Shown piece by piece: positions 1 to 64,000 of a stretch of DNA of 64,000 bases. The stretch is from Fibrobacteria bacterium (GTDB lineage Bacteria > Fibrobacterota > Fibrobacteria > UBA5070). The stretch's first letter is position 1. Every line of letters begins with the position of its first letter. The translations under genes and the position numbers were made by a program. A model generated the notes under the pieces. That model did no database searches. It was not told where the DNA came from and saw nothing but the letters and a program-made list of their open reading frames with translations. The stretch is from assembly GCA_020633825.1 (NCBI GenBank), contig JACKCV010000002.1, positions 139,553-203,552 on the forward strand, written 5' to 3'.

Positions 1-1350
1 GAGAGCCAGCCCTGGCTGGCGCGGAAGTTCTACGCCTGGAAGCGCGATCTTGCGGTCTCGGATCTCGAATCCCCTCCTCCCGACCGCGATTCCACCTGGG
101 ACGCGGTGGTTTCGGTGCGCGTGAAGGGCGTGGAGCCGGGAAAGGACCTGGAACTCTCGGGGACGGGGCGGTCCTTGCGGCGGGCGGTCGAGCCTTTCCT
201 CGTCAACCGGGGCGTGTCGCTGGGGATCGTGAATTCCCGAGGCATCTGGTTCCCCATCTACCAGAGGGAAGGCCAGGAGACCGCACCGGTCCGGGGGGTC
301 CCCTTGTCCCGGGCGGTCTTCGACGCGTTGCGGCGCGGGCCCCGCGGCCTGCTCTGGCGCGGATCGGGGGGCGAAGGGGATCCGCTGCCGCACGGAAATC
401 TCGTCAACGTGCGCCCCATCAAGGTCTGGGGCGGCCTGGAATGGCTCCTGGTCCTGCATCTTCCGCGACGGGAAGTGACCGCTCCCCTGATCGCCCAGTT
501 CGGCTGGACGGCGTTGGTGTTCCTCGGACTGAGCGCGGTGTGGATCATCCTCGCCTGGTCGCTTCTGCGGAGGGATCTGCGGCTGACCCACCTGGAAGCG
601 GATCTCCAACGGTTGCAGGAGTTGCGACGCAAGGACGAACAGCTTCTGTACGCCGAGAAGCTGGCCACGGTGGGCGTTCTGGTGTCGGGGCTCGCCCACG
701 AGATCGGGACTCCGTTGGGCATCGTGTCCATGCGCCTGCAACTTCTCAAGCGGCGCACCGCCGAGGGCCACGAGGATCGCAAGACCCTCGACACCGCCCT
801 GGAGCAGCTCGATCGCGTGACCGGTCTCATCCGGCAACTCCTGGATTTCGCGCGTTCCAAACCGGGATCGCCCCAACGGGTGATCCTGTCCGAAGTCGCC
901 CGCTCGGTGGTCGATCTGGTGGAACCCCTCGCTCGCAGGCGCAATGCGCGCCTGGAGCTGGATCTGCCCGAAGGGCTTCCAGCCATCTCGGGAAGTCCGG
1001 AAGGGCTCCAGCAGGTCCTGCTCAACCTGGTGATGAACGCCCTGCAGGCGGTGGGCGACCACGGAACCGTGGCGATCTCCGGCCACCTCGAGGACGAGTG
1101 CGTGGTCCTGGCGGTCGACGACGACGGTCCGGGAATTCCTCCGGAGCACCGCGTGGCCGTCTTCGATCCCTTCTTCACCACCAAGAGGCAGGGCGAGGGA
1201 TCCGGGTTGGGGCTCACCGTCGTCCTCGGACTGGTGCAGCGCATGGGCGGGGAATTGCGGGTGGGCACGAGTTCCCTGGGCGGTGCGCGCTTCGAGGCCA
1301 CGCTGCCGGAGTGGACCCAGGAGGGCGGCACCTCGGTGAACTACTCTTGA
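1..1350 (+). CDS. Sensor histidine kinase (5'-partial: periplasmic sensor region, TM helix, HisKA, HATPase_c)
   Basis: Frame is open from nt 1, so the gene starts upstream of the window; ORF track lists 106..1350. TM 'TALVFLGLSAVWIILAWSLL'; H-box 'LAHEIGTPLGIV'; G-boxes 'DDDGPGIP' and 'GSGLGLTVV'. Confidence 0.8.
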   Translation, partial: ESQPWLARKFYAWKRDLAVSDLESPPPDRDSTWDAVVSVRVKGVEPGKDLELSGTGRSLRRAVEPFLVNRGVSLGIVNSRGIWFPIYQREGQETAPVRGVPLSRAVFDALRRGPRGLLWRGSGGEGDPLPHGNLVNVRPIKVWGGLEWLLVLHLPRREVTAPLIAQFGWTALVFLGLSAVWIILAWSLLRRDLRLTHLEADLQRLQELRRKDEQLLYAEKLATVGVLVSGLAHEIGTPLGIVSMRLQLLKRRTAEGHEDRKTLDTALEQLDRVTGLIRQLLDFARSKPGSPQRVILSEVARSVVDLVEPLARRRNARLELDLPEGLPAISGSPEGLQQVLLNLVMNALQAVGDHGTVAISGHLEDECVVLAVDDDGPGIPPEHRVAVFDPFFTTKRQGEGSGLGLTVVLGLVQRMGGELRVGTSSLGGARFEATLPEWTQEGGTSVNYS

Positions 1351-1357
1351 GCCCCTC

Positions 1358-2752
1358 ATGAGCCGAATCGCGATCCACGACGTCGTCGTCGTCGACGACA
1401 TCCTCGAAATGGCCGAGGCCCTGCGCGACCTGCTCCAGGCCGAGGGCATCTCCGCCGAGGCCGTGAACGACCCCACGGTGGCCTTGGCCCGGGCCCGGGA
1501 CGGGAAGGCCAGGGTGATCCTGTCCGACGTCAACATGCCCGTGATGACCGGGCTCGAACTGGTCCGGGAGATCCGCAGGGCGGACAACTCCGTCCCGGTG
1601 CTCCTGATCACCGCCTTCGCGCGCTTGGAGGACGCGATGGACGCCGTGCGCGCCGGGGCCTACCACTACCTGACCAAACCGGTGCGCGACGAGGACCTGC
1701 TGCTGTGGGTCCGTCGCGCCCTGGAAGAAGTGCGGATGCGTCAGGAATTGGCTGGTCTGCAGGGGCAGGACGAGACCTTGCGATCGCACAACGCGCGCAT
1801 GCAGCGCATGCTGTCGCAGATCCCGCGACTGGCGCAACTCTCCGGGACGGTCCTGGTGACGGGGGAGTCCGGCACGGGGAAGGAGCGCGTGGCGAGGTCC
1901 CTGCATTTCCTGTCCCATCGCGCGGAGAAGCCTTTCGTTCCGGTCAACTGCGGGGCGATCCCGGAAAACCTGATCGAATCCGAGCTGTTCGGGCACGAGG
2001 AAGGCGCGTTCACCGGTGCGATGAGGAATCGGGAGGGACTTCTCCGGGTAGCCGGCGAAGGGACGCTCTTCCTCGACGAGATCGGCGAACTGCCACTGCT
2101 CATGCAGGCGAAATTGCTTCGCGTCCTCCAGGAGGGAACCTACCGTCCCGTCGGAGCCGGACGGGAGAAGGCGTTCGAGGCGCGCGTGGTGGCGGCCACC
2201 AACCGCGATCTCGCCGAGGAGGTGCGCCGGGGTCGATTCCGCGAGGACCTCTTCTACCGCTTGAATGTCATCCCCTTGCACCTGCCTCCCCTCCGGGAGC
2301 GTCCCGAGGACATCGTGCCTCTCGCCCAGCGCTTCCTGGATCGCCATTCCCGCAGGGCGGGAGGGGAAGTGAGGAAATTGTCCAGGGACTCCCGCGACCT
2401 CCTGGAGCGACATCCCTGGCCGGGGAACATCCGCGAACTCGCCAACGCCATGGAGCGGGTCGTGGCCTTCGCGGAATCCGTCACGATCGAGCCGTGGGAC
2501 CTCGAATTCCTCGCCCAGGGCCAAGCGCGCCTGGCCGGAGAGAACCCTCTCACGATGGATTGGCCCTCCCTGGAGGAGTTGGAGCGCCGATACATCGACC
2601 GCGTCCTCCGGAGGACCGGCGGGCATCGGGGACGCGCCTGCGAAATCCTCGGGATGGATCCGAAAACACTCTACCGGAAGCTCCAGAAATCGGGCGAACT
2701 GGGGGATGGGTCGGGCAGGATGCCCGATTCCTCCGCAGGGGAAGAGGATTGA
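1358..2752 (+). CDS. Sigma-54-dependent response regulator (NtrC family: REC + AAA+ sigma-54 interaction + Fis-type HTH)
   Basis: REC 'VVVVDD...' with conserved D; Walker A 'GESGTGKE'; 'ESELFGHEEGAFTGA' GAFTGA motif; C-terminal HTH 'ACEILGMDPKTLYRKLQK'. Starts 7 nt after the kinase stop. Confidence 0.9.
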   Translation: MSRIAIHDVVVVDDILEMAEALRDLLQAEGISAEAVNDPTVALARARDGKARVILSDVNMPVMTGLELVREIRRADNSVPVLLITAFARLEDAMDAVRAGAYHYLTKPVRDEDLLLWVRRALEEVRMRQELAGLQGQDETLRSHNARMQRMLSQIPRLAQLSGTVLVTGESGTGKERVARSLHFLSHRAEKPFVPVNCGAIPENLIESELFGHEEGAFTGAMRNREGLLRVAGEGTLFLDEIGELPLLMQAKLLRVLQEGTYRPVGAGREKAFEARVVAATNRDLAEEVRRGRFREDLFYRLNVIPLHLPPLRERPEDIVPLAQRFLDRHSRRAGGEVRKLSRDSRDLLERHPWPGNIRELANAMERVVAFAESVTIEPWDLEFLAQGQARLAGENPLTMDWPSLEELERRYIDRVLRRTGGHRGRACEILGMDPKTLYRKLQKSGELGDGSGRMPDSSAGEED

Positions 2753-2780
2753 AATACGGGGCTTGTTGCTGATTTGTCAT

Positions 2781-2797
2781 TGGCACGAACGATGCTT
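2781..2797 (+). promoter_or_regulatory. Putative sigma-54 (-24/-12) promoter TGGCACG-N4-ATGC
   Basis: TGGCAC with GG-N10-GC spacing, 55-75 nt upstream of the lipoprotein ATG and directly downstream of the NtrC-family activator gene. Confidence 0.45.
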
Positions 2798-2854
2798 TAT
2801 TCCGTCCCAGAGAGACATTTGTCTCACGAAACACCACTCCCACAAGGATTCATC

Positions 2855-3028
2855 ATGAAGAAGTTCGCCTTCGCCGCCGTCGTTGCTCTCACCTTCGTTG
2901 CTTGCCAGAAGAAGGAAGAGGCTGCTCCCGTCGTCGACACCACCGCCGTGGCCGCCGCTCCCGCCGACTCCGCCGTTGCCGACTCCGCCAAGGTCGACTC
3001 CGCCGTCGTCGATTCCGCCAAGAAGTAA
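2855..3028 (+). CDS. Small lipoprotein (58 aa) with DSA(V/K)(A/V) tandem peptide repeats
   Basis: ATG at 2855 with AAGGA RBS; signal + lipobox 'VALTFVAC'; repeats 'DSAVADSAKVDSAVVDSAKK'. Confidence 0.6.
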   Translation: MKKFAFAAVVALTFVACQKKEEAAPVVDTTAVAAAPADSAVADSAKVDSAVVDSAKK

Positions 3029-3033
3029 TTGGG

Positions 3034-3095
3034 CCGCCCTCCTTCGGAGGGCTGTCGCGATTCGAACCTCGGATCCTCGGATTCGGGGTTTTTTC
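3034..3095 (+). terminator. Putative intrinsic terminator (GCCCTCC-UUCG-GGAGGGC hairpin, downstream T6)
   Basis: 7-bp GC stem with UUCG tetraloop right after the stop at 3028; T6 run at ~3086. Confidence 0.35.
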
Positions 3096-3144
3096 GTATC
3101 TGCCGTTTAGATTTCGAGATCCAACCCTGCGGAGGATTTTCAGC

Positions 3145-5862
3145 ATGAAGCGTCCTGTCAAGATCGTCGCCATCCTATTGGTCGTCGCCGCCGTCGCCGC
3201 GGGGGCCGTGGCTGGAGCCCTGGCGGTGCTGTTTCCGCCCCAGAAGGTGAAGGAACTCGTGTTGGAGAAGGCTGGGCACGTCCTGCATCGCGAGGTGAAG
3301 CTCCAAAGCGCCTCCCTGCGGTTCTTCCCCTTCCTGGGGGTCTCCCTGGAGGGGTTCGAAGTCGCCAACAACCCCGACAGCGGGTTCGCGACCGCCCCCC
3401 TTGTCAGCCTCAAGAGCCTCGATGTGAAGCTCTCGACCATGTCGCTCCTGCGCATGGCGCCCGTCGTGGACGGGATCGTCCTGCAGGAACCGCGCATCCG
3501 CGTCGAGATCCTGGCCGATGGCAGGACGTCGTTGGACGGACTGGGAGGGGACCGCACCCCCAAAAAGGCGCCCTCCAAGTCGGATTCCGTCAAAGCCCTG
3601 CGTCTGCCCTTCCCGCTTTCCGTGCGCAAGGTCGCCATCGAGGATGGCAGCGTGGCCTGGCTCGATCGCCGGGACGGTCGGGAAGTGGTCCTGGGGGACA
3701 TCGACCAGGAGGTCTCCCTGCAGACCGACGCCGCTCTGGAGAACGTGCACACCGTCGGACGCCTCGATTTCCAGGATGTATCGGTTTCCGGCCCCGGAAT
3801 GCCCGTGCGCAAGGGGGGCATCCACCTGTTCGTGGCGCACGATCTGAACCTCAACCTGCCCGGAGCGGTGGTGGAGATCGCCTCGATCAAGGCCGGTGTG
3901 CAGGACATGTCGGTCGAGATTTCCGGGAAGGCCAGCAACATCCTCCGTTCTCCCGGGATTGACCTGCGCGTGCGTACCGCCGAACCCATCGACTTGAAGA
4001 AGCTCCTGGCGGAGGTTCCCAAGGAGGTGTCGCCGGAACTTTCCAAGCTGTCCCTGCAGGGGGCTTTCGACATGGACCTCACCGCCCGGGGCGAAGTGGT
4101 GGCCGGGTCGGTGCCGACCGTCGACGGGACCATGCATGTCCGCGGGCTCTCCGCTTCGGTGCAGGGGGTTCCCGCCCGCCTCGAGAATTTCGGGATGGCC
4201 ATCCATCTCCTGGGGACCACGACGGTCGAGATCGACTCCACGTCCTGGACCCTCAACGGGGACAAGGGGCATCTGCTCCTGGCCATCGACAGTCTTCCCG
4301 TCGGTGGCGATTCCCTGAGGGTGCCGGTGCTGCGCAATCTGGATGCCCAGGGATCGGTGGACCTCGCCGCTTTCGCCCAGGTCGCTTCTCCGCTGGCTCC
4401 CGTTCTCGACACCCTCTCTCCCTCCGGGACGGTGATCTGGAAGGTCGCCGCCAAGGGGCGTCTCGATCCCGCCAACCCCACGGGGCTCGCCGTTTCCGGG
4501 GATGTCGGATTCAAGGGCGTCGAGGCTTCCCTGCCGGGCGCCGCCGATCGCATGAAGGTCAACGGGTCCTTCGGACTCGACAACACCTCCGCGAAGCTGG
4601 ATCTGGCCGTTGTGTCCGGCCCCACGGACCTCGACGTGAAGGGGCGTGTCGTCGACTGGCTGGTCCTGGCTCTGCCCAAATTGGCCTCCGCTCGTGTCGC
4701 CAAGGCCGACCTCAAGGTGAAGTCCACCCTGATCGATCTCGACCGCCTCCTGCCGCCGCCCGACACCAGTTCGACGCCCGCAGCTTCCTCGAAGCCGCTG
4801 GAGCTTCCCAAGCTGCCGCCGATCTCCCTCCAGGCGACCTTCGACGCCTCGACCATCAAGCTGATGGGGCTGTCGATCACGGGGATCCGCAGCCGCACCG
4901 ACCTGCAGGGCGGGAAATTGGTGGAGACCATGGACGGGTCCGTCGCCAAGGGGCGGATCCGTCAGGATTTGACGGCCTCCCTGGGCGATCCGTCGAACCT
5001 TTCGGCGAAGTTCTCCACCAACCTGACCGGGGTCCAGATGCACGATCTGCTGGTGGCGGTGAAGCCTCGCCTTCCCAAGGGGCTCATCACGCAGATGGCC
5101 GACAAGATCTTCGGCACGGGCAACGTCGCCGTCACGGGTTCCGTCGACGGTCCCCCTTCCCGGATCGAATCCCTGCTGCGCGCCGACCTCTCGATGGACC
5201 TCAAGGACGGGAAGCTCGTCGACGTGCCGCTGTTCACCCGCCTGGGCCAGGGCATGAAGAAGGTCTGGTCGGGGGCCCCGTCCCTGGAAGTCCTCGAGTT
5301 CGCCTCGATGGTGCTCACCGCGCAGTTGCGCGACGAGCGCATCGAGATCAAGGACATGACCATGGATGGAGCGGACATCGGGCTGATCCAAGTCAAGGGA
5401 TTCATCGCGAAGGACCAGTCCCTGGATCTGAAGGTCGACACCCACATGCCGGAAGCCGCGGGAGGCGCCTTGCAAGGGGGTGCGGGAGTGGTGGTCTCCG
5501 CGAGCGGTCCGGTGGCATCCGCCCTGGGGATCGATCCCGGCCAGGCTCTTCCGCAGGACGACCAGGGCCGCGTCATCCTCGCCTGGACCGTGACCGGCAC
5601 CTTCAACGACCCCAAGGTCCGTCCCGATGCCAAGGCCCTGACCGACGGAGCGAAATCGGCGGCCAAGGCGGCGTTGGACGCGGCCAAGGCCAAGGCCGAA
5701 GCCGAAGCCAAGCGGGTCAAGGACGAAGCCGAAGCCGAGGCACGGCGGATCAAGGCGGAGGCGGAAGCCAAGGCCAAGGCGGAAATCGAATCGCGCAAGA
5801 ACGAGGCGACGAACAAGGCCAAGGATGCCGTGAAGGGGCGCTTGAAAGGCTTCGGTCTCTGA
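3145..5862 (+). CDS. AsmA family protein (outer-membrane biogenesis / lipid-transport family)
   Basis: GGAGGA RBS then ATG; N-terminal anchor 'MKRPVKIVAILLVVAAVAAGAVAG'; ~900 aa; C-terminal A/E/K-rich coiled coil. Confidence 0.75.
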   Translation: MKRPVKIVAILLVVAAVAAGAVAGALAVLFPPQKVKELVLEKAGHVLHREVKLQSASLRFFPFLGVSLEGFEVANNPDSGFATAPLVSLKSLDVKLSTMSLLRMAPVVDGIVLQEPRIRVEILADGRTSLDGLGGDRTPKKAPSKSDSVKALRLPFPLSVRKVAIEDGSVAWLDRRDGREVVLGDIDQEVSLQTDAALENVHTVGRLDFQDVSVSGPGMPVRKGGIHLFVAHDLNLNLPGAVVEIASIKAGVQDMSVEISGKASNILRSPGIDLRVRTAEPIDLKKLLAEVPKEVSPELSKLSLQGAFDMDLTARGEVVAGSVPTVDGTMHVRGLSASVQGVPARLENFGMAIHLLGTTTVEIDSTSWTLNGDKGHLLLAIDSLPVGGDSLRVPVLRNLDAQGSVDLAAFAQVASPLAPVLDTLSPSGTVIWKVAAKGRLDPANPTGLAVSGDVGFKGVEASLPGAADRMKVNGSFGLDNTSAKLDLAVVSGPTDLDVKGRVVDWLVLALPKLASARVAKADLKVKSTLIDLDRLLPPPDTSSTPAASSKPLELPKLPPISLQATFDASTIKLMGLSITGIRSRTDLQGGKLVETMDGSVAKGRIRQDLTASLGDPSNLSAKFSTNLTGVQMHDLLVAVKPRLPKGLITQMADKIFGTGNVAVTGSVDGPPSRIESLLRADLSMDLKDGKLVDVPLFTRLGQGMKKVWSGAPSLEVLEFASMVLTAQLRDERIEIKDMTMDGADIGLIQVKGFIAKDQSLDLKVDTHMPEAAGGALQGGAGVVVSASGPVASALGIDPGQALPQDDQGRVILAWTVTGTFNDPKVRPDAKALTDGAKSAAKAALDAAKAKAEAEAKRVKDEAEAEARRIKAEAEAKAKAEIESRKNEATNKAKDAVKGRLKGFGL

Positions 5863-5948
5863 GCCCTCGATCCTCTTCCGCGGGGGCGCATGCCCCCGGT
5901 CCCCTTCCCGGTCTGCGTCTCGAGGCCTCCACGCGCCGCCGGATCTTC

Positions 5949-6590
5949 GTGGGGGATGTCCACGGGTGCTTCGACGAACTCCAGGATCTGATCGAAGAAG
6001 TCGGCTGGAGCCCCGAGGACGAATGGATCCTGGTGGGGGACCTTCTCAACAAGGGGCCCGATTCCCTCGGCGTGCTCGAATGGGCGAAGGATTCGGGAGC
6101 GCGGACCTTGTTGGGAAACCACGAAGGGAAGTTGCTCTCCTGCCTCGACAAGCCCCACGAGTCCTTGACATCCAAGGAGAGGGCTCTGCTGGCCTCCCTG
6201 GGGGAGAGTCCGCAGGAATTCGGGGATTGGATTCGAACCTGGCCGCGATGGATTGAATGGCCGGACCTGGTGGCCGTCCACGCCGGACTGGAACCAGGGG
6301 TCTCCCGGCTGGAAGCCATGCGCGAGCGCATCGTCCTGACTGTCCGGACCTGGGATGGGTGTGGGGAGGAGCTCGATCGCATCGGCGATCCCGCCTGGTA
6401 CGCGGTCGTCGACTGGCCGGTTCCGGTGGTCTTCGGGCACTGGGCCGCGGGGGGATTGGTGGATCTTCCTGTTTGCAAGGGCCTGGACACCGGATGCGTC
6501 TATGGTGGAAAGCTCACGGCCTGGAGTCCCGACGAACATCGGTTCTGGCAGGTCCCCGCCCATCGGGAATGGATCCCCTTCCGGGACTGA
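5949..6590 (+). CDS. ApaH-like metallophosphoesterase (symmetrical Ap4A hydrolase / PPP-family phosphatase)
   Basis: GTG start; 'GDVHGCFDEL', 'GDLLNKGPDSLGVL', 'LGNHEGKLL' match ApaH/PPP motifs. Confidence 0.75.
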   Translation: MGDVHGCFDELQDLIEEVGWSPEDEWILVGDLLNKGPDSLGVLEWAKDSGARTLLGNHEGKLLSCLDKPHESLTSKERALLASLGESPQEFGDWIRTWPRWIEWPDLVAVHAGLEPGVSRLEAMRERIVLTVRTWDGCGEELDRIGDPAWYAVVDWPVPVVFGHWAAGGLVDLPVCKGLDTGCVYGGKLTAWSPDEHRFWQVPAHREWIPFRD

Positions 6591-6692
6591 ACCGATTCCG
6601 GACCCCGGGATCTCCTCGATGACCTTCGGAGAGGTTCGAGCAGGCTCGCTCGGTCGACCGCCGAGGATCCGATGCGTTTTTAGGTTGGAGCC

Positions 6693-7433
6693 ATGGATAC
6701 CATGCGGATCGGATTGGCCCAGTTGGATCAGGCCTTCGAGGACAAGGAGACCACCAAGGCGAGGATCGCTGATCTTCTCGGGGGGGATCCCATCGATCTT
6801 CTGGTGTTGCCGGAGATGACTCTCACGGGGTTCTCGATGGATTCCCGGCAGACCACCCTCACCGCGGAAGACCACGCTTGGTTCCAGGACCTGGCTCGGC
6901 GCGGCGGCCACGCCATCATCTACGGCGGGGTCGAAGACGGATGCAATTGCTTGAACCTGGTGGATCGTCGGGGGCTCCGGGCCCGTCCCTACGGAAAGCG
7001 CCACCTGTTCGGGCTGGGTGGGGAGCGCGAGGCTTACCTTCCCGGATCGGACCGGATCGTGTGGGAGCTGGAGGGGTGGAGGATCCTTCCCGCGGTCTGC
7101 TACGATCTGCGGTTTACCTACCACTTCTGGGACCTCGCGTCGGAAATCGACGCAGTGGTCGTTTCGGCCAATTGGCCGGCCTCCCGCCGCGGGCACTGGA
7201 GGGCCTTGCTACAGGCCCGCGCCATCGAGAACCTGGTTCCCGTGCTGGGCTGCAACCGAATCGGGCGCGACCCGATGGTCCGCTACTGCGGCGATTCGCT
7301 GGTCTTCGACGCCATGGGGGAGGTCGTGGCCGATGCCGGAGCGGAAGCCACGCTGCTGCGCTGCACGTTGGAACGCGAGCGGACTCGCGAGGTCCGCAGG
7401 AAACTCCCCTTCCTGAACGATCGCCTGGCCTGA
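6693..7433 (+). CDS. Carbon-nitrogen hydrolase (nitrilase superfamily, omega-amidase/YafV-like)
   Basis: E-K-C triad context: 'LPEMTLTGF', 'GKRHLF', 'ILPAVCYDLRF'. Confidence 0.8.
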   Translation: MDTMRIGLAQLDQAFEDKETTKARIADLLGGDPIDLLVLPEMTLTGFSMDSRQTTLTAEDHAWFQDLARRGGHAIIYGGVEDGCNCLNLVDRRGLRARPYGKRHLFGLGGEREAYLPGSDRIVWELEGWRILPAVCYDLRFTYHFWDLASEIDAVVVSANWPASRRGHWRALLQARAIENLVPVLGCNRIGRDPMVRYCGDSLVFDAMGEVVADAGAEATLLRCTLERERTREVRRKLPFLNDRLA

Positions 7434-7503
7434 AGCGGCGCGCGTCCACCCTCCCGATGGCCCCGACCCGAAGGGGGACGCGGGGGAGCGACGGAACCGC
7501 GGA

Positions 7504-8385
7504 TCACTCCAGGTTGAGCCCCTGTTCCCGGATGGCCTCGAGTTCTTCCTTCATGGAGATCACCAGGGACGTGATGGCCGCCTCCTGGCACTTGGAGCCG
7601 GTGGTGTTGGTTTCACGAAGCATCTCCTGCAGCAGGAAGCCGATGCGCTTGCCGACGGCTCCTCCGTCCCGGATGGTCTTCCGGAATGCGGCGATGTGGG
7701 TCGCCAGGCGTGTCATCTCTTCCTGGACATCCAGGCGTTCCGACATGTGGCCGATCTCCTGGGCGATGCGGGCCGGGTCGATTTCTCGTCCATCGAGATA
7801 TTCCGCGATCCGTGCCTCGAGGTTCTCCCGGACCTTCTCCAGATGGGTCCGGGCGAGGGCCGGGATGGACGTGGAGGCTTCCTCGATGCGGTCGAGTCGG
7901 GCGAGGATGTCGGATTCCAGGCTCGCGCCCTCGCGCAGGCGGAAGGCGTCGAATTCCGACAGGGCAGTCGCGAGCGTATCGAGGAGCGGTTGGCGGAAGG
8001 CTTCGATGGAGGGCTCGGCTTCGGTTTCCGGGCGCCGGGACCCGGCCCAGGCGAGGACATCGGACAGGGTGACCGATGCGGCGGGGAACCCGGCGGCTTC
8101 GGCTTCGAGGCGAAGTTCCTGCGCGAGCTTGGCCAGGTGTCCCGCACCCTTGGATGGAGTGCTGGATCCGAGTTCCTCCATGTTGGCCGAAACCGTGAGG
8201 GAGCCGCGGCCGACCTGGCCCGCCAGCGCTTCCCGCAGAGCCGGTTCGAGAGGATGGAGCATCCGCGGCAACTTGATCTGGGCTTCCAGGAACCGGCCGT
8301 TGACCGAGCGCAGGTCGAGGGTGATCCGGTGGGTGGAGGTCTCGACGGACGCGGTCCCGTATCCTGTCATGCTGCGAATGGCCAT
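7504..8385 (-). CDS. yicC: YicC family protein
   Basis: N-terminus 'MAIRSMTGYG' is characteristic of YicC; ~293 aa. Start chosen inside the longer ORF 7504..8526. Confidence 0.8.
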   Translation of the reverse strand: MAIRSMTGYGTASVETSTHRITLDLRSVNGRFLEAQIKLPRMLHPLEPALREALAGQVGRGSLTVSANMEELGSSTPSKGAGHLAKLAQELRLEAEAAGFPAASVTLSDVLAWAGSRRPETEAEPSIEAFRQPLLDTLATALSEFDAFRLREGASLESDILARLDRIEEASTSIPALARTHLEKVRENLEARIAEYLDGREIDPARIAQEIGHMSERLDVQEEMTRLATHIAAFRKTIRDGGAVGKRIGFLLQEMLRETNTTGSKCQEAAITSLVISMKEELEAIREQGLNLE

Positions 8386-8542
8386 CGGGAGGGCTCCTTG
8401 GAAGAACGATCGTGGGTTGGTCGGAGCCCAAAGGTACCTCCACCCGGACGATCGATTCCCGAGTTCTTTCCCAGAGGGAAAGCATGATCGGGGCGATTCT
8501 ATAAGGTGGATCTTTTCATCTGTCAATCAAGAAATGCGTGGT

Positions 8543-8557
8543 GCGACAAATTGCCGC
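8543..8557 (+). promoter_or_regulatory. Candidate RegA/PrrA-type box GCGAC-N5-GCCGC (imperfect dyad) in divergent promoter region
   Basis: Sits in the AT-richer 245-nt region between yicC and the Rieske/cyt-b operon; fits the GCGNC-N5-GNCGC pattern recalled for PrrA/RegA sites. Confidence 0.2.
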
Positions 8558-8630
8558 ATTGTTCATCGGGGGCAAGTCAATGATCATTGCTAGCCAACGA
8601 TGACCGCCCAAATCCACGGAAAGGCGACCC

Positions 8631-9791
8631 ATGATTGACCCTCTTCTCCGCATCGGAGGCGCCCTGGTGATGGCCGGGAACATGCCTCCGGCGGATTCGC
8701 TCGCGCTCCCGGCTCCGGTCTGGCTCCTCAAGACCCTGCACGACCTCACCCTCGCCTTGCACTTCGGTGCCCTCCACCTCCTGGTGGGCGGATTGGCCCT
8801 GGTGGTGGTCTGGAACCTGGTCGGTCATCTGCGCAAGGACGAGGCGACCCGCAGGTCTTCCGAAGTGGTCGCCCGGAAACTCCCCGTGGTGACCACCTAC
8901 GTGATCAACCTCGGGGTTCCACCGCTCCTGTTCGCCCAGGTCCTCTACGGCCAGGCGCTCTACACCAGTTCCGTCCTGATGGCCGCCTGGTGGTTTTCCG
9001 CCGTGTTCCTCATCATGGGCGCCTACGCGATCCTGTACCGCATGGCCTACCTGGCCGACAAGGAGCGCCCGTTCTGGTGGTGGGCGATCGCGGCCGCGGC
9101 GGTCCTTTCCTTCGTCGGACGTCTCTTCTCCGGAAACATGACCCTCATGCTGCGCTCCGAGTCCTGGAACGCCCTCTACGCGGCCGATCCCCACGGCATG
9201 TCGCTTCCCGCCGATCCCACCACCTGGCCCCGCCTGATCCTCATGTTCCTTTCCTTCATCGGATTGGGAGCCCTGGGCACGTCCCTGTGGGCCAACATCG
9301 ACAATGCGCGCGGAGTGGCCGCGGCGTTGCGCCGCAAGAGCGCCCTGGTCGCGGTGGTGGTCCTTCCCGCCGTGCTGTTCGCGGGGCTGCGAGCCATGGG
9401 GGTCCAGCCCGTCGGTGTGCAATCCGCGGTCTTGGGATCCCCCCTGGGACATGCGCTTTCGTGGGTCTGGATCGGCTCCATCGCCACCGCCTTCCTGGTC
9501 GCCGCCGCGCTGGCCTGGAAACCCGTCGGTTGGATCTCCTGGTTGGGGACGGTCCCCGCCTTGGGAGCTTTGGCGAGCCTGACCATCGTCCGCGACCTCG
9601 TTCGCGATGCCACGCTCGGTCCGCAAGGTTTGGACGTCTGGGCCTCGGTGGTGCACACCAACTGGACCTTGGTCTGGATCTTCCTCGTGACCCTGGTCCT
9701 GGGGCTCGCCTTCGTGGCCTGGATCGGCGTCGTCATCGGGCGCGCCACACCCGCATCCTCGCTCACTTCCGCGGAGGGATCCCATGTCTGA
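8631..9791 (+). CDS. Polytopic membrane protein (~10 TM, uncharacterised), first gene of Rieske/cyt-b operon
   Basis: Hydrophobic helices throughout; stop overlaps the Rieske start by 8 nt (translational coupling). Confidence 0.6.
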   Translation: MIDPLLRIGGALVMAGNMPPADSLALPAPVWLLKTLHDLTLALHFGALHLLVGGLALVVVWNLVGHLRKDEATRRSSEVVARKLPVVTTYVINLGVPPLLFAQVLYGQALYTSSVLMAAWWFSAVFLIMGAYAILYRMAYLADKERPFWWWAIAAAAVLSFVGRLFSGNMTLMLRSESWNALYAADPHGMSLPADPTTWPRLILMFLSFIGLGALGTSLWANIDNARGVAAALRRKSALVAVVVLPAVLFAGLRAMGVQPVGVQSAVLGSPLGHALSWVWIGSIATAFLVAAALAWKPVGWISWLGTVPALGALASLTIVRDLVRDATLGPQGLDVWASVVHTNWTLVWIFLVTLVLGLAFVAWIGVVIGRATPASSLTSAEGSHV

Positions 9792-10266
9792 GAACCAAAA
9801 CACCTCCGGATCCACGGAACAAGGTGCCTCCTCCGAACGTCGCACCTTCCTGAAGGTCGCGGCTTGCGGCGTGGGTGCCGCTTGGGCGGGGATGGTGGGA
9901 TACCCGATCTACCGCTACATCGCCTCGCCCGTCGAAGAAGCCGCATCCGCCGATGTGGTGACGGAAGTCGAGGTCGAGAAAGGGGCGGAGCTTCCCAAGA
10001 ATGCGGCCTTGATGTTCAAGTTCGGCACCAAGCCGGCGATGCTGATCCACCACGACGACGACACCTGGTCGGCGTTCCTGGCGGTCTGCACCCACCTGGG
10101 ATGCACTCCGGCCTACCAGCCGGAAGAGAAGCGGATCTTCTGTCCCTGCCATTCGGGGGTCTACGACGCCCATTCCGGCGCCAATGTGGCCGGCCCTCCG
10201 CCCAAGCCCCTTCCCCAGTTCAAGGTCGCTGTCGCCGACGGAAAGGTTGTGGTGTCCCGTGCCTGA
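9784..10266 (+). CDS. Rieske [2Fe-2S] iron-sulfur protein with Tat signal
   Basis: 'SERRTFLK' twin-arginine signal; 'CTHLGC' and 'CPCHSG' Rieske boxes. Confidence 0.9.
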   Translation: MSENQNTSGSTEQGASSERRTFLKVAACGVGAAWAGMVGYPIYRYIASPVEEAASADVVTEVEVEKGAELPKNAALMFKFGTKPAMLIHHDDDTWSAFLAVCTHLGCTPAYQPEEKRIFCPCHSGVYDAHSGANVAGPPPKPLPQFKVAVADGKVVVSRA

Positions 10267-11356
10267 GTCCCTCGGTCCGAAAGTCTACTCCTGGCTCGAT
10301 GAGCGCTTGGGATTGTCGCCCATTCTCGAGCTCGCCCTGAAGAAGCGGGTTCCCGACCACAAGCACTCCTTCTGGTACTACTGGGGAGGCATCACGCTGT
10401 TCTTCTTCATCGTGATGTGTTTCACAGGCGTCCTCCTGCTGCTGTATTACCGTCCCGGCGACGGGGCCTACGAATCGGTCCAGCAGATCAACACCCAGAT
10501 CAAGTTCGGATGGCTCATCCGCTCCATCCACTCCTGGTCGGCCAATCTCATGGTGGCGGCCGCATTCGTGCACATGTTCAGCACCTTCTTCATGAAGGCC
10601 TACCGGGCACCGCGCGAATTCCTCTGGTGGTCGGGCTTCGGTCTGCTCAGCCTGGCCATGGTCTTCGGATTCTCGGGGTACCTCCTGCCGATGGACGACC
10701 TCGCCTACTTCGCGACCAAGGTGGGATTGTCCATCCCGGCGGTGATGCCGGTCGTCGGTCCTTGGATCGCCGATCTCGTGCGCGGTGGACCGGACATCAC
10801 GGCCTACACGATTTCCCGCTTCTTCGCCTTGCACGTGGTGATCCTCCCCGCGTTGTTCATTCCCCTGCTGCTTCTCCACCTCGGTCTGGTCCAGCAGCAC
10901 GGCATGTCGATCCCGGAATCGGAGCAGCAGAAGCCCGAAGCCGAGCGCAAGTCCATCCCGTTCTTCCCGAACTTCGTGTTCAAGGACCTCGCCGTCTGGC
11001 TGGTGGCCCTCAATGTCCTGGCCTTGTTGGCCGTGGCCTTCCCTTGGCCTCTGGGACCGGCGGCCGATCCGTTGGCGCCGGCTCCGGCCGACATCCATCC
11101 GGAGTGGTACTTCATGAGTTCCTTCCAGATCCTCAAGGCCTTCGGCGGTTGGTTCCCCGGTGTGGTCGGGGAATTCCTGGGGATCGCCTTCTTCAACGCC
11201 GGTGTCGTGTTGTGGGCCTTGGTGCCCCTGTTCGACCCGAACACGAAATCGGGCCAGTGGGGGCGTCGCGTCACCTGGTTCGGATTCGTCGTCCTCGCCG
11301 TCTTGATCGTGACCACCATTTGGGGCTACGCGGTTCTTCCCGCCGTGGCCCACTGA
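10259..11356 (+). CDS. Cytochrome b (b6-type with fused subunit-IV-like C-terminus)
   Basis: GTG start overlapping the Rieske stop (GTGCCTGA); 'FWYYWGGITLFFF', 'IRSIHSWSANLMVAAAFVHM' heme-ligand helices; 365 aa. Confidence 0.85.
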   Translation: MPESLGPKVYSWLDERLGLSPILELALKKRVPDHKHSFWYYWGGITLFFFIVMCFTGVLLLLYYRPGDGAYESVQQINTQIKFGWLIRSIHSWSANLMVAAAFVHMFSTFFMKAYRAPREFLWWSGFGLLSLAMVFGFSGYLLPMDDLAYFATKVGLSIPAVMPVVGPWIADLVRGGPDITAYTISRFFALHVVILPALFIPLLLLHLGLVQQHGMSIPESEQQKPEAERKSIPFFPNFVFKDLAVWLVALNVLALLAVAFPWPLGPAADPLAPAPADIHPEWYFMSSFQILKAFGGWFPGVVGEFLGIAFFNAGVVLWALVPLFDPNTKSGQWGRRVTWFGFVVLAVLIVTTIWGYAVLPAVAH

Positions 11357-11368
11357 GGAGACGCACCC

Positions 11369-12733
11369 ATGAACTATCCTGCCTGGGACGTACCCTATCT
11401 CGGCTCCGGATGGATGATCGGCATCGTCGCCATCATCCACATCCTGATCTCCCACTTCGCCGTGGGTGGCGGCATCTTCCTTCCCCTGACCGAGGCCAAG
11501 GCGCTTCGCGAAGGCCGCAAGGATTGGATGTTGCGCCTGAAAGGCTACTCCAAGTTCTTCCTCGTGCTCACCGGCGTGTTCGGCGCCATGACGGGCGTGG
11601 GGATCTGGTTCGCCATCGGACTGGCCAGCCCCAACGGCACCAGCGCCCTCATCCACAACTTCGTGTTCGGCTGGGCGATCGAGTGGGTGTTCTTCCTCGT
11701 GGAACTCACCTTGGCGATGGTCTACTACTACACCTGGGACCGCATTCCCGCGAAGCTCCACCTGACCATCGGATGGATCTACGCCGCGGTTTCCTGGGGA
11801 ACCCTGGTGATCATCAACGGCATCCTCACCTTCAAGCTCACTCCCGGGCCGGAGTGGATGGCGTCGGTCGGAACGGGGCGCGAATCCGAGTACTTCTTCG
11901 ACGCGTTCTTCAACGCGGGCTACCTCCCCAGCCTGGGGCTGAGGACGCTCGCCTGCCTTTCCCTGGCGGGAATCTGGTCGCTGTACTTCTTCAGCCGCCT
12001 CGACGGGGAATCCGACGGCAAGACCAAGGCCAGCATGGTGCAGTGGTCCTCGATGTTCCTGATTCCGTCCTTCCTCCTGATGCCCGTGTTCTTCGCCTGG
12101 TACGTCTTCACGATCCCGGCCGACCATCGCGCCCTGCTGGAACTCGGAATCTCCAGCGCTTCCGCCGGGACCTTCACCCACGTCACGCGCATGACCATCC
12201 TTTCGGTGGTGAGTTCCGCGACCATCGCCCTGGCGGTCATGTTCTTCGCCTGGTTCCAGCCCACGGAACTCAAGCGCGGACACGCCCTTTCCATCCTGTT
12301 TTTGGCCCTGCTCGCCACGGGTTCGACGGAAAGCGTCCGCGAATTCCTGCGCAAGCCGTTCGTGGTGAACGGGTACATGTACTCCAACGGCGTGCGCGTG
12401 AACCAGATCGAGGGATTCAATCGCGACGGCTACCTCACGGGATCGGTCTGGTCGCCGGTGTCCCCCGACGCGGCCTTCCACCACAAGTCGGTGGGGGAGA
12501 GGATGTTCCAGGGCCAGTGCATGGCCTGCCACACCCTCGACGGATACCGTCCCATCCGCAAGCTGCTGGCGGGTCGGGACACCACCTCGATCGGAAGCGT
12601 CCTGAAGATGCTCCACGACAACGCCCCGGAGAGCCCCTACCGGAAGTTCATGCCGCCTCTGGTGGGAACCGAGGAGGAGATCCGCGCCCTCCGGGATTGG
12701 CTCGCCGTGCAGGTCGCTCCGGCTTCCCACTGA
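11369..12733 (+). CDS. Integral membrane protein with C-terminal mono-heme c-type cytochrome domain (CxxCH)
   Basis: ~370-aa multi-TM N-domain plus 'FQGQCMACHTLDGYRP'; 12 nt after cyt b. Confidence 0.7.
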   Translation: MNYPAWDVPYLGSGWMIGIVAIIHILISHFAVGGGIFLPLTEAKALREGRKDWMLRLKGYSKFFLVLTGVFGAMTGVGIWFAIGLASPNGTSALIHNFVFGWAIEWVFFLVELTLAMVYYYTWDRIPAKLHLTIGWIYAAVSWGTLVIINGILTFKLTPGPEWMASVGTGRESEYFFDAFFNAGYLPSLGLRTLACLSLAGIWSLYFFSRLDGESDGKTKASMVQWSSMFLIPSFLLMPVFFAWYVFTIPADHRALLELGISSASAGTFTHVTRMTILSVVSSATIALAVMFFAWFQPTELKRGHALSILFLALLATGSTESVREFLRKPFVVNGYMYSNGVRVNQIEGFNRDGYLTGSVWSPVSPDAAFHHKSVGERMFQGQCMACHTLDGYRPIRKLLAGRDTTSIGSVLKMLHDNAPESPYRKFMPPLVGTEEEIRALRDWLAVQVAPASH

Positions 12734-12759
12734 TCCCTTCGCCCCTCCCCCCCACCGCC

Positions 12760-13308
12760 TCATCGCGGAGGGGGGAAGCGGGCGAGCTTGCGCTGCAGGG
12801 ACCGGCGGTCGATTCCCAGTTCGCGGGCCGCACGGGACACGTTCCCGTCGCAGTCGGCCAGTACGCGGTGGATGTGCTCCCATTCCACGCGATCCAGGGA
12901 GGGCGTCTCGATCCGGATCGATTCCTGCTTTCCCTCGAGGACGGCGGCGATCTGGTTCCCGTCCAGGGGTTTGGTGCGGTAGTCCGATGCGCCCGCGCGG
13001 ACGGCTTCCAGCGCCGAGGCGATGCTGCCGTAGCCGGTGAGGACCACGATGGTCGCGTCGGGCAGGATCTGTCGCAAGGCCGTCACCAGGTCGAGACCGT
13101 TCTCCTGGCCCAGGCGCAGGTCGACCAGGACGTGGTCGGGTGCGTTGCGTTGGGCGTTCTGGATGGCCGCGGCCCGGTTCGAGCATGTCCACACCTCGTA
13201 CCCGCGCCGGCGCATGGAAAGCCCCAGTCGTTCCCGATAGGCGTCCTCGTCGTCGACGATCAGGAGCTTCCCGCGGGGGCCTTCCCCCGGTTGGGCCTGG
13301 GAGGTCAC
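12760..13308 (-). CDS. RegA/ActR/PrrA-family response regulator (REC + Fis-type HTH)
   Basis: GTG start overlapping the kinase stop (GTGA); 'KLLIVDDED', 'DLRLGQENGLDL', C-terminal 'SRAARELGIDRRSLQRKL'; 182 aa. Confidence 0.85.
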   Translation of the reverse strand: MTSQAQPGEGPRGKLLIVDDEDAYRERLGLSMRRRGYEVWTCSNRAAAIQNAQRNAPDHVLVDLRLGQENGLDLVTALRQILPDATIVVLTGYGSIASALEAVRAGASDYRTKPLDGNQIAAVLEGKQESIRIETPSLDRVEWEHIHRVLADCDGNVSRAARELGIDRRSLQRKLARFPPPR

Positions 13309-14585
13309 GACCCCATCTCCGCGTCGGGCACCCGCAGTTCCGCCGTGGTTCCTTCCCCTGGGCGGGAGGTCACCTTCAAGGTTCCTCCGCAACGATCCGC
13401 GAACGTCCGCACCAGGAAAAGCCCCAGACCCATCCCCTTCCCGGGGCCCTTGGTCGACAGGAACGGCTCGCCCAGGCGCGGGAGCAGATCCGGAGGGATC
13501 CCTTCCCCCCTGTCGCGCACGGTGAAGACCGAGTCGTTGGCTTCCCGCCGAAACGACATGTCCACGACTCGACCCTCCGGAGACGCCTCCACGGCGTTCT
13601 TCACCAAGGTGACCAGGGATTGGATCAGAGGGGCTTCCGGAAGCACCATCTGGACATCCCTTTCCAGACGAGGCGGAACCAGGCGGGCGGAAAGCGAGGG
13701 ATGGAGTGCTTCGGAGAGGGCGGCGAGGATCTGGGAGAGGGACGTGCGGACGGGGCCGTCCCCGATTCCCGAAGTGGTGTGGCTGCCCAGGCGATCCAGG
13801 ATGCGTCGGCACCGGTCCACCTCCGATCGGATCAACAAGGCATCGTCGCGCCACTGGTCGGAAGGGGTGTCCGCAGGGAGGGAGGCGAGGTCCGCCGAGG
13901 CCACGGCGATGGTTCCCAACGGGGATGCCAGTTCGTGGGCCACTCCCGCCGCCAACGTGGCCAGGGATGCGAATTGGCGATCTCGCAGGGCCCGATGGCG
14001 CCATTCGCCGAGATCGCGTTCCTGAGATTCGAGGGCATGGCGGAGGTTGGCGACGAAGTAGGCGATGGAAGTTCCGACCAGGGCCAGCGCGGCCAGGTTT
14101 CCGATTCGCTCCAGACGGGGAGCGATGGGCCATGGGGGGGAGGTGGTCTGCACGAGGGCTCCGGCCACCACCAGCAGCAGGAAGAACCACATGTGGGAGC
14201 GGGGAACCAGGACGGCGGCCATCGCCAGGTGGAGAAGGAAGAACAGGGTGAACGGATTGGTGGTGCCCCCCGTGAACCACAGCATTCCCGTGAGGACCAG
14301 GGTGTCGATCCCGAGCAGGCCCGAGATCCAGGACCCCGCATGGATCCCTTCCCGTCGGGAGCGATGGTGCAGGAACATGTTGCTCAGCAAGGTGAAGCCG
14401 AGGAATCCCGACAGGGGGAGCCAGGGAAGATGGATGCCATCCAATTGCGAGGCGAAGGCGCAGGTGCTGGCCTGTCCCGCGAGGGCGGCCCACCGGAGGC
14501 GGAGCAGCCACCGCAAGCCGGGGTGGGCGTTCTCGGCGTTCGTGCCGCCGGGAAAACCGCCGAGGTTCTTCAGTCGGTTCGGCAT
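13305..14585 (-). CDS. RegB/PrrB-family redox-sensing histidine kinase
   Basis: 6-TM N-domain with 'GGTTNPF' (GGxxNPF quinone-site motif); H-box 'AGVAHELASPLGTI'; G-box 'GMGLGLFLVRTF'. Confidence 0.8.
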   Translation of the reverse strand: MPNRLKNLGGFPGGTNAENAHPGLRWLLRLRWAALAGQASTCAFASQLDGIHLPWLPLSGFLGFTLLSNMFLHHRSRREGIHAGSWISGLLGIDTLVLTGMLWFTGGTTNPFTLFFLLHLAMAAVLVPRSHMWFFLLLVVAGALVQTTSPPWPIAPRLERIGNLAALALVGTSIAYFVANLRHALESQERDLGEWRHRALRDRQFASLATLAAGVAHELASPLGTIAVASADLASLPADTPSDQWRDDALLIRSEVDRCRRILDRLGSHTTSGIGDGPVRTSLSQILAALSEALHPSLSARLVPPRLERDVQMVLPEAPLIQSLVTLVKNAVEASPEGRVVDMSFRREANDSVFTVRDRGEGIPPDLLPRLGEPFLSTKGPGKGMGLGLFLVRTFADRCGGTLKVTSRPGEGTTAELRVPDAEMGS

Positions 14586-14670
14586 GGTGCCGCCGGGCGG
14601 AGGGGAACGAGGTGGGGGCCGGTACTCGTGCGAAGTGGCGCGGTGGAGCTGGCGGGCACGGTCGGGAGGA

Positions 14671-15024
14671 TCAGAGGAGGTTGCAGGCCTGCCTGCCGTC
14701 CTGCAGGGTCGGATAGATGGGGATGATGCTCCCGAGGCTCGCGACCTGGAAGACCTCGAGGATGTCCGAGCGGTTTTCCACGAGGAACATCTGCGAGGAT
14801 TTCTTGCGGAACCCCAGGGCGTAATCGATGATCCCCGCCAGGCAACAGCTTCCGAGCAGTTCCAGACCCGTGGTGTCCATGGCCAGGGGCAGGGGTGGTT
14901 CCATCGACATCAAATCGGAGAGGACGGCCCGGAATTGCGCGAGTTGAGGCATCGCGAAATCGGTTCCCTCCAGATGGAGCACCCGGAGATTCGGGAGCGT
15001 TTCAACAGTGAAGAGACAGCCCAT
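14671..15024 (-). CDS. STAS domain protein (anti-sigma-factor antagonist-like)
   Basis: 117-aa SpoIIAA-like pattern, immediately upstream and co-directional with the RegB-like kinase. Confidence 0.45.
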   Translation of the reverse strand: MGCLFTVETLPNLRVLHLEGTDFAMPQLAQFRAVLSDLMSMEPPLPLAMDTTGLELLGSCCLAGIIDYALGFRKKSSQMFLVENRSDILEVFQVASLGSIIPIYPTLQDGRQACNLL

Positions 15025-15098
15025 GGAAGAAAGCTAGGACCCTGGTGGCGGCTGTCAACCGACCATCCACACGATTGCGCGACCTGCGGGGAGTGCGA

Positions 15099-16883
15099 TC
15101 AGGCCAACAGCCCGATCTTGCGGATGGACTCGATGGCGACATCCCTCCGCTCCCCGGTGGACAGGAGGATCGCTTCCAAGGTGGCCGGTTCCCGGCGACG
15201 GTCGACACGAAGCGGGCGCAGCCGCATGGCCCTGCCCGGCGGTGTTTTGAGCACGACCTCGATCTCGTTCTCGGTGAGTGCCGCGTATTCCGCCAATTTC
15301 ATGCAATCGGCGTAATCGAGTTCCCGCAAACCGGTGCCGGCGTAGCGCGAGCTAGATCCGGGGATGGTGCGCGAGACCATCTCCCCGTTGGGCCAGGACC
15401 ATCGATGCTCGCGCAGTTCGGGTTCCGGGGCGGGGGATTTCCACGGGTGGACCGGTGCGCTGCTGGGGTCTTCGGGAGGGAAGTACCCCAGGCTCGAAAG
15501 CAGCCTGCGGATGGTGGGTTCCTGGGTCGGATCGATCAGGAAGCCCCAGTCCGGGATGGTTTCGAGAGTGAGCGAGAGGAACGCGTCGAGCGCGCAGAGT
15601 TGGCGGTGGCGCAGCGGGTCGGCGATGCGCAGGAGCCTGGCGGATTCGAACCTGCACGCGCGACGGGTGGCGAGCCATTCCTCGAGTTGGACGAGGACCG
15701 CGGCCGGAGGCGCCAGATCCTCGAGCAGGGTCGGAATGCGTCCGGCCCAGGATTCGAGGGCGGCGGCGGCCAGCACCTTGTCCCGATCGAGCTTCCATCG
15801 GGAGACCAGGTCGGCGGACTCGCGTTTCCCGAGGAAGGACGCGTCCCGATGATGCCCGAGGGGGGACTGCGGGGCCAGGAAGATCTGCAGATCGGACGTG
15901 CACCACCAGGTGCGTTCCGCTCGTGGATGGATGGAATCGATCCACGGCCACACGAAGACCAGGTCTCCCTGGGCGCACTCCCGTTCGAGGATGCCGACCA
16001 CCAGGGCTTCCCGCAGGAGTCGGGGAAGTTGGGTCCAGCTCCGGCCGGTGGGCCCGGGAACCAGCAGGCCTTCCCGGCGGAAGAACAGGCGTGCGGCGAA
16101 GTCGGCGTCGGCCCCGTCGGGAAGATTGGTGGCGATCCAGTCCTTGATGCCGCCGGTTCGCCGCTCGCGCGACTCCCACCAGCGCAGAGCGAAGTCCGGG
16201 CGATCGTCCAGGGAGGCGAGCCAGGTCGGCAGGTCCGGGGAGGATTCCAGGGCCCCATCCCTTCGCAGCAGGAGACCCTGGTCGGAGAGGAAGTCGAGAG
16301 CCAGGTCGAGGGCCATTTCCTGCGCCCCTTCGCCGAGGTCGGACAGGTGCGAAAAAATTTCGCGCAGAGTCGGTCTGTCGCGACGATTCAGGGAACCGTC
16401 GCGGTTCAGTCGAGCTCCCCCGAGGTCGATGGCGGCGGAGAGCGATGCGATCGATTCGAGGAAGGCGCGCGAGGCGTGGCGTTGTCCCTGGGGCCTCTCG
16501 CGGGGGGGGATGTCGAAGGTCTGCGCGGCGGCCACGACGGTGGGGGTGAGGTCGATCACGGGGTGCCAGGTCGGCGGCTCCTCGCGATCCAGGATGATGA
16601 CAAATTCCGACGCAAGGGTCTCGAGATCCTGCCTGTCCTCGGGAGCGAAGGCCTCGCAGGGGATTCCGCCCTCGCCGGCGAGATGGATGTCGAGCGCGAT
16701 GGCGGCGGTGGACGGGGAGTCGCGCAGGAGCGGTTCGATCCTCTCGCCGGAAACCATCCAGGCCTCGATCTCCAGGTTGATCCTGCTGCGTTGCACCAGG
16801 CCTTCTCTGCCGAGGCGATGGGCGTGGAGGGAAGCGATTTCTCCCTGGGGAACCTGATCGAGAAGCTGACGTACAGATGGCAT
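15099..16883 (-). CDS. Hypothetical protein (594 aa)
   Basis: Minus-strand frame has balanced L/E/D/A composition; the overlapping plus ORF is G/R/P-rich. No recognisable motif. Confidence 0.4.
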   Translation of the reverse strand: MPSVRQLLDQVPQGEIASLHAHRLGREGLVQRSRINLEIEAWMVSGERIEPLLRDSPSTAAIALDIHLAGEGGIPCEAFAPEDRQDLETLASEFVIILDREEPPTWHPVIDLTPTVVAAAQTFDIPPRERPQGQRHASRAFLESIASLSAAIDLGGARLNRDGSLNRRDRPTLREIFSHLSDLGEGAQEMALDLALDFLSDQGLLLRRDGALESSPDLPTWLASLDDRPDFALRWWESRERRTGGIKDWIATNLPDGADADFAARLFFRREGLLVPGPTGRSWTQLPRLLREALVVGILERECAQGDLVFVWPWIDSIHPRAERTWWCTSDLQIFLAPQSPLGHHRDASFLGKRESADLVSRWKLDRDKVLAAAALESWAGRIPTLLEDLAPPAAVLVQLEEWLATRRACRFESARLLRIADPLRHRQLCALDAFLSLTLETIPDWGFLIDPTQEPTIRRLLSSLGYFPPEDPSSAPVHPWKSPAPEPELREHRWSWPNGEMVSRTIPGSSSRYAGTGLRELDYADCMKLAEYAALTENEIEVVLKTPPGRAMRLRPLRVDRRREPATLEAILLSTGERRDVAIESIRKIGLLA

Positions 16884-16931
16884 GTATACGGGAGATAAAT
16901 ACCTTCAACCGATGGCGACATCCCTGACGCT

Positions 16932-17720
16932 GTGAAAGGACGTTCTGAATGGGTCACGATCCATTGGCAAAGCCCGTTGAAAACCCGCAGTCCGAAGACC
17001 CCCGGGACAACGCCTCCCGAACGGAATCCGACCATGGGGCGGAAGGTTTCCTGGCTCGTGGCGAGGAGGCCTGCGGTCGTGGTGCGTGGGTCGAGGCGCG
17101 GGGGGGGGTGGGGGGGGGGCGCGGGCGCGGAGGGGGGGGGGGGGGGGGCCCGCGACCTGGATCCGTGGGGATGGAAACCCCTCCAGGGGATCGGGATCGC
17201 GCTTTTCTGGTTGGGGAAGAGGGACGATGCCTGGAAGCACCTCGTGGAAGCGTTGCGGAGGGCTCCCGACGAGCCGGACAACGTCGCCAACGTGCTGGAC
17301 GTCGCTCGATCGCTGGGCAGGGAAGCGGAAGCCGAGGCCATCCTCGCCGAACTTCGTCGTTCCCTGCCCGCACCCACCGCGGCTTCGCCTGCCGAGCCCT
17401 TTTGCGTGAAGGGTGAGGAAATGCTCGGTGCCGAGCTCTGGCGGGAGGCCGTGCAACCGTTCCTCCAAGCCATCGACAGCGATCCCGAGCGGTCCCGGGC
17501 CTGGAGCGGGCTGGGCATCGCCTGCTTCCGGGATGGGAAGGCGAAGGCGGCCACGGCCTTCTTCGAAATCGCCCTCCGCCTCGATCCGACGGACCAGGAC
17601 GCCGTCCTCAACTGGGCCGAAGCGTGCGGTCGTCCCGGAGACGACCTCGAATCCTTCCTGGTTTCCGCGGGCGTCTCCCCGGATCTTGCCGCGCGGGCTC
17701 GCGCCGAGGTCTCCGGTTGA
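16932..17720 (+). CDS. TPR-repeat protein (N-terminus uncertain; long poly-G tracts in the 5' part)
   Basis: TPR-like helices 'AWSGLGIACFRDGKAKAATAFFEIALRLDPTDQDAVLNWAEA'; residues before the G tract are low complexity. Confidence 0.5.
   Translation: MKGRSEWVTIHWQSPLKTRSPKTPGTTPPERNPTMGRKVSWLVARRPAVVVRGSRRGGGWGGGAGAEGGGGGARDLDPWGWKPLQGIGIALFWLGKRDDAWKHLVEALRRAPDEPDNVANVLDVARSLGREAEAEAILAELRRSLPAPTAASPAEPFCVKGEEMLGAELWREAVQPFLQAIDSDPERSRAWSGLGIACFRDGKAKAATAFFEIALRLDPTDQDAVLNWAEACGRPGDDLESFLVSAGVSPDLAARARAEVSG
17101..17150. repeat. Homopolymeric G tracts G9-T-G9-C-GCGGGCGCGG-A-G17
   Basis: Read directly from the sequence; within/near the 5' end of the TPR gene. Confidence 0.9.
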
Positions 17721-19042
17721 AGCTGGGAGCACGACCCGCCGCGAAGGACCTCCCTCTTTCGATCTGCCTGATCGTCAAGAACGAGGAGGCGAACCTCCCG
17801 GCGTTGCTGGAATCCCTCGCAGGCCTGGGGGCCGAGTTGATCGTGGTGGATACGGGATCCACCGATCGAACGGTGCAGATCGCCCAGTCCGCGGGGGCGA
17901 AGGTTCGCCATTTCTCCTGGACCGGGGATTTCGCCGCGGCACGGAACGTCTCCCTCGAGGCCGCGACCCGTTCCTGGGTGATGTGGATGGATGCGGACGA
18001 TCGCCTACCCGCCTCCAGTCGGCCGGCGCTTCAGGCCCTGGTGGCGGCCCGACCGGAGAAGGCGTGGGCCTTTCTCGTGAAAAACACCACCAACGGGGGC
18101 GCCACGGGTTCCGAGTTCTCCCAGATCCGCCTGTTTCCCAACCACCCTCGCATCCGATTCACGGGCGCCGTCCACGAGCAGGTGTTCCCGGCTCTGGCCG
18201 CCCTGGGCATTCCCTTCGAGTACTCCACCCTGGTGGTGCACCACACGGGGTACATCGATGCCGATACGGTGCGGGCCAAACAAGTTCGGAACCGGGAAAT
18301 CCTCGAACGGGAGGTGGTGCGCAACGGCGGCCACGCCATCACGCTCTACCAGTTGGGGGCCGCCCACGCCGATCTCGGCAACGCCGTCGAAGCCGAACGA
18401 CGGTTTCGCGAATCCTTGAAGGCGGTGGAGAACGGCGACCCCGACGTCCATCTGAAATCCCTGGTCCCGGCCTACGCGGCGACCTTGTTCACCAAGAAGG
18501 AGGACTGGGCGGGAGCGCGTCGATTGCTCGAGGAATTGCTCGATCCCGACGTTTCCCTGTGGCATCCCAGCCAGATCGCCATTGCCGCGCAGGTCTGGTT
18601 GCGGACCGGTTCCATCGAGGAAGCGGTGGGTTGGTTCGAGAAAGCCTACACGCCCCCGCAGGCGAAGGTGCTCCTGCCGGTGGATCCCAAGGTCGCGTCG
18701 GTGCAGCCCCTGCAGAACCTTGCCGAATATTGGAAGGGAGTGGGGAACGAGCCTCTGGCCACGGAAATCCTGCTGTTGCTGAAATCGGTCCTGGAAAACC
18801 GTTTTCCGCCGCGACGTGCCATCCCCGACGCGTACATGCGCCACGGGCAGGCCTCGCGCGCCGCCGAACTCTACGCCTGGTGCATCGATCGCGACGGGGA
18901 CGACCCCGCCCTGTGGGCCCCCTTGGTCCGAGCCACGGCCATCGCAGGGGATCCCGAGAACGCGGCGCGCTTCCTGGACGCCGGATTGGAGCGATGGCCT
19001 GGGGACGAGGGCCTTCGCGCTCTGGCGCGCGGGGAGTTCTGA
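17717..19042 (+). CDS. GT2-family glycosyltransferase with C-terminal TPR domain
   Basis: 'LSICLIVKNEEANLPALL', 'VVDTGSTDRT', 'WVMWMDADD'; TTG start overlapping the upstream stop (TTGA). ORF track extends to 17624, so the start is uncertain. Confidence 0.7.
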   Translation: MKLGARPAAKDLPLSICLIVKNEEANLPALLESLAGLGAELIVVDTGSTDRTVQIAQSAGAKVRHFSWTGDFAAARNVSLEAATRSWVMWMDADDRLPASSRPALQALVAARPEKAWAFLVKNTTNGGATGSEFSQIRLFPNHPRIRFTGAVHEQVFPALAALGIPFEYSTLVVHHTGYIDADTVRAKQVRNREILEREVVRNGGHAITLYQLGAAHADLGNAVEAERRFRESLKAVENGDPDVHLKSLVPAYAATLFTKKEDWAGARRLLEELLDPDVSLWHPSQIAIAAQVWLRTGSIEEAVGWFEKAYTPPQAKVLLPVDPKVASVQPLQNLAEYWKGVGNEPLATEILLLLKSVLENRFPPRRAIPDAYMRHGQASRAAELYAWCIDRDGDDPALWAPLVRATAIAGDPENAARFLDAGLERWPGDEGLRALARGEF

Positions 19043-19157
19043 ATCGTCCTTCCCCTCCCCGGCCGGGGTGGAGGAAGGTACCCCTCGCCCCCGGCGAGGG
19101 CTGCCGCGCCCAGGTCGAGCCCGGGGCTTGGAAGGCGTTCCCGCGGCGGGACCTCCC

Positions 19158-20630
19158 TCAGTCTCCTTCGACGAGTCGCTCGACCCCGGGCAATCCCCCG
19201 GCCCAGGCGGGAGCTCCCCGGGCGAATCTCCTGACCTCCTCTTCCCTGCCGGCCGCGAGTTCCTTCTCGAGGATGTCCGCGATGCGATGGAACAATTCCT
19301 GGCGCGGGAAGCCTGGATCGATGCGCCAAGGCGCGGCTCCGGAGCGGATGTCCTCCACCAGGCGTGAGGAGGCCTCGTCGACATCCCGGGGGGGATGGTC
19401 CGGTGGGAGGCCGCCGACACGTCGCTTCAGATCGCGGTGACGGAGGATGGACGGGTTGGTTCCGCGTACCGTCCGAGCCAGGAGATTCGAGGCCGATTCG
19501 CGATCTCCCAGGAGGAGGAAGGCGGCCGCCAAGTCGGCGACCGTTTCGGCATCGTCGGAGTTCGCTTTCAGCGCCGATTCCATGGAAGGAAAGGCGGCCT
19601 CGACCTGGCCCATGGCGACGAGAAGGAGAGCCCGCAGCGAGGGAAGGCTCGAGGAGCGGTCCAAGGCCTCTTCCATCCGTCCGAGTCCGAACAGCAGACG
19701 CGCCTCGAGCCGCGCGTCGGGTGCCGCATCGAGCCATTCGAGAGCTCCAACCCTGTTTCCGCGCGCCTCTTCGAGGCGGGCGACGGCGGTCCGGAAGTCG
19801 GAATCCCCCTGGCACTCCTCCTCGAATTCCCGCGCGCATTCGAGGGCAGCACCCAACTCGCCGTTCGCCCACAGGTCCAGACTCGCTCCCGCCACGGCCC
19901 GCGGCCACCAGGGCCATTGCCGCCGGAGGGAGGTGCCGCGTCGCCGCGCGTCCTCGATGCAGGCCGTCCACGCCTGGGACGTCTCCCATTCGAGGAGTGG
20001 ATCGAAGAGCCCCTCCAAGGTGACGGCGAGCTTGAACAGGTCGTAGGCGTCGGAGGCGCCGCGGTCCCTGCTGGATCGAAGAATGCGAAGGTTCCGCTCC
20101 AGCTTCCCCCGGGAGGCGACCACATCGTCCTGGTAGCCGTGGTGGATCAGGCGAAGGTCGAGGGGGGATGGGGCCGGGAGGGAGGATTCGGCCAGCGCAT
20201 CCAGGATGGTCTCGTGCAGGGCGTGCGTGTAGCGCAGCCGTGGGTCGCGGCGAAACAGGCGGGGTTGCCGGACGACCTCGATCCCCCCACCCCCCCGGAG
20301 TTCGACTTCGACCAGGTGGCAGACCGCCGGACCGGCTCCCAGGCTCTCCAATGCCGAGCGCCGGGGAGGGCACAGCTCCTCGTCGGCGTCGATCTGGAGG
20401 ATCCATTCCCCGCGGGCCATCTCCAGGCAGGCGTTGCGCGCCCGGCTGAAATCGTCCATCCATTCGACCGACCCGATCCGGGCCCCGTGGGAGCGGGCGA
20501 TCTCGAGGGTCCGGTCCTTCGATCCGGTGTCGAGCAGGCAGATCTCGTCGACGATCCCGTGGAGGGAGGCGAGGCAACGGTCGAGGAATCGTTCCTCGTC
20601 GCGGACGATCAGGCAGGCGGAGATGGTCAT
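19158..20630 (-). CDS. GT2-family glycosyltransferase with C-terminal TPR domain (paralog, convergent)
   Basis: ATG at 20630; 'MTISACLIVRDEERFL', 'LLDTGSKDRT', 'ILQIDADEEL'; 490 aa. Confidence 0.8.
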   Translation of the reverse strand: MTISACLIVRDEERFLDRCLASLHGIVDEICLLDTGSKDRTLEIARSHGARIGSVEWMDDFSRARNACLEMARGEWILQIDADEELCPPRRSALESLGAGPAVCHLVEVELRGGGGIEVVRQPRLFRRDPRLRYTHALHETILDALAESSLPAPSPLDLRLIHHGYQDDVVASRGKLERNLRILRSSRDRGASDAYDLFKLAVTLEGLFDPLLEWETSQAWTACIEDARRRGTSLRRQWPWWPRAVAGASLDLWANGELGAALECAREFEEECQGDSDFRTAVARLEEARGNRVGALEWLDAAPDARLEARLLFGLGRMEEALDRSSSLPSLRALLLVAMGQVEAAFPSMESALKANSDDAETVADLAAAFLLLGDRESASNLLARTVRGTNPSILRHRDLKRRVGGLPPDHPPRDVDEASSRLVEDIRSGAAPWRIDPGFPRQELFHRIADILEKELAAGREEEVRRFARGAPAWAGGLPGVERLVEGD

Positions 20631-20770
20631 GCCCGGGAATCCTAGTTCCCGACGCGGGTCCTCCCCAAACGCAAAGGACCGCCCTCCCGTGGAAGGGAGA
20701 GCGGCCCTATCGTCGGGACGACCTCCGGACCGGGTCTCGAGCCCCGGTGCCGGAGGGCGAGCCAGCGCGA

Positions 20771-21595
20771 CTACCTCAGAAGACTCATGACGCCTTGCGG
20801 GAGCTGGTTGGCCTGGGCCAGCATGCTCTGGGCGGAATTGGTCAGGATCTGGTTGCGAGTGAACTTCGTGGTTTCCGTGGCGAAGTCCGTGTCGCGGATC
20901 CGACTTTCGGCGTCCGTCATGTTCGTGATCGAAACACCAAGGTTCGAGACGGTCTTTTCGAGCCGGTTCATCGCCGCACCCACATCGGAGCGCATGGAAA
21001 GAACGGACGTGAGAGCCGTATCGATGCTGTTGATCGCCGACTGCGCCGCCGACTGCGTACTGACCGCGCCGAGGCTGAGATCGCCGGCAAGGTTGGTCGC
21101 AAGGGAGAAGCTGATGGTCGAAGAACTGGCCGCGTTGCCCGACGAACCGGCGGCGGACACCTGGAAGGAGAAGGTCGACGTGGTCGACAGCAGATCCACA
21201 CCGTTGTAGGTGGTGGACTGTGCGATCCGCGTGATTTCCGACTTCAGTGCCGTGAATTCCGCCTGGATGTAGGAGCGGTCGGTATTGGTGTAGGTTCCGT
21301 TGGAGGATTGGATCGCCAGCTCGCGCATGCGTTGCAGGGAGTTGGTGATTTCCTGGGTCCCGGATTCCGCGATCTGGAGCATGGCCAGGGAGTCGTTCGA
21401 ATTTCGCTGGGCCGTCTGGCTGCCGCGGATCTGCGAACGCAGGCCCTCGGAGACGGAAAGACCGGCGGCATCGTCGGCGGCTCTGTTGATGCGAAGGCCC
21501 GTGGAAAGCTTCTCCAGGGACTTCGACATGGCCATGTTCGTCGTCGCGAGCGAATTCTGGGCATTCGTCGCGTTGACGTTGTTGTAGATGCGCAT
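20771..21595 (-). CDS. fliC: Flagellin (274 aa)
   Basis: N-terminus 'MRIYNNVNATNAQNSL...LSTGLRINRAADDAAGLSVSEGLRSQI'; C-terminus 'LAQANQLPQGVMSLLR'; GGAGG RBS. Confidence 0.92.
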   Translation of the reverse strand: MRIYNNVNATNAQNSLATTNMAMSKSLEKLSTGLRINRAADDAAGLSVSEGLRSQIRGSQTAQRNSNDSLAMLQIAESGTQEITNSLQRMRELAIQSSNGTYTNTDRSYIQAEFTALKSEITRIAQSTTYNGVDLLSTTSTFSFQVSAAGSSGNAASSSTISFSLATNLAGDLSLGAVSTQSAAQSAINSIDTALTSVLSMRSDVGAAMNRLEKTVSNLGVSITNMTDAESRIRDTDFATETTKFTRNQILTNSAQSMLAQANQLPQGVMSLLR

Positions 21596-21700
21596 GATGC
21601 ACCTCCATGTGGTCGTTCAAGACAGGACAGCGTCCTTGCCGTCCATCCCGGATCCCTCCGGACGCCCGCCTCGCGGTTGGAGACCGGAGTTCCCCTCATA

Positions 21701-21730
21701 CTTATCGGATGAATCATTCTTGCGTTTTAG
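21701..21730 (-). promoter_or_regulatory. Sigma-28 (FliA)-like promoter TAAAACGC-N12-TCCGATAA upstream of flagellin 1
   Basis: Minus-strand reading 'CTAAAACGCAAGAATGATTCATCCGATAAG', ~105-135 nt upstream of the ATG. Confidence 0.5.
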
Positions 21731-21836
21731 CCTTTATTCATCGGCATTCGCGAGTCGGCTAGACAGAAAACGACAAAGACCGCGCAGCCCGAAGGCGGCG
21801 CGGTCCCGAGTGCCTGGAAGGCTCTTCAGGGGGTCA

Positions 21837-22661
21837 TCAACGCAGCAGGCTCATGACGCCCTGCGGGAGCTGGTTGGCCTGGGACAACATGCTCTGCGCG
21901 GAGTTGGTCAAGATCTGATTGCGGGTGAACTTCGTGCTCTCCATCGCGAAGTCGGTGTCGCGGATGCGGCTTTCCGCGTCGGTCATGTTGGTGATGGCCA
22001 CGCCGAGGTTCGAGACGGTCTTCTCCAGGCGGTTCATGGCGGCACCCACGTCCGACCGCATCGAAAGCACCGAGGTCAGGGCCGTGTCGATGCTGGTGAT
22101 GGCCGTCTGCGCCGCCGACTGGGTGCTGACCGCACCGAGGGAGAGGTCTCCCGCGAGATTGGTTGCCAGGGAGAAGCTGATCGTCGAGGAGCTCGCCGAG
22201 GCTCCGGCGGATCCGGCCGCGGAGACCTGGAAGGAGAAGGTCGAGGTGGTGGAGAGCAGATCGACGTTATTGTAGGTCGTGCTCTGGGCGATGCGGGTGA
22301 TTTCCGACTTCAAGGCCGTGTATTCGGCCTGGATGTAGGAACGGTCCGTGTTGGTGTAGGTGCCGTTGGAGGACTGGATGGCCAATTCCCGCATGCGCTG
22401 CAGGGAGTTGGTGATCTCCTGGGTTCCGGATTCCGCGATCTGGAGCATGGCGAGAGCGTCGTTGGAATTCCGCTGGGCCGTCTGGCTGCCGCGGATCTGC
22501 GAACGCAGACCTTCGGAGACCGACAGACCGGCGGCATCGTCGGCGGCTCTGTTGATGCGTAGACCGGTGGAAAGCTTCTCCAGGGACTTCGACATGGCCA
22601 CGTTGGCGGTGGCGAGCGAGTTCTGGGTTCCAATGGCGTTGACGTTGTTGTAAATGCGCAT
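21837..22661 (-). CDS. fliC: Flagellin (274 aa; ~95% identical to copy 1)
   Basis: 'MRIYNNVNAIGTQNSL...'; start picked inside ORF 21837..23042; GGAGG RBS. Confidence 0.92.
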   Translation of the reverse strand: MRIYNNVNAIGTQNSLATANVAMSKSLEKLSTGLRINRAADDAAGLSVSEGLRSQIRGSQTAQRNSNDALAMLQIAESGTQEITNSLQRMRELAIQSSNGTYTNTDRSYIQAEYTALKSEITRIAQSTTYNNVDLLSTTSTFSFQVSAAGSAGASASSSTISFSLATNLAGDLSLGAVSTQSAAQTAITSIDTALTSVLSMRSDVGAAMNRLEKTVSNLGVAITNMTDAESRIRDTDFAMESTKFTRNQILTNSAQSMLSQANQLPQGVMSLLR

Positions 22662-22783
22662 GATGTCCAACCTCCGTGTCGGGCGTATGCAGGTGACGAC
22701 GCTTCCGGGAGAGGCTCCCGGAAGTTCCCTTCTTCGGTGGTTTCCTCCATCCTTGGAGGTCCCTTCCGACTCTTCTTCCATTC

Positions 22784-22810
22784 TTTCGGCGATTTGGCGG
22801 CGCGACTTGA
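22784..22810 (-). promoter_or_regulatory. Weak sigma-28-like promoter TCAAGTCG-N12-GCCGAAAG upstream of flagellin 2
   Basis: Minus-strand reading of 'ctttcggcgatttggcggcgcgacttga'; partial match to consensus. Confidence 0.3.
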
Positions 22811-23076
22811 GGGTTTTTTGGCGATCCAGGGGGGAAGGACGGAGCGATGCCGCCTCCCTGCGGTCCTGGGGAGGGAGGCGTCTCCGCGCCGCCGAGGAGG
22901 GGCAACCGCGCCGCGGAGGCGTCTTCGGGGGAATGCGTAGCTCCCGACCGATCGGTCGATCCCGGGGGGGGGCGGGGCGTTCGGCCAGAAAGGCCAAAGC
23001 CCGCCCCGGTAGATCCGGGACGGGCTCGAGGGATCTCCCCAAGGGAGGAGGGAGGAGAGGGGAGACCCCGTTTCGA

Positions 23077-23883
23077 TCACTTCAAGAGGGACATCACGTT
23101 GTTGGGCAGCTGGTTGGCCTGGGCCAGCATGCTGGTGGCCGACTGGTTGAGAATCTGGTTGCGCGTGAACTGGGTGGACTCGGTGGCGAAGTCCGTGTCG
23201 CGGATGCGGCTTTCCGCGTCGGCGTAGTTGGTGATCATCACGCCCAGGTTGTTCACCGTCTTCTCCAGCCGATTCATGGTGGAGCCGATGGTGGAGCGCA
23301 GCGACAGCACCGAGGTCAGGGCCGTGTCGATGGTGGAGATCGCGGCTTGGGCCAGGCTCTGGCCGGAAACCGCACCCAGGGTGAGTCCGGTCAGGTCCAC
23401 GGCGGTGAAGGAGATGGTCGAGGAGTTCCCCGATCCGGCCGAGGAGACCTGGAAGGAGAACGGAGTGGAACCGGCCAGCAACTGCACGTCGTTGTAGGTG
23501 ACGGACTGCGCGATGCGGGTGATTTCGGAGGCGAGCGCGTCGTATTCGGCCTGGATGTACTGGCGCTCGTGGTTGGTGTAGGTTCCGTTGGCCGATTGGA
23601 TGGCCAGTTCCCGCATGCGCTGCAGGGAGTTGGTGATCTCCTGCGTTCCACCTTCGGCGATCTGCAGCATCGCCAGCGCATCGTTGGAGTTGCGGCGGGC
23701 CATGTCGGAGCCGCGGATCTGCGAACGCAGCCCTTCGGACACGGACAGGCCGGCGGCGTCGTCGGCGGCGCGGTTGATGCGAAGTCCGGTGGACAACTTC
23801 TCCAGGCTCTTGGACATCAGGCGGTTGGATGTCATCAGCGAGTTCTGGGTGTTGATGGAGTCGACGTTGTTATAGATGCGCAT
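23077..23883 (-). CDS. fliC: Flagellin (268 aa; diverged third copy)
   Basis: 'MRIYNNVDSINTQNSLMTSNRLMSKSLEKLSTGLRINRAADDAAGL...NNVMSLLK'; start picked inside ORF 23077..23991. Confidence 0.9.
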   Translation of the reverse strand: MRIYNNVDSINTQNSLMTSNRLMSKSLEKLSTGLRINRAADDAAGLSVSEGLRSQIRGSDMARRNSNDALAMLQIAEGGTQEITNSLQRMRELAIQSANGTYTNHERQYIQAEYDALASEITRIAQSVTYNDVQLLAGSTPFSFQVSSAGSGNSSTISFTAVDLTGLTLGAVSGQSLAQAAISTIDTALTSVLSLRSTIGSTMNRLEKTVNNLGVMITNYADAESRIRDTDFATESTQFTRNQILNQSATSMLAQANQLPNNVMSLLK

Positions 23884-24047
23884 GGGGAAACCTCCCTGTT
23901 TTGGAGCTTGCGGGCCGGCCCGCACGGCTTCCCTGCCGCGACGAGATCCGGAAGAAGCGGTTCGCGGTTCCGGCGCTTTGGGTGTTTCCACCCGCGCGAA
24001 CCTGCTTCCTGGATTGGTTGTTGGTTTGCCGGAAATTCATGGTGCGC

Positions 24048-25145
24048 CTACATCACGACCAGTTCGGCCTGGAGGGCGCCGGACTTCTGGATGGCCTCGA
24101 GGATCGCGATCAAGTCGCGGGGCGAGGCTCCCAGGGTGTTGAGGGCGCGGGCGAGTTCGCCCACGTTGGTGGAGGCGGGGAGGACGCGGACCTGGTCCTG
24201 GCGTTCCTCCGTCTGGATGGAAGGGGTGGCGGTGGTCCGGGTCGTGCCGGCCGCGAAGGCGTTGGGTTGGCTGGTCTGGTAGCCCGGGTCGACCTTGATG
24301 GTCAAGGATCCGTGGGTGACGGCGACCTCGTCGATGAGGACGTCCGATCCGGCGACGATGGTGCCGGTGCGTTCGTTGACCACGATCCGGGCGGGCCGGT
24401 CCATCTCCACCCGGAGGTTTTCCAGCTTGGCGATCAGGGAGGCCCGGCCTTCCTTGGGTTCCTTGCCCGTGAACCGGACGCTCGCCGCATCTTCCGCGAT
24501 CGCGCTCCCCTTGCCGAAGGCGGTTTCGATGGAGGTGGCCAATGCGGAGGCGACCGTGAAGTCCGGGCTGCGCAGCGAAAGTCGGAGCGGTCCGTCGTCG
24601 AGACGGACGGCGAGGTTCTCCCGTTGGACGATGGCGCCGGCGGGGATGACGCCCGTGGCGGATTGTCCTTGCGAGATGCTGGCTCCGGCGAGTCCCCTCT
24701 CGATCCCGCCCGCGGTGCCCAGCGGACCTTGGGCGACGGCGTAGAGTTCGCCATCCGGCCCCTTGAGCGGAGCCATCAGGAGGACGCCGCCGGTGAGGGA
24801 GCGTGCGTCGCCCATGGAGGAGACGTGGACGTCCACGCGCCCACCGGGTTTGGCGAAGGGAGGAAGGTCGGCCGTCACCAGGACCGCCGCGACATTGCGA
24901 AGCCGGATCTGGTTGCGGTCCACTTCCAGGCCCATGTTGCGCAAGAGGTTCAAGGTGGAGCGCTGGGTCACTCCCGATCCGGGGCCGTCCCCCGTACCGG
25001 CCAGTCCGACGACGAGTCCGTAGCCGAGGAGAGGCGTGCGGGAGACGCCCTGGACATCGGCCATGTCCTTGACCCTGACCTGCTGGCTCTGGACGGAAAC
25101 CGTCAGCAGCAGCACGGCGAACGGGATGTGGAACGCGGCGCGCAT
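24048..25145 (-). CDS. flgI: Flagellar P-ring protein FlgI
   Basis: Signal peptide then 'VKDMADVQGVSRTPLLGYGLVVGLAGTGD'; 365 aa; ATG overlaps the flgH stop (TGATG). Confidence 0.9.
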   Translation of the reverse strand: MRAAFHIPFAVLLLTVSVQSQQVRVKDMADVQGVSRTPLLGYGLVVGLAGTGDGPGSGVTQRSTLNLLRNMGLEVDRNQIRLRNVAAVLVTADLPPFAKPGGRVDVHVSSMGDARSLTGGVLLMAPLKGPDGELYAVAQGPLGTAGGIERGLAGASISQGQSATGVIPAGAIVQRENLAVRLDDGPLRLSLRSPDFTVASALATSIETAFGKGSAIAEDAASVRFTGKEPKEGRASLIAKLENLRVEMDRPARIVVNERTGTIVAGSDVLIDEVAVTHGSLTIKVDPGYQTSQPNAFAAGTTRTTATPSIQTEERQDQVRVLPASTNVGELARALNTLGASPRDLIAILEAIQKSGALQAELVVM

Positions 25146-25717
25146 CAGAAGATCCAGTCCAGGAAGCGGGCGATCGGCCCCTTGCGCGCGGCCTCGGAGT
25201 CGGCGCCCCGTCCCGAGTAGGTCACCTTGGCGTCGGCCAGACGGCCGGATCTCACGGTGTTTTCGGCGGAGATGTCCTCGGGGCGCAGCAATCCGGCGAC
25301 GGTGAGGATCTCGGTCTCGTCGTTGATCACGACCTGCTTGGTCCCTTCGACCCGGAGGGTTCCGTTGGGAAGGACTTCGATCACCCTCGCGCTGACCACG
25401 GCCTGCATGCTGCCTGCGCGGGAGGTGTTTCCAAGCCCCTTGAAATCGGCGTCCAGGGCGGACTTGGCGGAGGCGTCGGGGAGGAATCCCAGGATCCCGG
25501 ATCCCGCCTGCATTCCCACCGATCCCTTGGAGCTGCTCTGGGTGTTGGTCTGGGCGGCGTTGCGGGCGGTGTTGTCCTCCTCGACGAGGACCGTGACCAC
25601 GTCGTCCACGCGCCGGCTGCGGTGGTCGCTGGTGAGCGAGAAGTCGGAAGGAAGCCTCTCCGCCGCCGAAGCGACGGAAAGTGTCATGAGCGCTGCGATC
25701 GCGGATGGGATCTTCAT
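25145..25717 (-). CDS. flgH: Flagellar L-ring protein FlgH
   Basis: 190 aa with signal peptide; 'VTVLVEEDNTARNAAQTNTQ...' and position upstream of flgI. Confidence 0.8.
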   Translation of the reverse strand: MKIPSAIAALMTLSVASAAERLPSDFSLTSDHRSRRVDDVVTVLVEEDNTARNAAQTNTQSSSKGSVGMQAGSGILGFLPDASAKSALDADFKGLGNTSRAGSMQAVVSARVIEVLPNGTLRVEGTKQVVINDETEILTVAGLLRPEDISAENTVRSGRLADAKVTYSGRGADSEAARKGPIARFLDWIF

Positions 25718-26232
25718 CGTCTCGGCTCTCCGTCGAAGGGGTGGAAGGTTTCCGTTCGACGAGACTCCTAATCCAAAGTCGTGCCAATCCTCAGAATGGA
25801 GGTCTGGAGGGCGATTTTCCGCCGGGGGTGGACAGGTTTGCCTCCCCGGCGGAAGGCGGGGGAGCGGTTTCTGCCCACCGATGGGCGGCGATCCATCCCT
25901 CGGGGTACCGATCGTGCGGGGGAAACGAAACAGGCCTCCCCGGGAACGGGAAGGCCTGCCGAAATGGGACGAGGAGGGTCAGACTGGATGGCGGTTGCAT
26001 TCCCCGATTGCTTATATCCCCGCTGCCAGAGCCTGTCTGACCTACGACCAGCCGGAGTAAACTCCAGAGGGTCCTCCTCTGTAGGAAAAAGTATCACAAG
26101 CATCTGCTGTTGGCTAGACCCAAACGAACTCCGGAATGTGGGCTTCGCCAGGAGCGAGGGATCGAGGGGGCGTGCCCGGTCCGGTCTTCTGCTTGGGCCG
26201 CCCGCGGGATGCCAGCCTGGGAAAGCAAAAAG

Positions 26233-26265
26233 GCCACCGGGGTAAACCCCGGTGGCCAAGATTCG
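26233..26265 (-). terminator. Intrinsic-terminator-like hairpin (GGCCACCGGGG-UUUA-CCCCGGUGGCC) followed by U5 on the minus strand
   Basis: Perfect 11-bp GC stem; T5 follows only on the minus strand. Confidence 0.5.
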
Positions 26266-26556
26266 GATGGCCTGCCGACCACGCGACGCATCGAAGCGGC
26301 GGTGGGGCAAGTATCGGAATGGGCTGGAGTCCTCGCCCGGATCCAGCTTGCGAGTAAAGATGCCTTCTTCCAAGTCATCCGGCGAGGGGGAATGGCGGGT
26401 CGCGCATTCTCGGGAAGGCGGGAATCGGAATTGTTCCGGCCATCCCGAAGGGGGAGGGAATGGGGGGAGGGCGACCGGTTTCTACGTTGGCGGTCCCAAC
26501 CGGGATCTCCTGTGGAGGTCTTCCGTGGTTCCAACCTCTGTCCGGGAGCAATCCTC

Positions 26557-27027
26557 ATGGCTCGCAAGTCCGCCCCCTCCAACGAAGCCTCGCTTCGCAT
26601 CATCGCCGCCGGCATCGTCGTCTCCGAGGGGGATGATGTGCAGCTCTTCTCCTGGCAGCAGGTGGTCGACCGCCTCGGCCAAGCGGACTCCGACTTGACC
26701 TTGCACATCGAATGGGGATCCGATTTCCGCGAGGACGCCTTCGACTGGGCCGAAGTCCTGACTTTCCAGGACGAGGTGGGAGCCATCCGGCACGAGGTCC
26801 AGGAAGGCGGAAAGGCCGTGGGCACCACCGAATGCATCGTCGAATTCGAAGCCGATCGCATGCGGCTCTACTACGAAGGCGAGGATGGTTCCGAGGCGGG
26901 AATCACCACGGTCTATTTCGAGGGGGCCGACGTGTTCAATCCCCTGTCGGCGGAATTCCTGCCTTTCGGCGCGCGCAAGCCGATCCCCGCGCAGGCGGTG
27001 TGGTTCTCCGGGTCGCTCGCTCTCTGA
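26557..27027 (+). CDS. Hypothetical protein (~156 aa)
   Basis: 'GGAG' RBS before 'MARKSAPSNEASLRIIAAG...'; acidic, balanced composition. Internal start chosen within ORF 26110..27027. Confidence 0.45.
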   Translation: MARKSAPSNEASLRIIAAGIVVSEGDDVQLFSWQQVVDRLGQADSDLTLHIEWGSDFREDAFDWAEVLTFQDEVGAIRHEVQEGGKAVGTTECIVEFEADRMRLYYEGEDGSEAGITTVYFEGADVFNPLSAEFLPFGARKPIPAQAVWFSGSLAL

Positions 27028-27034
27028 GCCCGGC

Positions 27035-27880
27035 CTAGATCCGGTCCAGCGCGTCCTGGACCGCACCCCTCCATGGATCCCCGAACAGCACGAGGTGGTT
27101 CAGGAGGTGGAGGAGATTGTAGAGCGGAATCCGTTCGGTCCAGCGCGGATCGAGGTCGTGGGTGCGTGTGGCGGTGCGGAGGAAGCGCGGGGGAATCCCA
27201 CCGAAGAGCGCGGTCATGGCCAGGTCGGCTTCCTGCCAGCCGTAGTGGGTGGCGGGATCGATGAGACAAGGGGCGCCCTGTTCATCGCAGAGGATGTTCC
27301 CCGACCAGAGGTCTCCGTGGATCAGGACGGCGGGGCTGGAGGGGACGCGCTCCCGGAGGGAATCGGTCACTTTCTCGACCTTCCGCAAGGTTTCCTTGTC
27401 GAGGAGTCCGCGGTCGAAGGCCGCGGCGGCCAGGGGTCTCAATCGTCTTCCTGCGAAGAAGGCCCATCCATCGTCCGACCAGCGATTGTCCAGTTCGGTG
27501 GAGCCCAGCCAGGTGGGACCGTGGAACCCGAAGGCCGGGCCGCGGACCGAATGCAGGACGGCCAGCTGCTCGGCCAGGCGATCCCAGAACTCCGGGGACG
27601 GTTCGGTGCGGTGGATCCATTCCAGGACCAGCAGTCCAGGTTCGCAGTGGAGCACTTCGGGAATGCGAGGGGCGCCCGGGATGCGCAGAGCGGCCAAGGC
27701 GAGGGATTCCGCTTCGCTGGAATCATCCCCGACCGTCGGGGAGGGCTGTTTCGCCACGGCTTGCTGCCCATCCTGCCAGAGGATGTGGTGCACGCGGGCA
27801 CCGGCATCGTTGGCGATGGATCTGGTTTCGGGAGTCCCGCTTCGGTAGTTTCGGAGCCCTTGGACAAGGGATGGGGCCAT
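27035..27880 (-). CDS. Fructosamine-kinase-family / aminoglycoside-phosphotransferase-fold protein kinase
   Basis: 'LIHGDLWSGNIL' catalytic loop; 'PLYNLLHLLNHLVLFG' typical of the FN3K family. Confidence 0.8.
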   Translation of the reverse strand: MAPSLVQGLRNYRSGTPETRSIANDAGARVHHILWQDGQQAVAKQPSPTVGDDSSEAESLALAALRIPGAPRIPEVLHCEPGLLVLEWIHRTEPSPEFWDRLAEQLAVLHSVRGPAFGFHGPTWLGSTELDNRWSDDGWAFFAGRRLRPLAAAAFDRGLLDKETLRKVEKVTDSLRERVPSSPAVLIHGDLWSGNILCDEQGAPCLIDPATHYGWQEADLAMTALFGGIPPRFLRTATRTHDLDPRWTERIPLYNLLHLLNHLVLFGDPWRGAVQDALDRI

Positions 27881-27968
27881 TTTCCAGGTCCTCGCGTGGA
27901 TCGTAGGTGGGGATGCTGGTCGAGGAACACTATATTTTCAGCGAACACCCGCGCAGGAATCCGGAGAC

Positions 27969-28487
27969 ATGAGCGACAAGGACCAGGTCCGGAAGCGGAT
28001 CAACACATTCATAGACCCCAAGAACTACGAGTCCGACTTGACTTCGGACGTTCTCAAGCTGATCAAGAGCGTCTACGACGACTTTCGATTGCAGGGCGTT
28101 CCCACGGCCAAGGCCGCGGAGCAGACCCGAATCGAAATCCAGTCCTGGAAGTACTTGTTCCGGGTGAGGAAGTCGGAGTTTGCCGACCTCCTCCAACAGA
28201 TCGAGGGGATTTGCTCCAAGACCGATTTTTCTCGGTTGGAAACCCCTCCTCTCGACCTCGTCGAGGGGGAATCCAACAAGATCAAGGTCTACTACCGAGG
28301 GAAGAAGTTCCAACTTCAGGTGCCCAAGGGATACCAGATCCAGCCGGAGCACCTCGAACGGATGCGCAAGACCGTGGTCGAGCTGTATTTCGACAACATC
28401 GACGATTTCGGGGACCGCACCCTCAAGGCGACCATGACGGTCCAGCGTCTCGAAACCCTGCCGCGATACGACCTCTGGTTCGAGTGA
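27969..28487 (+). CDS. Hypothetical protein (172 aa), markedly lower-GC and K-rich
   Basis: Sequence is visibly AT-richer than its flanks; lone plus-strand gene between two minus-strand genes. Confidence 0.6.
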   Translation: MSDKDQVRKRINTFIDPKNYESDLTSDVLKLIKSVYDDFRLQGVPTAKAAEQTRIEIQSWKYLFRVRKSEFADLLQQIEGICSKTDFSRLETPPLDLVEGESNKIKVYYRGKKFQLQVPKGYQIQPEHLERMRKTVVELYFDNIDDFGDRTLKATMTVQRLETLPRYDLWFE

Positions 28488-28552
28488 GGGAGAGCCTTCC
28501 GAATCCCTGACCGCGGGTCCAGGTTCGGAATCGGTGCCGGAAATGACAAGAC

Positions 28553-28585
28553 CCCGCAGGTGCTCGACACCGCGGGGCCTTTTTG
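28553..28585 (+). terminator. Putative intrinsic terminator (CCCCGC...GCGGGG stem, then CCTTTTTGC)
   Basis: 6-bp GC stem followed by a T5 run, ~65 nt after the stop at 28487. Confidence 0.45.
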
Positions 28586-28673
28586 CATCGGAATGCGATC
28601 CGGATTCCCGACGCCCATCCCCGTGGAGGTCGACACCTTGGGTGGCGATTCCTCCCGGATGACGGCAGGCGGG

Positions 28674-29237
28674 TTACTTCTGCTGGATTCCTTCGAACAC
28701 GATGTCGACGACGATTTCCGGGCCGACGACTCCGTCGGGGATCGACGCGCCGATTCCGAAGTCCTTGCGCTGGATCTTCAGGGTGCCCTCGAGGCCCAGG
28801 CGGGTGTTCTTCCAAGGATCCTCGATCGGCCCGCTGACGGTGAAGGGGATGGACACCGTGCGCTTCACCCCGTGCATGGTCAGGTCGCCGGTCATGGTTC
28901 CCTTCCCGTTCTTTCCAACCACCTTCGTGGAGACGAATTCGATCTGGGGAAACTTCGCCGCGTCGAAGAAATCTTCCGCACGAAGGTGCTCGTCGCGCTT
29001 GCTGTTGCGGGTGTTGATCGAGGCGACCTGGATGGTTGCCTTGGCCTCCAGGGAGGAAAGATTCTTGGGATCCCCGGAGAGGGTGATCTGCATGGAGTCG
29101 AAATTGCCGCGCGTGTTCGAGACCAGGAGGTGCCTGGCCGAAAAATCGACGCTGGAATGCGACGCGTCGAAATTCCAGGTCTGGGCGGTGGTGGCGGTTG
29201 CCAGGAACAGGCCGATGGACAGGATCAAGGATTTCAT
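28674..29237 (-). CDS. YceI family periplasmic protein
   Basis: Signal peptide 'MKSLILSIGLFLATATTAQ'; YceI-like 'WNFDASHSSVDFSARHLLVSNTRGNF'. Start trimmed from ORF 28674..29273. Confidence 0.8.
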   Translation of the reverse strand: MKSLILSIGLFLATATTAQTWNFDASHSSVDFSARHLLVSNTRGNFDSMQITLSGDPKNLSSLEAKATIQVASINTRNSKRDEHLRAEDFFDAAKFPQIEFVSTKVVGKNGKGTMTGDLTMHGVKRTVSIPFTVSGPIEDPWKNTRLGLEGTLKIQRKDFGIGASIPDGVVGPEIVVDIVFEGIQQK

Positions 29238-29306
29238 GGGATGCCCTTTGGTGCGATTGAGAAGCATACGCAATAGCGTGAGATGTAAGCTACGCTCCCT
29301 TGGGGC

Positions 29307-29337
29307 AAAAAACCATGTCTATACATGGATTTTTTTT
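29307..29337. terminator. Bidirectional terminator-like element A6-CCATGTCTATACATGG-T8
   Basis: 6-bp inverted repeat flanked by an A run and a T run, so both strands see a hairpin followed by a U run. Confidence 0.45.
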
Positions 29338-29531
29338 CAAGCGGCCACGGGTGATCCAAATTCCCGCCACCGGCAAGGTTTTCCCCGGAAAGGGGGGGGG
29401 GTAGGAATGCGGTCGGGTTTTGGAGTTGCGAAACCGACGGGGGATCCGCAGTCGGGCGGACCAGTTGAAGATGGAGTTTTCCCAGGCCCTGACGGGGGGC
29501 TTGCGACCCCGAGGCGGAGCGGAGCCAGCCT

Positions 29532-30818
29532 CTAGGGGGAGCTGCGCACCTTCCCGCGATTGTCGAAGACGACATGCCCGGATCCGTCGGAGCTTTTCCA
29601 GGTTCCCTGCGAGGTTCCGCCGGTCATCCTGCCTTGGAAACGGAGGGTGTCGCCGGAAGCGCGGATCACACGCAGTTCGATGGTTCCGTCGGTGAAGGGG
29701 GCGTCCGGTTCCAGCGGATGGTCCGGCTGGGCGTCGAGGAATACTTGACGTCCATCGGCCCCATGCAGCCGATGGCTGGTCAATCTCACCAGCCGGTCCC
29801 CTTGGCGATCCACGGGATCGAGGCTCGTTCGGACGAGCACGGTTTCCAGGAGGGTGTCGCGGGACAGGACGCGCACCTTCCGGAAGATCGCGGTATCCCC
29901 CGGGAAGAATGTGGAATCCTGTCGCGACCCGAACACCGCCTGTTCCACCCATGCGTCGCCGTCCCTTTCCAAGCGGGAGCGGAAACGTCGCGGATAGTTC
30001 CGCGATTCCTCGCGGAAAGCCTGGATCACACTGGATTCGGTCCGGATGCCGCCGGTTCCCAGAACCTGCCTCCGGTCCAGGGTGACCAATCCGGAGTCGG
30101 TCGGATGGGTGTAGATCGGGCCGGATGTGTCGGGCCAGGGGAGGACGGACCACCGGTCGAGGGTGTCGCCGTTTTCCCGAACGACCATGCGACTTCCGCT
30201 CCACAGCCCGTTGTCCGCTCCTGCCGCGTAGGACGAGTCGGGCCCGCCGTCGATGACGAGGTTGGTGGTGGTGACCAATCCTCCGAGGCGTTCCTTCCGG
30301 AGGATCCGGATCGGCAATCGGCTGCCGAGCAACGGGAATCCGGTCAGGGTGGTATCCGCCGGACGGTAGGTTTCGCGGACGCCCACGAGCCCCAAGGGGC
30401 CGGTGGAATCCTTGACCAGGATCCGGACGAGGGAGTCGGCCGGGCGGATCACGAGGGAGTCGTATTTCCTCCCTCCTTCTTCGGGGCATTCCACGGAGAA
30501 GATCACCGCCCAATCCCCGGAAAGGGTGGTGGTGGATTCCGGACGGCACTCCAGGAGCACCCGGCGAGCGGCTGCGGGTGCGGCCGACGCGATGTCCGAG
30601 TTGGTCCCCGAAATGGTGCCGGGAGAGGCGTTTTCCAGGGCGTTCCAGGATCGACTCGAATCGAGGCTTTCCACCAGGGCCGCTCCGAGGGCCTCCAGGC
30701 TGTTGGGGAAATCCTCGCCGCCGGCCGTGCGTTCCCCGGAGGAGCTTCCGCAGGAGGCGAGCCAAGGTGCGAGGGAGAGGCCGAGGGCCAGGAGCAGGAT
30801 TCTGGGGGTTGCCTTCAT
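29532..30818 (-). CDS. Lipoprotein, hypothetical (428 aa)
   Basis: 'MKATPRILLLALGLSLAPWLASC' lipobox; GGGAGG RBS. Start trimmed from ORF 29532..31601. Confidence 0.6.
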   Translation of the reverse strand: MKATPRILLLALGLSLAPWLASCGSSSGERTAGGEDFPNSLEALGAALVESLDSSRSWNALENASPGTISGTNSDIASAAPAAARRVLLECRPESTTTLSGDWAVIFSVECPEEGGRKYDSLVIRPADSLVRILVKDSTGPLGLVGVRETYRPADTTLTGFPLLGSRLPIRILRKERLGGLVTTTNLVIDGGPDSSYAAGADNGLWSGSRMVVRENGDTLDRWSVLPWPDTSGPIYTHPTDSGLVTLDRRQVLGTGGIRTESSVIQAFREESRNYPRRFRSRLERDGDAWVEQAVFGSRQDSTFFPGDTAIFRKVRVLSRDTLLETVLVRTSLDPVDRQGDRLVRLTSHRLHGADGRQVFLDAQPDHPLEPDAPFTDGTIELRVIRASGDTLRFQGRMTGGTSQGTWKSSDGSGHVVFDNRGKVRSSP

Positions 30819-31654
30819 GCTTTCCTCCCGGGATCGTTGGAGCGCGACCGGGGGAAGAACTGCAGGGAGAGCTGCATCACGCGGTCGGGGGATCGGTCCT
30901 CCTTGAGCAGACGGAAGACCTCTTCCCGGAAACTGTCGATCTTGTCGCGGATCTGGCGCTGGGTGGACTCGGAGACCGTGAGAAGGATGGAGGAGATGTG
31001 CCTCTGGTCCGGGCGGAACCTGCCGATCGCTTCCCCGGCATGGTCGATCCAGGTCCGGTTCAGGTTCCTGACGAGTTCCCCGAGGTGGGGGGGCGGTTCG
31101 ACGAAGGTGTCCACGACTTCCCGGCCCCTGTGGGGATCGTCGCGGACGAGGCCCCATTGGACGAGGTCCTGGATCATCTTCGACACCTGGTGGGGAGGCA
31201 GCGGCGGATCGAGGAACGCGCCGACCTCGGCCGGTTCGCTGCGCGAGGGGAGGCATTGGAGGGCCGCTCGCAACAAGGGGTAGCGATAGTCCTGGTAGTA
31301 CCTGGAGTGGGCGGGATTCATGCGGGTGAACGTGGAACGGTTCCTGCGGGTCAGAATTTGTCTGTAGCAGTCCTCGCGCTCCGACAGGGATCGGGTCTGG
31401 CCGAACCGGACCAGGAGACGGAAGTATTCCGCCTCCTTGGGACGCAGCCCGAATCCGGCGATCATCTTCTCCATGGCGACCTGGGAAAGCTTGCGCCTCC
31501 CCTTGATCACGTCCCCGAGGAACCCGGGGTTGGTGAGTCCGGCATCGCGCGCGAAGGCCCTGGTGCTGTACCTGCGGTTCCTCGAGAGCTTCTCCTCCCA
31601 CAGGTGCGCCAGAAGCTTGCGGAAGTCGTCATGTTCGTAGATGTCCAGCGCCAT
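30815..31654 (-). CDS. TIGR02147-like protein (Fibrobacter-type paralogous family, putative HTH)
   Basis: 'YEHDDFRKLLAHLWEEKLSRNRRYSTRAFARDAGLTNPGFLGDVIKGRRKLS...YFRLLVRFGQT' resembles the TIGR02147 N-terminal signature (from memory). Confidence 0.5.
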   Translation of the reverse strand: MALDIYEHDDFRKLLAHLWEEKLSRNRRYSTRAFARDAGLTNPGFLGDVIKGRRKLSQVAMEKMIAGFGLRPKEAEYFRLLVRFGQTRSLSEREDCYRQILTRRNRSTFTRMNPAHSRYYQDYRYPLLRAALQCLPSRSEPAEVGAFLDPPLPPHQVSKMIQDLVQWGLVRDDPHRGREVVDTFVEPPPHLGELVRNLNRTWIDHAGEAIGRFRPDQRHISSILLTVSESTQRQIRDKIDSFREEVFRLLKEDRSPDRVMQLSLQFFPRSRSNDPGRKA

Positions 31655-32006
31655 GTCGACCTCCTTTCGTTCCTGCGGGGTCTCCTGGAGGAGCCCTTCC
31701 CAAGGGAATCTACATCGGAAAGACTGAAAGTGGGGAAAAGTGATTACATAAATCGCGAATGAATGCGTGGTATTTGCGTGAAATCAGGTGTGGTGTTGTG
31801 CAGGTGAAATCAGTAGTTACAATATCTGGTTACATGTCTGCGGGATCTCATCCCGTGGGAATTCGGTGGGGTCCCCCATTGCCTGGAGCCGGAACCCGCT
31901 CGACGGGGGCGGAGCCGGAAGGGGAGCGGAGACTCCTGAAACGCAAAACGGAACGCCCGTGGTCAGCCGAGCGCTCCGTTGCGGTCCACGACGAGGCGAA
32001 CTTTCC

Positions 32007-32669
32007 CTAGTTGGAATCGATCACCCAGTTGATCGAGGCTCCCCAGAGGAAACTGGAGGCCTTCTGGGGGTCGCTGACCGACAGCAGACCATCCGATCCA
32101 TCCGAAGGCGTGCCGATGCGGATGTTGCCCGCCAAGCCGAGGGAGCGGGTGAGGGGTTGGCTGACCCGGACATCGAAACGATCGGAGTACCCGAAACTCA
32201 CAGGGGACCATGACGCGGAAACCACGGTCTGCCGGGGGAGGATCTTGATTCCGATCAGGCTCCCGAGGCCCACCTTCATGTCGAAGGCGGTCTCCCCATC
32301 CGAGTTGGAATTGGAAAGGACCTTCCCGGAATCCATGGCCACGAACACGTCGTATCCGAAGGACAGCCCGAGGCCGGCGACGAGTCGCTCGCTGACAAAG
32401 AGGGTCCAGGGGGTGGCGACGTCGGCGTACAGGAAGATGTTGGAGTCCCACCAGCCGAATCCCAGGTTTCCGTCGAGGCCGGCGAAGTTCCCGATCAGGG
32501 TCTGCTTGCCTTCATCGTAGACGCTCATGGTGAAATCGAGACTCGGGGCGGTGGAATTCCCCCAGTCGGCGTACTTGATCCCGAGTTCCTTGAGGGCGAT
32601 GGGCCCCGATTGGGCGAAGCCGGAGGTGGAGGCGAGGAGGAGCAGGGTGGAAAGGATGCGGGTGTTCAC
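32007..32669 (-). CDS. Outer-membrane beta-barrel-like protein (signal peptide + amphipathic beta strands)
   Basis: 'MNTRILSTLLLLASTSGFAQ' signal; alternating hydrophobic pattern; GTG start overlaps the upstream stop (GTGA). Confidence 0.5.
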   Translation of the reverse strand: MNTRILSTLLLLASTSGFAQSGPIALKELGIKYADWGNSTAPSLDFTMSVYDEGKQTLIGNFAGLDGNLGFGWWDSNIFLYADVATPWTLFVSERLVAGLGLSFGYDVFVAMDSGKVLSNSNSDGETAFDMKVGLGSLIGIKILPRQTVVSASWSPVSFGYSDRFDVRVSQPLTRSLGLAGNIRIGTPSDGSDGLLSVSDPQKASSFLWGASINWVIDSN

Positions 32670-33563
32670 AGGCGCGCTCCCACGGTGAAGAAGGTCTGGG
32701 TCCCGGCATAGTCGTCGTACTTGTCATCGAAGGTGGACGTGAATCCGAAGCCGCCTCGGAGGAAAGCGCGATTGCCGAGATTCAGGGTGGGTTGCACCTC
32801 GAGATTCCAACCGGCGAATCCGATGGTGGCCGAGGTTTCCACGAATGCGAGGGCATGGATCGGCGCCATCAGCCCCAGTCCGAATCCCAGCAGCGTGGGA
32901 TATCCCAGATTCGTGTTGATGTTCACGAGCCAGGGGCTTTCGTCGTCTCCGTAGTCGAGGTTGATGCCGAGGTCGAACCGGACCCGATCCTCCGTCGCAT
33001 CGACGTTGAGGGTCCAGGGATCTCCTGCGTCCGCCGCCTGGTAGGTGACCGTGCGCCCGGTGCGGTTGGCCTCCTGCTGGGCGGCTGCTCCCTGCGCACC
33101 TCCGGCGATCACGGCGGCCAGGTATCCCGAACCTTCGCGATAGTGGAAACCGAAGTTGGATTCCGAGCCCAGCACGCGGACGTAGCCGATCTCGCAGAAG
33201 GTCCGCCCGTAGATCTTCGTCCCGGTCGGGCGTTGCATGATCTTGTAGAAGACGGGGGTGGAGGGCTCCTTCTTGGGTTCGGCCTTGGCGACCACGGGGG
33301 GGAGGTGGAGGGGGCGGCTCGTCCACCGCAGCGGGGGCAAGGGGCGCCTGGTCCGGCTCCGGTGTCTCCGCGGGATCGCTCTCTGTGGTCGCAGGTGGAG
33401 AAGCTGCCTCCGCTTCCGGGGTGGGCGCCTCCTCGGTCACCCCGGTCGGGGAATCCGCGGCGGAGGCGGTTTCCGGGGACGGCGGCTCCGCGATTTCCTG
33501 GGCCATGGGGGAGGCGGCTCCGATCAAGCCGCTGGCAAGACAAAGAGTGAGTGTTTTTCTCAT
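32666..33563 (-). pseudogene. OMP-like paralog split by a +1 frameshift at a C7/G7 homopolymer (signal peptide + P/E/A/T linker in one frame, beta-barrel part in the next)
   Basis: ORFs 32724..33581 and 32666..33340 meet at 'ccacgggggggagg' (~33294-33300); removing one G/C fuses them into one secreted protein. Confidence 0.5.
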
Positions 33564-33688
33564 TCCCAAATAATTGACCACAAAAACATCGTTGTCAATC
33601 AGAAAACTGGAAACCGAAGTTCAAGTTTCCGTCCTCAAGCCTTTGAGCAAGGTGGATTCAGGAAACTCAAAGATTGACCCCGGTTTCC

Positions 33689-34075
33689 TCAGGCCGGAAA
33701 AGCTGCGATGGCATCGATCTCGATGCGGCTCCCGCGTGGGAGCGCGGACACCTGGATCGTGGAACGCGCGGGTGCCGGAGAATTCGAAAAGTGTCGCGCG
33801 TAGACTTCGTTCACCGCGGCGAATTCCGCCAGATCCACCAGGTAGATGGTGGTTCGGACCACGTGGCCGAGGTCGAGGCCGGCTTCGGCCAGGACCGCGC
33901 GAAGATTGGCCAGGACCCTTTCCGCCTGCTCGGCGGCGGAGGTGCCCACGATCTCTCCGGTTCCTGGATCGAGGGGAATCTGGCCACTGAGGAAGAGCCA
34001 GTCTCCCGCTCGAACCGCTTGGCTGTAGGGGCCGATGGGAGCAGGTGCCTGCGGGGAAAGAACGGCTTCAAACAT
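33689..34075 (-). CDS. ridA: RidA/YjgF family reactive-intermediate deaminase
   Basis: 'PAPIGPYSQAVRAGDWLFLSGQIPLDP' and C-terminal 'PRGSRIEIDAIA'. Confidence 0.85.
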   Translation of the reverse strand: MFEAVLSPQAPAPIGPYSQAVRAGDWLFLSGQIPLDPGTGEIVGTSAAEQAERVLANLRAVLAEAGLDLGHVVRTTIYLVDLAEFAAVNEVYARHFSNSPAPARSTIQVSALPRGSRIEIDAIAAFPA

Positions 34076-34126
34076 TTTGGACCTCCTGATCGTGAATTTT
34101 CCAGACTGAAAGTTATCCTTGTGGAT

Positions 34127-35524
34127 ATGGAACTCCGACGTACCAAGATCCTTGCCACCATCGGTCCTGCCTCCGACTCCCCTGAGATGCTGCGACAGTT
34201 ATTTCAAACGGGTGTCACGGCTTGCCGCCTGAATTTCTCACACGGAACCCATGGGGATCACGCCGCGCGCATCGCCAAGATTCGCCAGGTCGCCGACGAA
34301 ATGGGGATCGCGGTTCCCATCGTGATGGACCTCTGCGGCCCCAAGGTGCGCACCGACACCAAGACCTACGATCTCGTGGTCGGGGACACCTGGCGACTGG
34401 TCCCCATCGAAGGCGACCCCTCCCAGGGGAAGATCGGAATCAGTCATCCGACCCTCGCCAAACTGGTTCCTCCGGGGCAACCCATCGTCCTGGACGATGG
34501 ACATCTCGAGCTGGTCGTCACCGCGATCGAAGGCGACGACATCGTCTGCAAGGTCGTCACCGGTGGGCATCTGAAGTCGCGGAAATCCGTGAACACCCCC
34601 GATTGCGACAACGGGCTCGACGTCCTCTCCGAGAAGGACAAGAAGGACCTCATCTTCGGGCGCGACCAGGGCCTGGACTGGGTCGCCGTCTCCTTCGTCC
34701 GCCACGGCGCCGACATCCAGAGCGTCCGCGAGCATCTGGCCAGCATCGGATGGCCCGACCCCCCCATCATCGCCAAGATCGAAACCCCTCTCGCCGTGCA
34801 GGCCCTCGACGACATCGTCCGTCTTTCCGACGGCATCATGGTGGCGCGCGGCGACCTCGGGATCGAATGCCCCATCGAGAGCGTCCCGATCCTGCAGAAG
34901 CGTGCCGTGCGTCTCGCCCATCGCGCCGCCAAGCTTTGCGTGGTCGCGACCCAGATGCTCGACTCCATGGAGCGCAATCCCCGTCCCACCCGCGCCGAGG
35001 CCTCCGACGTCGCCAACGCCGTGTTCGAAGGAGCCCAGGTGGTGATGCTCTCCGGGGAGACCGCCGGTGGCCAGCACCCTCTCGCCGCCGTCCAGACCAT
35101 GGACCGGATCCTGCGCGGCGCGGAGGCGGTGACAGACACCCCGCCCACCCTTCCCGAGATCTCCAACCAGACCATGGAGATCGTGGCGGGTTCCGTCCGG
35201 CTGTCCGAACACACCAAGGCCCCCTGCATCGCCATTTTCTGTCATACCATGGAGATCGCCCGCCAGATCGCCGGGTTCCATTGCGGCGCCCACGTCATCG
35301 CGGCCTGCTTCGACGAACAGATCTACCGGCAGGTGAGCCTGTTCTACGGGATCATCCCCTTCCGGCTCCCCCGGACGAACAGCATCGACGAGGCCATCAC
35401 GCGGGTGCTCGACGAGATCCAGGAACGCAACCTCGGCGCCGCCGGGGATCGCATCGTGTTCATGTACAGCCAGCCCTTCGGGACGCGGTTGCACAACACG
35501 ATCCGACTCGTGCAGATGCCCTAG
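34127..35524 (+). CDS. pyk: Pyruvate kinase
   Basis: 'MELRRTKILATIGPAS', 'NFSHG', 'IIAKIETPLAV', 'MVARGDLGIE'. Internal start in ORF 33674..35524. Confidence 0.9.
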   Translation: MELRRTKILATIGPASDSPEMLRQLFQTGVTACRLNFSHGTHGDHAARIAKIRQVADEMGIAVPIVMDLCGPKVRTDTKTYDLVVGDTWRLVPIEGDPSQGKIGISHPTLAKLVPPGQPIVLDDGHLELVVTAIEGDDIVCKVVTGGHLKSRKSVNTPDCDNGLDVLSEKDKKDLIFGRDQGLDWVAVSFVRHGADIQSVREHLASIGWPDPPIIAKIETPLAVQALDDIVRLSDGIMVARGDLGIECPIESVPILQKRAVRLAHRAAKLCVVATQMLDSMERNPRPTRAEASDVANAVFEGAQVVMLSGETAGGQHPLAAVQTMDRILRGAEAVTDTPPTLPEISNQTMEIVAGSVRLSEHTKAPCIAIFCHTMEIARQIAGFHCGAHVIAACFDEQIYRQVSLFYGIIPFRLPRTNSIDEAITRVLDEIQERNLGAAGDRIVFMYSQPFGTRLHNTIRLVQMP

Positions 35525-35683
35525 CATCGTCGAAGGGGAAATCCGGTCCTCGCGATCCCTGCCATCCCATGACGGATGGCGGGGATTTTTCGTTTGTGTT
35601 CCAGCTGTGACAATTTGCTTAACTTTGCAGTGCGGGAGATGCACCCCACGCGTCGCCCGGGACTCACCAACCTGGAAAAGAAG

Positions 35684-37189
35684 ATGAAACATTTCCTGCT
35701 CCCCATCGGCCTCGCGGCAAGCATCCTCTCGGCAGCCGAGCCGACCACTCCTTCCCTTGAGAACACGGTCGGCATCGGAGCTGGTGTTGGTGGTCAGATC
35801 TACAACGGCACGTTCGGGGAGGGAACCACCCTGACCGCGCGCGGGCTGGTCCGATACCATCCCCTGGAGTGGCTCGGGGCGAGGCTCGCGTGGGAGTACG
35901 GAAACCTGTCCAACGGGCAGGAATACTCCACCCAGGATCTGTCCCAGGTGTCCCTGGACCTCGTCCTCCAGCCGCAGGGGCGTTCGATGGGCGGATTCCG
36001 TCCCTACCTCGCTTCGGGCGTGTCCTACATGTTCGGCACCTCCACCTTGGAGAACGCACGGGGCGAAGCCGTGCAGAACAAGGATCTCACCGGGAACCTT
36101 TCGATCCCCGTCGAACTCGGGGCCGAGTTCCTCATCGACGAGAACTGGTCGATCTGGGGCTACGCCGCCTCCTACATCCACGCCCAGGAATGGGATCGAC
36201 TGGATGGAGAGCGCAGCGGGGAGGGGTACTTCGAGAATCGGGACGATGTGTACAGGGTGGGACTGGGTGCCACGTTCCGGTTCGGCATCCGCCTCGACGA
36301 GGATGGGGACATGGTCGTCGACGGACTCGACAAATGTCCCGGTACCCCCGCGAAGGTGAAGGTCGATCTGCAAGGGTGCCCGGTGGACAACGATTCGGAC
36401 CGGGTGCCCGATTACATGGACAAGTGCCCCGGTACTCCCAAGGCTTCCAATGTCGATTCCCTGGGGTGCCCGCTCGATGCCGACAAGGATGGGGTCGCCG
36501 ATTACGTCGATGTCTGTCCCAAGACCCCGACGGGCGTTCTGGTGGACTCCCGCGGGTGCCCGCTGGACGCCGACAAGGATGGGGTTCCCGATTTCCAGGA
36601 CAAATGCGGTTCCACCCCCGCCGGAGTGAAGGTCGATGCCCGAGGCTGCCCCGCGGACCTGGACAAGGATGGGGTCACCGACGACAAGGATGCTTGCCTC
36701 GGAACTCGTCCGGGGGTGAAAGTCGATGCCAAAGGCTGTCCCCTCGACCAGGACAAGGATGGCGTGGTCGACGATCAGGACAAGTGCCCCGGCACGAAAG
36801 CGGGGGAAAAGGTCGATTCCGTCGGATGCCCGCTCCTGGTGATCGAAAAAGGCGCTCGCCTGACCCTCGATGGGATCGTGTTCAAGACCGGTTCCGCCGA
36901 AATCGACAGTGTGAGCTTCCCCACGCTCGGTCGTGCCGCCGAAGCCCTGGCCAAGGCCCCGACGGTGGTCGTGGAGATCGCCGGATTCACCGACAATGTC
37001 GGCAAGGATGCCGCCAATCGCAATCTGTCGCGCCAGAGGGCCGAGGCGGTTCGGACCTATCTCGTCAAGCTCGGGGCCCCCAAGAAGTCCCTGACCGCCA
37101 AGGGGTACGGGGCGGCCGAGCCGGTCGCGGACAATGGCACGGAAGCTGGTCGAGCCCAGAACCGCCGGATCGAATTCCGCGTCAAGTAA
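35684..37189 (+). CDS. OmpA-family protein: N-terminal beta-barrel, thrombospondin type-3 (Ca-binding) repeats, C-terminal OmpA/MotB domain
   Basis: Signal 'MKHFLLPIGLAASILSA'; repeated 'DxDKDGVxDxxDKCPGT'; C-terminus 'VVEIAGFTDNVG...NRRIEFRV'. Confidence 0.85.
   Translation: MKHFLLPIGLAASILSAAEPTTPSLENTVGIGAGVGGQIYNGTFGEGTTLTARGLVRYHPLEWLGARLAWEYGNLSNGQEYSTQDLSQVSLDLVLQPQGRSMGGFRPYLASGVSYMFGTSTLENARGEAVQNKDLTGNLSIPVELGAEFLIDENWSIWGYAASYIHAQEWDRLDGERSGEGYFENRDDVYRVGLGATFRFGIRLDEDGDMVVDGLDKCPGTPAKVKVDLQGCPVDNDSDRVPDYMDKCPGTPKASNVDSLGCPLDADKDGVADYVDVCPKTPTGVLVDSRGCPLDADKDGVPDFQDKCGSTPAGVKVDARGCPADLDKDGVTDDKDACLGTRPGVKVDAKGCPLDQDKDGVVDDQDKCPGTKAGEKVDSVGCPLLVIEKGARLTLDGIVFKTGSAEIDSVSFPTLGRAAEALAKAPTVVVEIAGFTDNVGKDAANRNLSRQRAEAVRTYLVKLGAPKKSLTAKGYGAAEPVADNGTEAGRAQNRRIEFRVK
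36330..36820 (+). repeat. ~69-bp tandem repeats (x~7) encoding TSP3 units within the ompA-family gene
   Basis: Recurrent 'ggctgccc..gacaaggatggggt...gac..gtgccc' units visible at DNA level. Confidence 0.7.
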
Positions 37190-37325
37190 CGGTCGCCCCG
37201 TGCTGGTCGACTCCGCGCCGGATCCCGCTGAAACGCCTGTCGAGGGTGGCCTTTTCGCCGCCCCCATCGATGGGGCGGTCGTCAGACTCCTCCATGCGGC
37301 CTTCCTGCTGCGCGGGGGGGAGGCG

Positions 37326-38591
37326 ATGGCTCGCGAATTCTGGTCCGGCCATCCCCTCGACACCCCGGATGGATCCGTTCTGACGGGTGCGTCCCTGCAC
37401 GAGAGGGTCTGGTCCGAGGCGAGTCGATACCCCTGCGATTGGATCGTCCGTGTCCTGGATTCCATCGAATCCTTCTGCCTTCGCCATGGGATCGGTCATT
37501 TGGAATGGATCCGGCAGACACTCGTGGAAGTCCACGACGGATGCCTGCTTTCGTCCAAGTCCTGCCTCAGGATGGTGGGAAGACACCTCGGCGAATTCCT
37601 CGGAGGGGAAGATCTGCACGACACCCTCCTGCGGCTGTTGCACTCCGAGACGCGCGGGAGCGGGATCGAATTGCGCCTGGTTCGTCGCGACGATTCGTCC
37701 GAGAAGCGAGGAGCCTGGATCCAAGCCCGGTTCACCGGATCCTGCGGTGAAATCAAATCCAGTGCCGTGGCTTCCTGGCTCGCCATGGTGCTGGAAGTCC
37801 TCCCCAGGAGGTTCGGTGGCGCCAGTTTCGACAGCGTTCGAATCCTGGCGGACACCCGCTCCATGATCGATGCGCTCACCTGGTCCGGGCGTTTGCCCGA
37901 TGTGCGGAAATCCGGCGGCAAGTGGATCGGCCCCAAAGGAATCCTCTCCGAATCCGTGGAGACAGCCCAGTGGGCACGCGGAATCGGTCTGCCGGAAATC
38001 GTCGAGGATTGCGAGGCCTCCGGAAATGCCGACCAGGTCCTGCAGGATTGGAGGTGTTCCCAGCGGAAACGCAAGATCCTGTCGACGGGATCCCTGCTGG
38101 GCGCTCCCTGGTGCTTGTTCCGCGTGGAATGGACTCGGGAGCCTTCCGCTCTCGCCGCGTCCTTGGGGCATCTGATCCGCGAGGTCACGGAGGATCGGTT
38201 GAACGAGTCCTGGATGCGCGCCGAGGCCTTGCACGAAAAGATGATCGCGGCCGATCGACACCGGTTGGAGTTCGTGTACCACCTCGGGGACGAGACCATC
38301 TCCTGCAATGGAAATCACCTGCTGCGCGGTGTTCCCGCGAAGATCCTGCAGAAGGTGCTGATCGCGCATACCGTCACAGGGCGCACGCTCTTCGAGCACC
38401 GGGAGTTCCGGCGCGACCCGGATTTGAACCTGGATCCAGCCAACCCCAACCTGGAAAGTCGACTGCGGTTGCTTTCGCAGAGGCTCGAAGATCGATTGCC
38501 CGGCTTCCGGCTATGCAAGGCGGGACGCGGGAAGTTTCAAATTGAAACGGATGTCGGGTTGGCGTACATGGAAGACGTCCCCATTACTTAA
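37326..38591 (+). CDS. Hypothetical protein (~420 aa)
   Basis: Co-directional after the OmpA-family gene; start guessed at 'MAREFW'. No recognisable motif. Confidence 0.4.
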   Translation: MAREFWSGHPLDTPDGSVLTGASLHERVWSEASRYPCDWIVRVLDSIESFCLRHGIGHLEWIRQTLVEVHDGCLLSSKSCLRMVGRHLGEFLGGEDLHDTLLRLLHSETRGSGIELRLVRRDDSSEKRGAWIQARFTGSCGEIKSSAVASWLAMVLEVLPRRFGGASFDSVRILADTRSMIDALTWSGRLPDVRKSGGKWIGPKGILSESVETAQWARGIGLPEIVEDCEASGNADQVLQDWRCSQRKRKILSTGSLLGAPWCLFRVEWTREPSALAASLGHLIREVTEDRLNESWMRAEALHEKMIAADRHRLEFVYHLGDETISCNGNHLLRGVPAKILQKVLIAHTVTGRTLFEHREFRRDPDLNLDPANPNLESRLRLLSQRLEDRLPGFRLCKAGRGKFQIETDVGLAYMEDVPIT

Positions 38592-38933
38592 GCTTTTCTT
38601 ATGCTTTTCTTAAGTGGGTGGCGGCATACATTATAAACATCATACCGCCAGTTCCCTGCGGGTGGGCGGGTCGGTTCTCCAAAAGAATCGGCCCGCCTTT
38701 TTTTTGCGGAAATTCGACGCTGGTTGTGCTTCGTTCACGGTTTGAGCACAGATTCGTCGTCTGATTCCACTTCGATCCGGGAAACACCCTGCCAGTCCAA
38801 GGACTCGGGTGTAAACTGTCACGGATTGTAGCTGGATCCAGTGAGATCGCTCCCTCTGGTTCCAGGTCCTGGCGGGCCTCTCACACCGTCTGAAAATGGC
38901 CCCAAGGTTTGGTTTCGAACGCTCGAGGTTTTC

Positions 38934-41900
38934 ATGACTCGCATTCGTGGTCTGGGTTTGCTTCTTGGTATTGCCATGGTTCTGGGGATTCCCAGTTCTT
39001 CGATGGCCGGGAAGACGTTGATGTTCCTGATGGACGAGTACATCATTTCCAACACCGACTCGGTGGCGGGAACCCCTCAAGTTTGGATCCAGCACTACGA
39101 TTCGGCCGCCGCCAATGTGGGGTACTACTACGGCGCCAAGGACCTCTTCCTGACCCAGACCGACGCGTACGCCAAACCGATTCCGGTCCACAGTGCCGAG
39201 CCGGACTCCATTCCCTATCCCCGGCAGCTGGAGCGTTGGTGGTATTCGCTGCCGGATTTCAACTCGGCCCAATTCCGCGAGGGCAAGGTCCGTCTGACCA
39301 TGCAGTACATGATGGTCATGCACCGGTGGCTCAATGGAAATCCCAGCCGGATGCAGATCGATACCCAGTCCAATCGCGGCAATTCCACCACCTCGGAACT
39401 GAATACCCCGACCTCTCGCGAGATCGACAACTGCATCGATACCCTCCATGGGGACACCATCTGGATTCGGCATACGGCATCCGACAACGACTCCGTCGGG
39501 ACCATTTCCAACAACCCCAGTGCCGCTTCCATGCGTTGCTACGACCACAATCCCTTCTTCAAGAAGGTTGGAACGGTCCACGTCCTGAATCCCTGGCCGG
39601 GGAAAACCGTTTGGGCGCAGGTGGGGACGGAATGGTACCCGCTCTACGCCGAGCCGGGGCGGGCGGGTTGGGTGACGGCCTCCCTCTGGCAGGATCCGCG
39701 GACCGCGGCACCCTTCGTGGTTCGATTCGCCAATGGGGACCCTCGGGTCTCGTCCGCGGTGACGTACATGGATGCGGGCGGACTTGCCGGAAACGCCTCG
39801 GGCATCGGTTTGGATTTCACGGCCAATGCCGGCAAGAGCGTCTGGGTGATTCCGCCGACCGGGGCGCTTCCGGCTCCCACCGTTTCCACGGTCCAGCCGG
39901 CGAAGAAGCTCACGCTCATGATTCACCGGCCGGCTTGGAACGCCTCCGCGGTCCGTGTGATGTGGAAGGGGATGGATGCCAGGTTCATCGCCTCCAGCAC
40001 CGAGTATTGCGATTGGTTCAGCATGGACTTCTACGAGGGAGCCGTTCCCGAGCAGATCGTTCTGCGCCAACCCTTCGTGGATTCCCTCTTCGGGCAGAAC
40101 GGCTTGGCTGCAGCCCCGGCGCTGATGAGCAACTTCACCGACTGGATCACGGTGAATCCCGTCCTGGCCGCCAGCGGGACCTTGTGGCTCGAGACCGACG
40201 GCAACCGGGCGACCTTCCTCGGGACGGCTCCCGCCACCGCCACCATCTGCAACGAAAAGATCCTGGCCTTTTCGGCCTGGGACTTCTCCAAGATCTACAA
40301 CCCCTACAAGCCCTTCACCGAAGGGCTCGGATACAAGACGGACAACTGCCCGACCTCTGGAGGCAAGGAAACCAAGGGACTGGTCCTTCCCACCCTCAAC
40401 AGCAAGGGGGTTCCCACCTGGAGCGGCAAGGTCGACTGCAACATCGGCAACACCCTCGATGGTCCCCAGTACTGGTTCGACACCTTGGTCCGGGGAGGTG
40501 TTCCGATGAATTCCTTCACCTGCGTGCCGCTGCCCCTGACCCTGGACGCCACCGGATACTACAAGTACTCCAATCCGACGTTCTTTCCCCTGGACACCTT
40601 CACGACGTTGCGTGACGGAACACCCAACCGGTTCAACGACAAGGAATACAACAGCCGGAACAACAACTTCGGCTTCTGCATGCACGCCAAGGCTTCGTTC
40701 GAATACGTTCCGGGCTTGCAGTTCCGGTTCCGCGGGGACGACGACGTCTGGGTCTTCATCGACAAGAAACTCGCCATGGACATCGGCGGGCAGCATGGTC
40801 CCGTGGACGGGGACATCAAGCTCGACAATCTCGGCCTGAGCGAGGGCAAGTCCTACCAGTTCGACATGTTCTACTGCGAACGCCACGAACTCGGCTCGTC
40901 CATCCTGATCCAGACCACCATGAACCTGGTCCCGACCATCGATGTCGAATTCGACAGTTCGGGGGCGAAGCCGGGGGTGTACGACTACATCTCCTGGATC
41001 AAGGAGACGACCAATCGCGCCGACATCTGCCCGGAGCTGGGGGCGGCCACCGCCACCAACAAGCGCAGAGGCCCGGCCATCTACACCCTGGTGAGTCCCG
41101 ACCTCACGGAAATCACCCTGGATTCCCTGGTGGCGACGCAGTACCCGGGATTGGTGATCACCGACCTGAACTCCCACATCGCCATCGACACGGCGGCCCT
41201 GAAGAAATCGGGTCGGCTGGTCACCAGCGGTCTGTACCAGATCCGGATCAACGTCGGATCCGAGGAACGCATCGTTCCATTCACCATTTCCTCCGACGCC
41301 GTGCAGGTGTTCGGGGTGTTGCTGGACCGGAATGGAGACGGTCAGCCCGACAGCGTGGTCCTGAAGACGGACGACCAGGCGGCGTCGTTCCGTGTACCGG
41401 TTTCGGCGACCCTGCGATGGGCCGACCGCTCGGGGGTACCCGATTCGGTTTCGGTCCCCTCCACCAATCTCCACAAATATCCCGGGGATTCCACTCTGAC
41501 CGGTGGCTTCCTCCTCCCGTCCCGAACCAGTTGCCCCCCCGCCGGATGCACCGGGAACATGGGAGCCGTCTACACCGCCAACGGGGGCGACACGGTCTAC
41601 AACCCGATCGTCGAACTCCGGGATGGAATGGCTCCCGTCGCCGACAGTGCTTGGCTGATCTACGACTCCACGGGATTGGGCAAGGATACCTTGTTCGTGA
41701 TCGCCTCCGAAGCCTTGGTCGCCACCATGAAGGCTGCACTTCCCGTGGGCGATTCGGCCTTCGTCCTGACTGGTCGATCGATTGCCGCACGGCCGGTCCC
41801 CGGGACCGCCATCCTGGTCGGGAACCTCCTGAAACTTCCCATCGATCCCGCGACCAATCCCATCCAGCCCGGGGATTCCATCCGCCTGGGTGGATGGTCG

Positions 41901-44900
41901 GGCGACGTGTTCGCCAATTCGCCGCGTGAACTCTCGCGCTGGGTTCCCTTGTACGCCAATCCCGTCGCGAAGTCCTGGATGCTCGATGTCGATGGAAACG
42001 GCGCCCCCGATTCCGTGGGGATCATGGTCCGCGGGACTCTCCGTTCGGCCACCGCCGCGAAGATCCACTGGAAGACCGCCGCAGGTGTGGACACCGTGAT
42101 CCAGATGACCACCCCGACGGGAATCGGGACCGGTCTTAGGCTCCCCCCCGACATTCTCGCCAATGCGACCCTCTGCACCGGATGCTTCATGGAAGTCACC
42201 ATGGGCGGGGTGGACCAGCGGATCGTTCTTCTCGACTCCGTTCCCGCGGTGGCCTTGTCGGCCAAACTCCGCTACGGGGTCAGCAAGGACACCCTGCTGG
42301 TGGAAGTGTCGGAACCCTTCGCGATCGGAAACGCTCCCGGGGAAGGGACGGTGGCGGTGAAGGCGGCAGGGTCTGCCTCCATCCCGGGCACCCTGGTTGC
42401 GGGGCAGGCCACGGCCGGCCCCCGTTGGCTCACCCTGGTGGTGGACACCGGAGCCGTGCAAGCCGATTCCGTGCGTCTGCGCGCCTGGATCCTGGGCAAC
42501 CTGAACGTCCCGGTCGGGGCCGTCTCTCCCTACGTCCCGCTCGTCTACGGTCCCCAGCCCATCTCGGTGGCCTTGTTCGATCGCAACGGGGACGGAAAAG
42601 CCGATTGGGTGCGCTTCCACATGGTCCGCTCCGCGACCGGTGCTCCGAACCCGGCAGGGTTCGCCGTCTCCTGGGCCGGAGCCGTGGCTCGGGCGGCATC
42701 CCTTCCGAAATCCGCCGACGGTAGGACTTGGTCCGGTCCGATCGGCCCTCTTCCCTTCGGCACGGCCTGCGACGCGGGATGCCTGGGATGGGTGACGACC
42801 ATTGCCGGCGATTCCCTCTCGTTCCGATCCGCGGTCGAGGACTCGGTGCCGCCCGTCGCCGTTTCCGCCCGCCTGGGATACGGCTTGGCCGGCGATCCCG
42901 ACACCCTCGACGTCACGGCTTCGGAGCCCCTTCTCGCGGGAGCCGCGGGAGCTTGGGTGGAGACGGGAACCAACCGCTCCCTCGTCCATGGAACCCTGGT
43001 CGCCACCCCCTCCTCCAGCTCGGTGCAGGGGAAGAGGATGGTCCTCCTCGTTCCTTCGGGGACGGTTTCCGACGGCGATTCCCTCTTGCGCCTGGGGGCG
43101 CGAATGGGAGATTCCGGACGCGCATTCGTCGGCGACACCTCCGCCTGGGTACCCCTCGCCTCGTCGGTCAAGGGTGTGGCGCTCCTCCTCGATTCCGACC
43201 AGGATGGTGCACCGGACTCGATCCAGTTCGACGTGCGTGGAAGGCTCGCGGCCGGATCCGCCCGCATCGGCTGGTCCGAGGACGCCTCCGGCAAGGCCGA
43301 CGTCGTGGTGCCTTCCGGAATGGCCGGCTCCTGGGGTGGCCCCCTGGTCAAGGCGCTTCCCGTGGGAGCCACTTCCTGCCAGGTCTCGGCAGGTTGCACG
43401 GTCACGCTCGCCGATGGCACCGTGTTGCCGTTGCTGGACGGGGTTCCTCCCGTCGCGACCAAGGCCCGGTACCGGTTCGGCGCCAATGCCAACGACCCCG
43501 ACACCCTGATCGTGGACGGATCCGAAACCCTCCAACTCCAAGCCGCTGGGAACGCCTGGCTGGATTGGGGGATTCCAGGCACCCGTCGCGAGCCTGTTCC
43601 CAGTCTGCAGGCGGGTTTGGTCAACTCCAACCCCCGCTCCATCGTGGCGCTGGTGCGACTTCCCGAAGGCGTGGAGATCACCGCGACGCATGCCGGATTC
43701 GCCGTGGCTCCCCAACTCCAGGGTTTCGCGGATCTCCTCGGCAATCAGCCTGGCACCTTCAGCCCGATGGTCCCGATCGAGTTCGGTCCTCCGCCGATGA
43801 TCGGTGTCCTCGCCGATCGCAACGGCGACGGCTATCCCGAAGGTGTGAGGTTCACCATCCTGCGCAAGACTCCGGCGCCTCCCGCCGCCGATTCCTTCAC
43901 GGTCCGGTGGAACGACGAGAAGGGAACTCCGCTCACGCGCCGGATCGCCGCCTCCAGCTTGACCTGGGACGGATCGACCAGTTGGGTGGGCGACCTCGCC
44001 ACGCCCTTCCCCTACGGAGCCACCTCCTGCCTCGGATCCTGCGGCGGAGCGGCTCTCGATCCGGCCGGTGCCAGCCTGCCTCTGCGGACCCTGATCGACT
44101 CGATCCCGCCGGTTCCCGTCCAGGCGTCCTACCGGTACAGTCTGCCGGAGGAAGCCCGCGACACCTTGCGGGTCGTCCTGTCGGAGCCATGGGCCAATCC
44201 CGATCCGAACAACTCCCGTTTGACCGATGCCATCGTCGCCTTGGGCGGCGCGGGGAATTCCAACCCTCTCACGTCCGCGCTCTCGTGGTCCCTGGCCGAG
44301 GATGGCAAAACGCTGATCTTCGTCTTGGATCCCATGAAGACGGTCGTGGGTGCCAAGGACAGTGTCCGGCTGGTCGGACTCCCGACCGCTCGCGTCCACG
44401 ACGCCGCTTCGAATGCCCCCGGAGCCGTGGCTCCGTGGTTCCCGATCGACTTCGGACTTCGTCCCCCCTGGCTCTACGTCGGCCCATGGCCTGGATTCAT
44501 CAAGCGGCCCGCCGACGAAGTGTGGTCCACCTATCCGGCCGGGACACCGCCGCTCACCGTGGAATGGCGTCCCGTCAAAGGCTCGTCCAGCAATCCCGTC
44601 CCCGCCGGGGATTGGAAGTTGCTGGCCGGCTCCGGTCCCGATTCCTCCCGCTCCCTGGGCCTTCTCCTGAACTTGAACCGACCCGTGGACGGGCACCTGT
44701 ACATCTACGACAACATCGGCATCCACGTCACCGACATCTCCCTGGACATGATCGCCAAGGCGTGGGCCGATGGTGGTTCCCCGGATGCGAGCCGTCAGGT
44801 GGTGATCCGTTGGAAGGGAATCGACAAGACCGGGGCGCTTTCCTCTCCCGGTGTGTACCTGTGGCGTCTGATCCTTTGGCAGATCCCGGATGATCCCCAT

Positions 44901-44951
44901 GCCGAGAAGGAGATCACCAACACGATCTACACCTTCGGATGGGCTCCTTGA
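38934..44951 (+). CDS. Giant secreted protein (~2005 aa) with fibro-slime/PA14-like domain and five ~207-aa tandem repeats
   Basis: Signal 'MTRIRGLGLLLGIAMVLGIPSSSMA'; 'FRFRGDDDVWVFIDKKLAMDIGGQHG...YQFDMFYCERHELGSSILIQTTM' matches the fibro-slime (TIGR02148-like) signature. Confidence 0.8.
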   Translation: MTRIRGLGLLLGIAMVLGIPSSSMAGKTLMFLMDEYIISNTDSVAGTPQVWIQHYDSAAANVGYYYGAKDLFLTQTDAYAKPIPVHSAEPDSIPYPRQLERWWYSLPDFNSAQFREGKVRLTMQYMMVMHRWLNGNPSRMQIDTQSNRGNSTTSELNTPTSREIDNCIDTLHGDTIWIRHTASDNDSVGTISNNPSAASMRCYDHNPFFKKVGTVHVLNPWPGKTVWAQVGTEWYPLYAEPGRAGWVTASLWQDPRTAAPFVVRFANGDPRVSSAVTYMDAGGLAGNASGIGLDFTANAGKSVWVIPPTGALPAPTVSTVQPAKKLTLMIHRPAWNASAVRVMWKGMDARFIASSTEYCDWFSMDFYEGAVPEQIVLRQPFVDSLFGQNGLAAAPALMSNFTDWITVNPVLAASGTLWLETDGNRATFLGTAPATATICNEKILAFSAWDFSKIYNPYKPFTEGLGYKTDNCPTSGGKETKGLVLPTLNSKGVPTWSGKVDCNIGNTLDGPQYWFDTLVRGGVPMNSFTCVPLPLTLDATGYYKYSNPTFFPLDTFTTLRDGTPNRFNDKEYNSRNNNFGFCMHAKASFEYVPGLQFRFRGDDDVWVFIDKKLAMDIGGQHGPVDGDIKLDNLGLSEGKSYQFDMFYCERHELGSSILIQTTMNLVPTIDVEFDSSGAKPGVYDYISWIKETTNRADICPELGAATATNKRRGPAIYTLVSPDLTEITLDSLVATQYPGLVITDLNSHIAIDTAALKKSGRLVTSGLYQIRINVGSEERIVPFTISSDAVQVFGVLLDRNGDGQPDSVVLKTDDQAASFRVPVSATLRWADRSGVPDSVSVPSTNLHKYPGDSTLTGGFLLPSRTSCPPAGCTGNMGAVYTANGGDTVYNPIVELRDGMAPVADSAWLIYDSTGLGKDTLFVIASEALVATMKAALPVGDSAFVLTGRSIAARPVPGTAILVGNLLKLPIDPATNPIQPGDSIRLGGWSGDVFANSPRELSRWVPLYANPVAKSWMLDVDGNGAPDSVGIMVRGTLRSATAAKIHWKTAAGVDTVIQMTTPTGIGTGLRLPPDILANATLCTGCFMEVTMGGVDQRIVLLDSVPAVALSAKLRYGVSKDTLLVEVSEPFAIGNAPGEGTVAVKAAGSASIPGTLVAGQATAGPRWLTLVVDTGAVQADSVRLRAWILGNLNVPVGAVSPYVPLVYGPQPISVALFDRNGDGKADWVRFHMVRSATGAPNPAGFAVSWAGAVARAASLPKSADGRTWSGPIGPLPFGTACDAGCLGWVTTIAGDSLSFRSAVEDSVPPVAVSARLGYGLAGDPDTLDVTASEPLLAGAAGAWVETGTNRSLVHGTLVATPSSSSVQGKRMVLLVPSGTVSDGDSLLRLGARMGDSGRAFVGDTSAWVPLASSVKGVALLLDSDQDGAPDSIQFDVRGRLAAGSARIGWSEDASGKADVVVPSGMAGSWGGPLVKALPVGATSCQVSAGCTVTLADGTVLPLLDGVPPVATKARYRFGANANDPDTLIVDGSETLQLQAAGNAWLDWGIPGTRREPVPSLQAGLVNSNPRSIVALVRLPEGVEITATHAGFAVAPQLQGFADLLGNQPGTFSPMVPIEFGPPPMIGVLADRNGDGYPEGVRFTILRKTPAPPAADSFTVRWNDEKGTPLTRRIAASSLTWDGSTSWVGDLATPFPYGATSCLGSCGGAALDPAGASLPLRTLIDSIPPVPVQASYRYSLPEEARDTLRVVLSEPWANPDPNNSRLTDAIVALGGAGNSNPLTSALSWSLAEDGKTLIFVLDPMKTVVGAKDSVRLVGLPTARVHDAASNAPGAVAPWFPIDFGLRPPWLYVGPWPGFIKRPADEVWSTYPAGTPPLTVEWRPVKGSSSNPVPAGDWKLLAGSGPDSSRSLGLLLNLNRPVDGHLYIYDNIGIHVTDISLDMIAKAWADGGSPDASRQVVIRWKGIDKTGALSSPGVYLWRLILWQIPDDPHAEKEITNTIYTFGWAP
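41300..44400 (+). repeat. Five diverged protein-level tandem repeats (~620 nt each) inside the giant gene
   Basis: Each unit has a 'D(R/V/S)(N/D)GDGxPD' motif and '(D/E)S(V/I)PPVAVSARLxYG...DTLxVxxSEP'. Anchors at ~41322, 41985, 42580, 43192, 43812. Confidence 0.6.
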
Positions 44952-44988
44952 GGATTCCTGGACGCTAGGCCCTCCGCCTCTTCCCGTC

Positions 44989-45026
44989 GACCCCATCGGA
45001 TGCCTTCCGGTGGGGTCTTTCTTTTC
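44989..45026 (+). terminator. Intrinsic terminator (11-bp stem with 1 mismatch GACCCCATCGG/CCGGTGGGGTC, 7-nt loop, TTTCTTTTC)
   Basis: Located 38 nt after the giant gene stop. Confidence 0.6.
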
Positions 45027-45145
45027 TAGATCCTTCCCCCGGCACGATCCTTCACCAAGGAGTCTCCCTGACCTCGAACGTCCCACCCCCGGGAGCGCGC
45101 CCATCGCCTTCCCGGTCGCATGGTCCCTCCCTCCCTCGACAGTCG

Positions 45146-46654
45146 GTGGCATGGGTGCTGGCCGTCCTCCTTGGCCTCCTCCCGGGTTGCCAGATCCGGA
45201 CCGTGTCCTCGGAGCTGGAAGATTCCGACCGCGTGGCCTACGATCCCCAGGCGGAGCCCGGAGGAGGGATCCTCAAGCTCCGGATCCCGGAACCGGGACG
45301 GGATGCGGAGGAAGTGCTCGAGCCCGTCCCGCACGCCGAGACACCGCCCGGACAGCTTGCCGGAAATTGGTCGGAGGAGCTCGCGCTGGTTCCGACCCCC
45401 GTCTGGTCCTATTCGAAGGAGTACTGGTGGGGCTGGTTGCTGCTCCATCTGTTCGCCATCGAAAGGGACCGGTTGGTGGATCCCCGTCGCTGGAGGACGC
45501 AGGGTCTGGAGTCCCTCTACGTCGCGAGCACCCGCACGGGAGGGACCCACGACCGCTTCACCCGCTACATCCCGCCCGCGCAAGCCTCCCAGGTGACCTC
45601 CTACCTCACCGGAGAATCGAAGGAGCACGCCTTCGGATTCTTCCTGCGCGCCCTCGCCGGAGACACCGCCGTCGTCGGTTCGGTGGTCGCGGGAAGCCCG
45701 GCCCACCAAGCCGGGTTGCGAAGGGACGATCGACTCCTCGAGCTCGATGGCGAGGAATACCGCAGCCGGGTCGCCACCATCGATCGGACCCGGCCGCAGA
45801 AGCATTCCCTGTCCTTCTACCGACCCGCGGACGGCAGGGTCCGGACCGTCGACATGACCACCTCCGTGGTCCGGTTCCCGTCGGTGTGGGCCGATACCCT
45901 CGACGGCGGAGTCGGATACGTCCAGATCATCCAATTCCTGTCCGAACCTCAGGATCGGACGGATTCGGTTTTCGTCTCGGCCCTCGCGGAGATGCAGGCG
46001 ATCCGGAGGGAGGGGAGGGGCTGGATCCTCGATCTGCGAGGAAACGGTGGAGGGACGATCGCCTCCTCCCAGGGCGTGGCGGGAGCCCTCCTCGGGGAGG
46101 GCGTTCCCCTCGTGCGCGTGACGGATCGCGACTTGCAGACCGGGCCTTCCCGGCTCCAGGGGGTCACCCGGACGCGTTTCCTGGAAAGCACGGCGGAATG
46201 GAAGGTCCCGGTGCCACCGGGAACCGTCCTCGTGCTCCAGGACCAGGGGACCGCATCCGCCTCGGAAATCCTGATCAACGGATTGAGGGAGAATCTCCCT
46301 GCGCAGGCGATGATCAGCTTCGGAACCCTGTCCTACGGCAAGGGGATCGGACAGGTGTACCTGGAGTCCCCCTTGGGGGGCCTCTATGCCGTGACCTGCA
46401 TGCACATCGATCCACTCCAGGCACCTCGATACCATGGCGTCGGCATCGAACCCGATCGCAAGACGACCTCCGACGAGGCCCTCCGGACTGCGCTGCTCGA
46501 ATTCGCCGATCCCGCCGGTGCCGCCCGTCTCGCGCCTGCGGCACTGGTCGGAGGTGGGGAACGATTCGCCTTGGACTGGAATCGGAGGCGGGCGAGTCGA
46601 AAGGTCGCGCCGTTGCGGACCGTCTCGCTTCCGGGGGGTGTGGGGATCTTCTGA
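45146..46654 (+). CDS. S41-family C-terminal processing peptidase (lipoprotein, PDZ-containing)
   Basis: Lipobox 'LLGLLPGC'; 'LDLRGNGGG', 'GTASASEILINGL', 'YGKGIGQ' S41 motifs; GTG start. Confidence 0.85.
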   Translation: MAWVLAVLLGLLPGCQIRTVSSELEDSDRVAYDPQAEPGGGILKLRIPEPGRDAEEVLEPVPHAETPPGQLAGNWSEELALVPTPVWSYSKEYWWGWLLLHLFAIERDRLVDPRRWRTQGLESLYVASTRTGGTHDRFTRYIPPAQASQVTSYLTGESKEHAFGFFLRALAGDTAVVGSVVAGSPAHQAGLRRDDRLLELDGEEYRSRVATIDRTRPQKHSLSFYRPADGRVRTVDMTTSVVRFPSVWADTLDGGVGYVQIIQFLSEPQDRTDSVFVSALAEMQAIRREGRGWILDLRGNGGGTIASSQGVAGALLGEGVPLVRVTDRDLQTGPSRLQGVTRTRFLESTAEWKVPVPPGTVLVLQDQGTASASEILINGLRENLPAQAMISFGTLSYGKGIGQVYLESPLGGLYAVTCMHIDPLQAPRYHGVGIEPDRKTTSDEALRTALLEFADPAGAARLAPAALVGGGERFALDWNRRRASRKVAPLRTVSLPGGVGIF

Positions 46655-46846
46655 TTCCAGGAAGGGAAACGATCCGCACAACGGGGATGCCGGGGACAAC
46701 CCCGTCACGCGTCTGGAGGGGGCTTCCCTGCGATGGAATGAGGTTCGGAATCCGCGTCGGGCTGGGCGCCCTCCCCCCATGGCCGGGAAAGCCCACGGAA
46801 ATCGGCGGGAGCGATTCCCGCGTATCCCGTTCGTGAGAGGGTTCGA

Positions 46847-47374
46847 TCAGCGACGCATTTGCACGGGGAAGCCGTCGAGTCGGAAGGATTTCAGATCGAC
46901 CCGGGCGGCATCGGCCGCTTCCCGACTGGGGAAGTTGCCCCAGCGGATCTTGTGCATTCCGTTTTCCTCGACCAGGACCAAGGTGCCGGGGCCGAGGATC
47001 TTCTCCAACCGGCCTTTCTCCTTGGTGGCCGCCTCGAGGTTGGAGAGGGCCGCGATCTGGATTTTCCAGACCGGTGCGAGGTCGGGGGGCGTCTCCGAGG
47101 CCACGGCGGCGACGGGGGCGGGCTCCACGGGGATCTCCGGCGAGACGGGTGCGACGGGGGCGGCGGCCACGGGTGGCGGCGGCGGGGGGGCGGCGGAGTT
47201 GGGTGCCGGTGCGGGTTCCACGGCGGGCGATTGGGGAATCTGCGTCGCCGGAGCGGGTAGCGAAGGGCTCGCGGGGGGCGTCGCCTTGGAACCTCCGGGC
47301 AGGGGGATCCAGGGGCGTGAATCGAGTTCCCCACGCAAAACGGTCGCGTCACCGGCGAGAAGGGACAAAATCAT
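46847..47374 (-). CDS. SPOR-domain protein (TM anchor, Pro-rich linker, C-terminal SPOR)
   Basis: C-terminus 'VWKIQIAALSNLEAATKEKGRLEKILG...KIRWGNFPSREAADAARVDLK'; start may lie a few codons further upstream. Confidence 0.7.
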   Translation of the reverse strand: MILSLLAGDATVLRGELDSRPWIPLPGGSKATPPASPSLPAPATQIPQSPAVEPAPAPNSAAPPPPPPVAAAPVAPVSPEIPVEPAPVAAVASETPPDLAPVWKIQIAALSNLEAATKEKGRLEKILGPGTLVLVEENGMHKIRWGNFPSREAADAARVDLKSFRLDGFPVQMRR

Positions 47375-47431
47375 GCTGGTTGTGATGAGGATGGTCGGAA
47401 GCACGGATCGAAGTCTAGAATTCCTTGTCTC

Positions 47432-48883
47432 GTGAAACGATTCGTAGTGAGATGGATGAGTGGGGAAAGCCTCCCTCGGGAGGTGCACATTCCCGTTTGG
47501 GTTCCCGCCGCGCCCATGGTGGCCTTGCTGGTCGGATCCTTGGCCTTGTGGGGGCTCTGGCATTCTCCCTGGTCCCCCTCCCGCCTGGGGAATCAATTGG
47601 AACTTCTTCGCCAGGACAACCTGCGGTTGGAGAGCCAGAGGGATCGGGCGGAACAGGGGTTGAGCCAAGCGGAGGGAGCCTTGAAAGGAATCGAGGCCTT
47701 GATCCAGGAGGGACCTCCGCCGCGCACGACGCGTCCGGAAGATTCCGCCGAGGCGACGGTCACCAAGGGGGTTCTCGGCTTTTTCGGGGGTGCGGACCGA
47801 GTCGCGCCCGATGTGGCCCGCTTGCTCGAGGACTCCCGCCGGATTCGCGGGGATTGGGAGCACCTCCTTCTGGCCCTCGAGAGGCGTCCCGATGTGACGG
47901 CGAGGTTGCCGACCATCCGCCCCGTGCGCGCGGATGCCCCCGAGGTCTCTCCGTTCGGTCCCGCGCAGGATCCGTTCACGGGACTGCATATGGATGCCAC
48001 GGGTGTGGCCTGGGGGGTTCCCGTGGGCACTCCCGTGTGGGCGACCGGAGCCGGTCGGGTCGTGGCGGTCGATCGCCAGATGCGATGGGGGCAGATCGTG
48101 GAAATCGACCATGGCCGCGACATCCGGACGTTCTACGGCCATCTCTCCCAGGTTTCGGTCCGCGAGGGGGATCTGGTCCTCAGGGGACAGGTGATCGGCT
48201 TGAGCGGGAGGAGCGGGGCGACTCTCGGTCCTCGACTCTTCTACGCGATCTTCCAGGGACGCGAAGTCCGCAACCCATGGGACTTCATCCTTCCCGATCC
48301 TCCCCGCGATTCCCTGCGCGAAGACGATGGATTCCTTCGGAAGGAATGGAAGACCGTCTCCGCCTCGAAGGAATCAGAGGGAGCCGGTCAGGATCAATCG
48401 GATGCCAGCGGCTTCGGCGAAGGGAAGAAGTCCCCATCCCGCAAGCGCGCCCAGGCCCGCGAACCCGATCCCGCGAAGCAGGACAATCCACCAACGGGAC
48501 CCGCCACCGGGACCCGACCAGAAAAGATTGACCGTCTCGAAGGAAAGTCCTCCCAGCCCCAGCAGGATGGTGGCGCCGCCCGCGATCCAAAAACCGGTTC
48601 CCCAGCCAAGGGAAGGGTCGAACCAACGCGCCCAGGCGAAGGAGAGGCAAGCCAGAACTTGCAACCCGAGAAGGTAGAGACCACCCAAGGACCAGAACAT
48701 GGTGACAAGGGTAGCACCGGATCCTCGGCCACGACAACCACCATCGAAGGGGATGCCGGAGCAAAGAGACCGCCGGCGCCAGCGGCGGAGCCACCAACTC
48801 CCGCACCCCCTGCCCCCAAGCCCTCGACACCCATCCCCGAACCTCCTCCGCAGGCCGAGCCACCTCCCTCGGCCGCTCCGTAG
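47432..48883 (+). CDS. EnvC-like M23/LytM-domain protein (coiled-coil N-terminus, apparently degenerate LytM active site, ~170-aa disordered P/E/K-rich tail)
   Basis: 'GLHMDATGVAWGVPVGTPVWATGAGRVVAV...IVEIDHGRDIRTFYGHLSQV'; HxxxD present, but the usual HxH reads 'GHL'. Confidence 0.7.
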   Translation: MKRFVVRWMSGESLPREVHIPVWVPAAPMVALLVGSLALWGLWHSPWSPSRLGNQLELLRQDNLRLESQRDRAEQGLSQAEGALKGIEALIQEGPPPRTTRPEDSAEATVTKGVLGFFGGADRVAPDVARLLEDSRRIRGDWEHLLLALERRPDVTARLPTIRPVRADAPEVSPFGPAQDPFTGLHMDATGVAWGVPVGTPVWATGAGRVVAVDRQMRWGQIVEIDHGRDIRTFYGHLSQVSVREGDLVLRGQVIGLSGRSGATLGPRLFYAIFQGREVRNPWDFILPDPPRDSLREDDGFLRKEWKTVSASKESEGAGQDQSDASGFGEGKKSPSRKRAQAREPDPAKQDNPPTGPATGTRPEKIDRLEGKSSQPQQDGGAARDPKTGSPAKGRVEPTRPGEGEASQNLQPEKVETTQGPEHGDKGSTGSSATTTTIEGDAGAKRPPAPAAEPPTPAPPAPKPSTPIPEPPPQAEPPPSAAP

Positions 48884-48893
48884 GGATGACCTC

Positions 48894-49799
48894 CTAACCG
48901 GGGTGGGGCGAGGCGATGCTCCCCGAATCGATTCCTCCGTGGATCTCCACGGGAATCCCTTCCGATTCCAGGCGAGCCCCCAGCGACAGGAGCCAATCGG
49001 AGGGCACGGGACGACACCCTTCGCGACTGGTGGCACGGGCGATGGTGTGGAGCTGGACACCCTTCAAGGGAGCGCATCGCTGGATCCGCAGGATCCTCGA
49101 CATCCAGGCATCGACCTCGCCCGGTTCGGGAAGGGTCCCTTCGAATTCCATCCACAATGTCTGGATCTTCAAGGGATAGAGTCGGACGGCGGTCTCCAGG
49201 TTGCTCTGGATCCGTTCCAGAGGAACCCGGGAAACGCTGACTCTTGCGAAACCCTCCTCGGTCCCGGCATCGAGCTTTCCCCAGATTTCGCCGTCCAGGG
49301 TGGTCAATGCCTCCAAGCCGCGCTGCACTTCGGTCCGATCGAGAAGGGTGGCGTTGGTGATCAGGACCAATTTCCAGGGGGAGCCTCCCGCTTCGCGCCA
49401 CCGCTTCTGGGTTCCCAGCAGTCGCCGGGACGCTTCGGGGAAGGAGGGGTCGAGGGTGGGCTCGCCATCTCCGGACAAGGCCACATCCCGCAGGATTCGA
49501 CGAGAGGGCGGGACCAGCGGGAACAGGTCCGCGAGGCCGGTATGCGCCACCCGTCCGAGCATGGTTTCGATTTCCCGGTCGAGCAGATCCAGATCGACCG
49601 CGGCACGGGCCGCGGGAACCCTTCGGTCGACCTGGCAGTAGGGGCAGTCGAAGTTGCACCTCCGGTCGAGGTTCAGGTTCACTCCCAGGGACAGTCCGCC
49701 GGAACGCCGGGAGAGGACCGGATAGACATGGCGGAACCCCTCGAAGGAACGCGGGTGGTGGGCGAACGCGGCCAGGAGCGGCGACGGTGAATCTTCCAT
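48894..49799 (-). CDS. Radical SAM domain protein
   Basis: 'CNFDCPYC' CxxxCxxC cluster near the N-terminus; 301 aa. Confidence 0.75.
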   Translation of the reverse strand: MEDSPSPLLAAFAHHPRSFEGFRHVYPVLSRRSGGLSLGVNLNLDRRCNFDCPYCQVDRRVPAARAAVDLDLLDREIETMLGRVAHTGLADLFPLVPPSRRILRDVALSGDGEPTLDPSFPEASRRLLGTQKRWREAGGSPWKLVLITNATLLDRTEVQRGLEALTTLDGEIWGKLDAGTEEGFARVSVSRVPLERIQSNLETAVRLYPLKIQTLWMEFEGTLPEPGEVDAWMSRILRIQRCAPLKGVQLHTIARATSREGCRPVPSDWLLSLGARLESEGIPVEIHGGIDSGSIASPHPG

Positions 49800-49843
49800 C
49801 CCTCAAAGTTACGAGTCCTCGGGCGACCACCTACCTTTGGGGG

Positions 49844-50914
49844 ATGGAAGACGATCTCTCGCGCATCGACCGTGCCTTTTCCCTGGCGAAGCTCGCCAAA
49901 GGCACCACGGGCCCGAATCCCTCCGTGGGGGCTGTGCTGTGGGACTCCAAGGGACGCCTGGTCGCCGAAGCCGCGACCAGCCCCACCGGACGCCCGCATG
50001 CCGAACGTCGTGTCCTGGAATCGGCCAGGAAACGGGCCGAAGGGGGGACGATGGCGGTCACCCTGGAGCCTTGCGTGGCCTTCCCGGGGAAGAAGAGTCC
50101 TCCTTGCGCCGCCGCCATCATCCTCTCCGGGGTGGAACGGGTCCTCGTCGGGTGTCCGGATCCTAACCCTCTGGTGTCGGGGAAGGGGATCCATGCGCTC
50201 CGTCGCGCGGGGATCCAGGTGGATCTCCTCGATCCCCAGGGCCGGATCGCGGACTTCTACGCCGGCTTCGGCACCTGGGTCGCCAAAAAACGTCCTCGAG
50301 TGACCCTGAAGATCGCCTTGTCCTCCGATGGCCGGGCCAACCCCTCCCCCGGAAGGAGGGGAGCCATCACGGGCGAGGCGGCGCGTCGGTTCGTCCATGA
50401 ATTGCGGTCGACCAGCGACGCCGTCCTGGTGGGGGCGTCCACCGTGGCCATCGACGACCCGCTCCTGACGGTGCGCGATGTCGACGGTCCCTCCCCGCGC
50501 CCTCTGGTGCTGGCAGGCTCCCGCGGCATGCCACGGAGCCGATCGCTCTGGAAGGATCCCCGGACGGTCGTGTTCGCCTCGACGCCTCCCTCGGGAGTGC
50601 CTGGACACGTCTCCGTGGTCGAGGTCCCCGGAGTGGAGGGACGCTGCGATCTCCAGGCAGTTCTCGATCGCTGCGGAGCCGAGGGGATCCACGACCTGCT
50701 CGTCGAACCCGGCCCCGGTCTCCTGGGCGCCTTCCTGCGGTCGCGATTGTGGGATCGTCTCTGGGTGTTGCGTTCCCCGCTTCCCCAACCGGGGGGGGAA
50801 TGTTTCGATCCCGATGGCCTCCTCCCCGAGGGGGCACCATCCCAGGAGCGCGACCTCGGATCCGATCGGGCCTTCCTCTTCGAGAGGGACGGCTCCGAGG
50901 AGGAAGAGGCGTGA
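49844..50914 (+). CDS. ribD: Riboflavin biosynthesis protein RibD (deaminase + reductase)
   Basis: 'HAERRVLE...TLEPCVAFPGKKSPPC' zinc-deaminase motif; C-terminal RibD reductase-like domain. Internal start in ORF 49787..50914. Confidence 0.85.
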   Translation: MEDDLSRIDRAFSLAKLAKGTTGPNPSVGAVLWDSKGRLVAEAATSPTGRPHAERRVLESARKRAEGGTMAVTLEPCVAFPGKKSPPCAAAIILSGVERVLVGCPDPNPLVSGKGIHALRRAGIQVDLLDPQGRIADFYAGFGTWVAKKRPRVTLKIALSSDGRANPSPGRRGAITGEAARRFVHELRSTSDAVLVGASTVAIDDPLLTVRDVDGPSPRPLVLAGSRGMPRSRSLWKDPRTVVFASTPPSGVPGHVSVVEVPGVEGRCDLQAVLDRCGAEGIHDLLVEPGPGLLGAFLRSRLWDRLWVLRSPLPQPGGECFDPDGLLPEGAPSQERDLGSDRAFLFERDGSEEEEA

Positions 50915-50970
50915 ACGGGGGGTGTGCTCCCCGTCAAAACCATCCGGTCCGCGAGGGCTCCGGGTTCGGG

Positions 50971-51468
50971 ATGCGGGGGGCGACAAAAAATGTCTCCTTC
51001 TCCGGGGGCCGCCGCAGGACGATCCACCGGTCCGGGGCGTTCCTGGGGATGCTCCTGGCGGGCCTGGTCTCGCCAGCGGACGCCGACTTCTACTTCAACG
51101 GACCGCGGAACGAGGATTGGCTGATCGTCAGCCCGCAGATCGGCAGGACTCTCGGCACCTCCGGCGGATGGATGGGAGGATGCAACGTATCCTGGTACGC
51201 CACCGCCGTCGGGGTGGGGGGAGTCGGAGCCGGGCTGCTCGCCTCGGAAGACCAGGTCCAGGCCGAGATCCTCGCGAAGGTTGCGCTGATGGGGGTCGCC
51301 GGTGGGAGCGCCGGCATCGTTCTCGATGGGGGCGCGGCGGGATTCACCGGGGATCTGTGGGGCTCGGCCCTCCTGGCCGGGGTCCGCTGGAGGTATACCC
51401 GGATCCGGGAGGAATCACGGTACGGCGTGCTTGTCTTCCTCCCGTTGTGGTACTTGAACCTGGAATAA
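50971..51468 (+). CDS. Small secreted Gly-rich hypothetical protein (~165 aa)
   Basis: Signal-like 'RRRTIHRSGAFLGMLLAGLVSPADA' then Gly/Ala-rich beta-strand-like segments. Internal start in ORF 50749..51468. Confidence 0.4.
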   Translation: MRGATKNVSFSGGRRRTIHRSGAFLGMLLAGLVSPADADFYFNGPRNEDWLIVSPQIGRTLGTSGGWMGGCNVSWYATAVGVGGVGAGLLASEDQVQAEILAKVALMGVAGGSAGIVLDGGAAGFTGDLWGSALLAGVRWRYTRIREESRYGVLVFLPLWYLNLE

Positions 51469-51590
51469 GGTTGCCGCCCGAACTGGATGGGCGGGGCCAA
51501 GGTCCCGGTGGCTGAACGGGTGCGATCCTTCCGGTTCCGTGGACACCTTCGTCGGTCGGTCCACCGATCCCAGGCGCTACCTTTGTGCCC

Positions 51591-52085
51591 ATGAAGTGCA
51601 TCGAAACGCTGCGTCGAGTCCGGAAAGCCCTTGATCTTCAACCAGAGGATCTCCACAGGATCTTTTCGATCGCCGACCAGGTGCTCGAGCCCGACCTTCT
51701 GCAGGAGATCCTCAAGCCGGTGGAGGAGGAAACCTCCGACTCCGGTTCGAGCGAGATCCTCGCCGCCTTCCTGGAAGGGTTGATCGTCGACCGGAGGGGG
51801 CCCGGGCCTCGCGATCCCCAGGCGGCCCTCGCCCAGCGAGTCGCGCTGGACAACAGCGACATCCTCAAGAAGTTGCGCATCGCCCTGGACATGCGCCACA
51901 ACGAGGTGGTCGCCACCCTGGCGCGTGTGGGAGCCAATCCCACCAAGACCGATGTGGCCTCCTGGTTCCGCGCCAAGGGGCACGCCCAATACCGGGTCGC
52001 CTCCGACAGCGTGCTGCGCTACTTCCTCGAGGGCTACCGCCCCCCACGACGCCCGCGGCTTCCCAAGACCGCCTTCGGCGCGTGA
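51591..52085 (+). CDS. DUF1456 (YehS-like) family protein
   Basis: Two half-domains; 'NSDILKKLRIALDMRHNEVV...FRAKGHAQYRVASDSVLRYFLEGY' aligns with E. coli YehS from memory. Confidence 0.65.
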   Translation: MKCIETLRRVRKALDLQPEDLHRIFSIADQVLEPDLLQEILKPVEEETSDSGSSEILAAFLEGLIVDRRGPGPRDPQAALAQRVALDNSDILKKLRIALDMRHNEVVATLARVGANPTKTDVASWFRAKGHAQYRVASDSVLRYFLEGYRPPRRPRLPKTAFGA

Positions 52086-52095
52086 TCCTCCGGCC

Positions 52096-52755
52096 TCAGG
52101 TGGTGTAGCGGGAGCAGGTTTCCCGCAGAGCCAGGAGGTCGGAGCGGATGCCCTCGAAGTCGCCTTCCTTCAGGCGGGAAGGAGGAAACACCGACCCTCC
52201 GAAAGCCAGCGCGTCGGCACCGCTTCGCAGGTATTCCGACGCATTGGACGCGTTCACCCCGCCGCAGGCCAGGAGCGGGACGTCGCGGAAGGGGCCTCGC
52301 AGCTCCTTGATGTAGGTGGGCCCACCAGCAGTGTGGGACGGGAACACCTTGACCATCGAGCCCCCTGCCCGGATGGCGTTCCAGACTTCCTGGGGCGTGA
52401 AGGCTCCAGGAAGGGTGGGGATGCCGTTCTCGTCTGCCCAAGCCTGCACTTCGGGGACCAGGCAGGGCGAAACCAGGAAGGACGCACCGGATTTCACGGC
52501 GAGTCGGGCTTCGGAAACCGAGAGGACGGTTCCTGCTCCGACCATCACCTCCGACCCGAGCAGATCCCGGAGCCGTTCGATCTGTCGACCCGCGTTGGGA
52601 GTGTTCATGGTGACTTCGACGAACCCGATGCGGGTTTCGGAAATCACTTCCGCGAGATGGATCAGGGACGTGTCGGGGATGCCGCGCAGGATGGCCAGAA
52701 GCCTGGATGCGCGAAGCCGCGAGCGGAATTCCTCCTTGAACGGGTGGTCGACCAT
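52096..52755 (-). CDS. eda: KDPG / KHG aldolase (Eda)
   Basis: 'VEVTMNTPNA', 'GAGTVL', 'SPCLVPEV', 'GGSMVKVFP' motifs; 219 aa. Start trimmed from ORF 52096..53238. Confidence 0.85.
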   Translation of the reverse strand: MVDHPFKEEFRSRLRASRLLAILRGIPDTSLIHLAEVISETRIGFVEVTMNTPNAGRQIERLRDLLGSEVMVGAGTVLSVSEARLAVKSGASFLVSPCLVPEVQAWADENGIPTLPGAFTPQEVWNAIRAGGSMVKVFPSHTAGGPTYIKELRGPFRDVPLLACGGVNASNASEYLRSGADALAFGGSVFPPSRLKEGDFEGIRSDLLALRETCSRYTT

Positions 52756-53705
52756 CAGTCGAGCCCCGAGGAGACCATGCGCTCGAAGAAGAGACGGTAG
52801 TTCTCGGCATCCTCGCCCTTGCGGACATCCAGAGCTTCCTGGGGATGCATGTTCAGCTGCCCGGCGATCATGTGGGGAATGATGTAGCCCCATTCGTGCT
52901 TCTGGCGAAGGGGGATGAATTCCTTCGCGACGAGATCGAGCACCGGACGGATGTCGAATTTCGGGTTCTTCAAGAAGCCCAGGAGGAGTTCCAGCGTGCA
53001 ATTGCCCGCGGCTCGTCCCATTCCGTACACGGTGGCGTCGAGGTAGTTGACGTTGTGGATGATGGCTTCGATGGTGTTGGCGAAGGCGAGCTGCTGGTTG
53101 TTGTGCCCGTGGAAGCCAAGCTCCTTGGTCTTGATCCATTTGCGGGCGCGATGGACCAGCTTCTCGATGTCCTCCTGGTAGAACGATCCGAAGGAATCGA
53201 CCAGGTAGATCACCTCCGCATGCGACTCCTTGTCGCATTGGTCCATGGCCTCGTCGAGCTCGGGACCGCGGTCGCGGGAAAGCGCCATCAGGTTGATGCA
53301 GGTCTCGTAGCCGAGGTCGTGGAATTGGTTGGCCATGGCGATGGCCTTGTCGACGCCCTTCACGTAGCTCGCCACGCGCACCATGTGGTAGGGACTTTCC
53401 GAGGCGGGCTTGATGGACTCCATGTCCACGCGACCCACGTCGGCCATCACCGAGATCTTGGCGCCGCCTTCGACGCCTTGGGTCACCGAGCGGATGTCAT
53501 CGTCGGAGCAGAACTTCCAAGGTCCGAAGGATGGATCGGGGAAGAGGGCGCGGCTGTTCTTGTAGCCGATCTCGAAATAATCCACGCCGGCGGCGGACAC
53601 GCCCTGGTAGACGCGGCGGACGAAATCGACGCTGAAGTCGTGGCGGTTGACCAGTCCGCCATCGCGGATGGTGCAATCGAGGACCTTGATCTGTTCGCGG
53701 TACAT
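52755..53705 (-). CDS. HMGL-like / DRE-TIM metallolyase-family aldolase (pyruvate-carboxyltransferase fold)
   Basis: 'VLDCTIRDGGL', 'HGHNNQQLAFANTIEAI'; stop overlaps the eda ATG (TGATG). Confidence 0.7.
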   Translation of the reverse strand: MYREQIKVLDCTIRDGGLVNRHDFSVDFVRRVYQGVSAAGVDYFEIGYKNSRALFPDPSFGPWKFCSDDDIRSVTQGVEGGAKISVMADVGRVDMESIKPASESPYHMVRVASYVKGVDKAIAMANQFHDLGYETCINLMALSRDRGPELDEAMDQCDKESHAEVIYLVDSFGSFYQEDIEKLVHRARKWIKTKELGFHGHNNQQLAFANTIEAIIHNVNYLDATVYGMGRAAGNCTLELLLGFLKNPKFDIRPVLDLVAKEFIPLRQKHEWGYIIPHMIAGQLNMHPQEALDVRKGEDAENYRLFFERMVSSGLD

Positions 53706-54049
53706 GGGCCACTCCGGAAATCAAATGTGAGACACGGAAAGGTAGGTCTTTGTGGGAGGCAGGGCGTTCGGCCGGATCGTGTCCCCATCCGGGAGTGGTC
53801 TCGACTCCCCTCGGGCGACGCTCGGGATGGCGCCTCCGCATCACCCATGGCTCCGCGGGGAAGGAGAGGGGGCAACTCAGCCGCGATTGGCCGGCGGCAT
53901 GGCGACCCTGCTTCGCTTCGAGAGGACGATCCCGGTTCTTCGATCGGTCGCTTGGCGTTCGCCAAGCGGGCCCATCCGGCATTTCCCCGACCTCCCGGGG
54001 GGGGATTCCAGGGGGAAGCGGGGCGCATTCCCGGAAGGCGGGCCGACGA

Positions 54050-54793
54050 TTACTTGCCGGCGCCCAGCCCGAAGAGGAGCATGGCGGCACTGGCGAGTAC
54101 GAGCAGGCCCAGTTGAATCGGGCTGGTGGCAACATCCAGCGGGATGGTGAGGAAAAGCCACTTGAAGTCGTTCCGGCCGTTTCCCCTAGGAGGGCGAACC
54201 AGGACCTGGTTTCGCAGCGAGTGGAGAGACAGCTTTTCGTCCCTCACAGCGGAATTGAAGGTGTAGAGGATTCTGGAATCTAGACCCGTGTGCCAAACGC
54301 GACGAGATTCACCTCGGCCGGGATCGCGGATGTCGAGGATCAAAAGGGCGGTGACGAGGTTTCTGGAACGGGTGGGATGGAAGGGGATGGGGGAGTCGGA
54401 TACGACAAGCTGCAGGCGCTGGGGAGTGGAAACGTCGTCGCATTCGAGCGGAAGTTGATCGGTGAGCTCCGCCCCGGGTGAAAGGTCCAGGTAGAGCGGG
54501 GCAGAGGCCGCATTCAGGCGGTAGATGGGGCGTTGGGCGCAAGCCCGATCTCCACGAATCTCCACGGGAAGCTCGGTGGGAATCCAATCCAGGGCCGGGG
54601 CTTTCCAGGAGCTGGATTCGTCGCGGCGATCGATTTGATCCACCAGATGCATGGAGAAGCATCCGCTGAGGAGCGAGGCCATCGCAAGTAGGGGGGCGAA
54701 TCCGGTGGCACGTCTCGTATGCGAGGACGGGGGCGATTTCTCGGAGGTCGCCGCATGTGAACCGATCGAGAAGTCCGGAAGCCCGCGTTTCAT
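54050..54793 (-). CDS. Hypothetical lipoprotein with C-terminal hydrophobic anchor
   Basis: 'LLAMASLLSGC' lipobox; C-terminus 'IQLGLLVLASAAMLLFGLGAGK'; ATG overlaps the upstream stop (ATGA). Confidence 0.5.
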   Translation of the reverse strand: MKRGLPDFSIGSHAATSEKSPPSSHTRRATGFAPLLAMASLLSGCFSMHLVDQIDRRDESSSWKAPALDWIPTELPVEIRGDRACAQRPIYRLNAASAPLYLDLSPGAELTDQLPLECDDVSTPQRLQLVVSDSPIPFHPTRSRNLVTALLILDIRDPGRGESRRVWHTGLDSRILYTFNSAVRDEKLSLHSLRNQVLVRPPRGNGRNDFKWLFLTIPLDVATSPIQLGLLVLASAAMLLFGLGAGK

Positions 54794-55596
54794 GGGTTCT
54801 CCCGCTGGAGGGTTCGTACATCGAGGTCGACGGAAATCCTTTCCACCGATGCCTGGTCGGAAGGAGGCGCGGCGGAATCCTTGGCGGTGGGAAGAACAAC
54901 ACGAAGATGCAGGATGTGCTCCTCGCCTGGAAGCCAGATCAATTCGGGGTGGAGATAGGCGAGTCCATCGCAGGAAGGCGAGTCGTTGGTTGACTCGTCG
55001 GTGCGAGGGACCTCCCACCAGCCTTGGCAACCGGCGCTGCACCAGATCCGCTCCAACCAAGCCATGGCGGGAGTCTGCCCCACGGATTGGAGTTCGAGTC
55101 GCAAGGCGGTCTTGGACTCCTCGGATCGGGACGGTGAAGCCAGACGGCTTGCTTCCTCCAAAACGGGGGCGATGGCATCCGATGGCACCGGAATGGAAAG
55201 GGTGTCGAAAATCTCGTCGGCAGTGCGCAGGAGGAGGGTGAGTCGGGCCGGAAAGGATGGGGTGCCCAGGCAGGGGTCGTGGTAGAAGGCCGCATCGAGA
55301 GAGATGCCCGGTGGCAAGAGTGGATCCCCCACGAGACGGGGTGCGCCCACCTTCGATCGAGGATCGGCTTCCTCGGAGGCCAGGACGGTCCGGAAGACCC
55401 ATCCGTCGTGATCGGAAGGCGGCTCGATCCGCAGGTGCCTGATATTGGTTTCCAAGGGACATGCTCGGACACTCGCGGGTGGCGTCCAGGGTATGCCCTT
55501 TCCAGGCAGATCCACGCGGATGGACCCCGATGCAGCACACGATGCGAAAACTGTTGCAACGACCGCCAGGAAAGGGGCTGGCAGGCGCAGCTTCAT
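54790..55596 (-). CDS. Hypothetical lipoprotein (268 aa)
   Basis: 'MKLRLPAPFLAVVATVFASC' lipobox; ATG overlaps the map stop (ATGA). Confidence 0.55.
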   Translation of the reverse strand: MKLRLPAPFLAVVATVFASCAASGSIRVDLPGKGIPWTPPASVRACPLETNIRHLRIEPPSDHDGWVFRTVLASEEADPRSKVGAPRLVGDPLLPPGISLDAAFYHDPCLGTPSFPARLTLLLRTADEIFDTLSIPVPSDAIAPVLEEASRLASPSRSEESKTALRLELQSVGQTPAMAWLERIWCSAGCQGWWEVPRTDESTNDSPSCDGLAYLHPELIWLPGEEHILHLRVVLPTAKDSAAPPSDQASVERISVDLDVRTLQRENP

Positions 55597-56381
55597 GGAA
55601 GCGTGAGGATCTCGGTTCCGTTTTCGGTCAGGGCGATGGTGTGCTCGAACTGGGCCGAAAGGCGGCCATCGGAAGTGACGGCGGTCCATCCATCTTCCAG
55701 CAACCTGGTTTTCCAGGCGCCCTGGTTGATCATCGGCTCGATGGTGAACACCATTCCGCGCCGCAGGCGAGGCCCCTGGCGGTCGCGATAGTGCAGAACC
55801 GAAGGCTCCTCGTGGAAACGCCTGCCGATCCCGTGTCCGCAATACTCGCGAACCACCCCGTACCCTTCGGCTTCGGCGAGGTCCTGGATGGCGGCTCCGA
55901 TGTCCCCGAGGAAGGCTCCTTCGCGCGCGGCCTGGATGCCGACGTCGAGGCATCGCCGGGTGGTTTCGACGAGGTGACGCGCTTCCGGCGAAGGCGTCCC
56001 GACGAAGTAGGTGTTCGAGCAGTCCCCGTGGTATCCGTCGAGAGTGACGGTGATGTCGAGATTCACGATATCGCCGTCGGCGAGGATCTGGCGCTCGGAC
56101 GGGATGCCATGGGTCACCACCTCGTTGACCGAGGTGCAGATGGAACAGGGAAATCCACCTGGTCCGATCTTCGGATTGCGGGGGTCGGTGGGACGCCCGG
56201 GATAGTTCAGCGGACTCGGGTAGGCGCCGTGATCGAGGATGAATTCCCGGACCTTGGTGTCGATCTCCAGGGTGCTGACACCCGGAGCGACCAGGGTGCC
56301 GGCGTACTCGAGGGTCTTGGCGGCGAGATTCCCCGCGCGGCGCATGTGCCGGATTTCTTCCGGAGTCTTGAGTCGGATCAT
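55593..56381 (-). CDS. map: Methionine aminopeptidase type I
   Basis: 'MIRLKTPEEIRHMRRAG', 'CTSVNEVVTHGIP', 'DIVNLDITV', 'GHGIGRRFHEEP', 'FTIEPM'. Confidence 0.9.
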   Translation of the reverse strand: MIRLKTPEEIRHMRRAGNLAAKTLEYAGTLVAPGVSTLEIDTKVREFILDHGAYPSPLNYPGRPTDPRNPKIGPGGFPCSICTSVNEVVTHGIPSERQILADGDIVNLDITVTLDGYHGDCSNTYFVGTPSPEARHLVETTRRCLDVGIQAAREGAFLGDIGAAIQDLAEAEGYGVVREYCGHGIGRRFHEEPSVLHYRDRQGPRLRRGMVFTIEPMINQGAWKTRLLEDGWTAVTSDGRLSAQFEHTIALTENGTEILTLP

Positions 56382-56512
56382 TTCCGACCCAATATAGGTC
56401 CCGCTTCGGGGGAGGGGGATCGCGGCACCGGTTCCGGGCAGGAGGTCGACCACCTGCCTGGGGGAAAACGGAGTGGTTCCGAAGAGCTAGATTCCTGTCT
56501 CCAGGAGGAAGC

Positions 56513-57475
56513 ATGTCGGAAGTCCAGAATCTCAGCGCCGTCCTTTCCGGCGTCCACGTTGCCTTGTTCACCCCCTTGAAGGACGACGATCCACGTCGTC
56601 TGCGGAATTCGATCGACTACAACAAGGCCGCGGGGATGATCGAGGACATCCTCGCCGCGGGCGTCGATGGCATCGTCCCCATCGGGACCACCGGCCAGAG
56701 TCCCACGGTGACCCCAGCCCAGCACCTGGACTTCGTGCGCTTCGTGATCGAGAAGGTGGCGGGGCGGGCACGCCTGATCGCGGGCGCGGGTTCGAACTGC
56801 ACCCGCGAATCGGTCGACATGGTCAAGGAGATCCAGCGGGTCGCCCCCGGAACTCCCTGCCTGTGCGTGACGGGCTACTACAACAATCCTCCGCAGCAAG
56901 GGATCGTCGACCATTTCGAGACCCTGGCCGAGGAGACCGGCGCTCCCCTCGTCCTCTACAACGTCCCTTCCCGGACGTCTTCCTACATCGAACCGGCGAC
57001 CTTGATCCATCTGGCCCGCCACCCTCTGGTCATCGGCGTGAAGCAGGCCGTCGACTTCTGGTCGGAAGGGAACTTCCGCCAGGACACGATCTCCGTGATC
57101 GAAGCGACCCGCGACCTGGACTTCGCCGTGGTTTCCGGCGAGGATGACGGATTCCTCCCCCTCCTGGAGATCGGAGGCAAGGGGATCGTGAGCGCCACCG
57201 GGAACATCCCCGAGGCCGCGCGCCTCTACCTGAGGATGTACCGCAGCTTCCTGGCCGGCGACCTCGAAGGGGCGAAGGGCTGTCGCGAGGAGCTTCTGGG
57301 CTTCGTGCGCTGGGTCTTCGCGCGCAAGAATCCCATTCCGCTGGGCACCCTCTTCGGCTCCCCGCTCTTCCTCCCCCTCGTCGACATGGCCCGCACGCCG
57401 GGCGGCGAGGAGGATGTCGAACGCATGCTGTCCTGGGCCGCCGTCGCCGCGCCGTCCCTGGAGAAGTGGCGTTGA
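56513..57475 (+). CDS. DapA/DHDPS-NAL family protein (4-hydroxy-tetrahydrodipicolinate synthase-like)
   Basis: 'GTTGQSP', 'GYYNNPPQQG', 'LYNVPSRT', Schiff-base Lys in 'IGVKQA'. Confidence 0.8.
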   Translation: MSEVQNLSAVLSGVHVALFTPLKDDDPRRLRNSIDYNKAAGMIEDILAAGVDGIVPIGTTGQSPTVTPAQHLDFVRFVIEKVAGRARLIAGAGSNCTRESVDMVKEIQRVAPGTPCLCVTGYYNNPPQQGIVDHFETLAEETGAPLVLYNVPSRTSSYIEPATLIHLARHPLVIGVKQAVDFWSEGNFRQDTISVIEATRDLDFAVVSGEDDGFLPLLEIGGKGIVSATGNIPEAARLYLRMYRSFLAGDLEGAKGCREELLGFVRWVFARKNPIPLGTLFGSPLFLPLVDMARTPGGEEDVERMLSWAAVAAPSLEKWR

Positions 57476-58425
57476 CGGAAACTGTCGGAAAGATCCTGGT
57501 CACCGGTGCCGGCGGATTCGTCGGCTCGTGGATGGTCAGGAGGCTGCTCGACTCGGGTGCGGATGTCGTGGCCGGGGTGCACAACCTGAGGCACGACATC
57601 GACCTCGGTGTGGAGACCGCGGTACTCGACCTCGACGACGCGTCCTCCGTTTTCACCTTGATCGAGCGCGTCCGACCCGCTGGCATCGTGCATCTGGCCG
57701 GTCTGGCCTCTCCCCACATCGCCAATTCCCGGCCCGAGGTCGCCCATCGGGTGAATTTCCTGGGGACATTGCGCCTGCTCGAGGCCTGCAAATCGGCCAA
57801 GCTGGGGTGTCCCGTGGTGATCGCGGGATCGGCGACGGTGTACGGCAGGGTGGAACTCGATGAACTCCCGCTGCGGGAAACCCAGCCATTGCGTCCCGCC
57901 GACCACTATTCCCTTTCCAAGGCCGGGCAGGAGAGCCTCGCGTCGCTGTACTCCGGGGAGTTTCCGGTGATGGTCGCGCGTCCCTTCAACCACACCGGTC
58001 CCGGACAGGTTCGCGACTTCGCGCTGCCGGCCTTCGCCGCCCAGATCGCACGTATCGAGTCGGGAAGGCAGGAGCCGGTGCTGCATGTCGGGGACCTCAG
58101 CGCGGAGAGGGAGTTCCTCCACGTTTCCGATGTGGTGGACGCCTACGCGATCCTCCTGGCCCGCAGGGTTTCCGGGACCTACAACGTGTGCACAGGCAAC
58201 GCGCTTCCGATGAAAGCCTGGCTCGATCGCCTGGTGGCGCAGGCCAAGGTGCCCATCTCCATCACAACCGATCCGCGACGGGTCTTCCCCCAAGGGAACC
58301 CTCGACTCGCCGGGGACTCCGGGAGATTGCGGGCCCTGGGGTGGAGTCCGCGTTTTACCGGGGACGAGATCCTCGCGGACCTTCTCGCCTATTGGCGCTC
58401 GAGGATCGCATCGGGGGAGGAGTGA
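57466..58425 (+). CDS. NAD-dependent epimerase/dehydratase (SDR; GDP-sugar reductase/epimerase-like)
   Basis: 'VTGAGGFVGS' Rossmann motif; 'YSLSK' catalytic YxxxK; GTG start overlaps the dapA-like stop. Confidence 0.8.
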   Translation: MALTETVGKILVTGAGGFVGSWMVRRLLDSGADVVAGVHNLRHDIDLGVETAVLDLDDASSVFTLIERVRPAGIVHLAGLASPHIANSRPEVAHRVNFLGTLRLLEACKSAKLGCPVVIAGSATVYGRVELDELPLRETQPLRPADHYSLSKAGQESLASLYSGEFPVMVARPFNHTGPGQVRDFALPAFAAQIARIESGRQEPVLHVGDLSAEREFLHVSDVVDAYAILLARRVSGTYNVCTGNALPMKAWLDRLVAQAKVPISITTDPRRVFPQGNPRLAGDSGRLRALGWSPRFTGDEILADLLAYWRSRIASGEE

Positions 58426-61400
58426 GGGCGTTCTTCCGGCGCTGGTTGCCCTGGTTCTTCCTCCTGGGATTCGGCCTGGGAGTCTGGTATGGATGGGTGC
58501 GCCTGCAGCGTCTGGCGCGCGAGTTCCTCGACGGGGAACATCAGGTCGCCGGGTGGACGGTGAGGGCCTTCGGCGCCCGTAACAAGGGGATCGAGACCTT
58601 CCAGGCCGACTCCATCCTTGTTTCCGGGCCTTCGGCCGAACTCCTGGTGATGGCACCACGCCTATCCTGGTTCCGGGACCCGGTGGGCCACGGTCACCGC
58701 TTCCCATTCCTGGTCCGATTGGAGGTCCGTCTCCTGCAGGTCTTCCTCCTGCCGACGCCGCCCTCGGAGCCGGACTCCTCCCAGTCGGAGGAGCCTCGAT
58801 CTCGCCCCAAATTTCCTTCCGTCCTTCGGATTCCGGTGGCCTTGGAGGTCGTGCTGGATTCGATGGAGTTGGAAAAGGAGGGACGTTTCAAACTGCGGGC
58901 CGGTGGAATCTCCCTGGCGACGGTCGGTCCGGCGGGTGCCGAATTCTCGTGGCGAAACCTTGGCGAGGCGCGTGCCCAGGCCTGGGCCGATGGCGCGACG
59001 AGTCTTGGATGGGGCGAAGATTCCCTCTTGTACACCGCGCGAATCGGGGTCGCCACTCCGGCGGGAACGCGCGACTCGCTGTCGCTTCGCGCGGCGTTGC
59101 CCCTGGATGCCACCCAGGAGCTCGGTGAGGCAGAATTGCAACTGGACGTCGGATCGTTGAGGGATTGGGCGGCGCTCGTCCCCGCCTTGGAGAAGACCCC
59201 GTCGGTCGATTCCCTGTCGATCGGAGCCCGATACCGTCGGGAGGCCGACAAGGGCGTGCGTTGGGAGGCCAGGGTCTCCACCCGCACGGGATCGTTCCTC
59301 TTCATCCCGGGCCTGGATTGGAACCTGAGCCTGACCTCCACCGACGATTCGACCCGACTGGACTTGATGGCGGACGGAGTGCCGGGGGAACGGATCGCGG
59401 CGCGTCTGTCCACGACGGGAGACCCCTTGGCCGCCTTGCGTCGCGATGGATTCTCCGGAGTCGTCGACGTGCAGGGGATCGGATACACCCTGGTCGGCTA
59501 TCCCCATCCCTTCGACGGCAGCATCCAGGTGAAATCCATCGGAAGCCAAGGCGGCGAGGGAACGGTTCGTTTCGCCTCGGGAAGCGTCGTCACCGGTGGC
59601 GCGACCTGGAAGGGGCTGCATTGGCATTGCACGGGGGACATCGCTCCCCAGGAGCCTTGGGCAGTGGCCTGGACCCCCGGTCTGGGCCTTGAAGGCGGTG
59701 CCCGCGTGGTGGGGCGCGATACGGTGGGGGCCGCCTTGTTCCGGGTGGTGGGGAAGTCGCCTCGCTACCATGTCATCCGGACGGACTCGATGTTCGCGGA
59801 AGTGCTGCTGGACCTCAGGAGTGTCCGCCTGCCCCGCGTGCGATTCTGGAAGTCGGACAATTCCTGGTCCGGCGATGGCGTCGTCGACTGGAAGGAGCGG
59901 TACTACAGATTCGGACTTCTGCCCGATTCGCGTCCCGGGTGGGCACGGGTCGACGGAGACTTCCACGGCGGTGTGGTCGCGGAAACGGAGTCGTTCCCCG
60001 CGGAGACGCTGCCCGTGGAAGATCCTCGGGCGGTCGTGCCCTATCCCGTCTCCGCTTCGGCCCGCTTCCAGCGCGTCCCCCCGCGGGGGGCGGATTCCGC
60101 CTCCATGTTGCTGCAGGGATTGTTGCAGGCGCTGCCCGGGCGGGATTCCCTGGAACTGCGGCTTTCCGCGGCCCAATCGGGGGACTATTTCTGGCTGGAC
60201 TCGCTGCGCCTTCTCCTCGGGGGATCCTCCGCGCTGGCGAAGTTCGCGGCCGAACGGACCGAGGACGGATGGTCTCCCCGGGGAGTCAGTTCCCGGTTCG
60301 AACATTTCGACCTGCTGCGGATTTCCGAGATCTGGCCGGGTCTTCCCAGGGTCCTGGGAACCCTCGACGGGGACATCGAAATCTCCTCCGAGGATGGCGT
60401 GGCCGCCCAGGCGCGCCTGGAAGGTCTCGGGTTGGGCGAGCCCGGCCACGAAACCATCCTTCCCGACCTGTCGGTCTGGGGGAGGAAGGACACCCTGCAT
60501 GTCGGGGGCTGGTGGCCGGTGGCCGGGGCCCGGGATCCCTTCCGATTCACCGTCACCGACATCCTCTCCCAGGACATCGGCCTCCATCTGTTGGCATTCC
60601 ACGGGGACGTCGTCCGTGCACGCGCCGATGGACGTCTTCGGGAGCGTCGTCGCCTGGAGGCCGACCTCCGTCTCGACGGGGGGATCGCCATTCCCGGGAC
60701 GGAGGCGCGTTGGGAGGACATCTTCGCGGTGGGGCGCCTGACGGCGGCCAAGGAGGATACGGGGCTCTCCTGGAAGGCGAGCCTGGAGGGGCGCGAAGGC
60801 CTTCTTCGGGCGGTGAAGGGCCTTCCCTTGCGTTCGCGCTTCTCCCTGCGCGCCGATGCCGGAGGGGTCTCCATCGATTCCCTGTCCCTGCGCGGAGAAC
60901 GCTCCGGCGAGATTTCGGTTCGAGGGCGATACGCCTTCGCCGAAAAGACCTTCATTGGCAACGGAAGGGCCCGGGATTTCAAGCTGGATCTCGGGGAGGG
61001 GATGCGTTTGCGTCTGGACCAGATGGACATGGTCGCGACCGCCGACCGGCGTCTGACCGCCGATCTGTCCGGGGTGTCCTGGCAACAGACCTGGAAGGAC
61101 AAGGGCGGTCTTTGGGTCGACGTCGAAAGGGCCAAGCTCGGACTGCTGCAAGCCAAGGATTGGCGGAAGCTGCAGGGTCAGGCGCAGGTGCGGAAACTGC
61201 TCTTCACGAGGGATCTCGCCGATCCTCGCAGCCTGGCTTCGATGGCCGGGGACGCCCTGACGGGGCAATCCCGCAACGATACGCGCACCAGAGGAGGGCT
61301 GGACGAGATCCCCCTGCTCCTCGACGTACGGTTGTGGGGTGGGGGAGACAGCGTCCGCATCGCGAACAATCTGGCACGGGCCTCGTTGTCCTTCGATCTC

Positions 61401-62261
61401 CAGGCGACGGGACCCACCGACGCCGTCGTGCTCAGTGGGACTCTCGACGCCGATCCGGAAGGGTCGTCCTTCGGGTATCTCGGCAAGACCTTCGACCTGG
61501 AGGAATTCCACTCCGAATGGAATTCCAGCCCCCTCCTCTCCGGGCGCTACGCGCTGCAGGGGAGTCGATCGATCCTCTCGACCTGTCCGGAGTCGAATCG
61601 GCAGGAAACGCAACGAGGTCCCGCCAACCTGGATTCCTGCCGTCTGAAGGTTTCCTCCGAGGGGACCTTGGGGGATCCCCGACTTCGGCCGCTCACTTCG
61701 GATTGCGGGGCCGGTGGGGCCGATGAAGGCGCGGTCCAGGCAGCCATCGCCCTGGCGCGGGACTGCTATCCCGAGGATCCGGGAAGCGGAACCGGCACCT
61801 TCGGGGGTGCCGCCAAGGATGCCGCGATCGACATCGGGATCCAATTGGGAATCGGCCAGGTCAACGACGTCCTGCGCTCGGAGCTCGCTCGCCAGCGTCG
61901 CCAGGGAAGGGTGTTCCTCCCCGATTCGATGGCGCTCACGGATGTCCCCATCGGCGGGGTCCGGGACCAGCTGGGCCTCCTGGCGCTGTACCGTCTGTCG
62001 GACGCGGTGGATGCCGAAGGCGAATACCGGCACACCTTCGTCCAGACGGCATCCTCGGGTTCCTCGCCCATCCTCGCCGACGACTACCTGCTCCGGTTGC
62101 GCTGGCGCCCACCCCTGGCTTGGATCGACGAGCAGAGGATCGCCGAACGGTTGCGCAACCATCTCGTCGTCCAGTTGGAGTTCGGGCAGGCGCTGGACGA
62201 TCTTTCCCAGAGGGAGACGACCCTGCGGCCGTCGCTCCGGTACAGATGGGAGTTCTGGTGA
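58422..62261 (+). CDS. TamB-like / AsmA-family translocation-and-assembly-module protein (~1279 aa)
   Basis: GTG start overlapping the upstream stop (GTGA); N-terminal anchor 'RRWLPWFFLLGFGLGVWYGWV'; very long beta-rich periplasmic protein. Confidence 0.65.
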   Translation: MRAFFRRWLPWFFLLGFGLGVWYGWVRLQRLAREFLDGEHQVAGWTVRAFGARNKGIETFQADSILVSGPSAELLVMAPRLSWFRDPVGHGHRFPFLVRLEVRLLQVFLLPTPPSEPDSSQSEEPRSRPKFPSVLRIPVALEVVLDSMELEKEGRFKLRAGGISLATVGPAGAEFSWRNLGEARAQAWADGATSLGWGEDSLLYTARIGVATPAGTRDSLSLRAALPLDATQELGEAELQLDVGSLRDWAALVPALEKTPSVDSLSIGARYRREADKGVRWEARVSTRTGSFLFIPGLDWNLSLTSTDDSTRLDLMADGVPGERIAARLSTTGDPLAALRRDGFSGVVDVQGIGYTLVGYPHPFDGSIQVKSIGSQGGEGTVRFASGSVVTGGATWKGLHWHCTGDIAPQEPWAVAWTPGLGLEGGARVVGRDTVGAALFRVVGKSPRYHVIRTDSMFAEVLLDLRSVRLPRVRFWKSDNSWSGDGVVDWKERYYRFGLLPDSRPGWARVDGDFHGGVVAETESFPAETLPVEDPRAVVPYPVSASARFQRVPPRGADSASMLLQGLLQALPGRDSLELRLSAAQSGDYFWLDSLRLLLGGSSALAKFAAERTEDGWSPRGVSSRFEHFDLLRISEIWPGLPRVLGTLDGDIEISSEDGVAAQARLEGLGLGEPGHETILPDLSVWGRKDTLHVGGWWPVAGARDPFRFTVTDILSQDIGLHLLAFHGDVVRARADGRLRERRRLEADLRLDGGIAIPGTEARWEDIFAVGRLTAAKEDTGLSWKASLEGREGLLRAVKGLPLRSRFSLRADAGGVSIDSLSLRGERSGEISVRGRYAFAEKTFIGNGRARDFKLDLGEGMRLRLDQMDMVATADRRLTADLSGVSWQQTWKDKGGLWVDVERAKLGLLQAKDWRKLQGQAQVRKLLFTRDLADPRSLASMAGDALTGQSRNDTRTRGGLDEIPLLLDVRLWGGGDSVRIANNLARASLSFDLQATGPTDAVVLSGTLDADPEGSSFGYLGKTFDLEEFHSEWNSSPLLSGRYALQGSRSILSTCPESNRQETQRGPANLDSCRLKVSSEGTLGDPRLRPLTSDCGAGGADEGAVQAAIALARDCYPEDPGSGTGTFGGAAKDAAIDIGIQLGIGQVNDVLRSELARQRRQGRVFLPDSMALTDVPIGGVRDQLGLLALYRLSDAVDAEGEYRHTFVQTASSGSSPILADDYLLRLRWRPPLAWIDEQRIAERLRNHLVVQLEFGQALDDLSQRETTLRPSLRYRWEFW

Positions 62262-64000
62262 GCAGATTCCGTCACATCGCGACCGTGGTCCTGCTCGCGC
62301 TGGCCGCGCGTGCGGCGGCCCAGGTGCGCCTGGAGATTCCCGATGCCGGAATCCTCGGGCGGGGGCGCATCTCCGATCTGGTCGACGTGTCCGCCGACCT
62401 GGTGGCCATGGATCCCTCCGGGCGGACCCGGTGGATCGTCTCGGGACAATCGGCGATCCTCGGGGCGGCGCGGCAACAGGGATTCCTCGAGGCCGATTGT
62501 CGGATGGAGATCGTCTCCCTGGACAGTGTGGAGAACCTCGCGAAGGTCCTGGTGGTGCTCGACCAGGGGGCACGTTTCCATTTCCGGCATCCACGCGTGG
62601 TCCTGGACGACTCCGGGGAGGCTCCCTCCCCGGAGCCGAGATCGCTTCCGGTGGACCACGGCGAGGTCTACTTGCAGGAGAAGGTTTCCGAGCAACTCCA
62701 ATGGGTCGTGGAGTGGTACAAGCACCGGGGCTGGCTCGACGCGACCGCGACGCCCTCGGTCCATGCCGACACCCTCGCGGATTCGGTGGATTTCGTGGTG
62801 CATGTCGAGCCGGGAAGGGCGGCCGTGTTCGGCCAGTTCCTCGGACGGGTGGAAGGGCGGACGGCCACCGACACGGGATTCCTCCGCGACCTGTGGGGCG
62901 TGCGGCCGGGAGATACGCTGCGATCGGAGATGCTCTCGCGCTTCACCCGGAAGATCTACCGGACACGCCTGTTCTCCACCGTGCGCCTGGAGCGCAAACC
63001 CCTTCCGGAGGACCCATCCCGCACCCAGGTCGACCTGATCCTCAAGGAACGGGCTCCCGGGGCCGTCGAGGGGGCGCTGTCGTGGGAGCCGACCTTCGGA
63101 TGGGCCCTCGAAGCGTCCATGCGCCACCGCAACGTGCTGGGCCGGTTCCACGAATTGTCCGCCACGGGGGCCGTGGCGCAGTTCCAGCAGAAGGTCCGCG
63201 CCGGGTACGCGACCCCGCTCCTGTTCGGATCGCCCATCTCGCTGGACTACGGCATCCAAGTCAAGCAGCAGGATGCGGGGCTGGTCGACGACGAGGTCGA
63301 TCGGGAACTTTCGCTCTCCAACGACGGGACCTTCTCCTATCCTCCCACCGATTGGGCGTCCATTTCTCTCTCGCTCTCGGCGGAACGCCTCTCCAAACGC
63401 TTCCTCACCGGGGCCGAGAACCAACAGTACCAGTACGCGGTCGTCGCGGGCGGATTGCTCGACTTCCGCGACGAACCCTTCGACCCGATCTCCGGATGGA
63501 GTCTGCGGGGGGTGGTCGGAAACGGCGGCCAGTTCGGTTTCGACTCCACCTACAGCTGGGTCCAGGGGCAGGGGAAGCTCTGGGTTCCCCTGTTCTGGCG
63601 TTTCCTGTCTGCGGGAGTCGTGGAAGGCGGGCGATTCCTGAATTCGACCACCGTCGACGGTGCGGGAATCTTCTGGCAGGGCGGAAGCCGCTCCGTGAGG
63701 AGCTATCGGTTCAACCAGGCCAAGGTGGTCGTGGGGGCCGGCGAGGCCCTGCGTCCCCGCTATCTCCGCGCGTCGAGCGAACTGCGGGTGAATCTTCCCT
63801 GGAACGTCCAGGTGGTCGGGTTCGAGGATTGGGCGCGTCTGTGGAACGAAGGGGAGGAGCCCGACCTCGAGGACCTGTCCAAGGCCTGGATCGGGTACGG
63901 AATGGGATTGCGCTACCGGGTGAGTCTGCTCTCCCTCAGGCTGGACTACGCCCTGGGGCGGGGAGACGAGCGTTGGGCGTTCGATCTCGCTCAAGCCATC
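62258..64000 (+). CDS. Omp85-family protein (BamA/TamA-like; POTRA + beta-barrel), 3'-partial
   Basis: GTG start overlapping the tamB-like stop; signal 'VVLLALAARAAAQ'; runs off the window end, which is why the ORF track omits it. Confidence 0.7.
   Translation, partial: MSRFRHIATVVLLALAARAAAQVRLEIPDAGILGRGRISDLVDVSADLVAMDPSGRTRWIVSGQSAILGAARQQGFLEADCRMEIVSLDSVENLAKVLVVLDQGARFHFRHPRVVLDDSGEAPSPEPRSLPVDHGEVYLQEKVSEQLQWVVEWYKHRGWLDATATPSVHADTLADSVDFVVHVEPGRAAVFGQFLGRVEGRTATDTGFLRDLWGVRPGDTLRSEMLSRFTRKIYRTRLFSTVRLERKPLPEDPSRTQVDLILKERAPGAVEGALSWEPTFGWALEASMRHRNVLGRFHELSATGAVAQFQQKVRAGYATPLLFGSPISLDYGIQVKQQDAGLVDDEVDRELSLSNDGTFSYPPTDWASISLSLSAERLSKRFLTGAENQQYQYAVVAGGLLDFRDEPFDPISGWSLRGVVGNGGQFGFDSTYSWVQGQGKLWVPLFWRFLSAGVVEGGRFLNSTTVDGAGIFWQGGSRSVRSYRFNQAKVVVGAGEALRPRYLRASSELRVNLPWNVQVVGFEDWARLWNEGEEPDLEDLSKAWIGYGMGLRYRVSLLSLRLDYALGRGDERWAFDLAQAI

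Follow-up and report, generated by a model that had tools for sequence, protein, structure and literature searches.

The giant gene and its locus

The giant gene at 38934..44951 (+) of the window, the term used here for the whole 64-kb stretch of Fibrobacteria DNA analysed, is real and encodes a protein of 2005 aa followed by a stop codon. It lies within an enclosing open reading frame of 38841..44951 (+), starts at the ATG at 38934 with a GAGG ribosome-binding site 5 nt upstream, and its product is identical to GenBank MCB9496326.1, annotated in a Fibrobacteria MAG as "fibro-slime domain-containing protein". The protein has already been deposited and, its C-terminal cassette aside, is typical of a family that was known before. 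The preceding gene ends in an intrinsic terminator (38664..38698, +; 15-bp stem, T7 tail), isolating the giant gene on its 5' side. The strong terminator which the first-pass annotation had placed after the gene is likewise present at 44989..45027 (+); this intrinsic structure begins 38 nt past the stop codon and consists of a perfect, GC-rich 12-bp stem (44989..45017) followed by TTTCTTTTCT, with a folding z-score of -4.3. With a terminator on each side, the giant gene would form a monocistronic unit.

An OmpA-family protein, comprising an outer membrane beta-barrel, thrombospondin type-3 (TSP3) calcium-binding repeats and an OmpA peptidoglycan-binding domain, is encoded upstream at 35576..37189 (+). 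The gene occurs upstream of the giant gene both here and in a relative sharing ~58% identity, so that its product might at best be a partner of the giant protein in the envelope; it does not adjoin those orthologues that are more distant. OmpA/fibro-slime complexes have been reported in F. succinogenes (PMC6851124). On the other side, 195 nt downstream of the giant gene and on the same strand, 45146..46654 (+) codes for an S41/PDZ C-terminal-processing-type peptidase, probably a lipoprotein, with matches to Peptidase_S41 and PDZ and a plausible lipobox (LLPGC), in agreement with the S41 lipoprotein initially recognised there.

The N-terminal region and fibro-slime head

By inspection, the N-terminus of the giant protein, MTRIRGLGLLLGIAMVLGIPSSSMA|GK, resembles a Sec-type signal peptide (aa 1-26; 38934..39011, +), with MTRIR, a hydrophobic core and SMA|G. 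The conserved region which follows (aa 27-470; 39012..40343, +) has no family match; aa 27-300 were encountered only in the giant family and its paralogues, while the sequence from aa ~300 onward is common to the Fibrobacter fibro-slime proteins. The fibro-slime domain (aa 577-665; 40662..40928, +) matches TIGR02148 over the full model length at 118.2 bits (cutoff 45) and is located inside a PA14-type module (PF07691; 26.7 bits, cutoff 24), forming a putative carbohydrate-binding head. Alignment of aa ~300-785 with the fibro-slime proteins of Fibrobacter spp. gives E-values of 1e-35 to 1e-41 (tblastn). As judged from its sequence, the giant protein is a member of the fibro-slime family, and its original description as a giant secreted fibro-slime/PA14 protein stands.

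The fibro-slime proteins of F. succinogenes, namely the 180-kDa cellulose-binding protein and its nine paralogues, similarly combine a signal peptide with a fibro-slime/PA14 domain. Aside from the flank homologous to aa ~300-785, the Fibrobacter proteins carry the repeat unit in a single copy, together with a C-terminal domain homologous to that of the giant protein. The giant protein differs in having five repeat units rather than one, a length of ~2000 aa rather than ~1300 and the additional N-terminal aa 27-300. Clusters of paralogues, and GH9 neighbours in some loci, are a further feature shared with Fibrobacter (PMC3079729). The host differs from Fibrobacter in belonging to an uncultured lineage of flagellated Fibrobacteria with a high GC content (65%).

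The tandem repeats

Five tandem repeats, starting near aa 785, 1005, 1203, 1407 and 1615, follow the head. Their DxDxDG loops, at aa 798, 1018, 1216, 1420 and 1628, have a mean spacing of 207.5 aa, corresponding to the ~207-aa periodicity and the loop in each repeat that had been proposed. The units (~205 aa) are diverged, with pairwise identities of 26-37%, and are related well beyond chance, since BLASTP E-values between pairs range from 1e-6 to 1e-19. The loop takes the form DRNGDGQPD in unit 1 (aa 785-1004; 41286..41945, +), DVDGNGAPD in unit 2 (aa 1005-1202; 41946..42539, +), DRNGDGKAD in unit 3 (aa 1203-1406; 42540..43151, +), DSDQDGAPD in unit 4 (aa 1407-1614; 43152..43775, +) and DRNGDGYPE in unit 5 (aa 1615-1824; 43776..44405, +). 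The structural model of unit 3, a check called for in the first-pass annotation, contains two beta-sandwiches (pLDDT 91.1, pTM 0.83), and each repeat, including unit 1, is predicted to form a double Ig-like module, a pair of Ig-like beta-sandwiches with the DxDxDG loop in the first. The loop motif suggests that the repeats may bind calcium; distant orthologues have a degenerate form of it in their repeat 5.

The block 'D[SG][VIM][PA]P[VA]...DTLxVxxSE' is found in all five repeats, as previously observed. Each repeat also contains exactly two cysteines, 3-6 residues apart (867/872, 1081/1084, 1279/1283, 1482/1488 and 1699/1703); the reported pairing is accordingly present throughout, but the CxxGC spacing attributed to it is literal in only one pair, and the pairs are not kept in the orthologues. 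When two repeat units were compared with Pfam and NCBIfam at E-values up to 10, no family was matched except GatD_N by chance (E 0.019). By sequence the two units correspond to no named family, and the Big_1-5, Cadherin, Calx-beta and fn3 families were rejected as none of their profiles matched the two units at this threshold.

The C-terminal domain

The last repeat is followed by a beta segment (aa 1840-1906; 44451..44651, +), which some of the other cargo proteins also possess and which packs with the C-terminal domain (aa 1907-2005; 44652..44948, +) in the model. The latter, a candidate outer-membrane sorting/anchoring signal, is characterised by the motifs LNRP, IYDNxG, WxG...SGVYLxRL and GW, and the AF2 model run to check it is a beta-sandwich of ~98 aa (pLDDT 88.9). 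A profile of this domain recovered 256 representative clusters. In the 143 carriers, defined as fetched proteins with a near-full match to the profile, the domain lies without exception within 25 aa of the end, and within 5 aa in 119. Its median pI among the carriers is 9.2, resembling the basic terminal domain proposed as a T9SS signal in F. succinogenes (PMC6851124); the giant protein's own copy, with a pI of 5.4, is acidic. Across 17 sequences the Asp and Gly of 'YDNxG' never vary, and most relatives have a Lys or Arg in the last strand where the window protein has Thr. T9SS C-terminal domains have a conserved Gly in a b3-b4-type turn and a Lys in the last strand (PMC11285876).

Weak matches to FlgD_ig, all below the gathering score, were observed for 13 of the 17 orthologue C-termini (best E 1e-4), but not for the C-terminus of the window protein itself. 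In hhalign comparisons the domain aligned with the fibro-slime C-termini of Chitinispirillaceae at 97% probability and with those of Fibrobacter at 95%. Half of ten C-termini sampled from other Fibrobacterota fibro-slime proteins, mostly of the Chitinispirillaceae type, match both FlgD_ig and CHU_C below threshold (E 0.004-0.1 for CHU_C, under the cutoff). The fold matches of the domain are generic and include T9SS C-terminal domains. Its strictly C-terminal position in all 143 carriers, its attachment to unrelated heads and its resemblance to FlgD_ig and T9SS C-terminal domains suggest that this distinct beta-sandwich is a candidate sorting domain.

The C-terminus had been described as weakly resembling a T9SS-type sorting domain, and of this proposal the strictly terminal beta-sandwich and the sub-threshold likeness to FlgD_ig/CHU_C are borne out, but no T9SS model was matched. 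The window C-terminus showed no match to TIGR04183, PF18962 or CHU_C (for type B, also TIGR04131) at E-values up to 10; among 26 other carriers none matched TIGR04183 at E<=0.01, and PF18962 was not returned for them at E<=0.001. No T9SS components were found among the ~35 genes of the 64-kb window scanned with Pfam. T9SS has been reported from the FCB group, of which the host phylum is part (PMC11285876, PMC5831590). Like the T9SS cargo of type A (TIGR04183/PF18962) and type B (CHU_C), including the multi-modular cellulases of the Bacteroidota, the giant protein has a Sec signal and a large modular body, and a beta-sandwich of ~70-100 aa, usually basic and common to enzymes and adhesins, at the extreme C-terminus. 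Unlike this cargo, it lacks an above-threshold sorting-domain match. Solved T9SS C-terminal domains are 3+4 sandwiches of strands b1-b7, and compared with those of type A the domain of the giant protein apparently has one hairpin fewer and an inserted helix. A T9SS may plausibly export the giant protein.

Relatives and the shared cassette

Approximately 21 full-length relatives of the giant protein have its architecture and 40-58% identity with it, with five repeat units in 17 and four in the other 4. Among 84 full-length carriers of the C-terminal domain, 80 have 1-6 repeat units preceding it, and 39 lack the fibro-slime domain; the latter include eight GH9 cellulases and six Calx-beta proteins. 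The repeat(s) and C-terminal domain hence appear, from these sequence comparisons, as a portable cassette homologous to the C-termini of the Fibrobacter fibro-slime proteins, and the giant protein joins an adhesin type that is already known to a stalk-and-anchor cassette that has not been described before. GH9 cellulases of related genomes carry the cassette, so that a common mechanism probably displays both adhesin and enzymes. Next to the orthologue at locus L003 there are also a GH9-CBM30 gene and an AraC regulator. In the Proteobacteria, the C-termini of small fibro-slime proteins are PEP-CTERM tails, suggesting that the fibro-slime head is habitually joined to the surface-sorting signal of each lineage.

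Proposed function and alternatives

The features of the giant protein are best explained, with somewhat better than even confidence, by a Sec-exported fibro-slime surface polysaccharide adhesin with an Ig stalk and a terminal sorting/anchoring domain. Following export by Sec via the N-terminal signal peptide, the N-terminal ~750 residues, including the PA14-type fibro-slime domain, would serve as the binding head, and the five modules, amounting to ten Ig domains, would form a stalk keeping this head away from the cell. The beta-sandwich of the last ~98 residues would act as the outer-membrane sorting/anchoring signal, with type IX-like secretion as the most likely route, as the domain is in the style of FlgD-Ig/T9SS C-terminal domains. 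The ligand would most likely be cellulose. The F. succinogenes fibro-slime proteins bind cellulose and are induced on it, and antibodies against them cut adhesion by 62% (PMC4668043, PMC3079729, PMC6851124).

A rather unlikely alternative retains the adhesin, but takes the C-terminal domain for an ordinary Ig-like domain which docks non-covalently to a partner in the envelope (OmpA-type or TPR proteins, or LPS) or oligomerises, with export by T2SS or in outer-membrane vesicles as proposed for F. succinogenes. The absence of a T9SS model match, the generic fold matches and the OmpA-TSP3 gene upstream here and in the close relative are consistent with this explanation, as are the complexes from vesicles of F. 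succinogenes that contain OmpA, TPR and fibro-slime proteins along with cellulases (PMC6851124) and the T2SS-based model of Burnet et al., who attribute secretion in F. succinogenes to type II and III systems and found its fibro-slime proteins mainly outside the cell, for the most part in the medium (PMC4668043). A docking domain could, however, lie elsewhere than at the very end, yet this one lies within 25 residues of the end in every carrier, and its FlgD_ig/CHU_C resemblance and basic pI fit known sorting domains. The OmpA gene, furthermore, is not maintained beside the more distant orthologues.

The target of the surface adhesin may also be something other than cellulose. Considered unlikely here, a surface or matrix protein binding another glycan, its own exopolysaccharide or other cells (biofilm/floc formation) would accord with the diverse carbohydrates bound by PA14 domains, as in the PA14/GLEYA adhesins, and with the wide distribution of the fibro-slime domain outside cellulolytic taxa (e.g. 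Nannocystis, Holophaga and Verrucomicrobia), with non-cellulolytic Myxococcota and Proteobacteria among its hosts. No CAZyme genes occur next to the giant gene within the window, and the cassette is also found on Calx-beta proteins. Arguing for cellulose are the sharing of the cassette with GH9 cellulases, the GH9-CBM30 and AraC regulator genes beside the L003 orthologue, and the cellulose binding measured for Fibrobacter family members (PMC4668043, PMC3079729). The first-pass annotation had envisaged a new adhesin, or a surface system resembling an S-layer, with the neighbouring S41 lipoprotein as the possible processing enzyme of the precursor. The adhesin part agrees with the present findings, albeit as a member of the known fibro-slime family, while an S-layer protein of the SbsA/SbsC Big_5 type or an SLH-anchored one was rejected as there was no sequence match to S-layer, Big_5 or SLH families. 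Maturation by the peptidase, suggested by its same-strand position 195 nt downstream of the giant gene and by its renewed adjacency in the ~58% orthologue locus, is highly improbable: the strong terminator separates the two genes, and they adjoin each other only in the same species and this one relative (L006/L007), with the S41 gene absent beside the orthologues at L003/L004, L005/L008 and L009 and in the ~75 fibro-slime loci fetched. Its synteny is instead with genes for SPOR, M23 peptidase, radical-SAM and RibD proteins. S41 proteases such as Prc and CtpA are known to regulate M23-type and NlpC/P60-type hydrolases of the cell wall. The peptidase is a neighbour only, outside the adhesin system; it belongs with the SPOR/M23 cell-wall genes and would be part of a separate cell-wall housekeeping cluster.

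Relevance and comparison with other surface proteins

How adhesins and cellulases are retained on the surface of Fibrobacter-type bacteria without cellulosomes is still debated, with T2SS and free enzymes, vesicles, OmpA/TPR complexes and T9SS as the current candidates. In the Fibrobacter relatives, the adhesin and the giant GH9 cellulases have in common one C-terminal module, a double-Ig stalk and a strictly terminal beta-sandwich, and the terminal domain is also detectable on Fibrobacter fibro-slime proteins, which provides a concrete testable handle. It is conceivable, if doubtful, that the ~98-aa domain and the calcium-loop double-Ig modules constitute an unmodelled, Fibrobacterota-specific cassette for the surface display of fibro-slime adhesins and giant GH9 cellulases, representing either a T9SS-type signal of a new class or a sorting route of its own, and the missing anchor of non-cellulosomal, contact-dependent cellulolysis in the phylum, Fibrobacter included. 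With the domain profile, Fibrobacterota MAGs could also be mined for their surface-displayed cellulolytic repertoire.

The giant calcium-dependent Ig-repeat adhesins of Gram-negative bacteria, such as the Marinomonas primoryensis ice-binding adhesin, LapA and SiiE, similarly present a ligand-binding region, in which a PA14-type sugar-binding domain can occur, on a long calcium-stiffened Ig array. They are, however, secreted by type I systems, have an RTX-type signal at the C-terminus and a retention module at the N-terminus, lack a Sec signal peptide and are built from single BIg repeats that are far more numerous than the units observed here; no sequence relationship with the giant protein was found. 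The only sequence family touched by the C-terminal domain is the FlgD Ig-like domain (PF13860), with which it has the motif pattern IYDxxG...WxGxxxxGxxxxxGxY in common, although the context here is not flagellar. A 'flgD' domain has been noted earlier on a fibro-slime protein of the Chitinivibrionia (PMC4704652).

The giant fibro-slime protein and its relatives

The longest ORF of the region (38841..44951, +) lies in a window with a G+C content of 60-68% over its whole length, and its GC3 of 0.80 and codon-position G+C pattern are those of a real gene. Its ATG start codon at 38934 is preceded, with a 5-nt spacing, by GAGG, giving a product of 2005 aa (38934..44951), which is 100% identical to GenBank MCB9496326.1, titled 'MAG: fibro-slime domain-containing protein [Fibrobacteria bacterium]' and encoded on a 629-kb contig. 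Exact-sequence look-up of both start variants of this protein yielded no match. The N-terminal sequence MTRIRGLGLLLGIAMVLGIPSSSMA|GK resembles a Sec signal peptide, the TIGR02148 (Fibro_Slime) profile matches aa 577-665 (118 bits versus a cutoff of 45) and PA14 is likewise matched above its cutoff, in agreement with the secreted fibro-slime protein described in the first-pass annotation. The adhesin family to which the protein belongs is known and already annotated; the S-layer-like role also put forward for the protein was dropped. The strong terminator noted behind the gene is present as a perfect 12-bp hairpin with TTTCTTTTCT behind it, 38 nt past the stop codon (folding z-score -4.3), and a further strong terminator precedes the gene (38664..38698). 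With strong terminators on both sides, the gene therefore represents an isolated transcription unit. No RNA element was found by Rfam over the whole window, and there is therefore no riboswitch in the 235-nt leader of the gene.

Twenty-two relatives sharing 40-58% identity with the giant protein were found, all in Fibrobacteria/Fibrobacterota metagenomes or MAGs, comprising 21 full-length proteins (1811-2039 aa) and one that is C-terminally truncated. The relatives align end to end with a mean column identity of 57%, and the full-length members contain five (17/21) or four (4/21) repeat units. When one genome per GTDB species was scanned with the whole family, the fibro-slime motif was observed in more than 567 loci, in taxa including Fibrobacter, Chitinispirillaceae, Nannocystis and other Myxococcota, Cellvibrio, Holophaga and Verrucomicrobia, and full-length relatives in just two species genomes, both belonging to the Fibrobacterota. 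Proteins of Fibrobacter spp. match aa ~300-785 at 26-30% identity, but are ~1300 aa long with one copy of the repeat unit, as opposed to 2005 aa and five copies here, which places the giant protein with the classical F. succinogenes fibro-slime proteins, as a relative with a long stalk. Fibrobacter-type fibro-slime genes also occur on contigs labelled 'Methanomethylophilaceae archaeon' (L025) and 'Oscillospiraceae bacterium' (L031), with C-terminal sequences nearly those of a Fibrobacter MAG (L026), and are probably binning contamination. In locus L005 (16302..22356, +) a 1499-aa fibro-slime paralogue breaks off mid-repeat and the small ORF that follows it (21187..22356) encodes the C-terminal domain; the gene appears to be split, through a frameshift, assembly error or pseudogenisation.

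The repeat units and their proposed stalk

The five tandem repeats reported in the first-pass annotation are evident in units starting near aa 785, 1005, 1203, 1407 and 1615, which share 26-37% identity (pairwise BLASTP E values of 1e-6 to 1e-19), and each of the motifs quoted for them was found, in variant forms. The unit matches no family in Pfam and NCBIfam, and a word-index search with its profile (A3) returned a single irrelevant match. Repeat 3 is closer to the same-position repeat of the orthologues (37-60% identity) than to the other repeats (19-34%), which makes the five-fold array ancient and position-conserved rather than a recent expansion. The structural check proposed for the unit was undertaken with AlphaFold2 on repeat 3, using an alignment of 55 repeat sequences as input, and gave two consecutive all-beta domains (pLDDT 91.1, pTM 0.83), from which we infer a predicted stalk of ten Ig-like domains. 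A DxDxDG loop is located between strands one and two of the first domain in the model; Asp14 and Gly19 (unit numbering) do not vary in any of the 55 repeats, although distant orthologues have a degenerate loop in repeat 5. The stalk is probably stiffened by calcium. The paired cysteines noted in the units are present in variant form in the giant protein, but many orthologous repeats lack the pair, and it was dropped as a defining disulfide.

A C-terminal cassette shared with giant cellulases

The undescribed cassette of repeat stalk and C-terminal domain (aa 1907-2005; 44652..44948), common to this adhesin and to giant cellulases, is worth following, and the distribution of the C-terminal domain is the most informative result. 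A word-index search with its profile (A4) gave only two fragments, while HMMER, run exhaustively with the profile of 99 positions, identified the domain in 256 representative clusters. Its distance from the C-terminus is at most 25 residues in all 143 fetched near-full matches and at most five in 119 of these. One to six repeat units precede it in 80 of the 84 apparently full-length carriers, 39 of which lack a fibro-slime domain. A census of 26 such non-fibro-slime carriers comprised eight GH9 cellulases and six Calx-beta proteins, along with fn3, VWA, DUF642 and choice-of-anchor C proteins. One carrier, P0023, consists of CelD_N, GH9 and fn3 domains followed by three repeat units and the C-terminal domain, shares 28% identity with the window protein across 849 aa and forms a tandem pair with another giant GH9 protein ending in the same domain. 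A JGI metagenome contig (L085, 2366..16255, +) encodes two tandem giant GH9 cellulases of 2488 and 2084 aa, both of which end in the cassette, with a flagellar gene cluster adjoining. Such strict terminal placement on unrelated heads is as expected of a sorting or anchoring signal, rather than of a binding module. In Proteobacteria and Verrucomicrobia, small fibro-slime proteins of 250-450 aa (in loci L052, L055, L059, L063, L070 and L071) instead carry PEP-CTERM-like tails at the ends of the matched ORFs, with VPEP or VPDGG, a hydrophobic stretch and then RRK, in keeping with the view that the head domain is as a rule paired with a lineage's own surface-sorting signal.

The last 166 aa of the giant protein are modelled as all-beta with one short helix (pLDDT 88.9, pTM 0.84). 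The window copy of the domain has no match in Pfam/NCBIfam, a Foldseek comparison with the PDB was uninformative, and the profile matched only FlgD among PDB sequences (E 0.43), with the same motif pattern. FlgD_ig is also matched below threshold by 13 of 17 orthologous C-termini (best E 1e-4). Comparison by hhalign showed the domain to be homologous to the fibro-slime C-termini of Chitinispirillaceae (97% probability) and Fibrobacter (95%); of ten fibro-slime C-termini sampled in other Fibrobacterota, half, mostly of the Chitinispirillaceae type, touch FlgD_ig and CHU_C (the type-B T9SS signal) below threshold. Our results suggest that a 'flgD' domain observed on a fibro-slime protein by Abdul Rahman et al. 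(PMC4704652), who interpreted it as flagellar, is the present C-terminal domain. Within its family, the window protein's own copy is unusual: it is an acidic version (pI 5.4) of a domain that is basic in most cases (median 9.2), its last strand contains Thr where most relatives have Lys/Arg, and it ends in GWAP, where the three closest relatives end in GWKP and more distant ones in a basic tail, usually with Lys.

Reviews assign type IX secretion systems (T9SS) to the FCB superphylum, including the Fibrobacterota (PMC11285876, PMC11205867), and for F. succinogenes cellulases Raut et al. (PMC6851124) proposed their basic terminal domain as a T9SS signal. The T9SS-like C-terminus suggested in the first-pass annotation holds in so far as an all-beta domain occupies the extreme C-terminus on unrelated heads, but the defining test, a match of the window C-terminus to the T9SS sorting-domain profile, failed; TIGR04183 matches none of the 26 census proteins, and no T9SS machinery gene was found among the ~35 genes of the 64-kb window scanned with Pfam. 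The giant protein resembles T9SS cargo in architecture but is not filed as a member.

The giant protein may first be exported by Sec, after which the C-terminal domain would direct outer-membrane translocation or anchoring in a T9SS-like manner, leaving the ten-domain stalk to project the PA14/fibro-slime head. The head would then bind cellulose or a related glycan, as judged from the F. succinogenes family (PMC4668043, PMC3079729, PMC6851124). GH9 cellulases carry the cassette too, which suggests a joint display of adhesin and enzymes. Upstream lies a gene for an OmpA protein with calcium repeats of the thrombospondin type, recalling the OmpA/fibro-slime complexes of F. succinogenes, although this linkage is limited to the present genome and a close relative and is absent in further relatives.

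Neighbouring genes

An S41/PDZ peptidase with a plausible lipobox is encoded downstream (45146..46654, +), as annotated by family match and sequence reading; its exact-sequence look-up returned short Logan contigs only. The accompanying proposal that it processes the giant protein is not supported and was rejected, and the adjacency is local synteny. The terminator stands between the two genes, the conserved neighbours of the peptidase are a SPOR-domain gene, an M23 peptidase, a radical-SAM gene and ribD, and its adjacency to the giant gene is confined to the same species (L001, L002) and the ~58% relative (L006, L007). The peptidase is not beside the orthologues in L003/L004, L005/L008 and L009, nor in any other fetched locus, and to our knowledge PorU, the T9SS signal peptidase, is not an S41 enzyme. 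The L003/L004 orthologue is instead flanked by AraC and GH9-CBM30 genes upstream and SBD and GGDEF-EAL genes downstream, while L005/L008 contain a cluster of four fibro-slime paralogues beside a prepilin peptidase. A 485-aa ORF (37134..38591, +) with gene-like codon bias, situated between the OmpA gene and the terminator preceding the giant gene, was dropped as part of the system, having no Pfam/NCBIfam match and being missing at that position in L006/L007.

Unlike Fibrobacter itself, the host, a member of the Fibrobacteria, is flagellated and has a G+C content of 65%. The window contains three flagellin genes in tandem (20771..21595, 21837..23042 and 23077..23991, -), flgI (24048..25787, -) and cytochrome b/bd genes, a gene content in agreement with what Abdul Rahman et al. 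(PMC4704652) described for flagellated Fibrobacteria outside Fibrobacter. Two large proteins are candidates for envelope biogenesis, namely a 986-aa AsmA/DUF748-like protein (2902..5862, +) and a 1357-aa protein ending in LRYRWEFW (58188..62261, +; no Pfam match), possibly a TamB-like envelope protein. A DUF4423 protein (30815..31654, -), of a family presumably expanded in Fibrobacter (TIGR02147), is consistent with the phylum assignment.
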